In this document: piece by piece, positions 1 through 64,000 of the stretch | Layout: each line of letters begins with the position of its first letter | How positions within the stretch are numbered: position 1 is the first letter of the stretch | Assembly (NCBI GenBank): GCA_963663165.1 | Contig: OY760175.1 | Coordinates: 4,256,001 to 4,320,000, forward strand | Length of the DNA stretch: 64,000 nt | Reading direction: 5' to 3' | DNA from: an uncultured Desulfospira sp. | GTDB taxonomy: Bacteria; Desulfobacterota; Desulfobacteria; Desulfobacterales; Desulfobacteraceae | Position numbers and translations under genes: made by a program | Notes under the pieces: generated by a model | What the model was told of the DNA's origin: nothing | The model's database searches: none | The model's input: the letters and a program-made list of their open reading frames with translations, nothing else

Positions 1-1997
1 TCGGTGGAGACATAATTGCCTGATCCGGCAGGGGATTCGGAGACTTCATGGGCAATTTGCTCATCCTGATATTTGTAATCAAGGGATATGGTGGTTTTTT
101 TGAAGGGATGGTATCGCAAGCCGGCGTTGACCCGGTGCTTGGCAACGTCACCGAGTTCCTTTCCGGCAGGCTCATCTCCATCGTAATCGTATTCCTGGAA
201 CATGTAGCCGACATAAAAGGAAAGGCAGTCCAGCAGGTTGCCGCTGATTTCCACTTCGGCGCCGTAGCGGTTGACCTCATCCAGGTTGATATACATATCG
301 CTGCCTTCAAGTCCTGCCGGGAGTCCGGCGCCGGTGAAGACTTTTTTCCCGTTTTTCATTTGATACATGGAATATGTGCCGAAATCCCAGTTGTCTGCCA
401 CATAGTCCTTGATCTGATAATAGGAAAAATCCGTCTTGAGGTTAATGTTTTTCCACAGCCGCCGGTTGATAATCAGGTCGTAGTTGACGCCATGCTCAGG
501 GTCCACCTGGGCATACCGGCCAGGGCATACCAGGCAGAAGGGGGCAACATTCCAGAACCGGCTGACGCCAATGGACACAGAGGTGTCGCGCAGGCAGGCG
601 GCGTGGTCATCCAGCTTGTAAGTGGCAAACAGTTTGGGCATCCATGAATCAAAGGATTTATCGATATATTTCTGGGCGGGATCAAGGGTGACCTGATACC
701 CTTGGACAGAGCCCCACCCCATGATGGTGGAGTAGTTGTTGATGCTCAGATCTACGGCCTCGTACCGCAAGCCGGCCCTCACGCTGAAGTTTTCAGTGAC
801 CTGCCAGGTATCTTCGATAAATCCGGATTTATGGCTTCTGACTTTGTTGTCGTCATCTTCTCGTGGTTCAAATGTAACATAGTAATCAAGGGCGTCGAAG
901 CCCACAACAAGGGTGTGGTTTTTGAACGATTTGATCTCATCCTGGATATTGTAGGCCAGGGTTCTGCCTTTGGAGTTGGGATTTTCCACCAGCACACCGT
1001 TGGTGATCTGGGTGGAATAATGATCGGTTTTTTCGATATAGGACACCCCCAAAGAGATATCACCGATGGACGTCGGCTGGAAATAGGATAACCGGTGGGC
1101 CCAGTTTTCCAGATAGTATCGGCTGTCCGCTGTAATATTACTGGCAGTGTTGGATGTCACCACCGGGTAGCTGGAATCATAATCCCCGGAAGGGTCATTT
1201 AGTGCGTAGGATTCGCGTTCCTTTTGCACCAGGTTGCCCATGTATTTGAGATACGCGCCGGATGAAAATTTGTAACCGAGCATCAGCCCAAAATCTTCGG
1301 TGTCTGCCGCGCCGTGCCGCAGGTATCCGTCTGTCGTATAATTCCGGTAGGTTGCGGCGTAATTGAACCCGTTATAGCCGCCTTCCAGGACCATCCGGTT
1401 GTCGTAGGTGCCGTATTCTCCAATGCTGGAGGTGATTTTGATGTCCGGCTTGGTGCTGGTTTTTATTTCCGGGATCTTGGTTTTAAAATTGATCACCCCG
1501 CCCATGGCTTTACCGGAATATCTTGCCGAATGGGCGCCGGGAATGATTTCCACGGATTCAAGCAGATCCATGGGGACCAGGCTGTAATCCACCACCTGGC
1601 CAAAGCTTAAGGGTTGATCAAAGGTAACGCCGTCTACCGCATTGACATAACGCCGGACCCCGAATCCCCTAAGCAGAATCGGAGATTCCCCCCGTTCAGA
1701 CCGGACATCAATGTCGCTTTTTCCCCTGTAGTCGACCAGGGCGCTGTCCCTTAGAATGTCCACCACATTGTGGACGGCGGTGGCCTTTTGATAGGTTTCA
1801 AGGTTGATGGTTGATTTTTCAGGATCAAGCGTCGGCACCTCCTCGTTCTTAGTTGCCGTGACGGTGACATCTTTGAGGGTGTGCGTTTCAATGGTTTCGT
1901 TTTCGGATTCATCGGCTGCATGGCTGTTTCCTGCCGGTGACAGGAAAACAAGACAGGCCATTGCGGCAAAGCAGATCAGTTTTGCAAGAAATTTCAT
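1..1997 (-). CDS. TonB-dependent outer-membrane receptor (5' part; runs off the window)
   Basis: ATG at 1997 with GGAGGG upstream. Manual translation MKFLAKLICFAAMACLVFLSPAGNSHA (signal peptide), then LKDVTVTAT (TonB-box-like) and plug motifs LLRGFG, VDGV, ESVEIIPGAHSARYSGKAMGGVINF. Absent from the ORF track because no stop falls inside the window. Confidence 0.9.
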   Translation of the reverse strand, partial: MKFLAKLICFAAMACLVFLSPAGNSHAADESENETIETHTLKDVTVTATKNEEVPTLDPEKSTINLETYQKATAVHNVVDILRDSALVDYRGKSDIDVRSERGESPILLRGFGVRRYVNAVDGVTFDQPLSFGQVVDYSLVPMDLLESVEIIPGAHSARYSGKAMGGVINFKTKIPEIKTSTKPDIKITSSIGEYGTYDNRMVLEGGYNGFNYAATYRNYTTDGYLRHGAADTEDFGLMLGYKFSSGAYLKYMGNLVQKERESYALNDPSGDYDSSYPVVTSNTASNITADSRYYLENWAHRLSYFQPTSIGDISLGVSYIEKTDHYSTQITNGVLVENPNSKGRTLAYNIQDEIKSFKNHTLVVGFDALDYYVTFEPREDDDNKVRSHKSGFIEDTWQVTENFSVRAGLRYEAVDLSINNYSTIMGWGSVQGYQVTLDPAQKYIDKSFDSWMPKLFATYKLDDHAACLRDTSVSIGVSRFWNVAPFCLVCPGRYAQVDPEHGVNYDLIINRRLWKNINLKTDFSYYQIKDYVADNWDFGTYSMYQMKNGKKVFTGAGLPAGLEGSDMYINLDEVNRYGAEVEISGNLLDCLSFYVGYMFQEYDYDGDEPAGKELGDVAKHRVNAGLRYHPFKKTTISLDYKYQDEQIAHEVSESPAGSGNYVST

Positions 1998-2000
1998 ACA

Positions 2001-2390
2001 GTTTCCCTCCATACCTACAAATAAAATTGGTTTGGCCCAATCATTGCGTTGACGGAAGGGATACTTGGATGATATTCTTACTCTCTGAATATCCTTTCAC
2101 CGCTATGAAAGGGTCTCACATTAGGGGGCAGCCTTGCATTCCTTGGCCGGAGTAAGGTTGCCTTCTTTTTTTACACTCTTTTTATTCCAAAACAAAAAAA
2201 GCCACGCAGTCATACCCCGCTTGGGGGCAATGGACCTTCGTGGCCTTTGGTTTTATTATGCCTCAAGTTGTTGCCTTGACCCGCGCTGTTCGCGGATCAA
2301 ACTTATTGTGTTCCCTCTAAAACGTGCCGTAAGGGGGCTTCAGCCACCACAGTTCAAAGTTTGTGTTCGTTTCCACACGTTTTGAGCATT
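2001..2390 (-). promoter_or_regulatory. Structured 5' leader (candidate riboswitch/attenuator) of the TonB-dependent receptor
   Basis: Complementary pairs 2315-2327/2375-2386, 2276-2285/2291-2300, 2077-2083/2150-2156 and 2093-2099/2106-2112; terminator-like stem at 2194-2247; anti-SD at 2052-2064. Confidence 0.5.
2194..2247 (-). terminator. Intrinsic terminator-like hairpin within the leader
   Basis: Minus strand GCCACG...CGTGGC stem followed by T7. Confidence 0.6.
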
Positions 2391-2488
2391 TGAGCATATG
2401 CTACCTAACTTGTGGGTTTGCAAAAGTCAAGTGTTTTCCTTGGGTCAGGAGTTCCCCGCGGCTTTTTAAAAAATATGCGCTGAAGTAT

Positions 2489-4342
2489 TCATACCTTAAA
2501 AAGGGTCTTTGCCAGATACCCGATGGATGAGGACAGCCCGACCACAAGGATGGATCCGGCATTGTGGGTCACGGCCCCCCACACCGGGGTCAGCCAGCCC
2601 GTGGCGCCGGCAATGACCGATACCAGGTTGATCAGAAAGCTTAATGCAATGCTGATCTGAATGACCCGGCTCATGGTCCGGCCCAGGGAGAACAGAACCG
2701 TAAGCTTGTCCAGCCGGTCGTTCATCAGGACAATATCTGCGGTTTCAAGGGCCGCATCGGATCCGTTCAGCCCCATGGCAATGCCGGTGTCCGCTGCCTT
2801 GAGGGCCGGGGCATCGTTAATGCCGTCCCCCACATAGACCAGGACGCCCTTGTCATAGGCGGCAATGCGCGCCAGTTTGTCGGAAGGCGACTGGCCGGCA
2901 AAGGCCGTATCAATGCCAATCCTTCGGCTGATGGCATCTGCCGGGGCTTGCTGGTCCCCTGAAATCACGGCAATATCTGTGATTCCCATGGATTTAAGCT
3001 GCTTGACCACCTGCCGGGCTGCGGGCCGGGCCTGGTCTTCCATGCAGATATATCCGGCCGGGGCCTGGTCGATGTTTATTTCCACCGTGGTGTACCCTTT
3101 TTCAGAAAAGGCCTCGGTGGTGGCGATTTCCACGGCCCGGCCATCCACTCGGCCCTTGACCCCGAGACCCGGGATATGGACCACCTCATCGGCCTCCGGT
3201 ATCTCCAGGGACAACTCCCCGGCCTTTTGTAAAATGGCCCGGGCCAGGGGATGGTTCATTTTCATTTCCAGGGCCGCAGCGGTTCTCAGCAGGGTAGGCT
3301 CATCCTCCCCTTCCCCTTGAAGAATCACCTCTTTGACTTCCGGCGTTCCGTTGGTCAGGGTGCCGGTCTTGTCAAAAAAAACAGCCGTGGCTCTGGCCAT
3401 ATGCTCCAGATAGATTCCGCCTTTGACCAGAATTCCCTCCTTGGCGGCAAAGCCAATGGCACAGACGGTGGCCACAGGCCCTGCTAAAAGAAAGGAACAG
3501 GGGCATCCCACAATCAATACCGTGATGGCCCGCTCTAAATCCCGGGTGACGGCAAATGTGATCAGGGCGCTTGACAGGATAACCGGGGTAAACCACCGGG
3601 CATACCGGTCCACAATTTTGGCGGAATCCGTTTTGGACTGTTCCGCTGCGGAGACCATGGAGATGATTTTGCCCATGGTTGAATCTTTGCCCACCTTTTC
3701 GGTTCTTACCCGGATAAATCCGTCACTGTTCACGGTTCCGGCCCAGACCTCATCCCCTTGTTTTTTGGGTTTGGGCACCGGTTCCCCGGTCACGGCAGAT
3801 TCATCCACGGCACAGGCCCCGTCCACCACAATGCCATCCACCGGGATCATGCCGCCGGGTTTTACAATGACCACATCACCTTTGCCCACCTCGGACACCT
3901 TAACGGTTTTTTCCCGGCCGTTTTCTTCCAGAACCGCCGTATCCGGGGTCTTCTTTATCAAATCCTCAATGGCGTGGCGTGCGGAATCACTGACCGCTTC
4001 TTCCACCAGGGCGCCGGCCACCATGATGGCGGACACCACGGCCGCCTCCAGAAAATGACCGCTGACAAGACAGGCGATAATGGCAATGGAGACCAGTTCA
4101 TCCACGTTCATCCGTCGCTTCATGATGCCCCTGGCAGCCTCCATGATGATGGGAACCCCGTTGACCAGAACCGATAGCAGCAGCACCATATCCGTTACGC
4201 TGAAAACCGGCAGGTTTTTCACCGGAAGCATCCCGGCCAGGTATGCCAGGGGGATCAGGGCCGTGCCGGCGGCGGTTTTGATGAAATCTTCAGATGAAAA
4301 AAGTTCTTTGTATATATTTAAGTTTGCATGCCGTCGAATCAT
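2489..4342 (-). CDS. Heavy-metal translocating P1B-type ATPase (Zn/Cd/Co-like, no N-terminal metal-binding domain)
   Basis: TGE, CPC, DKTGTLT, HP and GDGINDAP motifs. Confidence 0.93.
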   Translation of the reverse strand: MIRRHANLNIYKELFSSEDFIKTAAGTALIPLAYLAGMLPVKNLPVFSVTDMVLLLSVLVNGVPIIMEAARGIMKRRMNVDELVSIAIIACLVSGHFLEAAVVSAIMVAGALVEEAVSDSARHAIEDLIKKTPDTAVLEENGREKTVKVSEVGKGDVVIVKPGGMIPVDGIVVDGACAVDESAVTGEPVPKPKKQGDEVWAGTVNSDGFIRVRTEKVGKDSTMGKIISMVSAAEQSKTDSAKIVDRYARWFTPVILSSALITFAVTRDLERAITVLIVGCPCSFLLAGPVATVCAIGFAAKEGILVKGGIYLEHMARATAVFFDKTGTLTNGTPEVKEVILQGEGEDEPTLLRTAAALEMKMNHPLARAILQKAGELSLEIPEADEVVHIPGLGVKGRVDGRAVEIATTEAFSEKGYTTVEINIDQAPAGYICMEDQARPAARQVVKQLKSMGITDIAVISGDQQAPADAISRRIGIDTAFAGQSPSDKLARIAAYDKGVLVYVGDGINDAPALKAADTGIAMGLNGSDAALETADIVLMNDRLDKLTVLFSLGRTMSRVIQISIALSFLINLVSVIAGATGWLTPVWGAVTHNAGSILVVGLSSSIGYLAKTLFKV

Positions 4343-4557
4343 TTTCAGCTCCTTTTGTTTGGTTATCAGATAGTTTGAATATCAATTTATGATCGCTAAC
4401 CAAATATACGCATTATATTTATTAGTCAAGCAGTTTGTTGATCAAATATTTTTATTATAAAATTAAGCCGTCGAATTTATACCATGGCCGCCAGCCAGGG
4501 CAATCGCATTTGTGATTCGGCATGATATTCTTTGTGAATTTAATGTAGAAGAGGTAA

Positions 4558-4628
4558 TTAGACTGAAGGTGGTTAGGCTGAAGGGATGCGCAACCCTAAA
4601 CCCCTTCAGTCTTCAGCCTAAATCCCTA
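4558..4628. repeat. Intergenic palindromic repeat of the (G/A)CTGAAG...CTTCAG family
   Basis: TTAGACTGAAGGTGGTTAGGCTGAAGGG...CCCTTCAGTCTTCAGCCTAAATCCC; related copies near 7729, 12097, 51701 and 55167. Confidence 0.8.
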
Positions 4629-4795
4629 CATAATTGGAGATTAAACGGATTATTCCAAACCCGCTTATCCCAAGGCCGCCATCAGAATTCCTTGACATTT
4701 GAAGCTGGTTTACATATGGGTCTGAGATTGACATGAAAGCCTACAACCAAAGGCTAACAGCTAGTAGCTAACAGCTAAAAACGGGAGCGGAATCG

Positions 4796-6016
4796 GTGGC
4801 AAAGCAGGCGGGCGGTTTTTATTATGGGTACATCGTTGTTCTGGCAAGTTTTCTGATTCTCCTGCTGGTGTTCGGGGTTCATTACACCTTCGGCCTTTAT
4901 GTGAAGCCGATTTTTGCTGAATTCGGATGGGGCATGGCCGCTATTTCCGGTGCTTATTCCCTGTCATGGCTCATTCAGGGGCCTTCGGGCATGATCATGG
5001 GAAAGTTAAACGATAAATACGGCCCGCGCATGGTGCTTTCCCTGTGCGGGGTTTCCCTGTTTATCGGCATTATTTTAACCACCCAGATTAAAGAAAGCTA
5101 TCAGCTTTATCTGTCTTACGGGCTGTTTACGGGGATCGGAACCGGCGGGATTTATGTTCCCATTGTGTCAACCATTACCAAATGGTTTGCCCAAAGAAGA
5201 GGGGTTATGACCGGGATTGCCATCAGCGGGATGGGGTTTGGGACCTTTGTCATGTCGCCGGTGGCCAATTATCTGATTTCCAATTACAGCTGGCGGGTTT
5301 CCTACAGCGTCCTGGGCACGGCCATGCTGATGGTGGTGCTGCTGTCGGCCCAGTGCCTTAAATCCAATCCGGAAAGTTTGTCCCCGGGGACAGGGAGCAA
5401 GGGAAACCCGGAAGGAAAAGCACCAGCAGGTCCATCGGTTTCTTTAAAAGAGGCCGTTTCCCAGGTGGGGTTCTGGATGATTCTGGTTATGTTCTTCTGC
5501 TTTGGGTACTGCCTGATGGCCATGCTGGTTCATATTGTTCCCCATGCCATTGAGATCGGCAAATCGCCTGCCGCTGCAGCCGGTCTGGTGTCCGTCATCG
5601 GGATTGCCAGCATCGGCGGGAAGGTTTTTTTTGGCTATTTTGGAGACCGCCTGGGCAGCAAAGCCACCTATATCATCTGTTTTGGGATTATGTTCGGGTC
5701 CTTGTGGCTGCCCATTTGTGCCGCCGGTCTGGTTTTTCTTTACGGTTTCAGCGTATTGTTCGGCCTGGCTTACGGCGGAAATGCCTGTGCCCAGGGCCCG
5801 CTTGTGGCGGATATCTTCGGGTTGAAGGCCCACGGTGAAATTTTAGGGACTCTGATCATTGGCTTTACCACCGGTGCTGCGGTGGGGCCGTTGCTCACGG
5901 GCTATCTGTTTGATATAAACGGCAGCTACACCACGGCCTTTTATATTGCGTCCTCTTTTTCTGCCCTTGGTCTGGCATTGGCGTTTACCCTGGGGGGCAG
6001 GCCGGCCCGTTCATAA
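4796..6016 (+). CDS. MFS transporter (oxalate:formate antiporter-like)
   Basis: About 12 hydrophobic segments; MFS loop motifs GKLNDKYGPR and GYFGDRLGSK; WF..RRG..TG motif. Confidence 0.88.
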   Translation: MAKQAGGFYYGYIVVLASFLILLLVFGVHYTFGLYVKPIFAEFGWGMAAISGAYSLSWLIQGPSGMIMGKLNDKYGPRMVLSLCGVSLFIGIILTTQIKESYQLYLSYGLFTGIGTGGIYVPIVSTITKWFAQRRGVMTGIAISGMGFGTFVMSPVANYLISNYSWRVSYSVLGTAMLMVVLLSAQCLKSNPESLSPGTGSKGNPEGKAPAGPSVSLKEAVSQVGFWMILVMFFCFGYCLMAMLVHIVPHAIEIGKSPAAAAGLVSVIGIASIGGKVFFGYFGDRLGSKATYIICFGIMFGSLWLPICAAGLVFLYGFSVLFGLAYGGNACAQGPLVADIFGLKAHGEILGTLIIGFTTGAAVGPLLTGYLFDINGSYTTAFYIASSFSALGLALAFTLGGRPARS

Positions 6017-6075
6017 GATACGGCCGGCTTGGCCGGAATGTTTTTCATGGACTCCTCAAATAAAGGAAGGCGGCT

Positions 6076-7734
6076 GTGGAATCTTCAGGATTTGATTTTG
6101 ATTACATTGTCATCGGGTCTGGGTTTGGCGGCAGCGTATCGGCCTTGAGACTGTCCCAGAAAGGGTACAAGGTCGCCGTTATTGAATCGGGCAGACAATG
6201 GAAGAATACGGATTTTGCAAAGACCAACTGGAACCTGCGCAAATATCTGTGGATGCCGAAAATTTTCCTTTACGGCATCCAGCGCATGACCCTTTTAAAC
6301 GATGTGTTTATTCTCGGGGGTGCCGGTGTCGGCGGGGGCAGCTTAAATTACGCCAATACCCTTTATGTGCCGCCGGACGCTTTTTTTGAACATGATACGG
6401 TGAAGCGGCTGGGCGGCAAAAAAGGGCTGCTGCCCTATTACCGGATCGCCCAAAAAATGCTCGGGGCAACGGAGAATCAATATATCGGCGAATCCGATCG
6501 TCTCATGCTAAAAACCGCCGATGCATTCGACCGGGGCCATACCTTTCAAAAAACCCAGGTCGGGGTTTATTTCGGGCAGGAAGGCAAAACAGCCAAAGAC
6601 CCTTATTTTTTCGGGCAGGGACCGGACCGGACAGGATGTGAGCTTTGCGGGGCCTGCATGACCGGCTGCCCCAAGGATGCCAAAAACAGCCTGGATAAAA
6701 ATTATCTGTTTTTTGCCCAAAAATTCGGGGCGCAAATCATCCCGGAAAACAAGGTAACGGATATCCGCCCCCTTTCAGAGGACGGCGCCGGCGGGTATGT
6801 GGTCACCTCTGTTAAAACAACGGCCCTGTTGGGCCGGAAGACAGCCTTTAAAACCAGGGGCATTGTGGTGTCCGCCGGGGTGATGGGCACCCTTTCTTTG
6901 CTGCTCAAACTTAAGGAAAACGGGCGGCTGCCCCGCCTGTCCGGGGATTTGGGAAAAATTGTCCGGACCAACAGTGAGGCCATTCTCGGGGCAAAGGCCA
7001 AATCCCGGGATGTGGATTTTTCAAAAGGGGTGGCCATTACCTCCAGTGTTCATCCCGACGAAAACACCCATATGGAGCCGGTCCGGTATGCTGCGGGAAA
7101 CGATTTCATGGGCCTGTTGATTGTGCTGTTGACCGACGGCGGAGGAAACATTCCCCGGATGGTCCGGTACTTTTTGAATGTTCTTCGCCATCCGGTTCAG
7201 TTTATTCGTCTTTTAAACCCCCTGGGGTTTGCCCGCAGAACCCTGATTATCCTGGTCATGCAGACCCATGACAATTACCTGAATGTGTTCAGAAAGCGGC
7301 GCTTTTTCTGGCCTTTTGAAAAAAGCCTGACCTCGGTGCAGGCCAGTGTCAGAAAAAATCCTGTCTATATTCCCATTGCCAATAAATTTGCCCGGATTCT
7401 GGCCAAAAAGATGAACGGGATCCCGGCCGGGATCGTTACCGAAGTGTACATGAATGCGCCCATTACCGCCCACATCATGGGCGGTTGCAGCCTTCACAAA
7501 GAGCCGGGACGGGGCATGATTGACGAGAAAAATCATGTCAGGGGATATCAGAATATGCTCATTGCCGATGCGTCCATGATCCCGGAGAACCTCGGGGTGA
7601 ACCCGGCCCTGTCCATCACGGCGTTATCGGAACGGGCCATGTCCTTTATCCCGGTCAAGCCGTCAAAGACCATAAGATATTTAAAGGCCGATCACGCCTG
7701 GGGCATTGCCCCCTATCTTGAGGTTGAAGGCTGA
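6076..7734 (+). CDS. GMC-family FAD oxidoreductase (cholesterol oxidase-like)
   Basis: GSGFGGS FAD motif, GVGGGSL, CxxCGxCxxGC, AHIMGG and C-terminal GVNPALSITALSERA. Confidence 0.88.
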   Translation: MESSGFDFDYIVIGSGFGGSVSALRLSQKGYKVAVIESGRQWKNTDFAKTNWNLRKYLWMPKIFLYGIQRMTLLNDVFILGGAGVGGGSLNYANTLYVPPDAFFEHDTVKRLGGKKGLLPYYRIAQKMLGATENQYIGESDRLMLKTADAFDRGHTFQKTQVGVYFGQEGKTAKDPYFFGQGPDRTGCELCGACMTGCPKDAKNSLDKNYLFFAQKFGAQIIPENKVTDIRPLSEDGAGGYVVTSVKTTALLGRKTAFKTRGIVVSAGVMGTLSLLLKLKENGRLPRLSGDLGKIVRTNSEAILGAKAKSRDVDFSKGVAITSSVHPDENTHMEPVRYAAGNDFMGLLIVLLTDGGGNIPRMVRYFLNVLRHPVQFIRLLNPLGFARRTLIILVMQTHDNYLNVFRKRRFFWPFEKSLTSVQASVRKNPVYIPIANKFARILAKKMNGIPAGIVTEVYMNAPITAHIMGGCSLHKEPGRGMIDEKNHVRGYQNMLIADASMIPENLGVNPALSITALSERAMSFIPVKPSKTIRYLKADHAWGIAPYLEVEG

Positions 7735-7797
7735 AGGCGGGAGGCTGAAGATCAAACGGGGAGGGAACTCGCCAGCCGAGAAACCGCCTTCAGCCAG
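7729..7797. repeat. CTGAAG-family palindromic repeat between convergent genes
   Basis: GGCTGAAGGCGG...CCGCCTTCAGCC; overlaps the GMC stop codon. Confidence 0.65.
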
Positions 7798-7804
7798 AAG
7801 CCCT

Positions 7805-8290
7805 TTACTCCCGGCTAAAATTGGACCGGATGCTGACAACAGGCACGGGGCAGTGGCGGAAAACCTTTTCAGCAACACTGCCAAACAGAAACCGGGAAAG
7901 GTTGCCCCGGCCCTTGTTGCCCATGACAACCAGGTCCGCGCCCAAGGGTTCCACCGCGTCGAGGATGACGTTGTAAGGCACCCCGGTTTCAATCCGGATC
8001 TCCATTCTGTGCCGGTCGTCGGCAAACCGTTCTTTTAGCATGGCCTCTATTTCCTCAAGCCGTCTCTTTTTTAATTCGGCGATGTAATCTTCAATGCTTG
8101 TGGCTGCCGGAACAAAGAACCCGGAATGAATATCAATGGCTTCAACGCCGAGAATGTCCCGCTGGTTGATCACGTTAAAGACAATCAGCTTTGTATCGTT
8201 CTCTTTTGACAGGGTGATACCGTACTCAAGGGCTTCAAGGGAATAAGGCGATAAATCCACACATACCATGATGGTTTTTATTTTATCCAT
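7805..8290 (-). CDS. Universal stress protein (UspA family)
   Basis: IMVCVDLS...ADLVVMGNKGRG...FGSVAEKV...PVPVV. Confidence 0.92.
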   Translation of the reverse strand: MDKIKTIMVCVDLSPYSLEALEYGITLSKENDTKLIVFNVINQRDILGVEAIDIHSGFFVPAATSIEDYIAELKKRRLEEIEAMLKERFADDRHRMEIRIETGVPYNVILDAVEPLGADLVVMGNKGRGNLSRFLFGSVAEKVFRHCPVPVVSIRSNFSRE

Positions 8291-8459
8291 AGGGTTTCCC
8301 TCCTTTCATACTTTCCGGTTCAAGGGCCTGTTTTGGCCTGGCCTGCCCGGACATTATCCCCGGCCTGACAGTGACGATTTGGCCGGAGCAAACCAAGGCT
8401 TTCCAAATACCAATTTCCAACTATTCCAACTATAACTATTTCAACTATATAAATAACTT

Positions 8460-8475
8460 TGCAAATGGTATGCCA
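8460..8475 (-). promoter_or_regulatory. sigma54 -24/-12 promoter upstream of usp
   Basis: Minus strand TGGCATACCATTTGCA = GG-N10-GC. Confidence 0.65.
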
Positions 8476-8714
8476 GGGGGTGGCCGCGGGCGGCCCGCAG
8501 GGTTTTCATGGCCGAAAAAAAGACACCTGTTTCTGGAAACAGGTATCAATTAAGGGGATTGGATGCCGGTTACCCAGGCATCACCCTTGTGTACCCCGCC
8601 GTATTTAAACCCGGAAGGGAAGGAAAAGGGCGGCTAAAGGTTTACAGCGTATAAAAAAAATTGACACAGGGGTCAAACCTTGATTAGAGCATTATCTCCC
8701 GGCAGCTCATGCCG

Positions 8715-9389
8715 TTAAATTTTAGCTGATTCTGACACCTCGGCCAGCCCGTCCGGGTCCTGGATCAGGATATCCTTTGACTCAACCTGGATCAGGGCAA
8801 GGCCGGACAATTTTTTTAACGCCCTTGAAATGGTCTCGGGGGATGTCCCGATGAGGTTGGCCAGCTGGACTTTGGAAACTGGCAGGGTGACACGTTTCTC
8901 GCTGCCCTGTTCAATGGACAGGGTCAGGATATAGGCGGCCAGCCGGGAGGGGACCTCTTTGAGGCTTAAGTTTTCGATCTGTACGGTAAACTCCCGCAGC
9001 CGCCGGGACAAATCCGCCAGCATGTCCATGGCCAGGGCAGGGGTGATGGTGATCAGCTGCACAAACCGGGCCCGGGGCAGAAAAACGATCCGGGAATCTT
9101 CCAGGGCCATGGAGGAGGCGGGAAAGGTCTTTCCCTCAAAGACCGGGACCTCTCCAAATATGTGACCGGGGCCGTAAATATGAAGGATCTGCTCTTTGCC
9201 TTCAAGGGAGAGTTTAAACACTTTGATTTTACCGGTTTGAACGATGTAGAACCCGTCGGCCCTGTCGCCTTCATGGAAAATCATTTCGTCTTTTCCCATG
9301 GTCAGCTGCGTGGCAATGGCGCTGACCGTTTCAAGTTCCCGGTTTGAAAGCCCTGAAAACAAAGGGACGGTTTTTAAAAAGGGGATCAA
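8715..9389 (-). CDS. Crp/Fnr-family transcriptional regulator (HcpR/Dnr-like)
   Basis: cNMP-binding fold (IFHEGD, FGEVP) and HTH LANLIGTSPETISR; no FNR cysteines. Confidence 0.92.
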   Translation of the reverse strand: MIPFLKTVPLFSGLSNRELETVSAIATQLTMGKDEMIFHEGDRADGFYIVQTGKIKVFKLSLEGKEQILHIYGPGHIFGEVPVFEGKTFPASSMALEDSRIVFLPRARFVQLITITPALAMDMLADLSRRLREFTVQIENLSLKEVPSRLAAYILTLSIEQGSEKRVTLPVSKVQLANLIGTSPETISRALKKLSGLALIQVESKDILIQDPDGLAEVSESAKI

Positions 9390-9576
9390 TTTTTTTCCTT
9401 TCTTTTTATGCCCAAATCTATCTGTAAATTATGGTGTTGTAAAGACCGTGAAGACGTTAAGTTTCAGGGCAGATAAGATCTGTGGCATCGCGCTTTTTTC
9501 CTTGTCATTTGATACTGCCGGGGTTAAGTTCTCTAAAAAGAGATCCCCCTGCTTTCCCGTAAGTTAACGACACCTT

Positions 9577-10287
9577 TTGAAGAGGCTGCAATCCATGTCC
9601 CCGGATGAGAAGACCTTTTTGACACTGTCCCAGGCGGTTGGCGCCCTTGCCGAAGATTTCCGGCAGTACGGCCCCCAGCCGCACATGTGCCATGAAATCG
9701 GGCCGATGATTCTAAAAGACGATTTTAAAACCGGCATGTTCAATCAGCAGAAACGGGCCTGGATCGCCCGCAGCGGCTGCTTTCCTGAGGAGCCGGTGGC
9801 GGACGAGGCGATGGGGTTTTATCTGATCCATATGCTGGAGACAAATAAGATCTGTGCCAAAGATATGGCCAAAATCTGCGGCAGGGTTTTTGAGGCCCCT
9901 GCCCTGGCCGGAGAGCAGGGGGGAGAGCCCGGAATATGGGTCAGAAGCCAGATGGCCGGATTTGCCTGCAACCGGTGCGGACACTGCTGTACCGGGCTGG
10001 GCAATACCTGCACCACAGAAGATTACCGGTTATGGGAACGCCTTGGCCGAACCGATATCCTGGCCTGGGTTAAACCCGAGCCCTCCGGCGGCAACGGCAT
10101 TCAATACCGGATCTGGGTGGATCCCCAAACCGGAACAGAAACCGATTCCTGCCCGTTCCTTGGAAAACAGTCCGGCAAAAAAAGCTTTTTTTGCACCATC
10201 CAGGAAGTCAAACCCCGGGTCTGCCGGGAGTATCCCTTTACCCGAAAGCATGCAAGGCTTACCGGGTGTCCGGGATTTGACGAATAG
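9577..10287 (+). CDS. YkgJ-family cysteine-cluster (putative Fe-S/Zn) protein
   Basis: FACNRCGHCC...CPFL...CTIQEVKPRVCREYP; the true start may be ATG 9594. Confidence 0.75.
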   Translation: MKRLQSMSPDEKTFLTLSQAVGALAEDFRQYGPQPHMCHEIGPMILKDDFKTGMFNQQKRAWIARSGCFPEEPVADEAMGFYLIHMLETNKICAKDMAKICGRVFEAPALAGEQGGEPGIWVRSQMAGFACNRCGHCCTGLGNTCTTEDYRLWERLGRTDILAWVKPEPSGGNGIQYRIWVDPQTGTETDSCPFLGKQSGKKSFFCTIQEVKPRVCREYPFTRKHARLTGCPGFDE

Positions 10288-10422
10288 ATGGACTGTTGGC
10301 CACGCCGCTGATATGGTATGCTGATATCGATCTTCCCGTATAACGGGATCATGGCGCGGGAAATGGGGGCTTGTATTTGTAGCGAGAAGAACCACAAGAA
10401 CGACACAGGACGCAGAGAACAA

Positions 10423-12090
10423 ATGATCAAGATTTCAGTTGAACCCATCGGCATAACCATTGAGGCAGAAGACGAACAACCCCTTATGGCATCCCTGGCC
10501 AAAGCCGGGATCAGAATCGAGGCACCCTGCGGGGGCAACCAGATTTGCGGGGCCTGCCGGCTGTGGGTTATGTCCGGCAAGGTCCCTGCCACACCCCACG
10601 AAAATATCGGCCCGGAAGATGAAAAAAAAGGGCTGCGGCTGGCGTGTATGGCAGTTCCCGAAGGGGATGTCACCATCCGTCTGGAGAATAACTTTGCCTA
10701 TGATAAACAGAACATGGACCAGGGCCGGATCCTTGGACAAACCCTTAAATCCGGGAATGGAATAAGCAATCCGGCAGTAAAAATAGACCAGGGACCCAAT
10801 GGATTTCAACTATGGTACGATAATCAGGCTGAGCCTGCGGCCCTGGAGAGCTGGCAGCCCGGTGACAGGCCCACGGGCCTTGCTATTGATATCGGCACCA
10901 CCACCATGGTCATTTCCCTGGTGTCGTTAAATACCGGGGCCGTCCTCTCCTCTGCTTCCCGTTTGAATCCCCAGGTCGCCCACGGCCATGATGTCCTCAC
11001 CCGGATCAATTACGCCAATACCCCTGAAAAGATAGACGAAATGGGGGATCTGGTGCAGCAAAAGCTCAATGCCATGCTCAAAGAGGCCTGTGCCGCCGCC
11101 GGCATCAGGCCCCGGGAGATTATCGATGTGGCCATCGGCGCCAATACCACCATGCTTCAGATGGCCGCCAAAATGGACTGCGCCGCCATTGGCAGGGCCC
11201 CGTTTGTTTTTGACATCAAAGGGGGGGAAAGCTTCAGCGCGGCCAAATGGGGACTTAATGTGAACAGGGCGGCCAGGGTCTATCTGCCGCCGGTAATGCA
11301 CGCCTTTGTGGGAACGGACATCACGGCGGGCCTGTTGTTGTGGCCGGATTTTTTTGATGAAGACAAGTCTGTTTTATATCTGGACATGGGCACCAACGGC
11401 GAACTTTGCCTGAATGTAAAGGGAAACCGGTTTACCACCTCCACGGCTGCCGGCCCCGCTTTTGAGGGCATGGGCCTGTCCACGGGCATGCGGGCCACGG
11501 ACGGGGCCGTGGAAAAGGTCGTGTGCCGGGAGGGGTGGTTTGCATTTGAAACCATTGGTGACGGACCCGCCAAAGGGATCTGCGGCAGCGGTATTATTGA
11601 TTTTCTGGCCGTGCTGCTGGACTCCGGGTATCTGGAGCCCAGCGGCCGGTTTTCAAAACCCGGGTCCGACGATATTTATATTTTGGAGGATGAAGACCAG
11701 GTTAAGTTCAAATACGGGCAGGACCTGTATCTGACCCAGAAAGATATCCGGCAGATCCAGCTGGCCAAAGGGGCCGTGAGAACCGGTATTGATCTAATTC
11801 TGGAGGCCGGGGGCATCACGGCCGGGGACCTGGATAAAATTTTTATCGCGGGGGGATTCGGCAATTATCTTCGCCCGGCCCACATGGAAAGAATCGGCCT
11901 GATTCCCCCTGACACCGCCACAAAAATTTTCTTTTGCGGAAACGCCTCCATAGACGGCAGCACCGCCCTTCTGGCCGATAAAGAAACCCGCACCTTTATC
12001 GAAAAAGGCTTAAAAACGATGACCTACGTGGAACTGGCCAGCCAGCCCAAGTTTATGAAGCATTTTGTCAACAGCCTTCAATTTCCATAG
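10423..12090 (+). CDS. ASKHA-type ATP-dependent reductive activator of corrinoid proteins (RACo/DUF4445) with N-terminal 2Fe-2S domain
   Basis: CGGNQICGAC...RLAC ferredoxin motif; DIGTTT, DMGTNGE, AAGPAFEG, GICGSG, IAGGFG; start placed at MIKISVEP. Confidence 0.92.
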   Translation: MIKISVEPIGITIEAEDEQPLMASLAKAGIRIEAPCGGNQICGACRLWVMSGKVPATPHENIGPEDEKKGLRLACMAVPEGDVTIRLENNFAYDKQNMDQGRILGQTLKSGNGISNPAVKIDQGPNGFQLWYDNQAEPAALESWQPGDRPTGLAIDIGTTTMVISLVSLNTGAVLSSASRLNPQVAHGHDVLTRINYANTPEKIDEMGDLVQQKLNAMLKEACAAAGIRPREIIDVAIGANTTMLQMAAKMDCAAIGRAPFVFDIKGGESFSAAKWGLNVNRAARVYLPPVMHAFVGTDITAGLLLWPDFFDEDKSVLYLDMGTNGELCLNVKGNRFTTSTAAGPAFEGMGLSTGMRATDGAVEKVVCREGWFAFETIGDGPAKGICGSGIIDFLAVLLDSGYLEPSGRFSKPGSDDIYILEDEDQVKFKYGQDLYLTQKDIRQIQLAKGAVRTGIDLILEAGGITAGDLDKIFIAGGFGNYLRPAHMERIGLIPPDTATKIFFCGNASIDGSTALLADKETRTFIEKGLKTMTYVELASQPKFMKHFVNSLQFP

Positions 12091-12096
12091 GGATAT

Positions 12097-12163
12097 AGTC
12101 TGAAGGCGGTTAGGCTGAAGGGTTGCACGATCCTAAGTCCCTTCAGCCTTCAGTCTAAACCCC
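12097..12163. repeat. CTGAAG-family palindromic repeat between convergent genes
   Basis: TAGTCTGAAGGCGGTTAGGCTGAAGGG...CCCTTCAGCCTTCAGTCTAAA. Confidence 0.8.
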
Positions 12164-12166
12164 TTT

Positions 12167-13138
12167 TTACTTAACTGCCGCAATCATGGCCTTGATATTA
12201 TCCATGGGCGCGTTGGGCGGGACGTCACATCCGGTGCTGAGGATAAAATTTTCTTTTCCCTGCATGGCATCCAGCAGCTCCCGGCACCGGTGCTTAACCG
12301 AGTCGGCATCCCCAAAGGTCACCACGGAAACCGGATCAACATTGCCGATCAGCACCGTATCATGTTGCAATGACTGATGCGCATTGGGAAAATTCACCTG
12401 TTTGTCCAGACTAAGGGCGTCCGGGCCTGTTTTTTCCATTTCCGCGATCAAGTGGCTGGTATCCCCGCAGATGTGCAGGATGCTGATCTGTTTAATCCCT
12501 TCTCTAATAATGTGTTGACAATACCGGCCGGAGAATTCCTCAAACTGAACGGGTGATATCATCATGGCGGAAGGTTCAAGGATGCAGATCAGGTCTGCCC
12601 CGGCATTTTCCAGCAACCTGATATAGTCCATAATCACCCGGCTCGCATATGAAAGAAGCTGGTGAAGCATGTCCGGGTTTTTCCGTGTCGCTTTCATGAC
12701 ACGGTTGATGCCCATGATTTCACAGGCTAAGGTAAAGGGGCCGATTACATATGACCCCACAGGGATATCCAGTTCTTTTTTCACCCCGGCCGCAACTTCG
12801 GCAAAAAGAGGCATTCTGCCGCCGGTGACTTTGTTCTCAAAGATTTCTTCGACATGGTCTGCATCCTCCAGCAGCCCTTTGGCCACGGCCGGCGGATCAT
12901 TATCGGAAATTTTTAATTCACACCCCAGGAATTGGGCCTCCACGGTCAGGTCCATCATGGTGAACAGGGCATCGGGCCTTGTCTCTGCCCCAAGGGCCAG
13001 TAACGCGTTAATTTGTGCCTGAGGATCAAAAAGCGCTTCTTTAATCGAGACCCCTGTCAGCTGGATTCCGGGAAATCCCATAAGGGGGATAACAGGGGTA
13101 CGGTCAAAATTATTCATAAATATTTTAAGGGGATTCAC
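12167..13138 (-). CDS. MtaA/CmuA-family (URO-D fold) corrinoid-dependent methyltransferase
   Basis: DLTVEAQFLG, GPFTLA, Zn motif LHICG, GNVDP, ILSTGCD. Confidence 0.88.
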   Translation of the reverse strand: MNPLKIFMNNFDRTPVIPLMGFPGIQLTGVSIKEALFDPQAQINALLALGAETRPDALFTMMDLTVEAQFLGCELKISDNDPPAVAKGLLEDADHVEEIFENKVTGGRMPLFAEVAAGVKKELDIPVGSYVIGPFTLACEIMGINRVMKATRKNPDMLHQLLSYASRVIMDYIRLLENAGADLICILEPSAMMISPVQFEEFSGRYCQHIIREGIKQISILHICGDTSHLIAEMEKTGPDALSLDKQVNFPNAHQSLQHDTVLIGNVDPVSVVTFGDADSVKHRCRELLDAMQGKENFILSTGCDVPPNAPMDNIKAMIAAVK

Positions 13139-13155
13139 TTAAAGCTCTCCTTTTT

Positions 13156-13809
13156 CTACGCAGACTTCAGTGAAAGGATGCGCTCGGCTTCCGTTACGGC
13201 AGACACCGCATCGGCAGCATAGCCGTCCGCACCGAATTTTTCGGCGATTTCTTTGGTAACCGGCGCCCCCCCGACCATGACCAGAACGTTGGGGTCGCAG
13301 GATTTGAGCATGGGGATTAGCTTTTCTATGGCCATCATGGTAGTGGTCATTAATGTGGAAACAGCGATAATATCCGCCCCGATGCGCTGGTGTTCCTCCA
13401 CAAAACGGGCCATGGGAACGTCTTCACCCAAATCATGCACCTTGAAACCGTTGGCGTTCAGCATCAGTTTGACCAGGTTCTTCCCAATGGCGTGGATATC
13501 CCCTTCTACCGTGCCCAGAATAACGTTTCCCTTGGACTGGGTTTCCATGGTTTTGGTGATGTGCGGGCGCAACACCTTTAATCCCTCTTCCATGGCATCG
13601 GCGCACAGCAGGACCTCGGGAACAAAATATTCCTGGCGCTTGAATAATTCCCCGGCCTTGGCCATGCCCTGGGCCAGCCCGTTTAAAATGGCTTCTGTCA
13701 CATCAATATTGTTTTCTATGACTTCATTGGCTGCCATGCGCGCATCGTCTTCTTCGAATTTGAGTACGGCCTCGCTGAGTTTTGCAAAAATTTCCTGTTT
13801 GGATGCCAT
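13156..13809 (-). CDS. Corrinoid (B12-binding) methyltransferase cognate protein
   Basis: Cap domain YFVPEVL, GDIHAIGKNLV (DxHxxG), SxL, VGGAP. Confidence 0.93.
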   Translation of the reverse strand: MASKQEIFAKLSEAVLKFEEDDARMAANEVIENNIDVTEAILNGLAQGMAKAGELFKRQEYFVPEVLLCADAMEEGLKVLRPHITKTMETQSKGNVILGTVEGDIHAIGKNLVKLMLNANGFKVHDLGEDVPMARFVEEHQRIGADIIAVSTLMTTTMMAIEKLIPMLKSCDPNVLVMVGGAPVTKEIAEKFGADGYAADAVSAVTEAERILSLKSA

Positions 13810-13835
13810 TGTTTAACTCCTCTAATCGTTACCGG

Positions 13836-14894
13836 TTAATACCATCCGAAATCATCCACAGCGCGTTTCATGGCCATGATATTGTCGGGGGGTGACTTGG
13901 GGGGCAATGCGCAGCCCGGAGCAAAGATAAATCCGTTGGCCAGGTTTTTGCCTTGTTCGATTATCCGTTTAGACGCCTGGTAAACCTCTTCTTCAGATCC
14001 GGATTGAATCAGGCTTGGGTCCAGATTGCCGATAATAATATCATTGGGAAAATATTCAGCGGCGCGGTCCAGATCAACTTCGTGGCCAAAGCTGACAAAG
14101 CCGGGATTCCCCATGGGGATGTTCTGCCAGTGGGGCAGATTCATGTTCTGCTCGCCGCAAATGTGTTTGAGCATGGTGGTAAAGCCCATCTCTATCAGCC
14201 GGTTGTGCAATCTTTGGGTATGGGGCAATGCAAAGGCTTCAAACATTTTAGGGGAAATCAGTTGATTGGATGCGGCCGGTTCACCGCCAAAGATCACTAT
14301 TTTCTCGGTCCCGAACAAGTCTTTGATATGCTGGGCCAGGCGTTCTAAAAACGTAACGGTTTTTTCCAGCAGCTGGTGGGCGGCCTCGGGCTGCCGGATC
14401 AGCCACCGTGAAAAAAGCGAAGCCCCGGCAATGTTGGATGCAAAGGTAAAAACCCCTTCAAGCTGGCACATCAGCCGCCAGGGTTTAATGTCATCGGTTT
14501 CGGACAGCACCTTCTGGTAAAATTCCATCTGCCGCGGCACCATCCCCGTCAAGGGAGATTCGGGAACTTCAAGCTCAAAGGCCTCTTCAGGGCATGTGAC
14601 CGGATGTTTCAGAACCGAGGGGGCCTGGGAAAATTCACCGTCCGGCCATTTGATTTCTCCGCCCATTTCCCACGCCCCCATGGAGGCGTATGCAAGGTAT
14701 GGCGTATAAAGCCAGCCGTATTGTGACGCGGTCTTGCGGTAATTTTCCAACGTGGTTGAAAAATCATTGTAGAGCGTCACGATGGGGTAGTTGTTGCTGA
14801 CCATGGCAAAGCCATTGCCGCCAAGTGCAAAAATGGGGACTTTATCAGGTTTGTGACCTGCCATTAATGCATTGATTCGTTCTGCATCGTTCAT
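13836..14894 (-). CDS. Second URO-D/MtaA-family methyltransferase
   Basis: KHICG, GNLDP, FAPGC; start MNDAER follows a GGAGG RBS. Confidence 0.85.
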   Translation of the reverse strand: MNDAERINALMAGHKPDKVPIFALGGNGFAMVSNNYPIVTLYNDFSTTLENYRKTASQYGWLYTPYLAYASMGAWEMGGEIKWPDGEFSQAPSVLKHPVTCPEEAFELEVPESPLTGMVPRQMEFYQKVLSETDDIKPWRLMCQLEGVFTFASNIAGASLFSRWLIRQPEAAHQLLEKTVTFLERLAQHIKDLFGTEKIVIFGGEPAASNQLISPKMFEAFALPHTQRLHNRLIEMGFTTMLKHICGEQNMNLPHWQNIPMGNPGFVSFGHEVDLDRAAEYFPNDIIIGNLDPSLIQSGSEEEVYQASKRIIEQGKNLANGFIFAPGCALPPKSPPDNIMAMKRAVDDFGWY

Positions 14895-14911
14895 GTATCC
14901 TCCTTGCATGA

Positions 14912-16150
14912 CTAAGTTGCGTTTAAGGTAGGCCAATCTATCATTGCGCTGAACGGGTCCCAGGACCGCGCCAAAGTGATTGCTTTTTTAATGCTTCCAA
15001 TATGTGTTAACCCGTTGATGAGGTTGGCACCGATTAACCGTTCGTCCTCAAATACCAGCAGGTTAAAACCGCTGTCGCTTTCAGGTTCTCCGGTTATGGA
15101 GACCTGGATGTTTTCCCCCTGGCGGTGGACATCCCCGATCTGGGCATAGGTCCAGTCAAAAAACGGGCTGACATGCTGGGGGACAAGCCCCGGATGAGAG
15201 GCCGTTTTTCCGGCCATATTGATGCCGGCGGTCCGGCCCTGGTAACAGGCATTTCCCCAGGTGCCAAGCCAGGCCTGTTGGCCGGTTTGCCGGTTGAGGC
15301 CCTGGCACACGTCTCCGGCCGCATAAAGCGTATCCATATTGGTCCGCATCTGATCGTTCACCAGAACGGCCTGGTCCACGGCCACCCGGCTTTTGTCCAG
15401 GAACTGGATATTGGGCCGGATCCCTGTGCAAACAGCCACAAAGTCGGCCTGCTCCATGACCTCATCGGGAAAAAAGCAGCAGACCCCTTCGTCGTCCTGT
15501 TCCATGCTTTCCATACTGCATCCGATACGGATTTCAATGCCCCGGCGTTGAAAATACGCTGCCAGCCGGGCCGCCGTTTCCGGATGGGCACCCCGGGGCA
15601 GCAGCTGGGATGCCACGTCCAGCAAAATAACCCTGGCACCTCGCCGGTGAAGGATTTCGGCAAGCTTGACCCCGACAAAAGAGGCCCCGAGGACAACGAC
15701 TTTCTTTGCGGTCTGCATGGCCTTTTCAATGGCCAGGGTGCTGTCGGCCGACCGCAGGACAAAGGCGCTGGAAGCGTCTTGCAGGCCGGGAACCGGTGGA
15801 ATGACGGGACTGGCACCGGTGGCGATGAGGCATTTGTCATAAGCCAGGGTGTTCCCATTTTTCATTTGCACCGACTGGTTCAAGGCATCCAGGTGTTCCA
15901 CCCCTGATCCAAAATGGCAGGTGACATCATAGCGCCGGTAAAAATCCGGGCCAAAGGGGAAACACTGCTTCCAGGACAACTTGCCTTTCAGGTAATAAGG
16001 CGCCAGCATGGGGTTAAAGGCCGGACCGTCCGTGTCCGACACCAGGTGAATCTCCCCCCCAAACCCGGCGGACCTGGCCCCCATGACGGCATGGGCGGCA
16101 GCGCCGCCGTTGCCCAGGATGGCGATTTGCTGGCTGGTGGTCCGTTTCAT
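14912..16150 (-). CDS. FAD-dependent NAD(P)H oxidoreductase (pyridine nucleotide-disulfide family)
   Basis: GNGGAA, YDKCLIATGA, GASFVG, YAAGDV. Confidence 0.88.
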   Translation of the reverse strand: MKRTTSQQIAILGNGGAAAHAVMGARSAGFGGEIHLVSDTDGPAFNPMLAPYYLKGKLSWKQCFPFGPDFYRRYDVTCHFGSGVEHLDALNQSVQMKNGNTLAYDKCLIATGASPVIPPVPGLQDASSAFVLRSADSTLAIEKAMQTAKKVVVLGASFVGVKLAEILHRRGARVILLDVASQLLPRGAHPETAARLAAYFQRRGIEIRIGCSMESMEQDDEGVCCFFPDEVMEQADFVAVCTGIRPNIQFLDKSRVAVDQAVLVNDQMRTNMDTLYAAGDVCQGLNRQTGQQAWLGTWGNACYQGRTAGINMAGKTASHPGLVPQHVSPFFDWTYAQIGDVHRQGENIQVSITGEPESDSGFNLLVFEDERLIGANLINGLTHIGSIKKAITLARSWDPFSAMIDWPTLNAT

Positions 16151-16680
16151 TTTAACCCGCCGTCCTGGCTTTTCAAAAAGCTTTTGAGTATGTTCACTGA
16201 CGCCTCGCTGGTTCTTTGGGCCGCAATGTCGTCGGTATAGCCGAACTGCAAGGCCCCGGTGGTGCAGGTTCGCACACAGGCCGGGTCCAGTCCGTTTTCA
16301 ATGCGTGTAATGCAAAGATCACATTTAATCATTCTGCCGTCTCCGGCAAATTTAGGCGCGCCAAAGGGACAGGCCAGTTCACAGCTGTGGCAGCCGATAC
16401 AAAGGTCCCGGTCAATGTCCACCACCCCGGTCTCAGAATGCCTGAAAATAGCCCCCGTAGGACAGACCATCAGGCAGGGCGCATCCCCGCAGTGCATGCA
16501 GGAAAGCGAAATATGGGCCACCGTGGCCGGATAGTCCCCCTGTTCCAGGCCGGTCACCTGGCGCAGGGCCGTATCCGGCGCTTTAAAATCGTTCTGGTCC
16601 CGGCAGGCCACCACACAGGCCATACAGCCCGAACAATGTTGCGCATTAAACGTGAAGGCCAGTGTTTTATTTGTAACCAT
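16147..16680 (-). CDS. 4x[4Fe-4S] electron-transfer subunit (DmsB/NrfC-like)
   Basis: CSGCMACVVAC, CMHCGDAPCLMVCP, CIGCHSCELACP, KCDLC...PACVRTC. Confidence 0.92.
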   Translation of the reverse strand: MVTNKTLAFTFNAQHCSGCMACVVACRDQNDFKAPDTALRQVTGLEQGDYPATVAHISLSCMHCGDAPCLMVCPTGAIFRHSETGVVDIDRDLCIGCHSCELACPFGAPKFAGDGRMIKCDLCITRIENGLDPACVRTCTTGALQFGYTDDIAAQRTSEASVNILKSFLKSQDGGLK

Positions 16681-16695
16681 ATGTATCCTTTCCCT

Positions 16696-18831
16696 TTAAG
16701 CCTTTTTGATTTCACAGAGCAGCGATTTAAATCCGGGGAATCCTGAAATCGGGTCCAGGTAATCCGGGTCAATCATCTGGTTGACCTCAATTTCCGGCCA
16801 GCCGTGAAACATGTTCACCAGCCCGGGGCCAAGGGTTGCCGTGATTTGGGCCTTAACGGCAACCTGTCCGCGATGGGTCGATAAAATAACATCATCATTA
16901 TTGCCAATCCCCCTTTGCGCGGCATCTTCCGGGTTCATCAGCACGGTGGGATGCGGGAGAAGGGAGCGGTCCCACGCATTTCTGAAGGTCCGGGAATGCA
17001 CGTACATGGGGACCCGGATCCCGGTCCCCAGGACCAGGGGAAATTTTTGGGCCGCTTCAGGGGCGGACACCGGGCTTAAGGCCGGTTCCTGATAAACCGG
17101 CAGGGGATCTAAGCCCGCTTCTTTCAAATCAGTGGATGTAAATTCCATTTTGCCGCTGGGCGTGGGAAATCCGTTGGTTTCATATTTTCGAAAGGGGGGA
17201 TTTTCCAGGTTTTCCACGGTCAAGCCGGCCGGATGCTGTTTGAGCTGTTCCAAGGTGAGGCCTGAAGGTTCAAGAATCCAGTCCAGACAGGCTTCATAGC
17301 CCTGGCTCATGAGGGGATCATCCGGTGCAATCCGCCGGGCCAGATCAAAAATAATGTCGCTGTCCGGTTTGGACTGGCCAAGGGGCTCAATGGCCGGTTG
17401 GGTATAAATCACATGGTTTCCCGGGTAAATCCGCAACTCACTGCGCTCAAAGGAAGTGCAGGCGGGCAGCAGGATATCGGCCTGTCTGGCCGTATCGGTC
17501 ATGAAAAGATCAACGTTGACGAACAGATCCAGCTGGTCAAGGCCGGCCAGCAGGGCATCGTTTCCCGGCCACATGCGCTGATTGTACCCAAATGCCACCA
17601 GGGCACGAATGGGATACGGTTTGCCGCTGGCCAACTGTTCCGGCAACGCCATGGCCTGGGCCTCATTGACCATCCGGCACCAGAGGGGAAATTGTTCCTG
17701 TCCTACCCGGGGGGGCAGTTCATCCAATGGTTTTGGAAAGATAAATTCGCGCTGCCGGGTTGGAATGGCTGTGGATACATGAAGCCAGGATTCGGGCATG
17801 ACATAATTGCCGCCGGGAACATCATAGTTGCCGGTCAGGCCGGAAAGGCAGATAATGGCCCGATGGTTCTGTACGCCGTTGGTATGGTGAACCGTCGGGC
17901 TTGCACTGGTCATGATGGATCCTGCCCGGGCCCCGGCAAACAGGCGGGCGGCTGCCACAATCTTTTCTGCCGGCACCCCGGTGATCGCCTGGGTTCGTTC
18001 CGGTGTGAACTCCTGTACCAGGGCTTTGTATTCATCAAATCCCAGGGTCCACCTGGAAATAAAATCTTTATCAAACCGGTTTTCCCGGATAATGACATGG
18101 GCCATGCCCAGGGCCAGTGCGCCGTCGGTTCCCGGGCGCAGTCCAAGCCGGATGTCCGCATACCGGGTCTGGTGGGTGACAACCGGGCTGACCTCAATAA
18201 TTTTCAACCCCCTTTTCCGGGCAGCGATGAGTTTTTTGGCCCCGGGCGTTGAGGAATTAAACGCATTTTTACTCCACAGCATCAGACAGTCGGAATGTTT
18301 AACATCCGGGCCGCCCCAGCGGCCATAGGTCAGCTTGGCCGCAATGACCGTGGCATAAAAGCAGGTGCTGGATTCGGTGGCAAAATTGGGCGTCCCGAAA
18401 CTGATGCCCAACCGCTGGGCAAAGGGGCGCAGCCATTTGGTATACCCGACCCCGAACACCACGGACTCAGGGCCGGATTCCGCCTTAATGGAAAGCAGTT
18501 TGCCGGCTATTTCCGAATATGCCTCTTCCCAGCTGATGGCTTTAAACCGGCCGCTGCCCCGGGGACCGGTCCGTTTCATTGGCGCCATCAGGCGGTCTTT
18601 GTTGTAGATATACTGCCGGCTGGCCGCCCCTTTTGAACACAAGGTGCCCCGGTTCTGGGGAAAAGAGCCCATGCCTTCAACCTTAATGACCTTTCCGTCT
18701 TTGACATAGGCATTGATGCCGCAGCTGGACGAGCCGCTTTCGCAAATGGCACAGATGGTTTTTTTTATTTCGATACCGGTTTCCTTGCAGGGTATCTTAT
18801 TTATTTCCAGGCGTTGAAGATCTGTCAGCAT
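16696..18831 (-). CDS. Cytoplasmic molybdo/tungsto-bisPGD oxidoreductase catalytic subunit (DMSO reductase superfamily)
   Basis: N-terminal CAIC-x6-C...LCSKG Fe-S motif, RPGTDGALALG, ADILLPA, C-terminal dinucleotide-binding domain; no Tat RR signal. Confidence 0.92.
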   Translation of the reverse strand: MLTDLQRLEINKIPCKETGIEIKKTICAICESGSSSCGINAYVKDGKVIKVEGMGSFPQNRGTLCSKGAASRQYIYNKDRLMAPMKRTGPRGSGRFKAISWEEAYSEIAGKLLSIKAESGPESVVFGVGYTKWLRPFAQRLGISFGTPNFATESSTCFYATVIAAKLTYGRWGGPDVKHSDCLMLWSKNAFNSSTPGAKKLIAARKRGLKIIEVSPVVTHQTRYADIRLGLRPGTDGALALGMAHVIIRENRFDKDFISRWTLGFDEYKALVQEFTPERTQAITGVPAEKIVAAARLFAGARAGSIMTSASPTVHHTNGVQNHRAIICLSGLTGNYDVPGGNYVMPESWLHVSTAIPTRQREFIFPKPLDELPPRVGQEQFPLWCRMVNEAQAMALPEQLASGKPYPIRALVAFGYNQRMWPGNDALLAGLDQLDLFVNVDLFMTDTARQADILLPACTSFERSELRIYPGNHVIYTQPAIEPLGQSKPDSDIIFDLARRIAPDDPLMSQGYEACLDWILEPSGLTLEQLKQHPAGLTVENLENPPFRKYETNGFPTPSGKMEFTSTDLKEAGLDPLPVYQEPALSPVSAPEAAQKFPLVLGTGIRVPMYVHSRTFRNAWDRSLLPHPTVLMNPEDAAQRGIGNNDDVILSTHRGQVAVKAQITATLGPGLVNMFHGWPEIEVNQMIDPDYLDPISGFPGFKSLLCEIKKA

Positions 18832-18880
18832 TAAATTTGGATTCCTTAACTCATTGAAGGTTTCAATTATAACGGTTTGT

Positions 18881-19630
18881 TTACCACATGGTTAAAAACG
18901 GTTTGCCGTCTGAAATGGCATACAGCCGTTCATTGGAGCCGCGGATATGGGCTTCGGTATATTTAATCAGCCGGTCTAAATCGTTTTTCTTTAAAAGATG
19001 AATAAACTCCAGATGCTCCTGTGCAATGATGGCTGACATGGTGATGTCTGCGGTTGTTTCAACAATCATGTTAAGAAGGTCCAAAACAGACGCATAAGCC
19101 ATTTTGAGTATGGGGTTGCCCCCGATGTCGGCCAAATGCTGGTGAAAAATAAAGTTCTGTTTGTGGGCCACCGTTCCCTGCTCAATGAGATCCATGGATT
19201 TTTGGGCACATTGTTCAAGAATTTCGATATCTGCCGGTTTTACCCGCTGATGGACAAGTTCAATGATGTCTTTTTCAAGAAACAGCCGGGCTTCGGTCAT
19301 ATCTTCAAGTTTAATCCGGCCAAGCCCCATCAGATTATTCAACGCCTGGGTCAGCGGCCGGTGGGACGGCTCCCGGATAACGGCCCCGCCGTTGGCACCT
19401 TTTGAAATATCCACAATATCAAGCGTGTTCAGGATCTGGTATGCCTGACGAACGGTATTGCGGCTCACCTTAACCTGCTGGGCAAGTTCCCGCTCCGTGG
19501 GCAGCCGGTCACCAATTTTTAACTCACCGTTAAAAATTTTTTTCCGAAGCTGGTCAACGATGAACTCAAAGGTGTTTTTAATTTTAATCGGTTCGTATTC
19601 AATCTTTGTACTGGACAAGGTTCTTTCCAA
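18881..19630 (-). CDS. GntR/FadR-family transcriptional regulator
   Basis: GDRLPTERELAQQVKVSRNTVRQA wHTH plus FCD domain (FHQHLA..GNP). Confidence 0.9.
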   Translation of the reverse strand: MERTLSSTKIEYEPIKIKNTFEFIVDQLRKKIFNGELKIGDRLPTERELAQQVKVSRNTVRQAYQILNTLDIVDISKGANGGAVIREPSHRPLTQALNNLMGLGRIKLEDMTEARLFLEKDIIELVHQRVKPADIEILEQCAQKSMDLIEQGTVAHKQNFIFHQHLADIGGNPILKMAYASVLDLLNMIVETTADITMSAIIAQEHLEFIHLLKKNDLDRLIKYTEAHIRGSNERLYAISDGKPFLTMW

Positions 19631-19881
19631 AATTATCTGTGTTAAGCCCTGTTTTATTCCGCCGAGCGCCGCAATAGATCATCATCAGAAAAGGAAAAGG
19701 GCGGCTATCTGGGTTAGGGTGAATGGGTCACCCAATTGTCGTTTACACATAGAAGCCGGTTTGTGTCAAGCGCAAATTTTATTAAAGATTCAATAAATTA
19801 TTTCAAATGCCGGTTTGAATACAATGCTTGCTTATATGATGTGTATAACAGGTGCCTATAACGTATGCCGGTGTTAGAGCG

Positions 19882-20178
19882 ATGCAAACACAATCAAAAA
19901 CATTGGTCAGAAAACAATTTTTCATTTCCCCAGCCCAGGTAAAAAAACTTGAAACGCTGAGTTCCTCCTTGAAAGGGCGTTCCGCTGCTCAAATTGTTCG
20001 GGATGCTATAGACGCTTATGACCCTGATGGTGAACTGGCTCAAAACCAGGAACAAGAATTATTGGCCATTGCTCATGCAAAGGTAAAAGACGCCATTGCC
20101 AGAACAGAGGCTACCATTAAAAAAGCAGATCATTGCCTTGAGAATCTTTCTGCGGTTAAAGGGGAGATCAAACAATGA
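19882..20178 (+). CDS. Ribbon-helix-helix/CopG-like DNA-binding protein
   Basis: RKQFFIS..QVKKL...SAAQIVRDAIDAY followed by a coiled coil. Confidence 0.65.
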   Translation: MQTQSKTLVRKQFFISPAQVKKLETLSSSLKGRSAAQIVRDAIDAYDPDGELAQNQEQELLAIAHAKVKDAIARTEATIKKADHCLENLSAVKGEIKQ

Positions 20179-20368
20179 CGGGTTGGAAAGAGTCGGTGTT
20201 GGACATTATCCGGCAAATACCGTTCAAAGGCTTAATGACAGAACCGAGAAATTGGCTGATCAAACCAACGGCATTGATAAACGGGTGGTTCGGCTTGAAA
20301 CTCTTGTGGCGGTTGCCGAAACAGGCCAACCGGTGCAAAAGTCATTCAAACAACGTGAATCAGAATAA
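20175..20368 (+). pseudogene. Small coiled-coil protein, apparently frameshifted (partner of the RHH gene)
   Basis: ATGA-coupled start MTGWKESVLDIIRQI; heptad continuation TVQRLNDRTEKLADQTNGIDKRVVRLETLV lies in a different frame from about 20217. Confidence 0.5.
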
Positions 20369-20807
20369 AAGGGAAACGTTTGTTTTCAACAGTCCCCTCG
20401 TTTTATGGGGCCGATGTCCATAACTATGATAATAGTCTGGGGTTTGGAATTCAGCATTTAGGGGTGTTCGTTTTTGATGTAGTCCTCGGTGAAAATTTCA
20501 ATCTATTTCATTGTTGTAAATTATCATACAACTACAGTGTGTGGACGGGGGAACTATTATCTTGGTTCCGTGTCTGGTCGAAAAATATCAATTTTGGTTT
20601 CAAGGCATTTTTTAAGAGATTGGTCATAGACGCCAACGCTATACCAGGAATCAGGTTTTTGATACAAATTGAGAATGGTCACAGAAAATCATGGAAAAAT
20701 TGAAGATAATTTGCAAGATATGTCAGGTTTGAGGCAGAAGTTCCCTTGTTTATCTCGCAAATAATCGTGAAACTCCTGCCTCCCCACCCAATAACAGGGC
20801 AGGAGAT

Positions 20808-21395
20808 ATGCTATCAGAAGTTCTAAAAAGCGAAAGTCTTTTTTGGAATCTATACAAAATAGATCTGGCAACAGCCGAACGTTATAGACAGATGAAGTGC
20901 CCCCACTGCCAGGGACCGTTGTATTATGCCAATTATCTGCGCAAACCCAGGGGGGAGCCTGAAGGGTTGTCTGAAGAATGTTTTTTACAATTCAGTTTAT
21001 GCTGCGGAAGGGAAGGCTGCCGACGGCGTTTGATCCCGCCAACCTGCCGTTTCCTTGGTAAAAACATTTACTGGTATGCGGCCATTCTGACGATTGTGTC
21101 CGACTGGCAGAACCAATCTGTAGGTATCACGATGTCCAGGTTTGCTGAAACAATCGGTATCTCCCGCAACACCCTTAGACGCTGGGTCGGTTTGTTTAAA
21201 GAAATATTTCCAACAAGCGCTCAATGGAAGAAAATCCGGGGCCGAGTGCCTGCAAGCGTGAAAAATGACAGTCTTCCGGCAAGTTTGGTCAACTTCTATC
21301 TGCATCAACAGGCATCCATCAAAGAAACGTTGATCTCCTGTTTGTCATTCTTGTCTCAAGGCAATGAAATATCACAAAAAATAAGGGCCGGGTAA
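20808..21395 (+). CDS. Transposon ORF1: Zn-ribbon plus HTH protein (DUF6431-like)
   Basis: CPHC...CCGREGCRRR and GISRNTLRRW. Confidence 0.7.
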   Translation: MLSEVLKSESLFWNLYKIDLATAERYRQMKCPHCQGPLYYANYLRKPRGEPEGLSEECFLQFSLCCGREGCRRRLIPPTCRFLGKNIYWYAAILTIVSDWQNQSVGITMSRFAETIGISRNTLRRWVGLFKEIFPTSAQWKKIRGRVPASVKNDSLPASLVNFYLHQQASIKETLISCLSFLSQGNEISQKIRAG

Positions 21396-21510
21396 TCTCA
21401 CGCAGAAGATGGGCGTGGCCTTGGGCGATCAACTGTTCTATCAAAGGGGCCGGGATTTTTATCAGCATTCCGCTGAAAATTTTAACTTAAAATTGAAAGG
21501 ACCCCGGCCT

Positions 21511-22956
21511 ATGAACAGTAAAAACCAAAGTCCGGTTGATAAATGGGCTTTGTTTCGCTTCTCAGTCGTTGGTGGTTTGCTGGCAAATCCGCCGGCCAAG
21601 GGTGAGCTGCGTAAGGAACTGGAAAAGCTTTCCAATCAGATTTACACCCATCCCATCACGAACGAATCGACGGTATTTCATTTTTCAACTATTGAAAGCT
21701 GGTATTACAAGGCAAAAAATGCCCAGGACCCCATCATTGCTTTAGGACGGAAAGTTCGTTCAGACTATGGCGGTTCAATTGTATTCACGCCTGAACTGAT
21801 CCGGATGCTGGGCAGACAATACCGGACCTATCCGAACTGGAGCTACAAACTGCACGCAGATAATTTCGCAGCAGAACTTCAAGAAAAAGCCAATTCAGTA
21901 TCGATACCATCCTATGCCAGTGTCCGGCGGCGGATGGTCGAAAGAGGGTGGACCAGGAAACCCTCAGCCAAGAAAAAACAGACAGCGGGCATGAAAACTG
22001 CCGCAACGCGGTTCGAAAGCCATGAGATCCGTGGATATGAAGCAGAATGTGTTCACAGCCTGTGGCATCTGGATTTTCATGAAGGCAGTCTGCGGGTGGT
22101 GGATAACAACGGTAACTGGTATACGCCCAAAGCCTTATGTATTCTTGACGACCACTCCCGCCTGTGCTGCCACATCCAATGGTATTCAGGAGAAACCACC
22201 CAGGATTTGATTCATGGATTGACCCAGGCCTTTTTCAAAAGGGGGCTTCCCAGGGCACTGATGACGGACAACGGATCTGCCATGACCTCCCATGAGTTTT
22301 GCAACGGGCTTAAGAAAACAGGGATACTTCATGAAACGACATTGCCCTACAGCCCTTATCAAAACGGTAAGCAGGAAGCCTTTTGGGGCACCCTTGAAGG
22401 CAGATTGATGGCCATGCTGACCCGGGTGGACCCTCTGACACTGGAATATCTCAATCACCGCAGTCAGGCTTGGGTCGAGATGGAATATAACAAAACCAGG
22501 CATAGTGACATCGGCACATCTCCTGTTCAACGCATGCTTGAAGGCAAAGATGTTTCCCGGCCGGCACCGGATGAAGAACAATTACGTTTCGCCTTTACAG
22601 TTTGCGAAGTCAGAAATCAGCGCAAGTCTGACGGTACCGTGTCCATCAACGGGGTAAGATTTGAGATCCCTTCCCGGTTTCACCATATCCCTCGGTTACA
22701 TGTCTGCTTTGCCAATTGGGATAAATCCATGGCCTGGCTCATGGACCAGAGAACCGGCAAACAGATTGCGCCGATCTACCCCCAAGACAAAATCAAAAAT
22801 GCTTCAGGAAAACGAAAGATCAAGTCGAGACCTGAACATACCATTCTACCGGATGAAACATTGAAAGAATCCGAGCCTGCATTATTAAGAAAACTGATGG
22901 CCGAGTATGCCCAAAGCGGCATGCCCCCAGCCTATCTGCCCAAAGGAGAATCATGA
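21511..22956 (+). CDS. DDE (rve/IS481/Mu-like) transposase
   Basis: WHLD, LDDHSR, TDNGSA, PYQNGKQE, YN..RHS, RKSDGTVSING; RBS before ATG 21511. Confidence 0.92.
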   Translation: MNSKNQSPVDKWALFRFSVVGGLLANPPAKGELRKELEKLSNQIYTHPITNESTVFHFSTIESWYYKAKNAQDPIIALGRKVRSDYGGSIVFTPELIRMLGRQYRTYPNWSYKLHADNFAAELQEKANSVSIPSYASVRRRMVERGWTRKPSAKKKQTAGMKTAATRFESHEIRGYEAECVHSLWHLDFHEGSLRVVDNNGNWYTPKALCILDDHSRLCCHIQWYSGETTQDLIHGLTQAFFKRGLPRALMTDNGSAMTSHEFCNGLKKTGILHETTLPYSPYQNGKQEAFWGTLEGRLMAMLTRVDPLTLEYLNHRSQAWVEMEYNKTRHSDIGTSPVQRMLEGKDVSRPAPDEEQLRFAFTVCEVRNQRKSDGTVSINGVRFEIPSRFHHIPRLHVCFANWDKSMAWLMDQRTGKQIAPIYPQDKIKNASGKRKIKSRPEHTILPDETLKESEPALLRKLMAEYAQSGMPPAYLPKGES

Positions 22957-23780
22957 ACAACAAACAGCTTCTGGCTTATTACGGCCTTAAATGGAATCCT
23001 TTTTTGTCCAATATCCCCGTGGAGGCTTTATGGCATCCGCCATTGATGAACAGTTTTATTTTTCGTCTTGAGAATATGACCCTGAACGGGGGCTTTGCTT
23101 TGATCAGCGGGGACCCTGGCCTTGGCAAATCCAAGGCGTTGCAGATGATTGCCCAAAAGTTCGGTAAACTTGACGAGGTAGTTGTCGGGGTAATGGAACG
23201 TCCCCAAAGCAGTGTCGGAGACTTTTACCGGGAAATGGGAGTTTTGTTTGGTGTCAATTTAAGCCCTGCCAACCGGTATGGCGGGTTCAAGGATCTTCGG
23301 GAGCGCTGGAGGCATCATGTAAAAACCACCTTGTTCCGGCCCATCCTGCTCATAGATGAAGCCCAGGAGATGCTGACCGGATGCTTAAATGAACTGCGTT
23401 TGTTGAACAGCGCGGACTTTGACTCCCAAAACCTGTTGACCACCGTGATTTGCGGCGATGACCGGCTCCCGGAACGGTTCAGATCAAGATCCCTGGTATC
23501 GCTGGGAAGCCGGATGCAGTTCCGGTTGACGCTGCTTCCCTATGTCCGGGATGACCTGCTGGATTACATGGATCACAGCCTGAACCAGGCCGGCGCCCCG
23601 CACTTAATGACGAAAACTCTGATCAGGACCCTTGCAGACCATTGCGCCGGCAACCTGCGGGTTCTTAACAGTATGGCCGCAGACCTGCTGGCTGCGGGGA
23701 TTGAGAAAGAACTCAATCAATTGGACGAAAAACTTTTTATGGAAGTCTATTCCAGACAGCCGCCCAATAAAAAATCATAG
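22953..23780 (+). CDS. ExeA/TniB/MuB-like AAA+ ATPase
   Basis: YGLKWNPF, Walker A GDPGLGKS, Walker B LLIDEAQ, GNLR; ATGA-coupled to the transposase. Confidence 0.88.
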   Translation: MNNKQLLAYYGLKWNPFLSNIPVEALWHPPLMNSFIFRLENMTLNGGFALISGDPGLGKSKALQMIAQKFGKLDEVVVGVMERPQSSVGDFYREMGVLFGVNLSPANRYGGFKDLRERWRHHVKTTLFRPILLIDEAQEMLTGCLNELRLLNSADFDSQNLLTTVICGDDRLPERFRSRSLVSLGSRMQFRLTLLPYVRDDLLDYMDHSLNQAGAPHLMTKTLIRTLADHCAGNLRVLNSMAADLLAAGIEKELNQLDEKLFMEVYSRQPPNKKS

Positions 23781-23789
23781 GAGAACAAT

Positions 23790-23972
23790 ATGGGTATTTA
23801 TGATGATCCGGACATGAAACTGGAAGAAATTACACAGGAATTGGAACATTTTATCCTGGATATGGTCCTTGCCGGACTTGAAAACTTGAATATGGAATAT
23901 CGGGCCTTCAGGCAATTCCAGAAACAAAGGCTCACGGAAAAGAACCGTCATAAAGAACACGAGCCGTTTTAA
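23790..23972 (+). CDS. Small hypothetical protein of the transposon
   Basis: AGGAG RBS; 60 aa; co-oriented between the ATPase and the primase. Confidence 0.55.
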   Translation: MGIYDDPDMKLEEITQELEHFILDMVLAGLENLNMEYRAFRQFQKQRLTEKNRHKEHEPF

Positions 23973-24009
23973 ACGTACGCCCGGACTCTAAAGGTCCGGG
24001 CCTGCCTCA

Positions 24010-24798
24010 ATGGAAAAAATACTATGGAAAATCGGCAATTATTTTAAGCACCGCTTCAGCCTGGCAGTTCTTGATGAAATTAAGGGCCGGTGGCCCGTTC
24101 TCCCCTCTTGTAAAAACATCCCTTATCTTAAAGCTGAAAATGCCGGAGGAAGGCACATCCTGATCAGACCTGATCCTGTTATTGAGCCTTATTATTTTCT
24201 TGCCGACGATTTAAACATTGACCTGCTTATCCGGCATCATCAATCCATATCAAACCGCTTTAAACCAGGCAGGATGGTTATGGAAACATCTCCCGGCAAT
24301 TATCAAATTTGGATTCACAGTGACCGTCCGTTAAGCCTTCCCGAAAAAAAGTATTGGTTGGAAAACATGCACAGTGATCCCGGCGCCGACCCGAAAAACA
24401 GGTGGGGCAGATGCCCCGGGTTCAGGAACAGAAAAGCAAAACATAGAACGCCTTCAGGACAATACCCTTTGGCAAAGCTATTATGGGTGGACTGGAAATG
24501 CCAGGCTATTGTCCCTGAAATAGAATTATCCTCCCGACCTCAAGAAGTCTTTTCCCATCAACCCCGGGGGGGAGTGTGCCATAACGGTAATATTTCCCGC
24601 TCCCTCTATGATAAGGGTGACGAATCTGCCACTGATTTTGCATATGCTCTGGCCCTCTATAGAAGAGGTTTTTCACGAATGGAAATTTACAATCGCATTA
24701 TCAATGAAAGGCAGGATTGGATTAATCATGCGGATGAACGAAAAAAAACACAGTATCTGATCAGGACATTACAAAAAGCTGAAAAAATTATCAGTTAA
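24010..24798 (+). CDS. RepB-type (RSF1010 RepB'-like, AEP superfamily) DNA primase
   Basis: LADDL, ETSPGNYQIW, DPGAD...GRCPGFRNRK and C-terminal helical motif DESATDFAYALAL..G. Confidence 0.8.
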   Translation: MEKILWKIGNYFKHRFSLAVLDEIKGRWPVLPSCKNIPYLKAENAGGRHILIRPDPVIEPYYFLADDLNIDLLIRHHQSISNRFKPGRMVMETSPGNYQIWIHSDRPLSLPEKKYWLENMHSDPGADPKNRWGRCPGFRNRKAKHRTPSGQYPLAKLLWVDWKCQAIVPEIELSSRPQEVFSHQPRGGVCHNGNISRSLYDKGDESATDFAYALALYRRGFSRMEIYNRIINERQDWINHADERKKTQYLIRTLQKAEKIIS

Positions 24799-26871
24799 AA
24801 TCGGGCTCTCTTGGCCTCCGGGAAAGCCCTTATTTACCATGAAACGTTGTCCATGAATTATCGTGATTGCTCTCAACAAATCCAGGCCGCGGCCGATTTT
24901 AATTGTCCAGCCATTATCGATCCTGATTTCACGGTCATGGAGATGTTCGTTTATTTTGATATCAAGCGCGATATCCAGTTCTAAAAGGCTTTGTTTTACA
25001 TCGTTCAGCCGGTCTGAAAGTTCTTTTAGGTCTGTCTGGTCATCGTAGCTCGTTAAAAGTGAAATTTTCTGGACTGTTGGTGTTTTAATCACCGCCTCAC
25101 AAAACCGGATGAAATTTTGAACCTGGTGGTTTGCCCGGATATATGGATCTTCTATCTCTATGGTTTTAGCTCCTGTCAGGTACGGGGATAAAATGGATTC
25201 ATAGCTGTATCCCGTTGCGCCATAGTTGATGGTAAAATGTTGCTCCCGAGGTTCCTCTTTTATGAGGAGTTCCGCGCCGGGTTCTTCTTCCGGTTCAGGC
25301 AGTTTTAGCTGATCCACCGAAGCAATTTTTTGTTTTTCCGCACTTTTCTGCCGGCTGTTTTCCTTTGTTCCTTCACTGCCGTGGATATCCTTTCTGACAG
25401 GTTCCTGGGTGGCGTCTGCTGTTTTTGATTCCGGGCAATAAACAACAATTTCTTGGTCTTTGCTGTTGATATACGACAAATTGATTTTTGCAAATTCATC
25501 ATCTGATTTGCGTTTGTTCATCTGCTCTTTGACACGCCTTCGGCATTCAATGGCATAGGAGACATATTCTTCAAATTCTTCATCTGAAACATTACCCGCC
25601 GGATGAAGGATTTTCAGAAAAGAGGCCACAGTCTTTTTGATGCCTTTTTCATCCCGGCCTTCAACGGATTTGCCAAGGCGAATTCGCTTGCTGACCTCCT
25701 CGTACCGGTTGGTGTGCTTGAGTTGATGGTGAAAGGCTTCGGCAAGATAATCGGTGATAAATCCGTAGTTTTTCGTTAGAAAATCACTGCTGTTTTTGGG
25801 CATTTCCCAGCCGGGCAGATAAAGGGCAAACCTGTCCATCACAGCCAGGTCAAATTCCTTGGGAAGGGGCTGAAAAAGGTCATAAACTTCTGAGTGAACG
25901 ATCTGCTGGACAGACAAGTCAAGGTTGCCCACAAAGGCCATGGATGCATCAGCAATTACCTCAACCCCACGGGAAAACCGGCCGTTGGCCATGAAATCTT
26001 TCATGATCTGAATGGTATCCTGATCCTTGACCTTGATCCCGCCGACTTCATCAAATGCCACGGTGTCCCAGAACCCGACCAGTCCGATTTTTTTCCGCTG
26101 GTTATTATAAAACAAAGTTGCTTTAGTGGCCTGGCCACCGCTGATCAGGGTTGAGTATGGTGAAAATTCACTAAAAAAGTATGACTTGCCGGTACCTCGC
26201 GGTCCAAGCTCAATAAAATTAAAATTGGGTTCAACCAGCGGGAACAATCGGGCTATGAAGTGGAGTTTCAGCCGTGGGGATAAAACCGTTGGTTCCAGCC
26301 CCACGGAACGCAAAATAATATCTATCCACTCATTGCGGGTAAGTTCGTTTCTTCCTTCGCAGTAACGCTCAAAATCGAATCGACTGAGCTGAATCGGGCG
26401 CAGGTCTTCCACATAAAAAGCATAGTCATCTTCTTCAATCTCATTATATGCGATGGTAACTTCCGCCCACAATCCACCCTGGAGCAACCGGTCATTTTCA
26501 TCAAAGTATTTATGGGCAATGGCAATCCGCCTGGAGTCGAAATTCTCTAATGCCGCCCAATGCCTGCGGTCTTTTTCCACATAATTGACGTGGACTTTAT
26601 CAATAAATCTGTATTTCCCTTTGGTCGCCACTTTGGACTGGGCTTTGTTGGCTTCATTGGGACGCACATAATTGTCATTGAGCGTTTCCAGAACCGCCTC
26701 AAGTCCGGCCTGAATTTCTGCCGGTTCATCACTGGCGCAATATCGTGCCAGCAAAAATTCCAGCACAAAGGTGGGCACATTGGTACCTTTTTTGATGCGG
26801 TGGAGCAGATCTTTGCGAACCACCTTTCCGTCAAACACTGAAATCAGTTTTTTATCTAATGCATCCATATT

Positions 26872-29403
26872 TTATACCGTATAATCTGTTTCCAAGTCGA
26901 TCTGGTCATAGGCCGTCATTGTTGTGGGATTCAATGCCTTGATTTTAAATTTGCCTTCAAATTCCATGCTCATTTTAATGGCCACCTTCACTTTCTCACC
27001 GGCCTTAAGCGTAATGACGCCGGTCGCGGGATTTACAGATCCGCCGGGCTTTGCCTCACCCACGACATTGCCTTTCTTGTCATGGGCTTCCAGCAAGATT
27101 TCAAACTCTTTATCAGGTGAAAATAGACTCTGGGAGATCGCCTGCACATCAATGACCGGCAACCTTGTTGTAATCCGTTTTGCGCCATTTTTATAGCTCA
27201 GCTCTATGGAAACATCCTTGTCATCGCCCAAGTTGCTTTGCTTCAACTGCAACTGGATCACCGGCACTACACACTCCTGGAGCGAACACCCACCATGGTA
27301 ATAAAGCAACCCGTCCCTATATGATGCCATGCTCAAAGGTCCGGCAAAACAGTTGTAATCTCCTTGGATACCAGCTTTTTCAGCCTCCACACAAAAGTGA
27401 ACGGCATCTGCCTGACCATCTCCTATCAAGGCCCGGTCATGGATATTCACCCAGTTCCCGGGCAATTTTGTACAGGTATCCCCGGGGCCTGCATGGGTAT
27501 TCATAAAAAATCCATGGTCTGTGGCAATGACCGCCTCTTCAAATCCTGCTTCCTGTAGCTTATGAACCGCCACACGAATTCGTTTAAGCGCATTGGTTAT
27601 TTCCGTGGGTGCCGTATCCGGATTATTTTCAAAATGCGTATCGATTTCCACAGACCTTAATACCAGCAGATCCGTATCCGGACTGATGTCAAAACGTTTT
27701 CGAACAAAATCCTCCAGCCGGGTCTCCTGGAAACGGCTTCCATACTTCTTTTGTATCAAATCCATGCGATGGGCAACATTGGTCACGACAATTCCATTGA
27801 CCTGGGGGGCAAACCCGGCATCGGTTTTGACCAGTTTAAAATCAACAGACGCACCGGGCAAAAGACCTGCCATTCCCACAGGGGTAATACTTGGCAGCTG
27901 CACCAATGCCGGTGTGATTTGTGCCTGGGTGTCTTCCAAAAGCTGCTTTTCCAGTTCAACACCCAGCTCATACCGCAGGGCATCCACCATGATCAAAGCA
28001 ATTTTATGGCCGCTGATTTCAAGTTTCGGGGCCACCATATTATCAAACACCTGGGTGTTCGCCATTCTGCCGGTGACCGGCCAGCCTGTCTGCTGAAAGT
28101 GCCTGGTGAAAAGAGACTGCACTTTTCCCGTGAGTACTCCATATTGCTTTCGCACAAACACCTGAACCGGCGTAAAAATCCCCTGGATATCTTTCCATAC
28201 ATAATCACTGACGGCCTGCTCAAATTCCCGGTGCCTCTGGTCCACCTCCCTGAACCGGCTGATATAAAAGTCAATCAGCGCGTCCATGGATTTCCCATGA
28301 TCCTGCAACGCCCGGTCATTATCCCGGCAGCATTCAATCAGGGTAACAGCAGATCGTAAAAAATCCCACTGGGCCTGGCTTTCTCCTTTGCCATGCCATA
28401 CCGAAGCAGCATGGTTTGAAATGATTCCCCGGGCCTGATCAATATCATCGTCCAGTAAGGCCGATATGGCATTTTTCAAAAAGGTCCGCTCTTCAAAGGG
28501 AAAGGTGTCTTTAATCCCCAGATCCCTGATATGGCTGCATGCCTCAACCAGGTTCAACCCTTGGGATTTGCTTTCTATGGATTCCGCACGCTGGACGTAG
28601 ATATTCTGGGTCCGCCGGTCATTTCGCAGGCGATCGCACAGATCTTCTATCAAAGGTCTGGCAGCCCCTGGTGCATGGGGGACATCGCTTAAACTATCGG
28701 GAAGGGATTCGGGCAGATCAAACATGAATTCGCTGAACAAAAGATAGCGCCACAATTCGTCTGCAATGGAAGACCAGGTTTTCCCTTTTGTTTTCAGGCC
28801 AAGTCCCATGCTGCCCTTTAAAAGGTCTTTTACCTCCCCCACCCAGGCGTCATTTCCTTTAAGCGCATCCAGCTGCCTGTCACTGGGACTGAGCAGGGCA
28901 AACAGGATATCCCGGGTGGATTCCACGGCCAACAACGCCCTCAGGTTGGGCCAGTTGAGACCGCCGCCAATGGCATCAATCACCGCAAAGCCTGGATTTT
29001 CATTTTCCGTGAACACAGCCCGCACCTGGGTGGCATGGTCAGGTTTGGCCTTCAGGCAGATGCTCAAATAAGTGTCCCCGTCACCGTCCGGAAAAATAGC
29101 GCCGCACGCCGGATAGAGCGCAAAGGGATCTCTTTGTTTTTCTTCATCTTCAATGGGTTTGGCTGCCGGCACATAAATCAGCAGCTGTTCTATCTCATTG
29201 CGGCCCAGGGCCGACAGCGCTTCAATGGCTTCGGCCCGGCTGGTGATACTGGAGGGACTTGCATCCACCACCCGGCGCGTGTCATCAGCCATTTCAAGGC
29301 ACAGCTGCCCATAGCGGCCATCCGGGTCATACACGGCTAAAACCTGCGCTTTTTGCAGGCGGGGTATTAATATCTCTTCCTGAATAAAGGCTTTTATGCT
29401 CAT
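26872..29403 (-). CDS. pglZ: BREX PglZ alkaline-phosphatase-fold protein
   Basis: VDALRYELG, LPSITPVGMAGLLP, ATDHGF, HGGCSLQE. Confidence 0.93.
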   Translation of the reverse strand: MSIKAFIQEEILIPRLQKAQVLAVYDPDGRYGQLCLEMADDTRRVVDASPSSITSRAEAIEALSALGRNEIEQLLIYVPAAKPIEDEEKQRDPFALYPACGAIFPDGDGDTYLSICLKAKPDHATQVRAVFTENENPGFAVIDAIGGGLNWPNLRALLAVESTRDILFALLSPSDRQLDALKGNDAWVGEVKDLLKGSMGLGLKTKGKTWSSIADELWRYLLFSEFMFDLPESLPDSLSDVPHAPGAARPLIEDLCDRLRNDRRTQNIYVQRAESIESKSQGLNLVEACSHIRDLGIKDTFPFEERTFLKNAISALLDDDIDQARGIISNHAASVWHGKGESQAQWDFLRSAVTLIECCRDNDRALQDHGKSMDALIDFYISRFREVDQRHREFEQAVSDYVWKDIQGIFTPVQVFVRKQYGVLTGKVQSLFTRHFQQTGWPVTGRMANTQVFDNMVAPKLEISGHKIALIMVDALRYELGVELEKQLLEDTQAQITPALVQLPSITPVGMAGLLPGASVDFKLVKTDAGFAPQVNGIVVTNVAHRMDLIQKKYGSRFQETRLEDFVRKRFDISPDTDLLVLRSVEIDTHFENNPDTAPTEITNALKRIRVAVHKLQEAGFEEAVIATDHGFFMNTHAGPGDTCTKLPGNWVNIHDRALIGDGQADAVHFCVEAEKAGIQGDYNCFAGPLSMASYRDGLLYYHGGCSLQECVVPVIQLQLKQSNLGDDKDVSIELSYKNGAKRITTRLPVIDVQAISQSLFSPDKEFEILLEAHDKKGNVVGEAKPGGSVNPATGVITLKAGEKVKVAIKMSMEFEGKFKIKALNPTTMTAYDQIDLETDYTV

Positions 29404-30027
29404 GCAATGGCTCCTGCAACAATCGACTGTACAGCTCCGCAGAACTTGTTAAAACTCAAAGAGCGGTTTTGATTGATATCCATACACCGGGCAACCTGTC
29501 TTGCACACTCTGCTTTGCGCAGCCCCCCTGCAAAATAAACCGGCCCGTTTTAAAATTCGTTCCAGGGCTTCCCAGGTGCCGCCCTGGATATTGTCGGGGT
29601 CCCGATAGGTCGCTTTTCCCGGAATGTTTTTGGGAACCTTGGGATACGCTGTTTTAACTGCGGCCCAGTCCCCGAAGTACCAGGATTCAAGCTCCTCGAT
29701 CACAATGCGGTTGGTCACCTTGAAATTTTCACCGGCCCGGGCGCATGATCTGGTTAAAAACCCGGCGTCCCTGGCATACTGCTCCAGCTGCTGTTTCAAA
29801 ATCATGCAGTCATCATCGTCCCGGTCCACCAGCACCAGGATCGACCAGGTGTCGGGCATCCATGCGCTATATCCTTTCAGCCGTGATGGCAGCTGTTTTA
29901 ACAGATCATCCTTGCACTGGAACCGGATAATCTGATGTTCAGCCCCATCCAGCATGCTGGGCAGCAGGATATCCAGAGCCGCTTCCATGGAATACTCCTC
30001 CACAAAAACGATCAGTTTCTCCAGCAT
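29400..30027 (-). pseudogene. DUF4276-like (TOPRIM-like) protein with a +1 frameshift near 29538
   Basis: VFVEEYS, VDRDDDD, EELESWYFGD. Removing one T restores GYFAGGLRKAECARQVARCMDINQNRSLSF and a TGA overlapping the pglZ ATG. Confidence 0.72.
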
Positions 30028-31268
30028 TATTTTTTCCCCTTTTTTATTGACTTGGGCGCGCCAAAGTTGACCAGGGGATCGCCAAAACCCAAATGACCTT
30101 CCATCCAGAGATGTCCGATGGAGCCGCCGGCTTCTATCATTTCAGGCATACCCGGGATATCAGAGACCCTGACCGCCTTGGTAAAACCGCTGTCATCCCG
30201 GTACAGGACACGCACTTCAGTATCCCGCATGGCATTGAGCAGAAACGGAGAGTGGCTGGTGATCAACAATTGTGCGTTTTCAGACGCAGCCCGGCACTCC
30301 TCGGCCAGTTCCGGCAGCAGACGGGGGTGAAGAAAATTTTCCGGCTCTTCAATGCCCACAAAACGCGGCGGTTCCGGATCATAAAGCACTGTCAGGTACG
30401 CCAGCATTTTCATGGTCCCGTCTGAGGCAAATTTTGAGAGCACCGGTTTTTCAAAGGGCGCGTCCTTGATCTGCAACAGCAGCCGTCCGTCCGGCATGGG
30501 GTCCGCATCAACGCGCTCCAGCCGGGGGATTCTTTTTCGAAGGATTTCAAATATCTTTTCAAGGCGGTCCGGGTGCTGCTCCTTTAAATACTGGATCACA
30601 TTGGGCAGATTGTCTCCTGTCTTGCTCAACCGCTCCTGGGGGCCTGCTTCGGGCTGGTTGCGGGTTTGATCAATGGAGAGATAGGAGACATACCAGTCCG
30701 TGATAAATTCTCGTAATGCCGCAATCCTTGGATGATCCGACAACTGTCCCAGGGTGTTGACAGCGATCAGATCAGGAGACGTCAGGTTGGATTCGGTGCG
30801 AACATCATCCACATCAGGGACCTCTCCGCTGACCGCTTTGCCCATGCCCCGGTGGAACTCCAGAAACCGGAAGGGCTGGCCCTTGCTGCCCCTGCGCCAC
30901 TGCAACCACTCATCCACCACTTCAGGGCCTTTTTTCCCTTCGTCAATGGCCAGATGATAGGTGATAATCGGTGTCTTTGGCGCTTCCCGGTACTTGAGTT
31001 CAAACACAATGGGGCCGTTTGCCCCCCGGGATTTAATCTCTTTTCCCCGGCCCCGGCGGTCCCAGGCATGGCGCAGGCCAAATTGAAAACATTCGGATAG
31101 AAAATTGAACAGATCAAAGATGGTGGATTTCCCGCTGCCGTTGGGGCCTAAAAGCACGGTCATGGGGGTGAGTTTATCCAGGGTGACATCTTTCAGCGCC
31201 CGAAAGTTTTTCACCTTTACCGACTCAATCCTTGGCATGCCTTTTTTCTTTGAAGATATATTGTGCAT
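30027..31268 (-). CDS. ABC-type (AAA_21/OLD-like) ATPase
   Basis: [41 protein letters not shown] before 31268. Confidence 0.9.
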
Positions 31269-33181
31269 GGGTTTTATCTCCTGTTTACCCGGATAATTGA
31301 CCGGTTTCAATGATCTGTTGGATCAGATCCCGCATTTGGGTTTCCGACAGTTCTCTGGGCTGCCACTCCCATTTTGTCACTCCCGTATCTTTGCCCCGGC
31401 GGATGACCGGCACCTCTATCTCTTCCCAGAAATCGTTTTCCACATCATGGGCAATGGCAAGGCTCCGGTCTGTATGGCATTTTCTAAGCACCCGTTCCGG
31501 CCAGATGCTTCCGGCCAGGTGCGCCCAATCATACTCCCCTTTTTCCAATTTCTCCCAGGTTTCTTTCAGTTTTTTCTGCCATTGTTTGTGCTGGAACAGT
31601 TTCCACAAGGGAGCTGCCGTGATCTGGACCCCGTCGTTCAGGTTGGGTTTCCAAAATTTAGCAATCCGCAGCAGTTCATCCCTGAAATCCTTCAGCTCGG
31701 CTTCCAGGTCGGTGAGTTTTGCCAGCTCTTTTTCTTCGGCGGTGCTGCGATTAGATTTGCTGCTTAAATCGTTCAGGTCATCTGTGACGGATTTAAGTTT
31801 TGGCTCAACAAAATCATTTATGCAGGTATAGAGGGTTTGTTCACTTATTTGGGGATAATACACCCAGAGCCTATAAGACCCAGAAGGTATAGAGAAGGGC
31901 CAATAAATTGGAGCGATTCGTTTACTTCGACTATATGTTTTTAAATGATAATTTAAGAACTCATTTTTCAAGCACTGAAGAACATCAATTGTAATTTCAA
32001 TTTCTACAATGGATAAAATTTTTTCTAACAAGCTTTGAATATCGTTTGGATGATTAGAATCTTCTGGTAATATTCCGCAATGCTCCCAAAACGGCTTGCT
32101 GTTGTATGGCACCATCCCTGGACTAAGAAATGGCAATGAATCAAAAGGTTCAGGCTCTTTGGGTATAGAGCGTTTGCCAATAGCAAGACTAATATCGAAA
32201 CGCCCAAAGGCGACTCCAAAAGCCCAACTGATCAATTCTAAAATCTGATCTTCGTCTAAAGAGGACTCGTTTTTATCCTTTTTCTCGTTTTGATCATTTA
32301 AAACAACATTTTTGTTTTTCAGCAAAAGTTTTAAATCTGTTTCGGGGAAATTATATAATTCAATAGCTAATTCATCGATTTCTTTTTGTATGGTATCTAT
32401 TTCAAGCTCAATTTCATCGAAATTATACGTAGTGTACTTCAAAAAAAGATAGCGAGGGAGGGTAAAAGCGTGCGATGTCTCAGAAATAGAGTCAAGTCGA
32501 TATTTTAATAACCAAATTCGACTTGACATACTAGCTAATTTAAATTTTATATCATCTTTAATTGGAGGCCATGGCATTCGCTGTAAGACCCCAACGATGA
32601 ATTCTGGGAATTCAAACCGCCCAAGAGCAACTTTAAAAATATAGTCAAAAACTTTGCTATTAAATATAGATAACGTTGATAATTCCTCCCCTTCAGGAAG
32701 AAAAGCACAATATCCGCGGGCAGAAAAACTACCTCCTTTTGACAAAATGTGAGGAGAAAAAGAACGAGCCCTAAGTGGCCATGTTAAACCTACCTTCCCA
32801 AAAAACTGATTTCCATCAAGCCTTGTCCCTGGAATAATTTTCGTTTCATAGCCAGCTCTTAATTCTTTACCATTATTTAACCAATTTAAAAGCAGTTGTT
32901 GGTCAGAATAATAAGGAGAGTGGCTTCCTCCTTTAGCAAATGGAAGCCATCCGTCATCCAGCTTTATCTCCCACCAAGTGCGTAAAAATCTTTCATCGTT
33001 TCCTGTCGTTAATCCATGTTTTACAAAGCGGCCATTCAATTCAAATTTTTCATTTTTTTTAAAAATGTTATGCAAAAGTTTGCTTGTCCAATACGCAAAT
33101 GGTATTCCAGGGATACATGAAAACGAATTTGGCTCTACCAAAAAGACCTATGACCACAAAATTCAGTTGGATTTTGTAGAA

Positions 33182-35005
33182 TCATGAACATTTCTCCAAA
33201 GCCAGTTGAATTTTTTCCGGCAGATTATCCATTATTATCAATTTCCTAAAGCCCGGCAGTACCCGGTCGGTATGAGAAATTGAAGAAATAGGTTCATATC
33301 CGTCGATTTCGAGGTCCGCGAACAGTTCTTCAAGATTTTTCTTCCCATTCAGAAGCAAGTGCATATACTCAGGATTTCCCAAATTTTTTATCAGGGGCGT
33401 GTCAGCCAGCATTGCATGCAAAATCCGCCGCATTGAGTTGTTACCGGTTTTTCTTCGATGATCACGGCGCAGCCCCCGAAAAAATTGTTCCAACAGGTTG
33501 TTGGTGCGCTGAGGATAGATGGTTATTTTTCCGGACGGAGTGTCGACCTCAATGGGATCTGCAAACAGTCGTTCATCGTATTTATCGATCTGTTTAGCCA
33601 ACTTTTGACAAAGCAGATCTCTTTTGTACTTGGTGTTTTTATCAAGTCTCGAACGGAATCGGCCTACGGCTTTTTGGATACTGTTCATGGATTTGTTCGA
33701 TCCATCATCATTCAAGCCGTTCCGTCCGGAAGGATCTGCAATACGCATTTTTCTCCGGAGGTCATCAAAAAGCAGGGTCCGCCATTCAAGATCATCAATA
33801 GATCGAATGAAATCGGGATCATTACAGATATTTTTGGCCAGGTTATTGAGCTTGCCAAATAACCGTTCTCCAACTTTGTCCCGGGGGACCTTTTTTTGAA
33901 TGGAGGGTAGAGAATCTTTCAATTGCGCAATTCTGCGGGCAAAGGCCAGAAGTGGTCGATCAAACGGGAACCCATATCCGTTTCCTTCTTTTTTACCCTG
34001 TAGGCACCACAGGCACAGAGAATAGATCGAAGCCGAAGATGTCTGATCCATAGTTTCTAACGTATGTCCTTCTGTAATGGCAGCTGTCAGGTGCTCCGCA
34101 TCAAGAGCATGGTTATCAATCCGTTGGTGAAGATCGCGGATAATTTCACCCAGCCTGGTGGTGGCGGCATGTTTTTGCAGGGTTTTTCTTAATTGACCGT
34201 AAGAGGGTTCGAGCAGATCCTTTCCAGCATCCCGCAGAAAATGAAAATGGCAGACAAAGTCTCGGGTACCAGGAAAAACCAGGGACACTGCTTTACAGAT
34301 ACCAGTCCCCATGTCATGGACACAGGCAATGGGGGGGCCGTAGTTTCTTTGCAGTTGCTCAAGGAAAGGTACGATATGGTCGGTATGTTCGCTGGGGATT
34401 TTTACATTGCCCAGTACAATCTGCTTCAGACCGTCCATCCCGGTCATCAGAACTGGAGCATCTCCTTCATGGGTGGCATCCAGGTGCAATATGTATCCGC
34501 CGCTGCGGTTCATGGCCTGTTCAATGCGAGGGGTGGCCTGCTGGTGCGCCAATGCGAGGTAGAGAATGAATTTGCGTCCAAGGTATTCGACTTCTGAAGG
34601 GCTCAAATCAATATTTTTGAGCATAAGTTCAAGGCAGACCTCATCAGTTGTCAGACAGCGATGGTAAAGACTTTTACCGACAAAGACAAGGACATCCCAT
34701 GCCACATTACAATATCTGGCAACGATGTTCCGCAAATCTTTCGAACGGTAAACTTTTCGGCATGTCCGGCAGTGGTACAGGGTCTCATGGGCTTTAAAAG
34801 GACCGCTCATGGTAAACACGGTTTTTCGTCTGGTTTTCTGGACAAAAAGAGTCCTGCCGCAAGAACAACGATTCTCTTTGGGCCGAAACCTGACGTCCGG
34901 GGGATTCGGGAACAATGCCCCCGGCAGTGTATCGTGGTAAAGCCGGGTTAAATTCCGGCTGAGCGCGAGCCAGGCCTTGGCTCCGGAATTCAGGCCTTTT
35001 TTTTT
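33182..35005 (-). CDS. Transposase catalytic ORF (orfB), probably entered by a -1 frameshift
   Basis: Zn finger CSCG...H..CRTC; LHLDAT, VHDMG, CHFHFLRD, RTNNLLEQFF. Confidence 0.78.
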   Translation of the reverse strand, partial: KKKGLNSGAKAWLALSRNLTRLYHDTLPGALFPNPPDVRFRPKENRCSCGRTLFVQKTRRKTVFTMSGPFKAHETLYHCRTCRKVYRSKDLRNIVARYCNVAWDVLVFVGKSLYHRCLTTDEVCLELMLKNIDLSPSEVEYLGRKFILYLALAHQQATPRIEQAMNRSGGYILHLDATHEGDAPVLMTGMDGLKQIVLGNVKIPSEHTDHIVPFLEQLQRNYGPPIACVHDMGTGICKAVSLVFPGTRDFVCHFHFLRDAGKDLLEPSYGQLRKTLQKHAATTRLGEIIRDLHQRIDNHALDAEHLTAAITEGHTLETMDQTSSASIYSLCLWCLQGKKEGNGYGFPFDRPLLAFARRIAQLKDSLPSIQKKVPRDKVGERLFGKLNNLAKNICNDPDFIRSIDDLEWRTLLFDDLRRKMRIADPSGRNGLNDDGSNKSMNSIQKAVGRFRSRLDKNTKYKRDLLCQKLAKQIDKYDERLFADPIEVDTPSGKITIYPQRTNNLLEQFFRGLRRDHRRKTGNNSMRRILHAMLADTPLIKNLGNPEYMHLLLNGKKNLEELFADLEIDGYEPISSISHTDRVLPGFRKLIIMDNLPEKIQLALEKCS

Positions 35006-35619
35006 ATCCCGTGTGTATCGAAAAGCGTTTGAATCTGATCTGTGTTGATCCGCACTCCTGTTTTTTGAAAAACAGATTTGGCCAACTGTTTCAAATCCAA
35101 ACCGGGTTTCTGGATAAATACCACGAGGATCTGTACAGCCAACTCCGCCGGCAGGGGTGTATATTCCGTTTGAAGGGCTTTTTCCTGAACATCGGCTTTG
35201 ACAGGATCGATGGCCAGGTACACATAGGAACTGCCGTGCTTTTGTCTTTGCAGCTGCCCCTTGCGGTATAATTGAACCAGAACGGCATGGCAGCGGCACC
35301 GAAGCAACTGCCCCAGTTGATCGGCTGTCATCCCCGATGTGCTTTTCTCGACCAGATTCACCAGCGTATGGGTAAGCGGGCCATGTCTTGAAAAACCGAT
35401 ATCCCGGTAAAACCAAAGACCCTTGCTGCTGAAACGGGGTATCGAGGCCAGGGTGTACCATTTCCCATTGTGGGAAAAACTGCTGAAGTAACCGGTTTTG
35501 GCCAGGAATCGCCGAACTGAAGGGATGGAGTAGTTCATTCGCTCGGCCAGTGGTTGGATCATCCAGCATTTGTTTTCCTGAAAGGCTGAAATCAGCTTCA
35601 GGTCTGGTGTTTTGTCCAT
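34990..35619 (-). CDS. IS orfA, putative DNA-binding protein
   Basis: GGAGG RBS before MDKTPDL; ends GIKKKA* on an A9G run. Confidence 0.7.
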   Translation of the reverse strand: MDKTPDLKLISAFQENKCWMIQPLAERMNYSIPSVRRFLAKTGYFSSFSHNGKWYTLASIPRFSSKGLWFYRDIGFSRHGPLTHTLVNLVEKSTSGMTADQLGQLLRCRCHAVLVQLYRKGQLQRQKHGSSYVYLAIDPVKADVQEKALQTEYTPLPAELAVQILVVFIQKPGLDLKQLAKSVFQKTGVRINTDQIQTLFDTHGIKKKA

Positions 35620-36489
35620 ATGTACCAGCACCTCCTGATAAAGTATTGCAAATATACTCAGAACTAACCAAATATATGCAATACTTTATCAAAAGCGGGC
35701 TGACATTACAAGCCTTGATTTGAATTTTTACTAGCAAGTAATATAACCCAGGATCCTTTATTTTCGGGTCTTTTACAATTTTTTGTTTTTTATGGGTCAA
35801 ATTAAGAATGAGAAAAAATGTCATAAAAAAATGATCAAGTATGGCATTTTTTGGCTTGTAACCGATTGACATTATTGAATCCAACCGTTATTTGTGATCA
35901 TAGAAAAAGACATTATTATTTTTATTACCTTCGCAAAACGCATCACAAAATTTTTGTAACTTACTCTCTTTATTTTTATTTTCTAACAATCTAAAAAAAA
36001 TAGATTCTTCAATATTTTTTATAATAACGCGTTGTTTGCTTATTACATACGCAGCAGCTTCCACCATGGCATCATCCATTACACCATACCCCAAGTCCGC
36101 CATAACTTCGGGCTTCCCGATTCCCAACACAACCGCTTCGCGCCATTTCTGAAAACTGGAGAGAAAAAAGCAAGTTCGCGAGGTGATAGCTCCGATACGG
36201 CCGCAAGGATAAAGCAGAGCCAAACCGCGCTCCACAAAAAGCGCCAATAAATCATTTTTGCTGTTGGGATATGCCTTTGTCATTTGCTGTTTGCTTTTTA
36301 AGGCCATTGCTCCAAAGGGAGGATTCATCAACACAACATCAAACCGTTTCCGGCAAAGATCAATAAAAGCAAAACCCTTGGCGGCATCTTGAACAAAAAG
36401 CCGCTTTTGTCCATTGTCAGACTCGGCCTGGTCTGCATATTTTTTTAGCGTATCAAGGATTTGTTTTTCAGCAGTATCCCAGAAGTTGG

Positions 36490-36523
36490 AGTGGTCAGTG
36501 GTCAGTGGCCGGTGGCCAGTGGG
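36490..36523. repeat. Heptamer tandem repeat (AGTGGTC-like, about 4.5 copies) inside pglX
   Basis: AGTGGTC AGTGGTC AGTGGCC GGTGGCC AGTGG; encodes PTGHRPLTTDH. Confidence 0.8.
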
Positions 36524-37724
36524 TTCAAATCCCGGGAGGTTTAATTGCAGGGATTTTTGGTATTCTTTTTTTGCTTTTTTAATAGCGGTTTGAATTTCTT
36601 CCTCTATCTTTAGAAGGGTCCCGGCCTCCCCGGCCAGTTCCATTTTATCGAAAATGGTTTCAACCAGTTGCCCCAACACCGGAGGATGCAGCGTTGATGT
36701 GAACTCTTTAAGTATTTCCCTATCCCCTGGCATGGGTTCGGCGCAGACAATGTTGGACTTTTTAATCCCGGGGCGCTCATTGGGTTTCACACCCATCTGA
36801 TGCCAGGCCCGGTGTGCCCGCTGCCAGAGGGAAAGCCCTGCAATTTGAACGGCTCTTGGGTCAATATCCACGCCGTGGATGTTATGCTCAATGATCAGTT
36901 TGGGGATGGCTTTCTGGAATTCCTCAAAATCTGCAAACGAATCCTGCAACGGCTTGAGTTCTTTTGACCGTTCCAATTCATCGGATCCCAGCTCCGTTTC
37001 AAGTTGCCATGCTTCGTCATAAATCTTTTCAAAAAGGTCAAAGGCATAGAGCCCGAAGTGCATAGACCCGCAGGCAGGATCAAGCATTCGGATATTCCTG
37101 GGATCTTTGAGCGCCCTGAATGGAATGTATACTTCCTGCTTGAGCAGCTCTTCCTGGGACAGGCTTTCACTCTCTTCTGGGTTCGTATCCGGAGCTTGTT
37201 CTCCCTTTGCCAAAAAAATTTCATTGGGCCTGCGGACCAGGTATTGGCAGGAGTCCACAAGGCCAGTTTTCCCCTGGGTCATTTCATACCAGATCCGGCC
37301 CAGGGTGTTGTCCGTGAGGAACTCCACCACATAGCGGGGGGTAAAAAACTGGTTGCGCACCGCCAATTCCCGGCTGTTTCGCGGGGCCTGGGATTCGGCC
37401 CGCATTTTTTTACGTTCTTCCTGGGAGTTGAAATACTGATAGATCCAGCCAATGGTCTCATCTTCGGCCCAGAGGTGCTCAATCTCAAAATGGTTGATTT
37501 GGTCCAGCAGGGCCAGCAATGCGGATTCCCGGGGAAAGAGCCGTCCCTGGACGCTGTACCGGTCAAAGAGTACGGAAAGATCCAGGCTGAATTCATCAAA
37601 CAGGCTGAACAGATACTGGCGGTAGGTATCTCCGGTAACGGTTTGCTCGGTCTTGCCCAGGGCAGTGCCGGCCAGGTTTTTATACAGCTGAAATCCTTTT
37701 GAACTATACCCTTTGGATATGGAT

Positions 37725-39225
37725 TATAATGGACCCCAGAATTCGAACCAGTTGCTAAGCTACACGTGAAGTGATAAAAGCCCGGTTCGAATTTGTACCG
37801 AAAAAGGAGGTCTATGAGAAAAAATTACACTGGAAAATTCAAAGCGAAAGTTGTTGTAGATGTGATTCGTGAAAATGAAACGGTTTCTGAGCTGGCGACC
37901 AAGTACGAAATTCACAGAACCTTATTAACCAGGTGGAAAAATGAGGCACTGGAAGGACTACCGGATCTTTTTTCATCAGCCAAACAGAAAAAGGAAAATG
38001 ACAATCAGAATTTGATAGACGAGTTATATAAGAAAATCGGTCAGCTCGAAATCGAGAATGACTGGTTAAAAAAAAAGGTTGACACAATCGGTTGATGACC
38101 GAAAAAGCCTGATAGAGCAAAATCACCCAAGCATAAGTATTAACAGGCAATGTGAGCTGCTTCAAGTTTCGAAAGGGGCACTGTATTACAGGCCGAGACC
38201 GATAGATCCATACACTCTTATCCTGATGGATCTGATTGATAAACAGCACACGCAGATACCTTTTTATGGAAGTCGAAGGCTGACAGCCTTTTTGAACAGT
38301 AGCGGTCATCTGGTCAACAGAAAGCGGGTGCAGCGCCTAATGCGGCTTATGCGGATCGAGGCCCTTTATCCCAAACCCAAAATAACCAGGAGGAATGAAA
38401 ATCATAAGATTTATCCATATCTGTTGAAAGGGGTCGCAATCATGAAGCCTGACCAGGTATGGAGTACCGACATTACGTATATCCGAATCGGCAATGGATT
38501 TATGTACTTATCAGCGGTGATAGATTGGTTTAGCAGGTATGTCCTTTCGTGGCGGCTCAGCAATACCCTTGAAAATACCTTTTGTATTGAAGCGCTTGAG
38601 GAAGCATTGATTGTATCAACGCCTGAAATTTTCAACACTGATCAGGGCAGTCAGTTCACTTCATTGAAATTTTTGAAAATACTGCAAGCCAGGAATATCA
38701 AAATCAGTATGGATTCAAGGGGTAGAGCCCTGGACAATGTCTTTGTGGAACGACTGTGGAGAACCATCAAATATGAGGAAGTATATTTAAAGGATTACCG
38801 AACAGTAAAGGAGGCCCAGGAGTCGTTGAAAGCATTTATTAAATTTTATAATCAGGAGAGACTTCATCAGGCCCTGGGATATAGGGTGCCGCTGTCAGTC
38901 TATCGAGCAGCTTAAATCTTGCCTCCGGCGGCCCTACGGGGTTATTTATTCCGCGCTAAGGCGCGGGGATTTAACGCTTTAAGGACAAAAACATGGGAAA
39001 AGGGCAGCATACAGTTGATTGCATACTGCCCCCATGTCTTCGTCACCAGCCACGGCGCTCGGGTTGCTTCCCAGCATTGCCCTATCCTCCGGACCGGCGG
39101 CGGGATAGTAACATGATCGTATGAAATGGCAAGAACAATCTGGCAAGGATGGGTACCGGGAAGATATCCCAGAAAAATGTAGCTTAAAAAATATCAAAAT
39201 CGGTCTTGACATAGGGTCCACTTCA
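37725..39225 (+). mobile_element. IS3-family insertion sequence (1501 bp) inserted in pglX
   Basis: IRs TATAATGGACCCCAGAATTCGAACC / TGAAGTGGACCCTATGTCAAGACC; 3-bp TSD GAT at 37722-37724 and 39226-39228. Confidence 0.93.
37814..38915 (+). CDS. IS3-family transposase OrfAB (programmed -1 frameshift at A9G, 38068-38077)
   Basis: OrfA HTH/leucine zipper ending DWLKKK; OrfB YGSRR, WSTDITY, NTDQGSQF, DNVFVERLW, YN..RLH. Confidence 0.93.
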
Positions 39226-39576
39226 GATTCAATGAGAAAGCCCCGGGATTCGGCCATGCGAAGGGCACCCAGGCGGTTGAGGACCGTGAATGCCTGTTCC
39301 CGGATAATGCGGTTCAGGGCCTGGCAGGTCCGCTCCTTCTGGGATTTACCCTGGATGGTTGTAAGATAATGGGCCAGGGTTTCCCGCAGCAGCAGGGCGG
39401 TCTGTTTGCCCTGGTTATCCAGGAAGGTCAGGGTTTCAAGATCAGCAATGGTCCCGGTTTTGGGGTCCATGCCATAGGTGGACTGCAGTTGGCGGGTAAA
39501 CTCCTCGGTTAAAACGGCCCGGGATTCAGACACAAATTTCTGCAGACGGGTGCGGGTGGTTTGATCAAAGGCCATG

Positions 39577-42500
39577 TCAGATGTCCTTGTTCGCTTCAAG
39601 ATTCAGGGTCAGTTCAAATTCATGGGCGTATTGCAGCTCACCGCGAATCTGTTGCAGCCTTTGTATCAGCTCATCCAGGTCGTTTAAGTCTGTGATTTTA
39701 GCTTTGGGTTGCAGGCTGCGGGAGATCTTCTTTTTACCCTCTTTTTTTGCTTTGTCCTGCTCTTGTTTAAGCTTTTCCTGCAGGCGCTCCCGGCCTTTTT
39801 TCTCCACCCGGTTTTTACAATCCTGAAGTTTGCCTTGAATGGTATATTCCTGGCTGACCAGGTTTCTAAGACCCACAACGTCCTCACAGACTTCGGTACT
39901 CAGGGATTCAAGATCGGCCAGCATATAATCCTGTTCCTGCCCGGTCAGTTCTTTCCACTCCGGGATACGGTTCAGATCCTTTTCAGCCTCTTTGATGCGG
40001 TTTTTCTGTTCATCCCCCATGGCGATCACTGCATCCCGGACCCGGGCCTTAAGACGGGTCAGGGTTGTGGCGTATTCAGTGCTGTGTTTAAAAAAATCAG
40101 GGGTTTCCAGGCGCTCCTTGAGCTGTCCCAACTCATCGGTAAGCTCGGTTTTTAAAACCCCTGGCGTACCGCTGTCAGGCAGGGCATTAATTTCTCTCCT
40201 GTGCTGCTGCAACGCTTTAAGTGTATCTTCCAGACCATGATCCAGGGCCTGCTTTAATTCAGAAGCCCATTTGAGATTGGCGTAAAGCTGTGAATCCTCC
40301 CCGCCCAGGCGCTGGGGCGCGTCCGAGGCGTCGGTAAACAGCACATCCTTGATGTCCTGGCTTAGGCTTAAAAGCTTGTCTGATCCCGGAAGATCAAGGG
40401 ATTTTAATTTTTCAGCCAAGGGACCGTAAGCATGCTGCAGTTGTGGGAACAGTTTTATGGTGGCCTTGCTGATATCATCTTCTAAGGGCACCACCATGTC
40501 CCCGCTAAGCTCTGTCAGGCGCTTGGCCGCCTTTGCCAGGATTTCCATGCTCGGGCGTTCATCCCGCAAAGAGATTCCCACGGATTTAAAGCTGTTATTG
40601 GTTTTCAGGGCATCAATGGCATGCTGCCCCTTTACCGTTACTTCCCGTCCCGCCACTTTGAGTTTGATCTCTCCTGCCACCAGCATGGCCGCCACAAGAT
40701 AGCGTAAAGTGTCCTGGGACCAGCCAAAGGGCGCGCCGGTGAAAATTTCAATGAGCCGTTTTCCTTCTATGGCTCCCTGGCGTTCAATCATGTCCCGGAT
40801 GCTTGTCACAGCCTTATGGGCGGTATTGATGGAGGGTCGCCCGCCCTGGGTCTGCACCAGCCCCAAGGGATCGGTCTGGGTGGTGACCCCGGTGAGGTTG
40901 CTTAGGCGCAGGAATTTTTCGGCCAGATCAGTTCCACTTCTGTAAGGGGCTTCGGCATACCGGTCAAACACCTGCTCTGCCACCCCGGATAAGTGTTTGC
41001 GGCAGGCCTCGATCAGCTCGCTGTGAATGCTTTCCACCGCAGAAAGCTCTCCTTTAAAGATAAAAGAGCCCTGGAGCAGACTGCGCTTAATGATCCGTTC
41101 CAGATCCAGCATCAGTCGGTTGGCCCGGTCAGCCTGGCCGTTGCAGTACTCTTTGACCTCCTGGTCCGGTTCGCTGCGGTATTTGCTGACAATTTCCCGG
41201 CTGCGGTGGATCTCGTTGATCAGTTCTTCCATTTCAGGAGTGGATTTGCCCACAAGAAAGATATGGTGTTTGGCTGAGTTGTGCCGGCTTTCATCGGTCA
41301 GGCGGATTTTGGTGGTATCATACGCGTTGGGTTCCACAATCTCGATAAAGGTCTGGATGGTATTCCTGTCTCCTGCAATGGATACGGGCAAACCGGATGA
41401 TGCAAGGGCTTTAAGCCCGGTTTGCACGGACAGACTGCCGGCCAGCTGTGTGCTGGGAAGCGGAGAAAAGATCTCTTTTAATGCCTCGTTTTGAATCCGT
41501 CTAAGCTCAACCGGCCGTAAGGGGATGGTGGCACGTTCCTGTTCGATATCATTGAGTCGTTCACTGAAAAAGCAAAGCTGCCCGTCCTGTTCACCAAACG
41601 GTACAATGGGATCTTTGATGAGATCCTCGATGGCGGCCTTGACCTGTTCCAGGGACGAGGTGTCACTGACCTCCGGATGCATCAGGCCTGTGACGTTTTC
41701 AACTAAGACAGGTAAATTGCCCAGGATCTGGAGTACACAAACGGTTTTGGCAATGTTCTGGTGAATGACGGAGTCGTGGAACCGGTTATTGACCACCTTG
41801 CCCACAGATTGATGGTATGAAGGGAAAGCTCTTCGGATATCCTTTTCAAGGGTGTCGTAGATGGTTACTGTCGTGGCGATCCAGCCCACCGGTTGATCGG
41901 CAACGGGCGGGTGGCCGTCAGCTCCCTCCACAAGTATATCCTGGATTACTTTAATGGCTGAACGAAGCCCGATGCCTCCGGTGCTTTTTGCCAGCGCCCC
42001 TAAAAGGTGCAGCAGGATATCAAAATGGGCCGGTAAAAAGGGATAAAGATCTATAAAGGTTTTCCTGTCAAAATCAGCGCCGTATACCCTGGCATCCACA
42101 AGCTTGGTATTATGGCGCAGCATCTGCCCGTGTTTGTCAAACAGCTCTCCTAACTCTTTTTCACCGGCCGGAGATTTGCCTAACAGGCGGCTGTAGCAGA
42201 TCTCTTTGATGTCATTGGCCTCCAGGTCAATCTGAATGGGAAACCGGTCTTTGAGTTTATACAGCTCCGATGAATTCAAAGAGGCGTTGGGGTCATCCTC
42301 GGTTAATGTCTGCTGGGCGGTTCCAATAATCCATACCTTGCCGTTACCGATATTTTTTAAGTTTTTGGCAAGACCGTCCAGATTGAGGATCAGGTTCTTT
42401 CTTGAGCCGACATACTGGCCGACTTCATCAATGATAAAAATGATGTGTTCTTTGCCGGTGGCCTGCCTGGCAATTTCAAGCATTTCGTCCACACGGTCAT

Positions 42501-43218
42501 TTTCAAAGCGGATCACTTGGCTTGTTTCCGTTGAAAATGAGGCAGGTGTTTTAAAAAGAGCGGGGTACATCTGGTGGGCAATTTCCGGGATCAGGCTGTC
42601 CACCACCAGGTCGTCATTGCGATAGTCGGCCCATTGTTGGTCATCGGTGTACGTTTTAAACAGGTCTAAAAATTCATTGTAGCGATCCTCTTTTTTAAGC
42701 TTTCGCTCAAATGCAGCAACCTTTAAATTGCGAGAATAGCCGGCCCACTGAAGAACTTTATAATAAAGGACAGTGGAGACCTCTTCCATGGTGGAACCGG
42801 CCACCTGTTCACTGGCAAGATCAAGCATCAGGACGGCTGCAGGAAATCGTTTGGCAACCGTATTGAGTAATGCCCGGGTGGTTGATTTTTTCAGACGGTC
42901 CTGGAGATGCTGGATAAAAGGAATGCCGTCAATGGTTATATTCTCGTCAAAGGCCAGCCCCAGATATTTGGTAAAGGAACTTTTACCGGACCCGTAAAAA
43001 CCGGATACCCAGACACCGACTTCATTTTCTCCACCTGCTTCCATGGCGGCTTGCATTTTTCCAAGCAGCTTTTCAAACTGCTCTTCAATACTTTCCGTGA
43101 CCACGTATTCCGAAATTTCTGCTTTGAGACGCTCTTGCTGGGAAGCACCATAGGTGATTACTTTTTCAATGGTGCGGTAAATGTTTTTATTTGCATCGAA
43201 TAAATTTTTAATTTCCAT
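39577..43218 (-). CDS. brxC: BREX P-loop ATPase BrxC
   Basis: EYVVT, WVSGFYGSGKS, IIDEVGQY, DRF, YPF.P, PFGW; start placed at MEIKNL. Confidence 0.92.
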   Translation of the reverse strand: MEIKNLFDANKNIYRTIEKVITYGASQQERLKAEISEYVVTESIEEQFEKLLGKMQAAMEAGGENEVGVWVSGFYGSGKSSFTKYLGLAFDENITIDGIPFIQHLQDRLKKSTTRALLNTVAKRFPAAVLMLDLASEQVAGSTMEEVSTVLYYKVLQWAGYSRNLKVAAFERKLKKEDRYNEFLDLFKTYTDDQQWADYRNDDLVVDSLIPEIAHQMYPALFKTPASFSTETSQVIRFENDRVDEMLEIARQATGKEHIIFIIDEVGQYVGSRKNLILNLDGLAKNLKNIGNGKVWIIGTAQQTLTEDDPNASLNSSELYKLKDRFPIQIDLEANDIKEICYSRLLGKSPAGEKELGELFDKHGQMLRHNTKLVDARVYGADFDRKTFIDLYPFLPAHFDILLHLLGALAKSTGGIGLRSAIKVIQDILVEGADGHPPVADQPVGWIATTVTIYDTLEKDIRRAFPSYHQSVGKVVNNRFHDSVIHQNIAKTVCVLQILGNLPVLVENVTGLMHPEVSDTSSLEQVKAAIEDLIKDPIVPFGEQDGQLCFFSERLNDIEQERATIPLRPVELRRIQNEALKEIFSPLPSTQLAGSLSVQTGLKALASSGLPVSIAGDRNTIQTFIEIVEPNAYDTTKIRLTDESRHNSAKHHIFLVGKSTPEMEELINEIHRSREIVSKYRSEPDQEVKEYCNGQADRANRLMLDLERIIKRSLLQGSFIFKGELSAVESIHSELIEACRKHLSGVAEQVFDRYAEAPYRSGTDLAEKFLRLSNLTGVTTQTDPLGLVQTQGGRPSINTAHKAVTSIRDMIERQGAIEGKRLIEIFTGAPFGWSQDTLRYLVAAMLVAGEIKLKVAGREVTVKGQHAIDALKTNNSFKSVGISLRDERPSMEILAKAAKRLTELSGDMVVPLEDDISKATIKLFPQLQHAYGPLAEKLKSLDLPGSDKLLSLSQDIKDVLFTDASDAPQRLGGEDSQLYANLKWASELKQALDHGLEDTLKALQQHRREINALPDSGTPGVLKTELTDELGQLKERLETPDFFKHSTEYATTLTRLKARVRDAVIAMGDEQKNRIKEAEKDLNRIPEWKELTGQEQDYMLADLESLSTEVCEDVVGLRNLVSQEYTIQGKLQDCKNRVEKKGRERLQEKLKQEQDKAKKEGKKKISRSLQPKAKITDLNDLDELIQRLQQIRGELQYAHEFELTLNLEANKDI

Positions 43219-43241
43219 AGCAGGTTCCTGTTTTTTTAGTA

Positions 43242-43814
43242 TCAACCACCAACGTGAACAGATCTGTAATTGCCGTCCTCTGGATAGAACCCTAAAAATT
43301 TGAGCCGGGTGTCACCGGTTCGTGTTCCCGGATAAAAGAATATTGTCGGAATCGAGAATCTACCCTGGAGTTGGCTTTCAATGGCACCAATTCTCATATA
43401 TGGATGCAATGCTTCAATGTCGGTAACCAGCAGGATATTCCGGGGGTCTGATTCCAGGCCATCCAGCATAGTTTCCAGTTTTTTCTGCAACGCGCCGTTG
43501 GTCAGGGCGTTGGCCAGGGCTTTGTTGGTTTTATCCCACTGCAAAGGGGCCTTGGCGTCTGCTGCCAGCCAGATTTTACGCAAAGGTGCAGACTCAAGGA
43601 TCTTGTTAATTTCAACGGCCACGGAAAAGATGTTCACCTTCCATCCTTCATTTTTGAGCTTGGCCGTCCAGGCAGGCATTTGACGTTTAACGTCAAGGAT
43701 CTGCTTTGGGGCGAAAACCAGGTAGAATATGGGCTCGAAACTGGCATGGCCAAGCTCCCGCCCGGTTTTGATCCGTTTGATCAATTCATTAAAATCAGCT
43801 TTCAGTGATGACAT
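43242..43814 (-). CDS. brxB: BREX protein BrxB (DUF1788-like)
   Basis: PIFYLVF, ALHPYMR, IFFYPG, NYR; position between brxA and brxC. Confidence 0.82.
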   Translation of the reverse strand: MSSLKADFNELIKRIKTGRELGHASFEPIFYLVFAPKQILDVKRQMPAWTAKLKNEGWKVNIFSVAVEINKILESAPLRKIWLAADAKAPLQWDKTNKALANALTNGALQKKLETMLDGLESDPRNILLVTDIEALHPYMRIGAIESQLQGRFSIPTIFFYPGTRTGDTRLKFLGFYPEDGNYRSVHVGG

Positions 43815-44583
43815 CAACGACCTCCTCCAAGCTGTTAAAGCGCCAGCTGATTCTTGTTACATCTGCGGCAGACTGAACAATCAACCAGTCTTTTTTTGAA
43901 ATTCGTTTCAGCTCTTCCCTGATATCACCTGGTGTCATTCCAAACAGCCGCCATATATCGTGCTTGATGATGCTGTTATCACCCATCTGTTGAAAATGAA
44001 GCCAGTATGAAAAAAAGAGCAGGGTGTATTCCTCAAGACGTATGGATTGGATTTGCCTGACAGGGGATCTTCTGGATGACAACAAGCCATAATCTGCACA
44101 GCATCCGATTAAATAGGATGAAACCCTGCGTATGGTTGATTCAGCCCATGGCTTCTGGGTTTTTCCTTCACTGACGGCCTGGCTGACAAAATCTTTGGCA
44201 TCATCGCTTGAAATGGTGTCCCGTCCTGCGGCATACCGGTTCCAGTAAACCTCGGTTATAAAGTTAAAAAGAATCTGATTGGCCAGGGCAGTAAAAACTA
44301 ATAAATGCTGGTTGAGGACATGTGCCGGCGCATTTTGGCTTATGGGTTTTAAAAATCTTGCTGTATCTGTTTTCAGGTATCGGGGTGAAAAACATTCGAC
44401 AATGATATTCCTTAAACGCCTGGCAGAAACCATGGGAAACCGCCCGGAGTCAAGTGCCGTGTCATAGAGCTGTGCCACTGTCATCCCGGGGTTGTAAATC
44501 GACAATAAAGATTTTGTCTCTTCAATAAGGCCCAAGCCGGCCTGAAGCTGTGTCGTATATTTTATTTTTGTACCACCGGTCAT
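43795..44583 (-). CDS. brxA: BREX protein BrxA (DUF1819-like)
   Basis: YTTQL...W.ESTI.R....L....ADYGLL; ATGA-coupled to brxE. Confidence 0.8.
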   Translation of the reverse strand: MTGGTKIKYTTQLQAGLGLIEETKSLLSIYNPGMTVAQLYDTALDSGRFPMVSARRLRNIIVECFSPRYLKTDTARFLKPISQNAPAHVLNQHLLVFTALANQILFNFITEVYWNRYAAGRDTISSDDAKDFVSQAVSEGKTQKPWAESTIRRVSSYLIGCCADYGLLSSRRSPVRQIQSIRLEEYTLLFFSYWLHFQQMGDNSIIKHDIWRLFGMTPGDIREELKRISKKDWLIVQSAADVTRISWRFNSLEEVVDVITES

Positions 44584-45086
44584 ATGCATGTCATATATGG
44601 AAAAGTTTTGTAAATACCTTCAAAGGCAGAAATGTAGTGAGACCTGGATATTTGAATCAATGCATCCAGTTTATTATCCGAATATTGGCCTGCGGAAACT
44701 GGGCCATCTGATCTTTTAACAGCATCCGCTCCCAATTCTTTGAGTCTTTTAACGGCTGCATCCGTGCTTTTAAGAAAATCAGCCATTTTATCAAACACAC
44801 TATGTTCCTGTATACACTTAAAAAGTACCCGTTCAATGGCATCCGGAAGCCGGTAAAGATGATAGTGTTTACTTATTCCTATATGTTCGTCGTGCACGAT
44901 TGAAGCCGCCTGACAAACGCCGCTATATTGGGCGATATCAATGGAATTTGGATAAATTGGCCCAAGAAACACTCTGCTTGATGATGACAAAAAAGAGGAC
45001 TCCCACCAGGATGCCTGCTGTTTTTCACCTATAAATCCGACCAGTATCCTGGTTTCACATATACACTGCATTGAGTCCGGCTTCAT
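44580..45086 (-). CDS. brxE: BrxE-family protein
   Basis: RILVGFIGE...WW.S...AASIVHDEHIG...YHLYRLP...PY; first gene of the operon. Confidence 0.75.
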   Translation of the reverse strand: MKPDSMQCICETRILVGFIGEKQQASWWESSFLSSSSRVFLGPIYPNSIDIAQYSGVCQAASIVHDEHIGISKHYHLYRLPDAIERVLFKCIQEHSVFDKMADFLKSTDAAVKRLKELGADAVKRSDGPVSAGQYSDNKLDALIQISRSHYISAFEGIYKTFPYMTCI

Positions 45087-45727
45087 TAATCATCCCTTGT
45101 TAAATTTTTCCATACTTTAGATGACTCAAAAAAACACCTACCCCAAAGGGCTTCTCAGTTATCTAATCAACCAATTGGATTGGTTAAAATAATTCTTTTT
45201 TGAGAACAACAAAAAAAATAGGAAAGCTCGAAGTTCAGATTCCACTTGTTCCTATTTTTAAAGACTCCTGCATTCGAATACCGCTTAAGCAAAACAAAAT
45301 CAATAAATATAAAGGCAAATAACATGAATTTGAGATTGTCTTGACCTTTCAGATGTTGAACTTTATCAGACTAAATTTATTATGATGGTGAGGACTATTC
45401 ATTTAACAAGCTCCGATTTTTAACTTAATCCTACCCCGGACTTTTCCTGTACGTCCACACTTTTTAAATCCTCAAACCGGCGAGCAATGTTGCGTGTATC
45501 CCGGGATTTCCGATTTCTGTAAATTTAAATTTTTTAGCAGACCGCAATAAATGGCATTTAAGAACTCCAAAACCAATTCTGAAACGGCGTTGGCGTCTTT
45601 TGTTATTGGTTACATGGATCGAAAATCTGGAAGATCAAATTAAGGGACTGAGGAGAAAACCACTTGCTTTACCGTGAAGCTTCGGAATGAACGGCTTGGG
45701 GGATTAGAACAGGGCGGGGGCGGGGAG

Positions 45728-45770
45728 CAAACAAACCCCCCGGCGGCCTGCTGATGCCGGCAGCCGGGGG
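45728..45770 (-). terminator. Probable intrinsic terminator of pyc
   Basis: CCCCCGGC...GCCGGGGG stem followed on the minus strand by TTTGTTTG. Confidence 0.6.
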
Positions 45771-45793
45771 AAATGAAAGCACGGTGGTTTTTT

Positions 45794-48700
45794 TTATTTC
45801 AACGCTGCCCCGCATTTGGGACAGAAGCAAAAGTCCGGGTCCTTGACCGGGGCGCCGCAGGCCTTGCAGGCATCGCTTGCCGGGGCCAGCACCACCAGAA
45901 GCTCGCCTTCCTGGACCGGGACCATTTTTTTGTCATACTTGTAATCCGCCACCTTGAGGACCCGGGAAACCACGCCGTCCATGGGGGACAGCACGGCTTT
46001 TTCCTGCTTCATGATGGTGATGTTGAACAGTTCTTCTCCCTTTTTCACCACATCCCCGGGCTTGACGTACATGATCCACAGATCCCCCCGGCTCGGAGAG
46101 GCCACCTGGCAGGGATCGGCTTTGTCGGCCATCTCAATGACGGCGGCGCCGGTGCCGGTGGGCTCGGCCACCTTGACCGAATAGAAGAACAGTTCGCCGT
46201 TAAGGGTGTACCGCACATCGGCCATGCCCGAGGCATCGGGCCGTCCTACCTCCAGGATGGTCATGGCGTGCAGCTTGCCGGCCCCGTCCCGGAACTCCAG
46301 TTCCTGTCCGGTTTCAAGCCCTTCAAACCAGACATCCAGGGGCAGTTTGTTGGGATTGCCGAATTCTTCCCTGAAAATAATGGTTTTCAGGGCATCCCCG
46401 GGATGGTTCAGGTACATGACCACCTCGTCCGGGGTGGGCTGCCGGCTGATCTGGTCGGTGAGGCTTCTGGTTTCGGCTTCAATGTCTACGGCGGGCAGTC
46501 CGTCCAGGGGTGAGGCTGATGTTCTGGATGCAATGGCCTGCTGCCATTCCCCCCCAAAGGCGCTTTCATACACCCAGTCCGGCGGAAAGCCCAGGGGAAG
46601 GCGGCCAAATTTGCCCAGCAGCAGGTCTCTGAAGGCATCGTTGCTGTCCTGATAGAGCATGAGCCGTTCAGCTTTCAGGGAATCGCCGATATGGCCTTCA
46701 CTGTGGACCATGGCGTCAAGTACCCAGAGCAAATGGCGCACCTCATCTTCACCGCCCCTTTTAAAGGCGCTGGTCACGGCCAGGAACGCCGTGTTCCAGG
46801 TGATCTGGGAGCCCGGGGTCACGTCGTGGTACCGGACGATCTGCCGGGTGCCTTCCAGGAACTTGAGCATATAAGGAAGCAGTCTGATATACCCCTGCTT
46901 CATGGCCCCTTCCTGGGAGGACGAGGTGGCCCCGCCGGGCATGGCATGCCGGACCGCATCGTAGTCCACGCCCTGGAAATGGGGAGAGGTGTACCGGTCG
47001 TAATAGGGCATAATCTGCTTGAGGACAAAGTTGCAGGTCCTTATGGCATCCTTGTTTAAATTGGTTTTAAGGCCCAGTTCATTTTCAAAATAGGCGGCCG
47101 TGGACAAGACTTCGCCCTGGCCGTACCACCGGACCGCCGCCCCTAAGGCCGTGTCAATGATCTGGGCGCCGGCTTTGGCCGCTGCCCCCACGGACGGGAC
47201 AAAAAGCCCGTCCGTGCAGTGGCGGTGGTAATGAAGGACCATATCGGGATAGGCTTTGCGGATGCTTTTTACCAGTTTGGCGATAAACCGGGGCGGGCAG
47301 ACCCCGGCCATATCCTTCAGGCCCAGGATGAACTGTGCCGACGCCTTTTCAGGGGAGAGCCCTGTCACATCAGCCACCAGGGCCACGATCTCGTCCACCA
47401 CCCCAAGGTAATGGGGCACGTCAAACCCTTTGGCCCAGGAAAGGGACACGGCCGGTTCAAACACGTTGCCCTTTGCGTTCATTACTGTTTCGGCAAAGGG
47501 GCGCATGTTTTCAATGTGGTTGAGAAAGTCAAAGCAGCGCACAATATCGTGGTGTTCACAGATCATTTCGCTGGTCAGCCGCATGAGGTTTGGGGGCTGG
47601 GGCTTGTACCCTAAAAGGTTGGTGGAGCGCACCAGGATCTGCTTGGGGGTCAGGGGAGCGAACTGGTTCCAGACCCGGGCCTCGTTGAACGGGTAGGTCA
47701 TGTTGGCCATCATGGCCACATGGAAATGGGCACCGCCCCCGTTTTCAATGGAGAAAAACCCGCACTGGTCAAGGTAGGGGCCGATGAGCCGGTCTTCGGC
47801 CAGGCGGAACCGGTTGCCGGTGTTGGACTGGGTGGTGTCCCTGGGCGTGGTGTCGGAAAAATGGACATGGTCCGTATCCCGGATAAAATCCAGCAGGGCC
47901 TGGCGGTCGTTTCTGGGGTATGCGCCCTTGAGCGCCCCATGGGATATTTCCGGCAGGACCGGGTTGAACCGGCCCACCCGTTTGTCGCCGACCCCCCGGT
48001 ATTCGGACAGCTGGACATGGGGGTTGTAACCCAGGGCGGAGATCTCCGCCACCAGCCGGCTTAAGCGCAGGCCTTCAGGTTCGCTGTCCCGGTAAAGCAT
48101 CAGCTCCGGTGTGGTCTCCACAAACCGGGTGGAATATTCCCCGGACTGAAACACGGGATGGTCCACAATTTTCTGATGAAAAGGGATGGTGGTTTTCAAT
48201 CCGCCAATGATGTACTCTTTCAGTGCCCGGCCCAAAACCGCCAGGCTCTTTTCCCAGGATTCTCCAAAGGCAATCAACAGGGCTGCAGCCGAATCATAGT
48301 TGGAGGGGAAATCATACCCGCCGGCAATACAGGAGTCGATGCGGATGCCCGGGCCGCCCGGGGAGATATACCGGGAAATGGGGCCGGCATTGGGGGCAAA
48401 CCCGTGCCGGGGATCTTCACAGTTAAGGCGCACCTGGATGACATGGGCATCGGGTTTGGTGTTCTCCTCGGTAAACCTTAAGGTGGCGCCAAAGGCAATG
48501 GCAATCTGCTCTTCCACCAGGTCAATGCCGTACCGGCACTCGGTGATGCCGTGTTCCACCTGAAGTCTTGTGTTGACCTCGATCAGGTAGGGGTTGCCCT
48601 CCCGGTCCACTAAAAATTCCACCGTGGCCAGGGAATAATACCCCACTTCGGATACCAGTTTCCTGGCATAGTCTTTGAGCCGGTCCCGCAGTTCCTGGGT

Positions 48701-49474
48701 CATGCCCGGCCAGGGGGAGGGGGTGATCTCCACCAGTTTCTGGTGGTTTCTCTGGACCGTGCAGTCCCGCTCGTCAAAGGCAAACACGTTGCCGTACCGG
48801 TCGGCAATGACCTGAATCTCAATGTGGCGGACATCGGTGAGCAGCTTTTCCACATAGATCCTGGGATTGCCGAAAGAGGCCTGGGCCAGCACCGAGGCCT
48901 TGGAGAAGGCGGTTTCAAGATCGTCCATGTTATAAACTTCGTAAATGCCCCGGCCGCCGCCGCCGCCCTCGGCCTTGAGCATCACCGGCAGCCCGATTTC
49001 CTTTGCGATCTTCCGGGCTTCGGCCACCTCAACGGAGTCCGGGGAGCCCGGCACCACGGGAACCCCTATCTTGATGGCCAGTTCCCGGACCCGGACCTTG
49101 TTGCCCAGCAGCCGCATGGGTTCGGTGGGCGGCCCCACAAACAGGATACCGGCATCCTCGCATTTTTTGGGGAAGGACGCATCTTCCGAGGCAAAGCCCC
49201 AGCCCGGATGAATGGCGGCAATGCCGTGGGCCTTGGCCCGGTCTAAAATTTTATCGATGTTCAGGTAGGCCCTGGGGTTTTCCCCCAGGAAAATCAGCTC
49301 CTGGGCACCGGAGGTAAAGGGCGCGGTTTTATCCACGTCGGTCACGGTGAGCACCGGGATGCCCTGGAGAACCTCACGGATGGAGCGGACGATCCGGCGG
49401 GCGGGGATGCCCCGGTTGGCAACCAGAATTTTCTTGTTGCGGATCTCTTCTTTTACTTGGTCAAATGTTTTCAT
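45794..49474 (-). CDS. pyc: Pyruvate carboxylase
   Basis: Biotin carboxylase (LVANRG, GGGGRG, RDCTVQR, EVNTRLQVEH), carboxyltransferase (DTTPRD..QS, LKDMAG, VTP.S), biotinyl domain (IMKQE). Confidence 0.93.
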   Translation of the reverse strand: MKTFDQVKEEIRNKKILVANRGIPARRIVRSIREVLQGIPVLTVTDVDKTAPFTSGAQELIFLGENPRAYLNIDKILDRAKAHGIAAIHPGWGFASEDASFPKKCEDAGILFVGPPTEPMRLLGNKVRVRELAIKIGVPVVPGSPDSVEVAEARKIAKEIGLPVMLKAEGGGGGRGIYEVYNMDDLETAFSKASVLAQASFGNPRIYVEKLLTDVRHIEIQVIADRYGNVFAFDERDCTVQRNHQKLVEITPSPWPGMTQELRDRLKDYARKLVSEVGYYSLATVEFLVDREGNPYLIEVNTRLQVEHGITECRYGIDLVEEQIAIAFGATLRFTEENTKPDAHVIQVRLNCEDPRHGFAPNAGPISRYISPGGPGIRIDSCIAGGYDFPSNYDSAAALLIAFGESWEKSLAVLGRALKEYIIGGLKTTIPFHQKIVDHPVFQSGEYSTRFVETTPELMLYRDSEPEGLRLSRLVAEISALGYNPHVQLSEYRGVGDKRVGRFNPVLPEISHGALKGAYPRNDRQALLDFIRDTDHVHFSDTTPRDTTQSNTGNRFRLAEDRLIGPYLDQCGFFSIENGGGAHFHVAMMANMTYPFNEARVWNQFAPLTPKQILVRSTNLLGYKPQPPNLMRLTSEMICEHHDIVRCFDFLNHIENMRPFAETVMNAKGNVFEPAVSLSWAKGFDVPHYLGVVDEIVALVADVTGLSPEKASAQFILGLKDMAGVCPPRFIAKLVKSIRKAYPDMVLHYHRHCTDGLFVPSVGAAAKAGAQIIDTALGAAVRWYGQGEVLSTAAYFENELGLKTNLNKDAIRTCNFVLKQIMPYYDRYTSPHFQGVDYDAVRHAMPGGATSSSQEGAMKQGYIRLLPYMLKFLEGTRQIVRYHDVTPGSQITWNTAFLAVTSAFKRGGEDEVRHLLWVLDAMVHSEGHIGDSLKAERLMLYQDSNDAFRDLLLGKFGRLPLGFPPDWVYESAFGGEWQQAIASRTSASPLDGLPAVDIEAETRSLTDQISRQPTPDEVVMYLNHPGDALKTIIFREEFGNPNKLPLDVWFEGLETGQELEFRDGAGKLHAMTILEVGRPDASGMADVRYTLNGELFFYSVKVAEPTGTGAAVIEMADKADPCQVASPSRGDLWIMYVKPGDVVKKGEELFNITIMKQEKAVLSPMDGVVSRVLKVADYKYDKKMVPVQEGELLVVLAPASDACKACGAPVKDPDFCFCPKCGAALK

Positions 49475-49549
49475 GTGTAACATCTCTCCTGTATGAGCTG
49501 TTAGCTGTTAGCCGGGGGTTGGAAGCTTATAAAGGCTAACAACTGATGA

Positions 49550-50392
49550 CTATCCCCCGGTTCGGGGAAAAATTCGTCCGGACCGGATCTGTCTTTCACC
49601 ATGGGCACTGTCGGCCCTGAGGGTACCGTCCGGATCAAAGGCCCGTATGCGGACAATTTCGGATCGGCCCCGGGCGTTTTCCCAGACCACCCACTCCTCT
49701 TTAAAGGCCAGAAACCGGTTGAGCTCTTCGGCCAGGGTATGGGGATGTGCGGTTAAATTTATAAAACGATTCCGAATATCTGCCCAAAGGGTCTTCCACA
49801 GGGCCGGTGCGCTGATATCCGCACCGTATTCGGCCAGACAGGCGGCGGGTATAGACGCCCCGTCCGATTCCGGAAAGCCGGCCACGTTGACGCCCATGCC
49901 GGCCATGAATTGTCCCTGCCGTTCTTCCACCAGAATGCCGCCCACTTTCCGGCCGCCGGCCAGGACATCATTGGGCCATTTGACCTGTGCTGAAAGACCG
50001 GCGGCGGCCAGAACGTTGGCCAGAACAAGGGCCAGGGCCAACGGGAAAAGATGGTCTGAACCAGCCCCTGAAGGCAGGCGCAGCGTTGCATACAGGTTGC
50101 CCGGGCATGACTGCCACTCCCGCCCGGCCTGGCCCCGGCCCCGGGTCTGGGCCATGGCGGCAATCCAGGACATTTCGGGAAACCGGCCCCGGGCTGAAAG
50201 GTCCCAGGCCAGGTCCATGGTGGACGGGCATGAACGGGCCAGGTAAATTTCTGACGGAGGCGGCTTGGCATTAAACAGGTCCGCCCCGTTAAAGGAACAG
50301 CGTGTCCATCCGGTATCAGGACAAAAACATGCCTGCCACCGGGACAGCGCCTGGTTCTGTTCCATTTTTTTTAGTCGACCTTCCTGGGTCAC
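49550..50392 (-). CDS. birA: Biotin--protein ligase
   Basis: STMD, QTRGRGQAGREW, KWPNDV, KVGGIL.E, GMGVN; adjacent to pyc. Confidence 0.9.
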   Translation of the reverse strand: MTQEGRLKKMEQNQALSRWQACFCPDTGWTRCSFNGADLFNAKPPPSEIYLARSCPSTMDLAWDLSARGRFPEMSWIAAMAQTRGRGQAGREWQSCPGNLYATLRLPSGAGSDHLFPLALALVLANVLAAAGLSAQVKWPNDVLAGGRKVGGILVEERQGQFMAGMGVNVAGFPESDGASIPAACLAEYGADISAPALWKTLWADIRNRFINLTAHPHTLAEELNRFLAFKEEWVVWENARGRSEIVRIRAFDPDGTLRADSAHGERQIRSGRIFPRTGG

Positions 50393-50641
50393 TGGCCTTT
50401 TGGGGGAATTTTTATCCTGTTTTGCCCCGAAAGCCGTGACAATTAAAAACCTGCATATTACGCTTGATGATCAGGCCTGTCTATAAAAAAAATAAAGTCC
50501 TGTAAAAATGTAGCTATTCAGCTAATGCTGAAAACTAAGCAAAACCAGGGTCCGTAACGGTTCATCCCGGAACAGAAAATACAGATACCGTTGAATCAGA
50601 AATTAAAGGGCAAGAAAAATCATCGGTGAAGGGATTCAGGA

Positions 50642-51612
50642 TTACGGGGTGATATGTTCCAGAAAAACCAGGGACGCGTCCTTGGCCGGCAGCCAGAGGC
50701 GATGGCCGCGAACCATGATTTCAACACTGCCCGGCGATGGTCCCCCGTTAACAATCTGGACAACAACTCCCGGGTTCAGCCCCAGCTTTTTCAAACGCCG
50801 CCGGGAAAAATGCCCCCCGTTGATCCGGGCGATGCATCCTTGTTTTCCCGGTGAAAGCCCCGCCAGGGGAATGGCTTCTCAGGAAAAAGGCCGATGGTCC
50901 GGCAGGGACTTGGTCTCCTTGCCGGCCGCCGTCCCTGTGGCCGGCCTCACCCAGATTTTGGCAGCCATGCCCGCACACAGGACCAGCCGGTTGCAGTCAG
51001 AGGCAATCACCACCTGTCCGCCGACACTGCTGGAGATCATCTCAACAATAATGCCCACCCGAAGTCCCATGGAGGCGAACCGCATCTGCATTTTTCTGCC
51101 GGCGCTGACGCTGACAATTTCTACCTTTTCCCCGGTTCGGGCCTTGGACAGGGGAATCTGGTCATCCCGCAGGGCCATGCACTGGCCGCAAAGGCCGTAG
51201 ATTTCCATTTTGTGCTGGAGCATGAAAAAGCCGTATTCCCGGGACAGCTTTTCCTGAAGGCTCTCCAGGGCGTCATCCTGAAATTCAATAATCGCCCCGC
51301 ATTTGGTGCAGATCATGTGGTCATGGTGGACCCCTAAATGCCGGTGTTCATATAAAATGGTGTCCCCCTGGTCAAACACCACCTGGCTGGCAAATCCATA
51401 CCGGCACAGCAGATCCATGCACTCTTCAAGAAAGTCATTGTCGGTATCAAGGCCGTCCTGTTTGACCTGGGCCGCAATATGAGAAAGGCTGACATGATCT
51501 TCAAGCTTTAAGAAGGATTCAAGGACCTGAAACCGCTGTTCAAACCGGCCCAGCCTCTCGTTGCCGAAAAGGCGTCGGAATTGTTCTTTTCCTGCTGATG
51601 CCGTTCCGGCAT
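50642..51612 (-). pseudogene. Fur-FeoA-FeoA fusion with an in-frame TGA (50879-50881) and an apparent 5' frameshift
   Basis: Fur motifs HHDHMICTKCG and GLCGQC, then FeoA, then TGA, then a second in-frame FeoA to TAA 50642. The RBS-spaced ATG 51612 (MPERHQQEK) is out of frame with EQFRRLF by one base. Confidence 0.7.
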
Positions 51613-51633
51613 ATGGGGTCATCCTCCTTTGGA

Positions 51634-51699
51634 TTTAATACGGCCCTGGCCTTTGGCCTGTCTGTGCTGACCTACCAGATCGGCTCGCTGTTGTTCTAA
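51634..51699 (+). pseudogene. C-terminal remnant of FeoB
   Basis: Reads FNTALAFGLSVLTYQIGSLLF*, resembling the last FeoB helix; no start codon. Confidence 0.55.
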
Positions 51700-51700
51700 G

Positions 51701-51770
51701 AGGGATTCAGGCTGAAGGGGGTTAGGGTTGCGCATCCCTTCAGTAGGGGCAATTCATGAATCGCCCCTAC
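51701..51770. repeat. Truncated CTGAAG-family repeat fused to a GTAG-type REP-like palindrome
   Basis: 51701-51743 is an inverse copy of the 4558 repeat; 51743-51770 is GTAGGGGCAATTCATGAATCGCCCCTAC. Confidence 0.75.
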
Positions 51771-51880
51771 GGCCGCCCCGGAAACACTGCACAACCAGTT
51801 TCCATAGATCAATCATTGACTCAATCAATTAAAATGTTAAGATAATCCATCTCATTGAATTCCCTTTTTTAGGAGATGGA

Positions 51881-53761
51881 TTGAAAAATAATCTTGCCAA
51901 AGAAAAAAAATCATCCCGTTTTCTTAGAATCCTCATTCCTTTATATACTTCTTATATTATTCTTCTTTTGAGTTTTTTCTTTGTGTTCATTTCTCAGCCG
52001 GACAAACCGCTGTTGAAGCCGCTTTTTGCCGGTATGCTTGGCGTTATCATCGGTGTTTCTTTTTATATTACCCGCCAGGTGTTGAGGGCTGAACGGCAGG
52101 GCAAGTTGGATGAAGTCCAGGGCAGGGAAAGCCAAACTGAGTTAAAAAAAATTCAGGAACGATATTGGCTGCTGGCCAAGGAGGCGACCAATACCATTGA
52201 AATTTTACAGCGGACCACGGAACTGATGCGGGAGGCCGGGCGAATCGCAAAAGTCGGGGGCTGGAGTGTTGATGTAAAAAGCGAGGCCATCATATGGTCC
52301 GATGAATTGAATACCATCCATGAAAGGGAGTCTGATTTTCCCCCGACCTTTGACGAAGTTAATCATTTTTTCGCCCCCGGGTGGCAGGAAAAAATTCACA
52401 ACGCCTACGAACTGTGTATTGCCGGGGGAAAAAGCCTTGATGAGGAATTTGAGATCATCACCACCACAGGAAAGCGCCGCTGGGTCCATGTCACCGGGGA
52501 GGCCGTAAGGGATGATTCAGGGAATATTATCCGTGTCATCGGGGCGCTTCAGGATATTTCAGAGCGGGTACAGGCGGATGAAGAAAGAAAAAAACTGGAG
52601 GAACACCTGGCCCAGGCAAGGAAAATGGAGGCCATTGGGATTCTGGCCGGCGGTATTGCCCATGATTTTAACAATATTCTTTCGGGCCTGATGGGGTTTA
52701 CGGATCTGGCAATGCTTGAGGCCCAAGACAATGAAGAGTTGAAAGAATACTTAACCCAGGTGTCTTCGTCCAGTTTAAGGGCCAGAGATCTGGTCCGGCA
52801 GATCCTGACCTTCAGCAGAGAGTCTGATACCAAAAAGCAGCCCATCATTATGAATCCCATGATCAAAGAATCTTTAAAATTCATCCGCGCCTCCCTGCCG
52901 GCCAGCATCGAAATTCAACGGGATTTAAGGATTGAACAGGCACAGGTCTTTGGGGATGCCACCCAGATATATCAAATTCTGATGAGCCTTTACACCAATG
53001 CCGGCCATGCCATGAAAGAAAAGGGCGGGGTGCTCAGGGTTACCCTGGACAGGGTTGAACCTGATGCGTCCCGGACCGGATATTTAGATGAAATCCCGGC
53101 GGAAAAGTTCATTGAACTGGTGATCTCTGATACCGGGTGCGGTATTCATGAAAAATATCTGGACCGGATTTTCGAACCTTTTTTTACGACCAAAGGGCGG
53201 CGGGAAGGAACGGGGATGGGACTGGCCACGGCATATGGGATCATCAAAGAGATGGGCGGCACCATATCCGTTGACAGTGACCTGGGCCTTGGCACCACCT
53301 TTAGAATTTTGCTGCCCGAGTACCATGAGGTCAGACCCTTGACCAAAGATGCAGACGCCATACTGGTCAGGGGCCGGGGCAATATTCTGGTGGTTGATGA
53401 TGAATCGCCAATTGCCGAAAGTGCCTGCGGGCTTTTAATCCGGCTGGGGTATTCAGCGGTGATGGAGACGGACAGCATGGCAGCCATTGAGAATGTAAAA
53501 AACAACCCCAACGGGTACGACCTGGTATTGACTGACATGACCATGCCCCGCCTGGATGGCTTTGAGGTGGCAAAACAGATCCATGGCATCAACCCGGATA
53601 TTCCCATTGTGCTGAGCACCGGGTTCAGCCATGAGATAAGCAAAGAAAAATGCACGTCAGCCGGTATTACCGATATGGTGATGAAGCCCATGACCGCCAG
53701 TGAACTCTCTGTGGCCATTGAAAAAGCAATGAACAAAAAACAAGAACAGGGGTCTGTATGA
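51881..53761 (+). CDS. Hybrid sensor histidine kinase (TM-PAS-HisKA-HATPase-REC)
   Basis: AGGIAHDFNN, DTGCGI, FEPFFTTK, GTGMGL, ILVVDDE, LTDMTMP. Confidence 0.93.
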   Translation: MKNNLAKEKKSSRFLRILIPLYTSYIILLLSFFFVFISQPDKPLLKPLFAGMLGVIIGVSFYITRQVLRAERQGKLDEVQGRESQTELKKIQERYWLLAKEATNTIEILQRTTELMREAGRIAKVGGWSVDVKSEAIIWSDELNTIHERESDFPPTFDEVNHFFAPGWQEKIHNAYELCIAGGKSLDEEFEIITTTGKRRWVHVTGEAVRDDSGNIIRVIGALQDISERVQADEERKKLEEHLAQARKMEAIGILAGGIAHDFNNILSGLMGFTDLAMLEAQDNEELKEYLTQVSSSSLRARDLVRQILTFSRESDTKKQPIIMNPMIKESLKFIRASLPASIEIQRDLRIEQAQVFGDATQIYQILMSLYTNAGHAMKEKGGVLRVTLDRVEPDASRTGYLDEIPAEKFIELVISDTGCGIHEKYLDRIFEPFFTTKGRREGTGMGLATAYGIIKEMGGTISVDSDLGLGTTFRILLPEYHEVRPLTKDADAILVRGRGNILVVDDESPIAESACGLLIRLGYSAVMETDSMAAIENVKNNPNGYDLVLTDMTMPRLDGFEVAKQIHGINPDIPIVLSTGFSHEISKEKCTSAGITDMVMKPMTASELSVAIEKAMNKKQEQGSV

Positions 53762-55167
53762 TTCGTGTGCTGATTGTTGATGACGACACTAAAATTTGTC
53801 TGTTTTTTGAGACCGTTCTTAAAAAAATGGGGTGTGACACATTTACCGCCAATAAGATAGCCGAAGCCACGGCGTTGAGCCAAAGCAACGATTTTGACAT
53901 TATCTTGCTTGATCTTGAACTGCCCGACGGCAATGGGCTGGATATCATGCCGGATCTGGTAAACCTGCCGTCATCCCCGGAAATCATTATCATTACCGGA
54001 ACCGGTGATGCCCGGGGCGCAGAGATCGCATTCAAGAACGGGGCATGGGATTTTGTGCAAAAGCCATTTCGCCTGGATGATGTGAGCCTTCCCATCCAAA
54101 GGGCCCTGCAGTATCGAAAGGAGAAGCTGGCGTCCCGTGAGCGGATCCTCTTGAAACGGTCCAAAATTATCGGGGAATCCGCTGCCCTTAAAAAATGCCT
54201 GGACGAAGTGGGCAAGGTCGCCTCCACCGATGCCAGTGTTTTGGTCACCGGCGAAACCGGAACCGGCAAGGAATTGTTTGCCAAGGCCATTCATGAGAAC
54301 AGCAACCGGGCATCCAAACCCTTTGTTGCCGTTGACTGCGGCTCTCTTACCGAAACCCTCATTGAAAGCACCCTTTTCGGGCATGAAAAAGGCGCATTTA
54401 CCGGGGCCGCATACAAACAGGAAGGCCTAATTCTACAGGCCGACGGCGGCACCTTAATGCTTGATGAAGTCGGTGACCTGCCCTTGTCCATTCAAAAGGC
54501 CTTGTTGAGAACCCTCCAGGAAAGGTCTGTCCGCCGTATTGGGGGGAAAAAAGAAATCAAAGTGGATATCCGCCTGATATCGGCGACCAATCTGAGTCTG
54601 GATCAACTGGTCAAAGAAAAAAAATTCAGGGAGGATTTCCTTTACCGGATACGGGCCATGGAAATTCGCCTGCCGCCGCTTCGGGACAGGGGAAAGGATG
54701 TTGAAGAGATTGTTATAAAAAAGATCCATGAGCTTTCAAACCGGTACAAGCTTGGTGCCAAGGCCGTATCCACGGAGCTTCTTGAAACGTTGATGTCAAA
54801 TCCCTGGCCCGGCAATATCCGGGAACTGCTCAATGTTCTGGAGTATATATTGGCGTCGGCCGGAAATGATCCCACCCTGGTTTCCAAGCATCTTCCGCCC
54901 AGCTACCGGCTTTCAAAATTAACTTTTGAAACCCCGGCGGTTCAGGAGAATGCCCGGCCCATGGTCGACAATGCCCTGGAGAGCGACCAGGGCTTTCCTT
55001 CGTTAAATGCCTGCCGGGAACAGCTTGAAAAAGATTACCTCAACCAGTTGATGGCCAAAGCCGGCGGCGACCGGAAAGAAGCCTGCCGGCTATCCGGCGT
55101 CTCTCAGGCCCGGCTGTATGCCCTGCTCAACAAGTATAACCTTCCCGGATTTGGGTCTTATCAATAG
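53758..55167 (+). CDS. sigma54-dependent NtrC-family response regulator
   Basis: REC domain, GETGTGKE, GAFTGA, LDEVG, WPGNIREL, Fis HTH. Confidence 0.94.
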   Translation: MIRVLIVDDDTKICLFFETVLKKMGCDTFTANKIAEATALSQSNDFDIILLDLELPDGNGLDIMPDLVNLPSSPEIIIITGTGDARGAEIAFKNGAWDFVQKPFRLDDVSLPIQRALQYRKEKLASRERILLKRSKIIGESAALKKCLDEVGKVASTDASVLVTGETGTGKELFAKAIHENSNRASKPFVAVDCGSLTETLIESTLFGHEKGAFTGAAYKQEGLILQADGGTLMLDEVGDLPLSIQKALLRTLQERSVRRIGGKKEIKVDIRLISATNLSLDQLVKEKKFREDFLYRIRAMEIRLPPLRDRGKDVEEIVIKKIHELSNRYKLGAKAVSTELLETLMSNPWPGNIRELLNVLEYILASAGNDPTLVSKHLPPSYRLSKLTFETPAVQENARPMVDNALESDQGFPSLNACREQLEKDYLNQLMAKAGGDRKEACRLSGVSQARLYALLNKYNLPGFGSYQ

Positions 55168-55250
55168 CGTTCAGGTGGTTAGGCTGAAGGCTGAAGATAT
55201 TTAGGGCGGAAAGCCCCTTCAGCCTAACCCCCTTCAGTCTAAATCCCTGC
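55167..55250. repeat. CTGAAG-family palindromic repeat
   Basis: GGTTAGGCTGAAGGCTGAAG...CCTTCAGCCTAACCCCCTTCAGTCTAAATCCC. Confidence 0.78.
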
Positions 55251-55316
55251 ATTATTACCTCACCCCTCTTTCCCAGCACCATCTTCACCCCTTTTAAACG
55301 CCCTGGCCCCATGGCT

Positions 55317-55332
55317 TGGCATGCTTTCTGCT
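55317..55332 (+). promoter_or_regulatory. sigma54 -24/-12 promoter
   Basis: TGGCATGCTTTCTGCT = GG-N10-GC. Confidence 0.55.
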
Positions 55333-55408
55333 AATTTGTCTACTATCGTTATCCAACATTGGAACGGCTGCAAGGTATGAATCAACACGAAAAAAGGAGT
55401 ATCCAGCA

Positions 55409-55807
55409 ATGAAAATAATTTTGCATGACCCGGAAGACAGTGAGTTCCAAAGCCGGTTACAGGCACGAATAGAAGAGGAATTCCCTGATGTACAGATTGT
55501 TCTAACCAACACCATACAGCATTTGTCAGAATCCTTATGCAGGCCGCTGCACAACGTTTCTGCGCTGATTGCATTTGTGACCGATTCAAACAGTATAACC
55601 CTTTTGTCTTCCCTGGTGCCGTTGTTCGAGAACACAAAGCTGATTTTGATATTCTGTAAGAAAATGGACGGGTTGGAAAAGTTCACATTCCTTTTAGAGC
55701 CGTTGTATGTCAGCTATCCTGAGAATAATTTTGAAGATATTATCTGGGTTCTTCAGCGCATAGAAGAAAAGCAGATGCGCTCAGGCAACCGGTTTAAAAT
55801 CAATTAA
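55409..55807 (+). CDS. Hypothetical protein (possibly a degenerate receiver-like fold)
   Basis: AAGGAG RBS before MKIILHD; alternating beta/alpha pattern. Confidence 0.6.
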   Translation: MKIILHDPEDSEFQSRLQARIEEEFPDVQIVLTNTIQHLSESLCRPLHNVSALIAFVTDSNSITLLSSLVPLFENTKLILIFCKKMDGLEKFTFLLEPLYVSYPENNFEDIIWVLQRIEEKQMRSGNRFKIN

Positions 55808-55963
55808 GGGGCATTTTTAAATGAAACCGATTTTTATTTCTTGGAAACGAGAAAGCAAATCGTTCTTGTTTTCAAGAAAGCAAATCGAATTAAACCGGCA
55901 TGAAAATGACTCAAATAAATATAACACGCTGTTTTTTAACGAAAATAAAAAATTTTCATCTGT

Positions 55964-55979
55964 TGGCATATCTCTTGCC
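55964..55979 (+). promoter_or_regulatory. sigma54 -24/-12 promoter upstream of the MCP
   Basis: TGGCATATCTCTTGCC = GG-N10-GC. Confidence 0.68.
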
Positions 55980-56038
55980 ATAATATGAAATGCATGCAGC
56001 CGAAAGTTTGAAAATAAACCCACAAGGGAGAAAACAAA

Positions 56039-58036
56039 ATGAAAAAAATGACTTTAAAAACAAAACTGATTATTGGTGGTGTTGTGGCCGCAATGCTTCC
56101 GCTGATTGTGGTCGGCCTTTTTGCCATATACGAATCATCATCCGCACTGGTCAGCAGTGCACAGGGGCAGGCAATGCTCGCCGCTCAAAATCTTTCCACC
56201 ATGGTCAACCTTTCCATGGCCCAGGAAATCGAAAAAGCCCAGACCATTGCAGCGGCCCCTGTTGTCCAGCAGGTGGCTGCAGGCACCGGGGCGGAAGATA
56301 CCGGCAACGCATCTTCTAAGGTGCGGGCTGCGGACTCGTATCTTTCCAATGTTTTCCAGAAGATTAAGAAAAATTACGAGGATATTATTATTGCAGATAT
56401 CTCCGGCGCGGTTGTCTCTGACGGCAATGGCGGCATCGCCAGGAAAAAAAATATAAATGTGGCGAACAGGCAATATTTTAAGTCGGCCAGATCAGGCAGC
56501 ATCTCTATCGGTGAGCCGGTTATTTCTAAAAAAACTGGTGAGCCGGTGTTTGTAGTGGCCGTTCCTTTACAAAACAGTTCGGGTTCTTTTGGTGGTATGT
56601 TGGGGCTGGTGGTCAAGTTCACGGCCCTGTCTGAAAAGATTACCCAGGTAAAAATCGGTGAGACCGGTTATCCTTTTATGGTGGGCAAAGACGGGCTGTT
56701 TATCGCTCATCCGGTAAAAGAGAACATATTTGAGATGAATATGGCGACCCTTAAGGGAATGGAGCGTATTGCGGACAAAGCCCTTGCCGGCAAATCCGAT
56801 GTTGAAAAATATCGGTTTAAAGGAATTGATAAAATTGCCGCTTTCGCACCGGTTACGGCCACGGGCTGGAGCCTTGTCGTCACCCAGAATGAATCGGAAT
56901 TCATGGCCCCTGTGGTCTCTATCCGGAATATTGTTCTTGTCGCCGCCGGCATCTTTCTGGTCCTTACCGTTTTGGCGGTCCTCTGGTTTGTCAAAGGAAT
57001 CATGGCACTGTTGGGCCATGACCCGTCTGAAATCGCCAAAGTGGCCAACCTGATTGCGGCAGGGGATTTGACATACGAATTCACAGAAGGCAAAAAACCC
57101 ATCACCGGTGTCTATGCCAGCATGAAGCAGATGACCGACAACTTAAAACAGATGTTTAAAGATATTTCTCAAGGGATTCAGACGCTGACATCCTCTTCCA
57201 CTGAGCTGTCCGCCGTGTCCCAGCAGATGACGGCCAATGCCGAACAGTCATCTGAAAAGGCCAACAGCGTGTCCTCTGCGGCAGAAGAGATGGCCACAGC
57301 CATGAACAGTGTGGCCGCCGCCACAGAGCAGACCAGCGCCAACCTGCAAATGATTGTGGCCGCAGCAGAAGAGATGTCTGCCACGATCAATGAGATTGCA
57401 TCCAATACCGCCAAGGGCAGCCAGACCACCGCCCAGGCCGTTGAAAAGGCCGAACATATTTCTCAGCGGGTAGATGCCCTGGGCCGGGCCGCCATGGAGA
57501 TCAGCAAGGTGACCGAAGCCATCGCCGATATTTCTGAGCAGACCAACCTCCTGGCATTGAACGCGACCATTGAAGCCGCAAGGGCCGGAGAAGCCGGTAA
57601 GGGGTTTGCGGTTGTGGCCGGTGAAATAAAAGCACTGGCAAAGCAGACCGCTCAGGCCACGGATGAAATCGGTATGAGAATCGGAGAGGTTCAGGCCACC
57701 ACCAGCGAATCTGTAGAAGCCATCAAATCCATCGTTGAAATTATTGGCGAAATCAATTCCATCGTTACCTCGGTTGCCGCAGCCATTGAAGAACAGTCCG
57801 CCACCACCGAAGAGATCTCCAATAATGTCAGCCAGGCGGCCATCGGTGTTCAGGAAGTCAATGAAAATGTGAACCAGACCTCTGCTGTGGCCGGTGAGGT
57901 GACAGAGGATGTCCACAATGTCAGCCGGTCCGCAGATGAAATCACCGGCGGCACCCTGCAGATCAACGAGAGCGCTTTAGAATTGTCCCGGTTGGCGGAA
58001 AGCCTTAACGAGATGGTCGGCCGGTTTCAATTGTAG
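56039..58036 (+). CDS. Methyl-accepting chemotaxis protein with dCache sensor
   Basis: Two TM segments, Cache motifs (RQYFK, IAHP), signalling tip [27 protein letters not shown]. Confidence 0.95.
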
Positions 58037-58042
58037 ACAGGG

Positions 58043-58080
58043 CAAAGGCCTGCCGGCCAAAGGGTTGGCAGGCCTTTGTT
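58043..58080 (+). terminator. Strong hairpin between mcp and the cheA-like gene
   Basis: CAAAGGCCTGCC...GGCAGGCCTTTG 12-bp perfect stem. Confidence 0.6.
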
Positions 58081-58124
58081 GAAAAAACCGGGACTTAACG
58101 TGCCAACCGGTTCAGGAGAAAAAA

Positions 58125-59765
58125 ATGGAAAAATCGTCCAAGAAAGACAACTCGCCTGTCCAGGTCAACCGCAGCCTTCTGGAAAGTTTGATCTCCCTTG
58201 CAGGAGAACTGGTGCTGGGCCGAAACCAGCTGCTCCAGGGACTCAATGATTCCGATATGGAAACCATCACCCTGTCCGGGCAGAACATTGACCTGATCAC
58301 GTCCGAGATTCAGGATGTCATTATGCAGACCCGGATGCAGACCGTTGACAGCCTTTTTGAAAAGGTTTGCCGCAAATTTAGGGATCTGATGGCGTTTGAT
58401 CAAAAAAGCAAAGGGGTCTCCCTGGACAGAACCATCCTTGAGTCTGTTCATGAGCCATTGGATGCCCTGGTTGAAATTTTTATTAAGGCCCTTCAAACCG
58501 GCCAGGAAATCGAACCCCCAGGTGACCAGCGCATATGGCTCGGGGCGTTTCAGGATGCCGGCCAGGTCAATGTGGTCATCTCCTCGGATGCGGTTTCCAT
58601 TGAACCCGCTGATATTCCTGAAGCCATAACCGCTGCCGTAGAAGGGCTCGGGGGGGGGCTTGAAGTGGGCGCCATAAAGGATCACGGGGGGATGGTTTCC
58701 ATAAAACTGCCGTTGACCCTGGCCATTATCCCCAGCCAGATTATTTCCATTGGAGAAGAAAAATTTGTCATCCCCCAGACCAACCTGAGTGAACTGTTAA
58801 GGGTTCCGGCAGGCCAGGTTAAAGATAAAATTGAAAAAGTCGGGGACGCTGATGTCATAAGGCTTCGCGGAGAGTTGTTGCCGCTGCTCAACCTTTCCAG
58901 CCTGCTGGGTATTGAGAAAAAGTACATCAGCCCGGAAAATAAAACGGTCATGCCTGACCGGAGAAAAAATCTGGCGGACCGCCGTTCCAGAAAATATACC
59001 CCGGACGGTCATGTGATCGGTTCTGAAGAAACCAGTGATAAACCGGATATGCTCAACCGGGATCAGGCAGACCGGCGGCTGCAGGGATCAGGGGCAACCC
59101 ATATAGCGATTGTTTCTTCAGGCAATTATAAGTACGGGCTTGTGGTTGACCGGTTTCATGATTCTGAAGAAATTGTTGTCAAACCGGTGGGGCGCCATCT
59201 GCAGCCTTATAAGGCATATGCCGGGGCAACCATTATGGGCGATGGAAAGGTTTGCCTGATTCTTGATATCTTGAACCTGGCCCAGATGGCCGGGCTGTCT
59301 ACGGTGTCGGAATCAAAAGCGCTTTCCACCAGCCTGGTTCAAGAAGATGTACAGGAAGGACATAAAGAATCCATTGCATTGTTTAAAAATATGGAAACCG
59401 AATATTTTGCCGCGTCTTTCGACCATGTCCAGAGAATTGAACGATTCCCCACCACTGATATTGAAAAAATAGAAAACCAGAAGGTGATTCAATACCGGGG
59501 AAAATCCCTCCGGCTTTATGAAATTTCCCAGATAGCCGATGTCCTGCCCCTGCCTGAAAAAGAGCTTCAGGAGGTCATTGTGTTTCAAGTCAATGACAGG
59601 GAGTTTGGATTGATGGTGTCCGGGCCTGTGGACATTCTTGAACTTCACTTAAATGTTGATGAACAGCATTTTCAGCAACGCGGGATTAAAGGAACCATGA
59701 GCATTAACGGCCACACCACCCTGGTAATGGATGTTCTGGAAGCGGCCCAGGTTTTTTTTGGATAA
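58125..59765 (+). CDS. CheA-derived protein lacking Hpt, with a degenerate ATP-binding domain and two CheW-like domains
   Basis: P3 motif LLESL..LAGELVLGRNQL, KLPLTLAII, LRGELLPL, EEIVVKP, GATIMGDG; N-box and G-boxes missing. Confidence 0.82.
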   Translation: MEKSSKKDNSPVQVNRSLLESLISLAGELVLGRNQLLQGLNDSDMETITLSGQNIDLITSEIQDVIMQTRMQTVDSLFEKVCRKFRDLMAFDQKSKGVSLDRTILESVHEPLDALVEIFIKALQTGQEIEPPGDQRIWLGAFQDAGQVNVVISSDAVSIEPADIPEAITAAVEGLGGGLEVGAIKDHGGMVSIKLPLTLAIIPSQIISIGEEKFVIPQTNLSELLRVPAGQVKDKIEKVGDADVIRLRGELLPLLNLSSLLGIEKKYISPENKTVMPDRRKNLADRRSRKYTPDGHVIGSEETSDKPDMLNRDQADRRLQGSGATHIAIVSSGNYKYGLVVDRFHDSEEIVVKPVGRHLQPYKAYAGATIMGDGKVCLILDILNLAQMAGLSTVSESKALSTSLVQEDVQEGHKESIALFKNMETEYFAASFDHVQRIERFPTTDIEKIENQKVIQYRGKSLRLYEISQIADVLPLPEKELQEVIVFQVNDREFGLMVSGPVDILELHLNVDEQHFQQRGIKGTMSINGHTTLVMDVLEAAQVFFG

Positions 59766-59874
59766 CGGATAGGGCCGCCTTGGTTGTCCGGCCAAGAACC
59801 GCCAGCAACGAATGATGAAAGTCTCTTCAATATGTCAGTGAGGCTTTCATGCAAAAAGATAAAGAGGAGTCATC

Positions 59875-60327
59875 ATGCTTGACAATCAAAACCAGACCTT
59901 TTCCGGGACGGCTGAGATCTCTACCTTTTATATCGGTGACGCCGTATTGGGGATCAATATTTTAAACATCCAGGAAATCAACAAACCCTTTGAAATCACA
60001 GACGTTCCCCTGTCTTCTGACCATATTGAGGGGGTCATGAATTTAAGGGGAAACATTGTCACGGTATTGAACACCGGCCGGATCCTCGGGCTGCCCTGCG
60101 CAGACAGCAAGACAAATACCCGCATCATCATTGTTGAATCAAAGGGGGAATATATCGGCCTGATTGTGGATGCCATTGGAGATGTGGTGCCGGCCGATCA
60201 AAAGGATATAAAACCCACCCCCTCAAACATGGACCACATTAAGGAAGAATACTTTAGCGGGGTTTTGGAAAACAAAGACCAGCTCATCGGCATTCTGGAT
60301 GCTGAAAAGGTGATGGTGTATCAGTAA
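59875..60327 (+). CDS. cheW: Chemotaxis coupling protein CheW
   Basis: IQEI, T.VP, GVMNLRGNIVTV, GLIVD.I. Confidence 0.92.
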   Translation: MLDNQNQTFSGTAEISTFYIGDAVLGINILNIQEINKPFEITDVPLSSDHIEGVMNLRGNIVTVLNTGRILGLPCADSKTNTRIIIVESKGEYIGLIVDAIGDVVPADQKDIKPTPSNMDHIKEEYFSGVLENKDQLIGILDAEKVMVYQ

Positions 60328-60432
60328 ACCCGGGAGATCGAAAACGGGAGACCGGAGACCGGATATTACAAAACCTTCAGGTCTGAGCATCCGGTCTCCG
60401 CTACACTGGAGATGAACTTCTAACTTGACTTC

Positions 60433-61707
60433 ATGGGTGGGTATGGCTTAAAGGCTTTTTGTATGTTACTGGACAAAAATACCTTATCTTACCCTGGTTT
60501 TTATCAACTGGTGTTGTACGCGGTGGTGCTTGGGGCTGTGGTGGGGCTGGCAACGGCGGCGTTCCTGCTGGCCGAGCATTGGCTCACAGGGTTGGTCTGG
60601 GAAGAGATTCCCCGCCGGCTTGGGCCGTTTGGTCTGTATGCCCTTGTTGTCTGTACCGTTGGCGGTCTGTTGGTCGGGCTTTGCCAGCAATTTTTGGGGG
60701 ATTACCCCAAACCCATGAAAGAGGCCTTAGAAGATGTGCGCACAAAGGGCGGATTTGACGTGGCCCATGTGCCCCACGGGGTGGCAACTTCCCTGGTGTC
60801 TCTTGGCTTTGGGGCAGCCCTGGGACCGGAAGCGGCGTTGATCGGGCTCTCCGGGGGACTGGGCACCTGGGTGGCCCGCCGCATCAAAATGGGGGCACGC
60901 CAGGCCCATGCCCTGGCTTATTTCAGTGTAAGCGCAAGCCTGGGGGCATTTTTTTATTCCCCCTTCGGCAGTGCGGCCCTGCCCTTAGAATCCCCGGACG
61001 GGGATGAAATCCCCTCGGCCTGGGTGATGATTCCAGGCGTGTTTGCCGGGGTTGCGGGGCTTGCTGTGGCGTTGTTTCTGGCAGGGGAGGTCCTTAGGGG
61101 AACCTATGATTATCTGCCGTATAAAAGCCCCCGCAACGGCACGGACCTGCTCATGGCGGTTCCCCTGGGGCTGCTGGGGGCCATGGTGGGAAGGCTTTAC
61201 CTGAATTTTCACCATTATCTTACACTTTGGCTCAAGCCCCTGCACCGGCACAAAATTCTTCGCGGCCTGATGGGCGGCCTTGTGCTGGGCCTTTTGGCAA
61301 CGGCTTGCCCCCTTGTGTTGTTCTCTGGCCAGGCCGGCTTGAATGATCTTTTAATCCATGGCCAGCAAATGGGTGGGGGCCTGCTGGTTTTAACTGGCCT
61401 TGCCAAGGTGCTGGCATTGGGGGTGTGCGTGTCCACGGGCTGGAAAGGCGGGGAATTTTTCCCCATCATGTTTGCAGGGGCAGCCATCGGCCTGGGAACG
61501 GCCTGCCTGATTCCGGCTATCCATCCCATGGTGGGGCTGGCAACGGTGATGACAGCCGCTACCGCCGCACTGCTGAAAAAGCCCCTGGCCACCATTTTGA
61601 TTGTGGTGCTTTACATGCCCTCAGCCCTTATTGTTCCGATTACGGTGGGCGCTTTTATGGGCGCTGCCGTGTCCTTCCCCATTTCTTTTAAAAAGTCATT
61701 GGACTGA
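60433..61707 (+). CDS. ClC-family (YfeO-like) anion channel/transporter
   Basis: GAALGPEA and GWKGGEFFP motifs; start may be ATG 60463. Confidence 0.82.
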   Translation: MGGYGLKAFCMLLDKNTLSYPGFYQLVLYAVVLGAVVGLATAAFLLAEHWLTGLVWEEIPRRLGPFGLYALVVCTVGGLLVGLCQQFLGDYPKPMKEALEDVRTKGGFDVAHVPHGVATSLVSLGFGAALGPEAALIGLSGGLGTWVARRIKMGARQAHALAYFSVSASLGAFFYSPFGSAALPLESPDGDEIPSAWVMIPGVFAGVAGLAVALFLAGEVLRGTYDYLPYKSPRNGTDLLMAVPLGLLGAMVGRLYLNFHHYLTLWLKPLHRHKILRGLMGGLVLGLLATACPLVLFSGQAGLNDLLIHGQQMGGGLLVLTGLAKVLALGVCVSTGWKGGEFFPIMFAGAAIGLGTACLIPAIHPMVGLATVMTAATAALLKKPLATILIVVLYMPSALIVPITVGAFMGAAVSFPISFKKSLD

Positions 61708-61776
61708 AATCAGGGCTGCACAGACCGGAAGTTTTTTCAACCCCCGGTCTCCTGTTTTCGGTCTTCGGCCGCCATT

Positions 61777-62832
61777 TTATACGTTATACTTTATTTCATA
61801 AACTGGCAGCGCCTGTCCTGATTCTGTCAGGGCAAGGGAGGTTTCACTCACCTGCCCCAGCAGCGTGTTGTCCGCTGTGGTCAGGCCGAACTGGGACGAA
61901 ACGCTGTTAAGATAAATGGCCCCGATATCCGCGTCTTTGAGCCGGGTGAGGGTTCCTGAATTGTCTCCCGGGGTCCAGAGTACAAACTGGTCAAACATCT
62001 CATCGTTTTCGTCGATCCACAGGTTGTTGTCCTGGTCATATGCGGACAGTTCCCCAAATCCGTCCCCGGTGGCCGGGCCGAAAAGCTCACTGCCGTCATT
62101 GATGGTTCCGTCCCGGTTCAGGTCCAGTGCCAGGAAGGCGCAGCCGCTGTTGAGCTGCGGCAGATTTTCCGTTTCACCATCCAGGTCCAGGTCAAAGGAA
62201 AATTGGGCGGCCTCAACAAGCATAGGGGTTTCAACATTGGTCTGGATCACCAGAGGGTCCACCAGGGTGTAGCCTGATTCCGTGTACTGGACAAATGATT
62301 CCTGGAAAAATTGCCGCTCCATTAACAGGTCCATGGAAAAATCAATGGCCTGGTTATCGGCGGTCATTACCGTGCCCTGGCCTGAGACCGTGACGATTTC
62401 TTCTTCGCTGTGGGTATAAATTTCAGTTCTTGTGGTCTCCCATTGCCTAACCAGAGACCCCCCGAATTCAAAATTGAATCCCGCATAAATGTCATCTAAG
62501 CTGATCAATTGAAAGCTGGCGGACACCGACAGCTGTTCCTGGAATTTGTTGAGGATTTCCTGGGCGATCTGCTTTAAGATTTCCAGTTGGGCCATGAAAC
62601 TCTCCGTTAAGGACACGGTTTGAACAGTTTCTCCGGATACGGGATTAAAATGGGAACCGCCGGTGGACACCGCCGGCCCCCACAGCCCCCGGGGCAGGGC
62701 CGTGGGGGGGGTGTTCCGGGCCCCGGCCGCCATGACCTCATTGAATGAAACGGTCTCGCGGGTTTGGATGGTCTGGGTTTTTGAATAACTTCTGTCTGAT
62801 GAAAGGTTAAGGGAATAGGCATTGATTTTCAT
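61777..62832 (-). CDS. Conserved hypothetical protein with Asp-rich Ca-binding-like motifs
   Basis: DPLVI, FDLDLDG, LALDLNRDGTINDGSELFG, YDQDNNLWIDENDE. Confidence 0.75.
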   Translation of the reverse strand: MKINAYSLNLSSDRSYSKTQTIQTRETVSFNEVMAAGARNTPPTALPRGLWGPAVSTGGSHFNPVSGETVQTVSLTESFMAQLEILKQIAQEILNKFQEQLSVSASFQLISLDDIYAGFNFEFGGSLVRQWETTRTEIYTHSEEEIVTVSGQGTVMTADNQAIDFSMDLLMERQFFQESFVQYTESGYTLVDPLVIQTNVETPMLVEAAQFSFDLDLDGETENLPQLNSGCAFLALDLNRDGTINDGSELFGPATGDGFGELSAYDQDNNLWIDENDEMFDQFVLWTPGDNSGTLTRLKDADIGAIYLNSVSSQFGLTTADNTLLGQVSETSLALTESGQALPVYEIKYNV

Positions 62833-62932
62833 GCAGCCTCCTTCAGATTTGCCGGTGTCTTCCTCTTCTTGAGGCTGGACCGGGAAAAAAGATCACCGAC
62901 ATCGTCCTGGCTGCCGGACAACCTTACATCAA

Positions 62933-62948
62933 TGCAAGTTTCATGCCT
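62933..62948 (-). promoter_or_regulatory. sigma54 -24/-12 promoter
   Basis: Minus strand AGGCATGAAACTTGCA = GG-N10-GC, about 100 bp upstream of ATG 62832. Confidence 0.6.
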
Positions 62949-63102
62949 TTTTGATATCCACCTGAAATCCTATCAGATCCAAAACCCAGCCATTTTGAAG
63001 GGCGGCTGAAATGCGGTAAATTCTTCCTAGTTATCTGTTCAGGCATGACATAAAAAGATTGTAAAAAAGGTTTAGCGGCTAAACAATTTGCGGGGGCGAT
63101 AT

Positions 63103-63300
63103 ATGGAAATTAGATCAAACAAAATTCGTCCTTATGCCGTTCTGGTTGCGGGTGCCGCACTGATGTATTATTCAATCTGGACATGGGCCTTCCCGGCGGC
63201 CACCTGGTTTTTTCCCATTTTTTTGCTCCGGTTCAGCCGCACCCAAAAAAAACGTACCGGGTTACCGGATGTGTGGCTTTTCGTTCAAACCCTAATTATC
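63103..63300 (+). pseudogene. N-terminal remnant of a membrane nitrilase/Lnt-like protein
   Basis: W.FPAATWFFPIFLLRFSRTQK resembles the first helices of Lnt-like carbon-nitrogen hydrolases; the frame runs into the convergent RND gene. Confidence 0.4.
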
Positions 63301-64000
63301 GGTTGCCGTTACCCGGTACCAGGCCGCCACCATACAGGGCAGCACAAAAAGGGTTAAGATGGTGGCCCCCAGAAGCCCGCCGCCGATGCTCACGGCCATG
63401 GGCCCCCAGAATTTGTCCCGGGCCAGGGGCAGCATGCCCAGAATGGCCGCCGCAGCCGTGAGCATGATGGGCCTGAACCTGAAAACCGTGGCCTTGATAA
63501 TGGCATGGTACCGGCTTTCCCCGGCAGCCACCTGGCGGTCGATCTGGTCCATGAGGATTACCGAGTTCCTAATGATAATGCCGGACAGGGCCAGAATCCC
63601 CAGCTGAGCCAGAAAGCCCATAGGCATATTAAACAGCAGCAGCGAGGCAATGACGCCCATTAATCCTAAGGGCGCGGTCAGCAGGGTCAAGATCATGTTG
63701 GAAATGTTCTGGAGCTGGATCATGAGGATAATGACAATGATCATGAACATGGCCGGCACCATTTCCAGGATAAACCCGGTGGCCTTCCGGCTTTGTTCGG
63801 CCAGTCCGCCGATGTCAATGGCATACCCCGGTGGCAAATTTTCCCGGACGGGTTTAAGGGCGGTGTACAGTTTATTGGTAGCGTCGTTACCGGTGATGCC
63901 CGGGATAGTATCGGCCTGGACCGTGATGGTGGGTAAAAGGCTGCGCCGCTGGATCACCCCTTCTTCCATGCCAAACCCAATATCGGCAATCTGCTCTAAA
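63292..64000 (-). CDS. RND efflux permease (AcrB family), 3' part
   Basis: LPPGY, GIIIRNSVIL.D, RFRPIMLT...LGMLPL...PMAVSIGGGL. Confidence 0.93.
   Translation of the reverse strand, partial: LEQIADIGFGMEEGVIQRRSLLPTITVQADTIPGITGNDATNKLYTALKPVRENLPPGYAIDIGGLAEQSRKATGFILEMVPAMFMIIVIILMIQLQNISNMILTLLTAPLGLMGVIASLLLFNMPMGFLAQLGILALSGIIIRNSVILMDQIDRQVAAGESRYHAIIKATVFRFRPIMLTAAAAILGMLPLARDKFWGPMAVSIGGGLLGATILTLFVLPCMVAAWYRVTATDN

Follow-up and report, generated by a model that had tools for sequence, protein, structure and literature searches.

The window, a 64-kb stretch of Desulfospira DNA, contains a minus-strand run of seven genes, from gntR to mt2, separated in that order by 49, 15, -4, 17, 26 and 17 bp, and an eighth gene, raco, that converges on them from the plus strand. 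All eight ORFs lie where the initial annotation had placed them, and Pfam domain matches agree with the families it named. The run starts with a GntR/FCD (FadR-type) regulator (18881..19630, minus strand; PF00392 and PF07729), preceded by a promoter region (19722..19769, minus) with a TTGACA element at 19764-19769 and a candidate operator at 19722-19738. Then follow, on the same strand, a MopB Mo/W-bisPGD catalytic subunit (16696..18831; best solved relative 2e7z), a DmsB-like 4Fe-4S electron-transfer subunit (16147..16680; PF13247) and an AorC/PadH-like FAD/NAD(H) oxidoreductase subunit (14912..16150; Pyr_redox_2). The scar of a deletion (14900..14906, minus), found by alignment with the congener genome G001, separates this Mo trio from a methyltransferase trio, which is also encoded on the minus strand: Mt1, a UroD-fold His-Cys-Cys methyltransferase (13836..14894; PF01208), a corrinoid methyl-carrier protein with a DxHxxG motif (13156..13809; PF02310 and PF02607) and Mt2, an MtaA-like His-Cys-Cys methyltransferase of the URO-D type (12167..13138). 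A REP-like intergenic repeat with dozens of genomic copies (12096..12164) lies between the convergent ends of mt2 and raco. The latter encodes a RACo/AcsV-type reductive activator with an N-terminal 2Fe-2S domain (10423..12090, plus strand; PF14574, PF17651 and PF00111), and its start agrees with that in the congener. For Mt1 the annotated family holds and the TTG start at 14936 probably does not; the most likely start is the ATG at 14894, which has the Shine-Dalgarno sequence AGGAGG and agrees with the starts of homologues.

All eight genes are under purifying selection (dN/dS 0.07-0.21 against G001). One contig of sequencing run X1 covers positions 11486-18441 with zero differences, and the junction at 14900 is spanned by contigs from a second study. 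Therefore, the block is neither a chance assembly of genes nor an artefact. As had been claimed, no product carries a twin-arginine motif or a 19-residue hydrophobic stretch scoring above 1.6, and the block has no anchor gene. A domain search of the block likewise confirmed that MttB and pterin-binding genes are absent from it; genome-wide, PF06253 (MttB) has no match and PF00809 (pterin-binding) has five, all distant, the nearest about 0.5 Mb off. An Rfam search of the 64-kb window gave no match, and a promoter and terminator scan was uninformative (12 and 12 sites versus 9.8 and 15.8 expected).

The Mo/W enzyme trio and the methyl-transfer proteins

MopB has a single N-terminal Fe-S motif (C27, C30, C37, C65). 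Its Mo/W ligand, Cys157, aligns with the ligand-loop cysteines of 2e7z and 2vpw and is conserved in all 27 close homologues. The nearest solved structure is acetylene hydratase 2e7z (phmmer 4e-72, profile 4e-88, Foldseek 28% identity), followed by sequence by PsrA 2vpw; among the PDB matches listed there is no catechol dehydroxylase (Dadh/Cldh) entry. Of the affiliations put forward for checking at the outset, sequence and fold similarity support acetylene hydratase and not DmsA. MopB scores under every NCBIfam cut-off, including the DmsA model TIGR02166 (239.5 bits, cut-off 777.7), TIGR00509 (163.7, cut-off 1017.6), TIGR02164 (119.7, cut-off 1465) and the PsrA/PhsA model NF012032 (292.4, cut-off 694), with Tat signal and anchor absent as well. 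In acetylene hydratase, an Asp adjoining the second Fe-S Cys is catalytic; MopB has Glu31 instead, and the wider MopB family has N, D, S, T, F or M at this position. The 120 listed relatives at 57% identity or above all are unnamed or bear generic names, and in a protein atlas the family names are generic only. On sequence grounds, MopB can be assigned to an uncharacterised, cytoplasmic family within the acetylene-hydratase-like superclade.

Since Fe-S and FAD/NAD partners are present, MopB is a redox enzyme, unlike acetylene hydratase. The 4Fe-4S subunit reaches 146 bits against TIGR02951 (cut-off 214). The flavoprotein has 8c0z_E as its best PDB match (8e-39) and PadH as its best NCBIfam match (9e-67, under the cut-off). 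As these nearest relatives, AorC and PadH, are presumably NAD+-reducing (oxidative) subunits, the trio could run in either direction. The structure models are mediocre (pLDDT 68 and 71) and serve for fold ranking only, not for reading active sites.

Both URO-D proteins align with MtaA (4ay7) and have the HxC...C zinc motif that had been noticed: H244/C246/C328 in Mt1, all 16 close homologues of which keep it, and H222/C224/C304 in Mt2. The His-Cys-Cys triad is a mark of S/Se- rather than O-methyltransferases, which replace one or both cysteines (PMC10418091), and its presence in both enzymes therefore favours S/Se-methyl chemistry. MtaA is the best PDB match of Mt1, by sequence and by fold, and of Mt2 (4e-28). 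Both remain under the cut-off of the MtaA/CmuA model TIGR01463 (235.4 bits; Mt2 173.3, Mt1 98.1), as do Mt2 against PRK06252 (194.5, cut-off 244) and the corrinoid protein against TIGR02370 (195.5, cut-off 215). At E<=1e-60, Mt2 is found in 2 of 201 genomes, in two copies apiece. Compared with a MopB-free paralogous block, Mt1 is 37% identical, and Mt2 and the corrinoid protein 63-71%. Mt1 would then be the substrate-side enzyme and Mt2 the acceptor-side enzyme, predicted to methylate a thiol.

Importer, regulator and co-occurrence of the two halves

The congener G001 keeps the whole block at 84-93% identity, relocated as a single inverted unit without inverted repeats at its ends and with raco convergent in the equivalent position. 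There, a three-gene TRAP importer (dctPQM) lies between both halves. In the window it has been lost by a clean 3.1-kb deletion, the scar of which is the 7-bp microhomology CAAGGAG, the ribosome-binding site common to dctP and mt1, so that the Mt1 ribosome-binding site is intact. The junction is spanned in runs from two studies, and the TRAP-containing allele is visible in sequencing runs as a loose end at 14906. The TRAP binding protein of the full block keeps the Arg that binds carboxylates, suggesting that the imported substrate is an organic anion. A paralogous TRAP-methyltransferase block elsewhere in the genome contains no MopB. Heterodisulfide-reductase genes adjoin it in G000 and not in G001, and a link with Hdr was dropped.

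The GntR regulator travels with the Mo trio, as its orthologues adjoin this trio at three loci (84% at L018, 60% at L017, 45% at L019). The palindromic site at 19722-19738, just downstream of TTGACA, is a candidate for its binding site: it is identical in G001 (17/17) while the surrounding DNA has diverged, similar sites occur 5' of the gntR orthologues at L017 (2 mismatches) and L019 (3 mismatches), and just two further sites within 2 mismatches exist genome-wide.

The proposed co-conservation of the two trios holds in the congener and probably in two more lineages, and fails at 24 of the 26 MopB loci, which have no methyltransferase, as well as in the paralogous methyltransferase block, which has no Mo enzyme. 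Among MopB loci at 70% identity or above, methyltransferases occur at 2 of 6, and an Mt1-family gene was found in none of five genomes with such loci that were tested. The two additional lineages are judged from equal contig sizes rather than gene order: relatives of MopB, Mt1 and DctP (76/74/76%) on contigs of 50,734 bp, and of MopB and Mt1 (71/61%) in three cases (826,381, 24,654 and 22,366 bp), against a chance mean of 0.15 matches for such coincidences. Seen from the side of Mt1, a Cys-type MopB lies within 5 kb and in the same orientation at 8 of 42 family loci, at four of them within 40 bp, over a random-position background of 1.4-3.6%. These MopBs form four lineages, 24-36% identical to one another; besides the one in the window, three unrelated lineages share operons with the Mt1 family. 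Compared with TRAP operons of the same genome, the linkage shows no significant excess, whether counted as 9/42 versus 3/38 (p=0.12) or as 10/42 versus 7/38 (p=0.60), and a fixed partnership is disfavoured. The pairing at L082 was counted as incidental, the MopB being 4.9 kb from Mt1 and 66% identical to a formate-dehydrogenase-type gene; at L060 the Mt1 gene nearest MopB is divergent, not co-oriented. A plasmid search gave 11 records, every one below 35% identity, and matches in a metagenome scan were mostly on short contigs. In the published literature, no pairing of such a Mo trio with a B12 methyltransferase set was found.

Proposed pathway and rival explanations

It seems fairly probable that both halves serve a single methyl-sulfur or methyl-selenium pathway, an estimate that concerns the sharing alone. 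The preferred order of steps, which is tentative, would start with the NADH-dependent reduction of an imported methylsulfinyl carboxylate, followed by S-demethylation via the corrinoid protein to a small thiol. The block would be one catabolic unit under GntR control, directed at an organic anion that carries methyl-sulfur or possibly methyl-selenium. The TRAP system, whose genes are seen in the congener, would import this anion; in the source strain, its loss may be covered by a paralogous TRAP elsewhere. The FAD/NAD(H), 4Fe-4S and Mo/W subunits might deoxygenate the S-oxide, whereupon the thioether would bind to the Zn(His-Cys-Cys) site of Mt1, which by the chemistry of its family would methylate Co(I) of the corrinoid protein. 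Mt2 would next methylate a small thiol, for instance sulfide or homocysteine, in a folate-independent transfer, and RACo would reactivate oxidised corrinoid, the established function of its family. The simplest candidate substrates are the sulfoxides of 3-methylmercaptopropionate (MMPA) or of methionine hydroxy or keto acids. A Zn-thiolate site suits a thioether and not a sulfoxide, which may be the chemical reason for the repeated pairing. The full TRAP block in G001 and the recurrence of the pairing in four MopB lineages speak for this order; against it, the MopB family has no characterised member and its closest relatives of solved structure are enzymes of acetylene hydration or S-S bond cleavage. 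A comparable case in its favour is MtpA, an MMPA demethylase of the UroD type whose gene is accompanied by those of a corrinoid protein, a transporter and a regulator (10.1101/548461; PMC7374477).

In a close rival, which is conceivable though somewhat doubtful, demethylation comes first: TRAP imports a methylthio carboxylate, Mt1, the corrinoid protein and Mt2 strip its methyl group, and the Mo trio would act on the freed thiol, either by reductive C-S cleavage to R-H and H2S, in analogy with catechol dehydroxylases and Psr, or by NAD+-linked oxidation. TRAP indeed follows the methyltransferases rather than the Mo trio (53% versus 27-30%), being orthologous between both methyltransferase blocks and unrelated to the TRAPs at methyltransferase-free Mo loci, which would be the pattern if the methyltransferases act on the molecule that is imported. 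At further Mt1-family loci there are other redox enzymes of a downstream type (FAD-linked oxidases, PrpD, DAO), and acetylene hydratase has its closest relatives in the catechol dehydroxylases (PMC7028382). However, regulator and operator go with the Mo trio, the SsuA-type sulfonate-binding ABC importer of one MopB-linked lineage suggests an oxidised sulfur anion, and no precedent for reductive desulfuration by this MopB clade was found in the literature. It is rather unlikely that two separable modules merely share an address, the methyltransferases salvaging methyl groups, S or Se (homocysteine methylation or selenide release, for example) and the Mo trio handling an unrelated organic acid. 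Salvage of methionine or recycling of Se has been proposed for mlp clusters (PMC10418091), selA is present in G000, and neither PF02574 nor PF01717 is matched in G000, nor PF02574 in G001; the absence of PF02574 is not specific, since the search gave no match in 12 of 25 genomes. Each module also occurs alone in the source genome, the tree intersperses MopBs linked to methyltransferases with unlinked ones, and the excess over TRAP operons lacks significance, but the spacing of 15-26 bp behind a single promoter, a linkage that persists up to about 70% divergence and was restored when TRAP was deleted, and the pairing with four MopB lineages argue against independence.

An improbable alternative is that a methoxylated aromatic acid is O-demethylated, sulfide receiving the methyl group, and that its ring is then dehydroxylated by the Mo enzyme. 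The nearest solved relatives of DctP (4n6d, 4nap/4pgn, 7nr2/7nra), which we take to be binders of indole- and cinnamate-type acids, would fit such an aromatic substrate, but their similarity is distant. O-demethylases do belong to the UroD superfamily (PMC13222342) and dehydroxylases are related to acetylene hydratase (PMC7028382); yet both enzymes here keep the His-Cys-Cys triad that O-methyltransferases lose (PMC10418091), Mt1 is nearer MtaA than CdmB (3e-11 versus 8e-6), and the genome holds other UroD clusters with pterin methyltransferases. The substrates first suggested, DMSO or TMAO, whose reduction would yield DMS or TMA for demethylation, are very unlikely, even though MtsA-type UroD enzymes demethylate DMS (10.1101/548461) and a small neutral molecule would need no importer, which the window copy lacks. 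Against the suggestion, MopB is nearest to acetylene hydratase and PsrA and failed the DmsA and TorA tests, having Cys as its ligand, neither Tat signal nor anchor, and a DmsA score of 239 bits where the cut-off is 778; the ancestral block also includes an anion importer. For TMAO, the genome also has no MttB to process TMA.

Relation to known systems and meaning

The block is a variant of known systems, namely mlp clusters and MtpCAP. With the mlp clusters of Kountz and Balskus, for which S/Se-methyl chemistry was proposed, it shares at least two His-Cys-Cys UroD methyltransferases, a corrinoid protein and an activator of the Ram/RACE type, without a folate methylase nearby (PMC10418091). As in their definition, the corrinoid and Ram/RACE proteins lie within 2 kb, no tetrahydrofolate methylase lies within 20 kb and the His-Cys-Cys zinc site is present in both methyltransferases; of the two Mlps expected above 25% identity to a characterised CoM methyltransferase, Mt2 has about 26% and Mt1 a borderline 24% or so to 4ay7, by hand count of alignments. 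The core genes of mlp clusters are co-directional, whereas raco is convergent here and in G001, and TRAP and Mo trio belong to the present block. The words 'molybd' and 'sulfoxide' occur in neither main text nor supplements of PMC10418091, 'oxidoreductase' not in the former and 'TRAP' not in the latter, and none of the 15 'Desulfo' rows in its genome list is Desulfospira. In gene content, MtpCAP-MsrH of Methanosarcina acetivorans and MtsA/MtsB of M. barkeri are alike in their UroD-type substrate-side S-demethylase, corrinoid protein, transporter and regulator. The MtpCAP layout is found in G001, with TRAP replacing MFS, and in the window without the deleted transporter; the archaeal systems differ in their coenzyme M acceptor, MFS transporter and lack of a Mo enzyme.

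The soluble metalloenzyme, polyferredoxin and FAD/NAD layout is that of AorABC from Aromatoleum aromaticum (8c0z), which has no methyltransferases and a catalytic subunit of the AOR family instead of a MopB. DmsABC, DorA and TorA share the MopB superfamily and, in the Fe-S subunit, a DmsB-like partner, but they are periplasmic, Tat-exported and quinol-linked, with Ser as Mo ligand, and MopB has none of the features tested. Acetylene hydratase is likewise cytoplasmic, with a Cys-ligated bis-PGD and a single Fe-S cluster (table in PMC10100899), and differs in identity (28%), in the Asp replaced by Glu and in having no Fe-S and FAD/NAD partners. In aryl O-demethylases (Odm/Vdm/Mtv) a zinc-site Cys is replaced and a folate methylase is usually clustered, while here both Cys are kept and no pterin enzyme is near.

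In this sulfate-reducing bacterium, an unstudied soluble Mo/W enzyme and a B12 methyl-stripping set are combined in one regulated block, most likely for the anaerobic breakdown of an imported methyl-sulfur organic acid; the substrate is probably not DMSO. The anaerobic fate of methylthio acids such as MMPA has been described as poorly characterised (10.1101/548461). The enzymes found in the literature for their anoxic breakdown are archaeal, and the block is a compact, all-soluble bacterial candidate. It links a widespread MopB family, for which no characterised member was found, with a class of substrates, and the ligands of its binding protein and regulator are amenable to direct screening. 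One could speculate, though this is doubtful, that for oxidised anions with methyl-sulfur (methylsulfinyl carboxylates, methanesulfinate or Se analogues) anaerobic bacteria have more than once assembled a hitherto undescribed route. In it, an S-oxide reductase of the acetylene-hydratase superclade, cytoplasmic and NADH-linked, would be followed by a methyl relay from thioether to thiol that needs no folate and releases methanethiol or makes methionine in a genome without detectable MetH or MetE. If so, this would give a large uncharacterised MopB family its first activity and anoxic sediment a bacterial sink for DMSP-derived methylthio acids.

The gene block and its counterpart in a congener

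The seven minus-strand genes gntR, mopB, fes, fad, mt1, cp and mt2 and the convergent activator gene raco (10423..19630) were all found as the initial annotation had described them, and their families were confirmed. The intergenic gaps of 49, 15, -4, 17, 26 and 17 bp agree with the tight or overlapping spacing that it reported, and the seven genes are presumably cotranscribed. Tat motifs and membrane segments, said to be lacking in MopB, are absent from all products, and, as had also been claimed, both UroD-fold methyltransferases, Mt1 and Mt2, carry the zinc motif His-x-Cys...Cys, here placed at the positions of MtaA. Purifying selection acts on all eight genes. The host, a sulfate reducer, has a genome (G000) that encodes an acetyl-CoA synthase and selA. 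A REP-like repeat at 12096-12164 has dozens of copies across this genome, and genes for an rve integrase, an AAA ATPase and a RepB-type primase (20808-24798) form a mobile element that lies immediately upstream of the promoter of gntR.

In G001, a genome of the same genus, the order is gntR-mopB-fes-fad-dctP-dctQ-dctM-mt1-cp-mt2, with raco convergent. The three TRAP importer genes are missing from the window copy, and the deletion junction is the 7-bp CAAGGAG, common to the ribosome-binding sites of dctP and mt1. Examined in four of the seven listed sequencing runs, the junction was assembled without differences in X1, which may be the source sample, and in X3/X4, from another study, where the TRAP-containing allele is also present. 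The entire block occupies the same site as in G001, in the opposite orientation. Synonymous divergence between the two genomes is higher for the block genes (median 0.55) than for 48 other orthologue pairs (median 0.31), drawn from five loci rather than genome-wide, and is compatible with both halves having moved as one unit.

The island at 19.7-45.6 kb of the window is absent from this site in G001. A BREX system (BrxA, B, C, PglZ and BrxL; 24769-44589) has its PglX in three pieces (38979-39599, 35888-37519 and 31285-33141) with other ORFs between them, one of which, of 900 aa, has no PADLOC match; a HEC-01-like pair is located at 29449-31310. A cholesterol-oxidase-like GMC flavoprotein (6076-7734; NF058674, 634 bits against a cut-off of 850) is conserved in G001; the host is a strict anaerobe.

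Association of the Mo trio with methyl transfer

The expectation that the Mo trio (MopB, the 4Fe-4S protein and the flavoprotein) and the methyltransferases would be co-conserved holds in part: both halves occur together in G001 and the pairing is recurrent, but only two of 26 distinct loci found through MopB (at least 45% identity; four contigs are shorter than 9 kb) carry methyltransferases, namely the window and G001. At MopB identities of at least 70%, the proportion is two of six.

One ENA contig of 50,734 bp appears to be matched by relatives of MopB (76%), Mt1 (74%) and the TRAP binding protein DctP (76%), and relatives of MopB (71%) and Mt1 (61%) are probably both on contigs of 826,381, 24,654 and 22,366 bp, shared contigs being recognized indirectly, by exactly equal sizes in the match lists. 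There are seven such matches among 131 MopB and 158 Mt1 entries, three of them the window's own cluster; jittered size lists give 0.15 on average. A co-oriented Cys-type MopB lies within 5 kb at eight of 42 Mt1-family loci (the window, L018, L086, L111, L132, L134, L135 and L146), a set that leaves out nine of 16 metagenome loci, all below 3 kb, and includes several with short flanks. At L060 MopB is divergent to Mt1, and at L082 it is an incidental Fdh-type gene. The eight loci represent four MopB lineages with 24-36% mutual identity, that of L086 being assigned by BLAST as its mopB is split over two frames, and fall on separate Mt1 branches. The background for a random position in G000 is 1.4-3.6%, and no MopB is found within 27 kb of the seven other UroD genes of this genome.

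A MopB is also within 5 kb of seven of the 38 dctP genes in G000, a Cys-type MopB of three, and the Mt1 linkage is not significantly above this rate (p=0.60 for any MopB, p=0.12 for Cys-type). Linked and unlinked MopBs are interleaved in a FastTree phylogeny with weak inner support, and an Mt1-family match was found in none of five tested genomes with methyltransferase-free MopB loci. The Mt1 profile matches four of 161 family genomes, closely only G000 and G001; the MopB profile at 1e-200, scored on the top two candidates per genome, matches nine of 401 order genomes and five of 401 phylum genomes. The Mo trio is thus a module in its own right, and a methyl-transfer module is joined to it in some cases.

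At L017, L018 and L019 the Mo trio is accompanied by the regulator and by a putative palindromic operator. Both G000 (G000:C1:966917-972586, L013) and G001 have a second block, cp-mt2-TRAP-mt1 with an XRE-cupin regulator (also L087), from which the Mo enzyme and the activator are absent. Its DctP is 53% identical to that of the G001 block, against 35% for that of L104 and 27-30% for those adjoining closely related Mo trios without methyltransferases; TRAP thus goes with the methyltransferases, not with the Mo trio. DctP retains the Arg of the carboxylate clamp, which makes an organic anion the probable substrate. Mt1 (37% identity between the two blocks) is more diverged than Mt2 (63%) and the corrinoid protein (71%), and is therefore the putative substrate-side enzyme.

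Other arrangements were seen. L086, L111 and L146 have the parallel architecture mopB-mt1-ABC(SsuA/NMT1-type)-mtaA-cp-raco. At L132:5358-14683 an SDR-mopB-mt1 operon is directly followed by a gene resembling opine dehydrogenase and by a locus that, on inspection by eye, encodes a bacterial microcompartment. A recurring cluster of TRAP/TAXI, creatininase-family, MmgE/PrpD, FAD-linked oxidase and Mt1-family UroD genes (L083, L085, L080, L142-L144), in several families and in some with a SAM methyltransferase, is another unexplained pathway. L091:1640-18069 contains a UroD pair, a corrinoid protein, two MttB-family genes, urocanase, histidine ammonia-lyase and MopB with an Fe-S partner; our guess is that it serves N-methylated histidine derivatives such as ergothioneine.

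Possible substrates and order of steps

MopB has acetylene hydratase as its best solved relative (2e7z; phmmer, profile and Foldseek; 28% identity) and polysulfide reductase as the next by sequence; it scores below every NCBIfam cut-off. Its metal ligand is Cys157; that of DmsA/TorA is Ser. The family is large, with common motifs and members in Desulfobacterota, Bacillota, Planctomycetota and Actinomycetota, usually with Fe-S and flavoprotein partners of the same kinds. Nearest to the flavoprotein are AorC (8c0z_E) and PadH, which are NAD+-reducing. The analysis demonstrates the genes with their families and motifs, the selection on them, the deletion and the synteny; the substrates, the reaction direction and the order of steps proposed below are, like cotranscription, inferred. 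Since catechol dehydroxylases are the nearest relatives of acetylene hydratase, according to PMC7028382, C-O, S-S and C-S cleavage are evolutionarily no more distant than S-oxide reduction.

His-Cys-Cys, conserved in all Mt1-family sequences that span the sites, reportedly marks S/Se-methyltransferases in the UroD superfamily (PMC10418091), and MtpA, an archaeal UroD-type enzyme, can act as substrate-side demethylase of a methylthio acid (10.1101/548461). We therefore interpret the block as a pathway for an anion that carries a methyl-S (or methyl-Se) group. Our tentative preference is that the Mo trio would reduce an S-oxide before demethylation, since a thioether is what the Zn-thiolate site requires, the regulator is found with the Mo trio, and import in the parallel lineage is via an SsuA-type protein. 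The reverse order, with the Mo trio acting after demethylation, fits the TRAP evidence better and seems rather doubtful overall, while independent functions of the two halves are unlikely.

The block departs from DmsA/TorA, PsrA and O-demethylase systems in every feature tested, and from the mlp cluster in one defining feature, the direction of the activator gene; it is therefore assigned to none of these. O-demethylation is quite improbable, and DMSO, which the initial annotation had proposed, falls with TMAO to the last and least plausible place. Homocysteine is a candidate methyl acceptor, as the one-contig genome G000 has no match to the methionine synthase domains PF02574 and PF01717, but PF02574 was likewise not found in G001 or in 12 of 25 genomes searched, and has three matches in the congener G002.

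In function the block would resemble an mlp cluster or MtpCAP to which a soluble electron chain of the AOR style has been added, with a catalytic subunit of the acetylene-hydratase clade. A MopB-UroD-corrinoid operon was not found in titles and abstracts of the literature searched, which covers subscription papers thinly. The block is a real, selected and rare operon, and the coupling of its halves is credible but unproven. In Enterocloster asparagiformis (L027:3198-12717) the same Mo family (45%) is located behind CdaR, PrpD and opine-dehydrogenase genes, and this cultured gut host is one in which the MopB family could be studied. The pairing of MopB with methyltransferases recurs, and every step could be assayed with soluble proteins.

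Follow-up and report, generated by a model that had tools for sequence, protein, structure and literature searches.

The locus studied here raises the question of why a compact DDE transposon should carry a plasmid-type primase gene inside its own inverted repeats. We analyzed a stretch of 64,000 nucleotides from an uncultured Desulfospira sp. (the window, whose coordinates are used throughout), in which such an element interrupts the BREX gene brxL. The preliminary description of this DNA had proposed that the primase is core machinery of an insertion sequence class that matches no described family.

Boundaries, copies and core genes of the element

The element spans positions 20670-24875 (4206 bp, TGAGA...TCTCA) between two copies of the target-site duplication ACAAAT (20664-20669 and 24876-24881). 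Its left terminal inverted repeat (20670-20697, + strand), with the family consensus TGAGAGTGATCACGATAATTGATGGA, and its right one (24848-24875, - strand), which contains a second partial repeat internally, are identical at 20 of the 28 outermost bases. These coordinates and the end match confirm the TG...CA unit with imperfect repeats and an ACAAAT duplication that had been read from the sequence, and the five co-oriented ORFs within the repeats, the last of them ending 77 bp before the right end, are likewise as described; the repeated TCATGG motifs are real but modest in number, with one at the left end and two at the right. Promoter and terminator scans gave signals at chance level only.

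The 5′ part of brxL lies outside the element at 24882-26868 (- strand), with its 3′ end to the left of 20664, and excising the element together with one duplication in silico restores a frame of 699 aa. The exactly in-frame split had been taken to show that the whole unit moved as one; the frame is indeed restored and the unit is mobile, but the frame adds no evidence because any clean insertion restores it. That the whole unit transposes together is shown far better by 11 copies with identical ends in this genome, each with its own duplication (three copies are identical and eight are at 97-98%; one of the 11 is broken by two other insertions and one lies across a contig join). At the sequence level, these copies demonstrate that the element is actively mobile. 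Their duplications measure 3, 3, 4, 5, 5, 5, 5, 5, 6, 6 and 6 bp, so that the 6-bp length is no constant feature of the family; across copies and relatives the length is 3-7 bp. Ten of the 11 copies lie on the + strand, and relative to the GC-skew replichores the split is 6 to 5, indicating no fork bias. Junctions of a right end with a left end, as in a circle, were found neither in the genome or any fetched relative locus nor in the contigs of four runs, which drop rare forms. A weak end-profile match at six genomic sites was rejected as marking ends of this element, since the sites belong to another repeat of 1.3 kb.

ORF1 (20808-21395, + strand), a conserved core gene, encodes a DUF6431-like protein with a Cys4 Zn-ribbon and an HTH; Pfam gave sub-threshold HTH matches only and fold searches a generic HTH with no specific match, and its role is probably end-binding or regulatory. 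The DDE transposase gene (ORF 21409-22956, + strand; the likelier start at 21511 sits behind AAAGGA) has rve above the Pfam cut-off, and its residues D188, D253 and E289 are invariant across 15 aligned sequences. Its nearest solved relatives are TnsB, MuA and IstA, the first two ahead of IstA, but these top matches are weak (E about 1e-5) and the structure model is of low confidence (pLDDT 57). The ExeA/GspA-type AAA+ ATPase (22953-23780, + strand; AAA_22 above the Pfam cut-off) had no IstB family match in Pfam and no solved relative that could be found by sequence, and ORF4 (23790-23972, + strand), a 60-aa acidic helical protein, has small counterparts in many relatives and no Pfam, NCBIfam or Atlas match. 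Between ORF4 and the primase gene lies a hairpin with an 8-bp stem (23979-24001, + strand), which has no T-run and was not among the calls of the terminator scan. None of the five ORFs matched a TnsA, TniQ/TnsD or resolvase family, and no relaxase, oriT or RepC-like initiator was found within the element. Two known families were rejected: IS21, whose model NF033546 has a cut-off of 160 bits where the transposase scored 38 and whose IstB is not matched by the AAA_22 ATPase, and IS481, which has a single transposase gene where there are five ORFs here and whose model NF033577 gave 106 bits against a cut-off of 224.

The view that the element matches no described family is not supported: judged by gene order and homology, its core is a Tn6049-like DDE/ATPase transposon. 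Tn6049 of Cupriavidus metallidurans is a named element left uncategorised, and its module "could not be categorized" according to the part of PMC6210171 available. It has the same order of a first gene, TnpA, a GspA/ExeA-like ATPase and a small ORF (31%, 47% and 50% identity for the first three), related TG...CA ends and a short duplication, and it is multicopy; in the family end profile its right end scores 22 bits and both ends of L179 score 27. It also occurs on Pseudomonas aeruginosa pHS87a. Ends and a 4-bp repeat have been published for Tn6049, and the sources consulted describe no mechanism for its transposition. Unlike the element described here, Tn6049 is about 3.5 kb long, and profile and covariance searches detected no primase, ssi or structured motif in it, as in 5 of the 58 elements compared below. 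Tn6049 has 12 copies in CH34 without a recognised module, and the one table of its relatives that was searched (PMC3414803 supplement) has no primase or helicase entry. Tn6048, a 10.4-kb Tn5053-family element, was rejected as the relative; Tn6049 is the one that agrees in copy pattern and in ends.

The primase and its candidate priming site

The fifth ORF (24010-24798, + strand) encodes a RepB′-type AEP primase with a catalytic and a helix-bundle domain (RepB_primase and RepB_primase_C above the Pfam cut-off, with PF22448 for the helix bundle). Residues D66, D67, D123, R134, D204 and R252 correspond to D77, D78, D134, R145, D238 and R285 of RSF1010; the first four, whose aligned counterparts are required in RSF1010 RepB′, are the same in all 120 homologues examined, whereas at the D204 position 85 of 119 homologues have D and 29 have N, and RSF1010 W50 is not conserved (P38). 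An intact RepB′-type primase inside the repeats, as first described, is confirmed by the profile match and the retained residues, and with the catalytic residues intact in the alignment, primase function is predicted. Some copies have stops or deletions in repB′, and dN/dS of repB′ between the two variants in the genome comes to 0.27, a value based on 4 + 4 changes, which are too few to weigh.

In the linker of the primase gene lies an ssiA-like candidate priming site (24549-24578, + strand), composed of the hexamer CTTTTC, a C-run/G-run spacer and a GTG at 24574-24576. Across 22 repB′ genes that are less than 90% identical, mean homozygosity at four-fold sites is 0.87 inside this site (5 sites) as opposed to 0.32 elsewhere in the same genes (44 sites, maximum 0.66), and L087 keeps the DNA motif through a stretch in which its protein frame is shifted. 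These comparisons demonstrate selection at the DNA level on the coding (+) strand. A two-block profile built from 21 such sites gave 26.0 for ssiA and 21.7 for ssiB on an IncQ1 plasmid, the next match scoring 7.7 and the best of 200 shuffles 20.8. The site is present in 20 of 20 RepB′ elements.

The likeness to RSF1010 (IncQ) extends to both RepB′ domains, with their catalytic and helix-bundle residues, and to a site with a pyrimidine hexamer at its 5′ side, a C/G-run spacer and a downstream GTG start triplet. The 21-nt hairpin (nt 7-27) and 24-nt spacing of ssiA and ssiB are not matched: the spacer from hexamer to GTG is 19-22 nt, thus 2-5 nt shorter, and its hairpin is predicted to be weak, at about -3 kcal/mol as compared with -8 to -10. 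Furthermore, RSF1010 differs in that the IncQ replicon set comprises RepA, RepB′ and RepC along with iterons and two ssi that oppose each other, whereas each copy here has only RepB′ and one site, placed inside the primase gene, and lacks RepC, iterons and a relaxase.

A 373-bp MITE that shares the ends of the element but has no genes, present in three copies with 5-bp duplications each, keeps the ssi-like site in the same orientation close to its right end (profile score 25.1; one unrelated genomic site scores higher, at 25.6). The site is also kept in 3 of 4 aligned MITE relatives from other genomes. The cassette of RepB′ and ssi occurs outside these transposons as well, at L087/L157 beside a DUF5906 helicase-like gene, and may be conserved for its own sake.

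Modules in the 3′ slot of related elements

That the primase is core machinery is contradicted by its distribution, since RepB′ is present in just 7 of 37 dereplicated relatives recruited by transposase, and one genome has a primase-less relative at 12 loci. Among the 58 complete elements left after dereplication, a set enriched for RepB′ and motif loci by search design and containing kin that are not independent, the slot holds RepB′ in 20, a RepA-type helicase in 16, a structured motif alone in 15, a DnaG-type primase in 2 and nothing recognised in 5. All of the protein-filled slots (38 of 58) carry a primase or a replicative-type helicase, with no other cargo class recognised in a screen of the slot tails with chosen queries, which minor cargo may escape. 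The modules are all located by the right end. The structured motif was found in 0 of 22 primase-bearing elements, with which a covariance model check on 20 primase loci agrees. On the ATPase tree RepB′ undergoes 7 changes, at least 5 of which are forced by well-supported branches, and sisters carry different modules, namely L117 (RepB′) and L163 (motif) at 98, and L033 (RepB′) and L035 (DnaG) at 97. The sequences thus show that the slot module has been repeatedly exchanged for other replication-initiation parts. The primase is not core, yet it does not look like inert cargo: of the two roles first considered, priming machinery and passenger, the former is favored by the embedded ssi-like site, its retention in the MITE and the swapping of modules.

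The RepA-type helicase of the sister elements matches RSF1010 RepA and is accompanied by an inverted repeat in 11 of 16 RepA elements; in none of the 58 elements was RepA found alongside RepB′. RepA is a helicase and not a primase, so that this class fits a priming slot loosely. In one RepA-type genome, the three copies L042, L043 and L046 have crossed 5-bp duplications.

The structured hairpin motif covaries, with two-sided change at 8 of 15 pairs as against 0 of 500 shuffles, and has the conserved single-stranded structure expected of host-primosome or RNA-polymerase single-strand origins. On their coding strand, two genomes of the Microviridae, which are single-stranded DNA phages, match the motif with 57 and 54 bits, a single lineage among 50,697 records; pattern scans of IMG/VR gave 0 matches, and Rfam holds no family for it. 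The motif loosely resembles ssoA RS_B and CS-6, from which it differs in spacing, and also GCGNAGC mini-hairpins. It directly follows stop codons, one of them belonging to an IS110 transposase; end-encoded RNAs occur in the IS110 family.

Possible roles of the slot module

The reading that we prefer, and to which we give about an even chance, is that the 3′ slot of the Tn6049-like transposon is a swappable second-strand priming module that acts via a copy-out circle, in which case the slot probably primes the second strand on the displaced element strand while the element transposes by copy-out/paste-in. The transposase would nick the right end at its 3′ CA, which it would then join to the same strand close to the left end, and the freed flank 3′-OH would prime a new + strand, displacing the old + strand as a single-stranded circle. 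RepB′ would then bind ssi on the displaced + strand and lay a primer at GTG, a host polymerase would complete the double-stranded circle, and the transposase and ATPase would insert it, creating a 3-7-bp duplication. For its own movement the 373-bp MITE would use transposase and primase supplied in trans, needing just its ends and ssi, and the module would raise efficiency or host range while not being strictly required. We infer the circle route; simple insertion from a circle fits because duplications are matched and variable (11 of 11 copies here, 11 of 12 in a relative) and there is no resolvase gene. Copy-out/paste-in insertion sequences and IS21 (IstA and IstB) likewise combine a DDE transposase and an AAA+ ATPase with TG...CA ends and a variable duplication, and their circles need replication to become double-stranded; the DnaG dependence of IS911 circles is background that carries no weight in this reading. 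Unlike IS21, the element has an extra Zn-ribbon gene, its own priming module and an AAA_22/ExeA ATPase. Running against the preferred reading are the missing junctions, the TnsB and MuA top matches, neither of which is known as a circle-forming enzyme, and the multiplication of module-less Tn6049. The short spacer and weak hairpin of the site, the higher-scoring unrelated genomic site, the cassettes outside transposons, the loose fit of the RepA class, the restriction of the phage match to one lineage and the crossed duplications also count against it.

Circle-forming DDE elements that carry replication parts include TnGBS and the Mycoplasma ICEs (Mutator-type), which are large, conjugative and use an unrelated transposase family, unlike the elements here (3.4-4.7 kb, without transfer genes). 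As given in the available part of PMC3942029, the circles of TnGBS replicate, and in Mycoplasma ICEs an sso-like stretch lies between the transposase and the terminal repeat. The AEP-helicase IEE acts on copy-out/paste-in intermediates (bioRxiv 10.1101/2023.06.07.543989); in contrast to RepB′, and on the available part of that preprint, it is encoded outside the IS, promotes IS loss, belongs to another AEP family and has no cognate cis site described.

It is unlikely, in our judgement, that the module acts outside transposition, either by double-stranding an element that enters as ssDNA in conjugation or transformation or by keeping an excised circle replicating awhile. The nearest plasmid homologue (44%) adjoins type IV secretion genes, relaxase-linked primases convert transferred strands in recipients (available part of PMC5714925), and both TnGBS replication and the Mycoplasma sso would suit such a role, but the element itself has no relaxase, oriT or RepC-like initiator. 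Similarly, the helicase and inverted repeat of the RepA elements resemble a mini-origin, and module-less elements still multiply within a genome, whereas a single one-strand ssi cannot sustain IncQ-type replication, which uses two, and a MITE multiplying inside one chromosome keeps its site.

The same priming role could be exerted in Mu- or type V-K-like nick-and-join replicative transposition, which we regard as improbable; here a left-end fork would displace the + strand, the right-end ssi would prime one long lagging copy and host recombination would resolve the cointegrates. The group of Mu, Tn7, type V-K CAST, Tn5053 and Tn552 contains the nearest solved transposases (TnsB and MuA, both weak matches) and shares the ATPase clade, no TnsA-like gene was recognised among the five ORFs, and all modules lie by the right end, a position needed by a linear template and not by a circle. 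The group differs in the encoded primase, in TniQ and resolvase, which were not recognised here, and in its duplication, which is fixed at 5 bp in Tn7, Mu and Tn5053 and is 3-7 bp in our family. Intramolecular replicative events give crossed flanks, whereas all 11 copies and the three MITEs have their own matched duplications; the crossed duplications among L042, L043 and L046 agree with a replicative route, but could also come from recombination between copies or misassembly. In addition, both strands could be copied from the two target 3′-OH ends with no need for a primase.

Least likely, we think, is that the slot merely tolerates cargo, a self-contained primase cassette that was captured from a plasmid or a phage-like element and does nothing for mobility, and that the motif is an RNA (terminator, regulatory or guide-like) and not a DNA origin: the low share of RepB′ among transposase-recruited relatives, the damaged repB′ copies, the cassettes outside transposons, the position of the motif right behind stop codons, that of the IS110 transposase included, and a covariation that would be the same for RNA or single-stranded DNA are all in keeping with it, but in the filled slots the chosen queries recognised no cargo class besides primases and replicative-type helicases, ssi survives without its gene in the MITE of several genomes, and motif and primase are mutually exclusive across repeated swaps.

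A broader version of the preferred reading is more tentative, and we think it somewhat likelier to be wrong than right. Tn6049-like elements would form a widespread, IS-sized family of self-priming transposons with a ssDNA intermediate and interchangeable origin modules (RepB′ together with the ssi inside its gene, DnaG, a RepA helicase plus an inverted-repeat origin, and protein-free structured DNA that recruits host priming); the structured DNA would be an undescribed single-strand origin that an IS110 element has in common with some microviruses, and MITEs with ssi alone would parasitise the primase. If true, this would supply a mechanism for an uncategorised transposon family and indicate a new single-strand origin motif. 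The priming step is directly testable, given a dedicated primase, a mapped 30-nt cis site, sisters that differ only in their module and a 373-bp MITE. A metagenome scan with a single RepB′ query returned 6 loci, all of them close relatives inside elements.

A Tn6049-like element within brxL

The 4206-bp unit at 20670-24875 is bounded by TGAGA...TCTCA with ACAAAT flanking each side, and all five co-oriented ORFs ascribed to it in the preliminary description were found on checking. Pfam matches above cut-off identified the transposase (rve), the ATPase (AAA_22) and the last ORF (RepB_primase and RepB_primase_C), the sole solved relative of which is RSF1010 RepB′ (E 1e-11). ORF1 is DUF6431-like by its Atlas features, with conserved cysteines, and fold searches returned generic HTH matches only. 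For the transposase, the top-ranked proteins in profile and fold searches were TnsB and MuA, followed by IstA, although these matches were weak and the model poor (pLDDT 57); membership of IS21 and IS481 was rejected, since its scores fall far under both model cut-offs. Excision of the element in silico restores the target gene, the BREX gene brxL, to 699 aa. The genome carries 11 copies whose ends are identical; a separate duplication of 3-6 bp flanks every copy, and one of them is disrupted by other insertions in ORF1 and repB′. The 4.2-kb element is real and recently active.

Ten of these copies lie on one assembly strand, yet there is no replichore bias, and one (G000:C1:3867756-3871961, in the source genome) is a mosaic of two element variants, with a window-type centre (about positions 1485-2856) and major-type sequence elsewhere. 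In the window, brxL (in a BREX locus with pglZ; 24882-29403 and left of 20664) is interrupted in its C-terminal MIT_C-like domain, and its read-through frame terminates inside the element. Just beyond the brxL end, 19852-20368 holds two small plus-strand ORFs, of at most 108 and 90 aa; the first resembles a ribbon-helix-helix protein by eye, with no Pfam match above cut-off.

The preliminary description could not match the element to a described family. However, a transposase search of plasmids matched replicons of Cupriavidus metallidurans CH34 at 47%, and the CH34 copy has the same gene order, with ORF1 at 31%, the ATPase at 50% and a related end. We identify this relative as Tn6049 because its copy distribution, size and published ends agree (PMC2864759 and PMC4739549). 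The Tn6049 module has been reported as impossible to categorise (PMC6210171), and a supplement tabulates Tn6049 relatives under four gene columns, with the words primase, helicase, RepB, RepA and DnaG all absent from it (PMC3414803). Full-text searches in a library with few subscription papers, ISfinder and TnCentral lying outside it, returned no paper that, by title and opening abstract, describes a Tn6049-like element with a primase or an ssi. Earlier examples of DDE elements that carry replication parts are TnGBS and the Mycoplasma ICEs (PMC3942029). The element is a new variant of a named, uncharacterised kind.

Alternative modules behind the ATPase

The best 80 of 130 matches in a transposase scan, representing 78 loci, showed that ORF1, the transposase and the ATPase are conserved over several phyla, whereas RepB′ is not. 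Element ends were set by profile and the slot behind the ATPase was read. With further loci recruited through RepB′, the ATPase and the motif, and with five plasmid records, 137 stop-free ATPase matches yielded 121 complete elements (16 incomplete ones were left out), which dereplicated to 58. Their slots hold RepB′ (20), a RepA-type helicase (16), a structured motif alone (15), a CHC2 plus Toprim DnaG-type primase (2) or nothing recognised (5), in a set enriched by the searches that built it. The slot helicase matches RSF1010 RepA (E 1e-8); in 11 of the 16 RepA-type elements it is followed by a conserved inverted repeat, and four of the 16 have a lone CHC2 zinc finger and one the structured motif. 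In the subset recruited by transposase (n = 37), RepB′ occupies only 7 slots, against 16 RepA-type, 9 motif, 2 DnaG-type and 3 with nothing recognised. The RepB′ primase is not part of the conserved core, contrary to the earlier suggestion that it may be core machinery. RepB′ or the structured motif is likewise carried by a more distant subfamily, which has TGTT...AACA ends and a transposase of about 25% identity.

An ATPase tree built by a quick method requires 7 changes for RepB′ and 9 for the motif, with at least 5 of each forced by branches with support of at least 95; sister pairs are L117/L163 and L033/L035. Three loci (L150, L116 and L115) have a RepB′ 77-79% identical to that of the window beside an ATPase only 55-59% identical, which points to module exchange between element lineages. 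The source genome holds one distant-subfamily copy with the structured motif (G000:C1:5653356-5657600; L175, L211), split by a 1.9-kb IS directly behind the ATPase. In a 1058-bp non-autonomous derivative (L147:6016-7073), nothing but repB′, which contains one stop, lies between the two ends, and an Rfam int-alpA match lies close to a related element (L075:1415-1481).

Candidate priming sites in the slot

The residues D66, D67, D123 and R134 are invariant across the best 120 of 563 RepB′ homologues and correspond to those required in RSF1010 (PMC8567376). The repB′ linker, expected to be free to vary, is conserved at the DNA level in an ssiA-like site (24549-24578, plus strand): homozygosity at four-fold sites is 0.87 within it (5 sites) and 0.32 elsewhere (44 sites; nominal p 2e-4) in 22 repB′ genes less than 90% identical, sites and genes not being independent. 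This sequence resembles ssiA and ssiB as read from an IncQ1 plasmid, where the numbering agrees with PMC8567376, but it is shorter (19-22 versus 24 nt) and folds weakly. A two-block profile made from 21 ssi-like sites, with a block layout picked knowing ssiA but letter weights that were not, ranked ssiA (26.0) and ssiB (21.7) top in that plasmid; the next site scored 7.7 and shuffle maxima were 11 ± 3. The site is present in 20 of 20 RepB′ elements, in the distant L033 as a weaker variant outside the gene. Thus far, to judge by sequence, the primase appears functional and seems to bear its own site.

Two truncated right-end remnants (L173:5340-5707 and L174:2640-2971) have lost the primase catalytic domain, with sequence resuming at the ssi; in two others (L154, L155) the site is lost or damaged. 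Related RepB′ genes also occur outside transposons, adjoining type IV secretion genes on a Desulfosarcina plasmid with weak ssi-like sites (L080:6695-8143 and 1663-1700), and adjoining DUF5906 and HNH genes with the site intact despite a frame change (L157:4452-5222).

A 373-bp gene-less MITE (L183) is present in three identical copies (G000:C1:2726987-2727359 and 5266572-5266944, plus strand; 4409221-4409593, minus strand) with the ends of the element family and 5-bp duplications; its interior has no similarity to that of the 4.2-kb element at E 1e-5. It carries an ssi-like site, oriented as in the element, some 75 bp away from its right end. The profile score of this site, 25.1, is at the top of the genomic background (one unrelated site reaches 25.6), and the argument therefore rests on position and conservation: MITE relatives turn up in 5 of the 161 genomes of the family, and 3 of 4 aligned relatives keep the site. 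One of the relatives in the four other genomes has a 63-bp insert.

The structured motif is frequent in primase-less elements, one such relative having 12 loci within a single genome. In its alignment 98.9% of cells are paired and 8 of 15 pairs show two-sided change, although the structure was tested on the sequences from which it was derived; none of 500 shuffles showed covariation as high, and slid controls gave 21-51%. Rfam has no family on it, and its covariance model found no full match in 18 RepB′, 2 DnaG or 15 RepA loci or in the MITE. The model matches 55 of 150 family genomes. Among 50 motif loci examined, 36 adjoin a transposase or ATPase of the element's type, and the remainder lie beside transposases of other types, housekeeping genes or the ends of contigs. 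One match lies directly behind an IS110 transposase, at the 3′ end of the IS110 element, on an Acidisarcina plasmid (L195:3994-4073). In microviruses, the strand needing a complementary-strand origin is the coding strand. The motif matches this strand in two near-identical Microviridae genomes of one phage lineage (L193:2973-3050 and L194:2981-3058), where the outer stem has a different sequence but still pairs; microviruses require such an origin (PMC5714925). Three IMG/VR scans gave no match. An RNA role of the motif may also be considered.

Route of transposition

Copy-out/paste-in transposition gives one 3′-OH and a bridged strand, which has to be made into a double-stranded circle by replication (bioRxiv 10.1101/2023.06.07.543989, PMC7780238). 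A circle from the right-end strand would need one ssi on the plus strand. That the slot primes within this route is, in our estimate, an even chance. Tn6049, which multiplies without a recognisable module, counts against it, and no end-to-end circle junction was seen in the genome, the loci examined or contigs of four runs. That the module acts when the element enters a cell, or in the persistence of a circle, is a distinctly less probable alternative. Priming in a replicative route is unlikely to about the same degree, if slightly more so; the TnsB/MuA-like transposase, the invariable position of slot modules by the right end and crossed duplications in one RepA-type genome speak for it over copy-out. 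Simple insertion is favoured by the matched, variable duplications at all 11 element copies, at all three MITEs and at 11 of 12 copies in one relative, with no resolvase recognised. That the modules are cargo is the least probable reading. In the genome with crossed duplications, 5-bp duplications of L042, L043 and L046 are crossed in a cycle within one assembly, which may reflect rearrangement, replicative transposition or misassembly.
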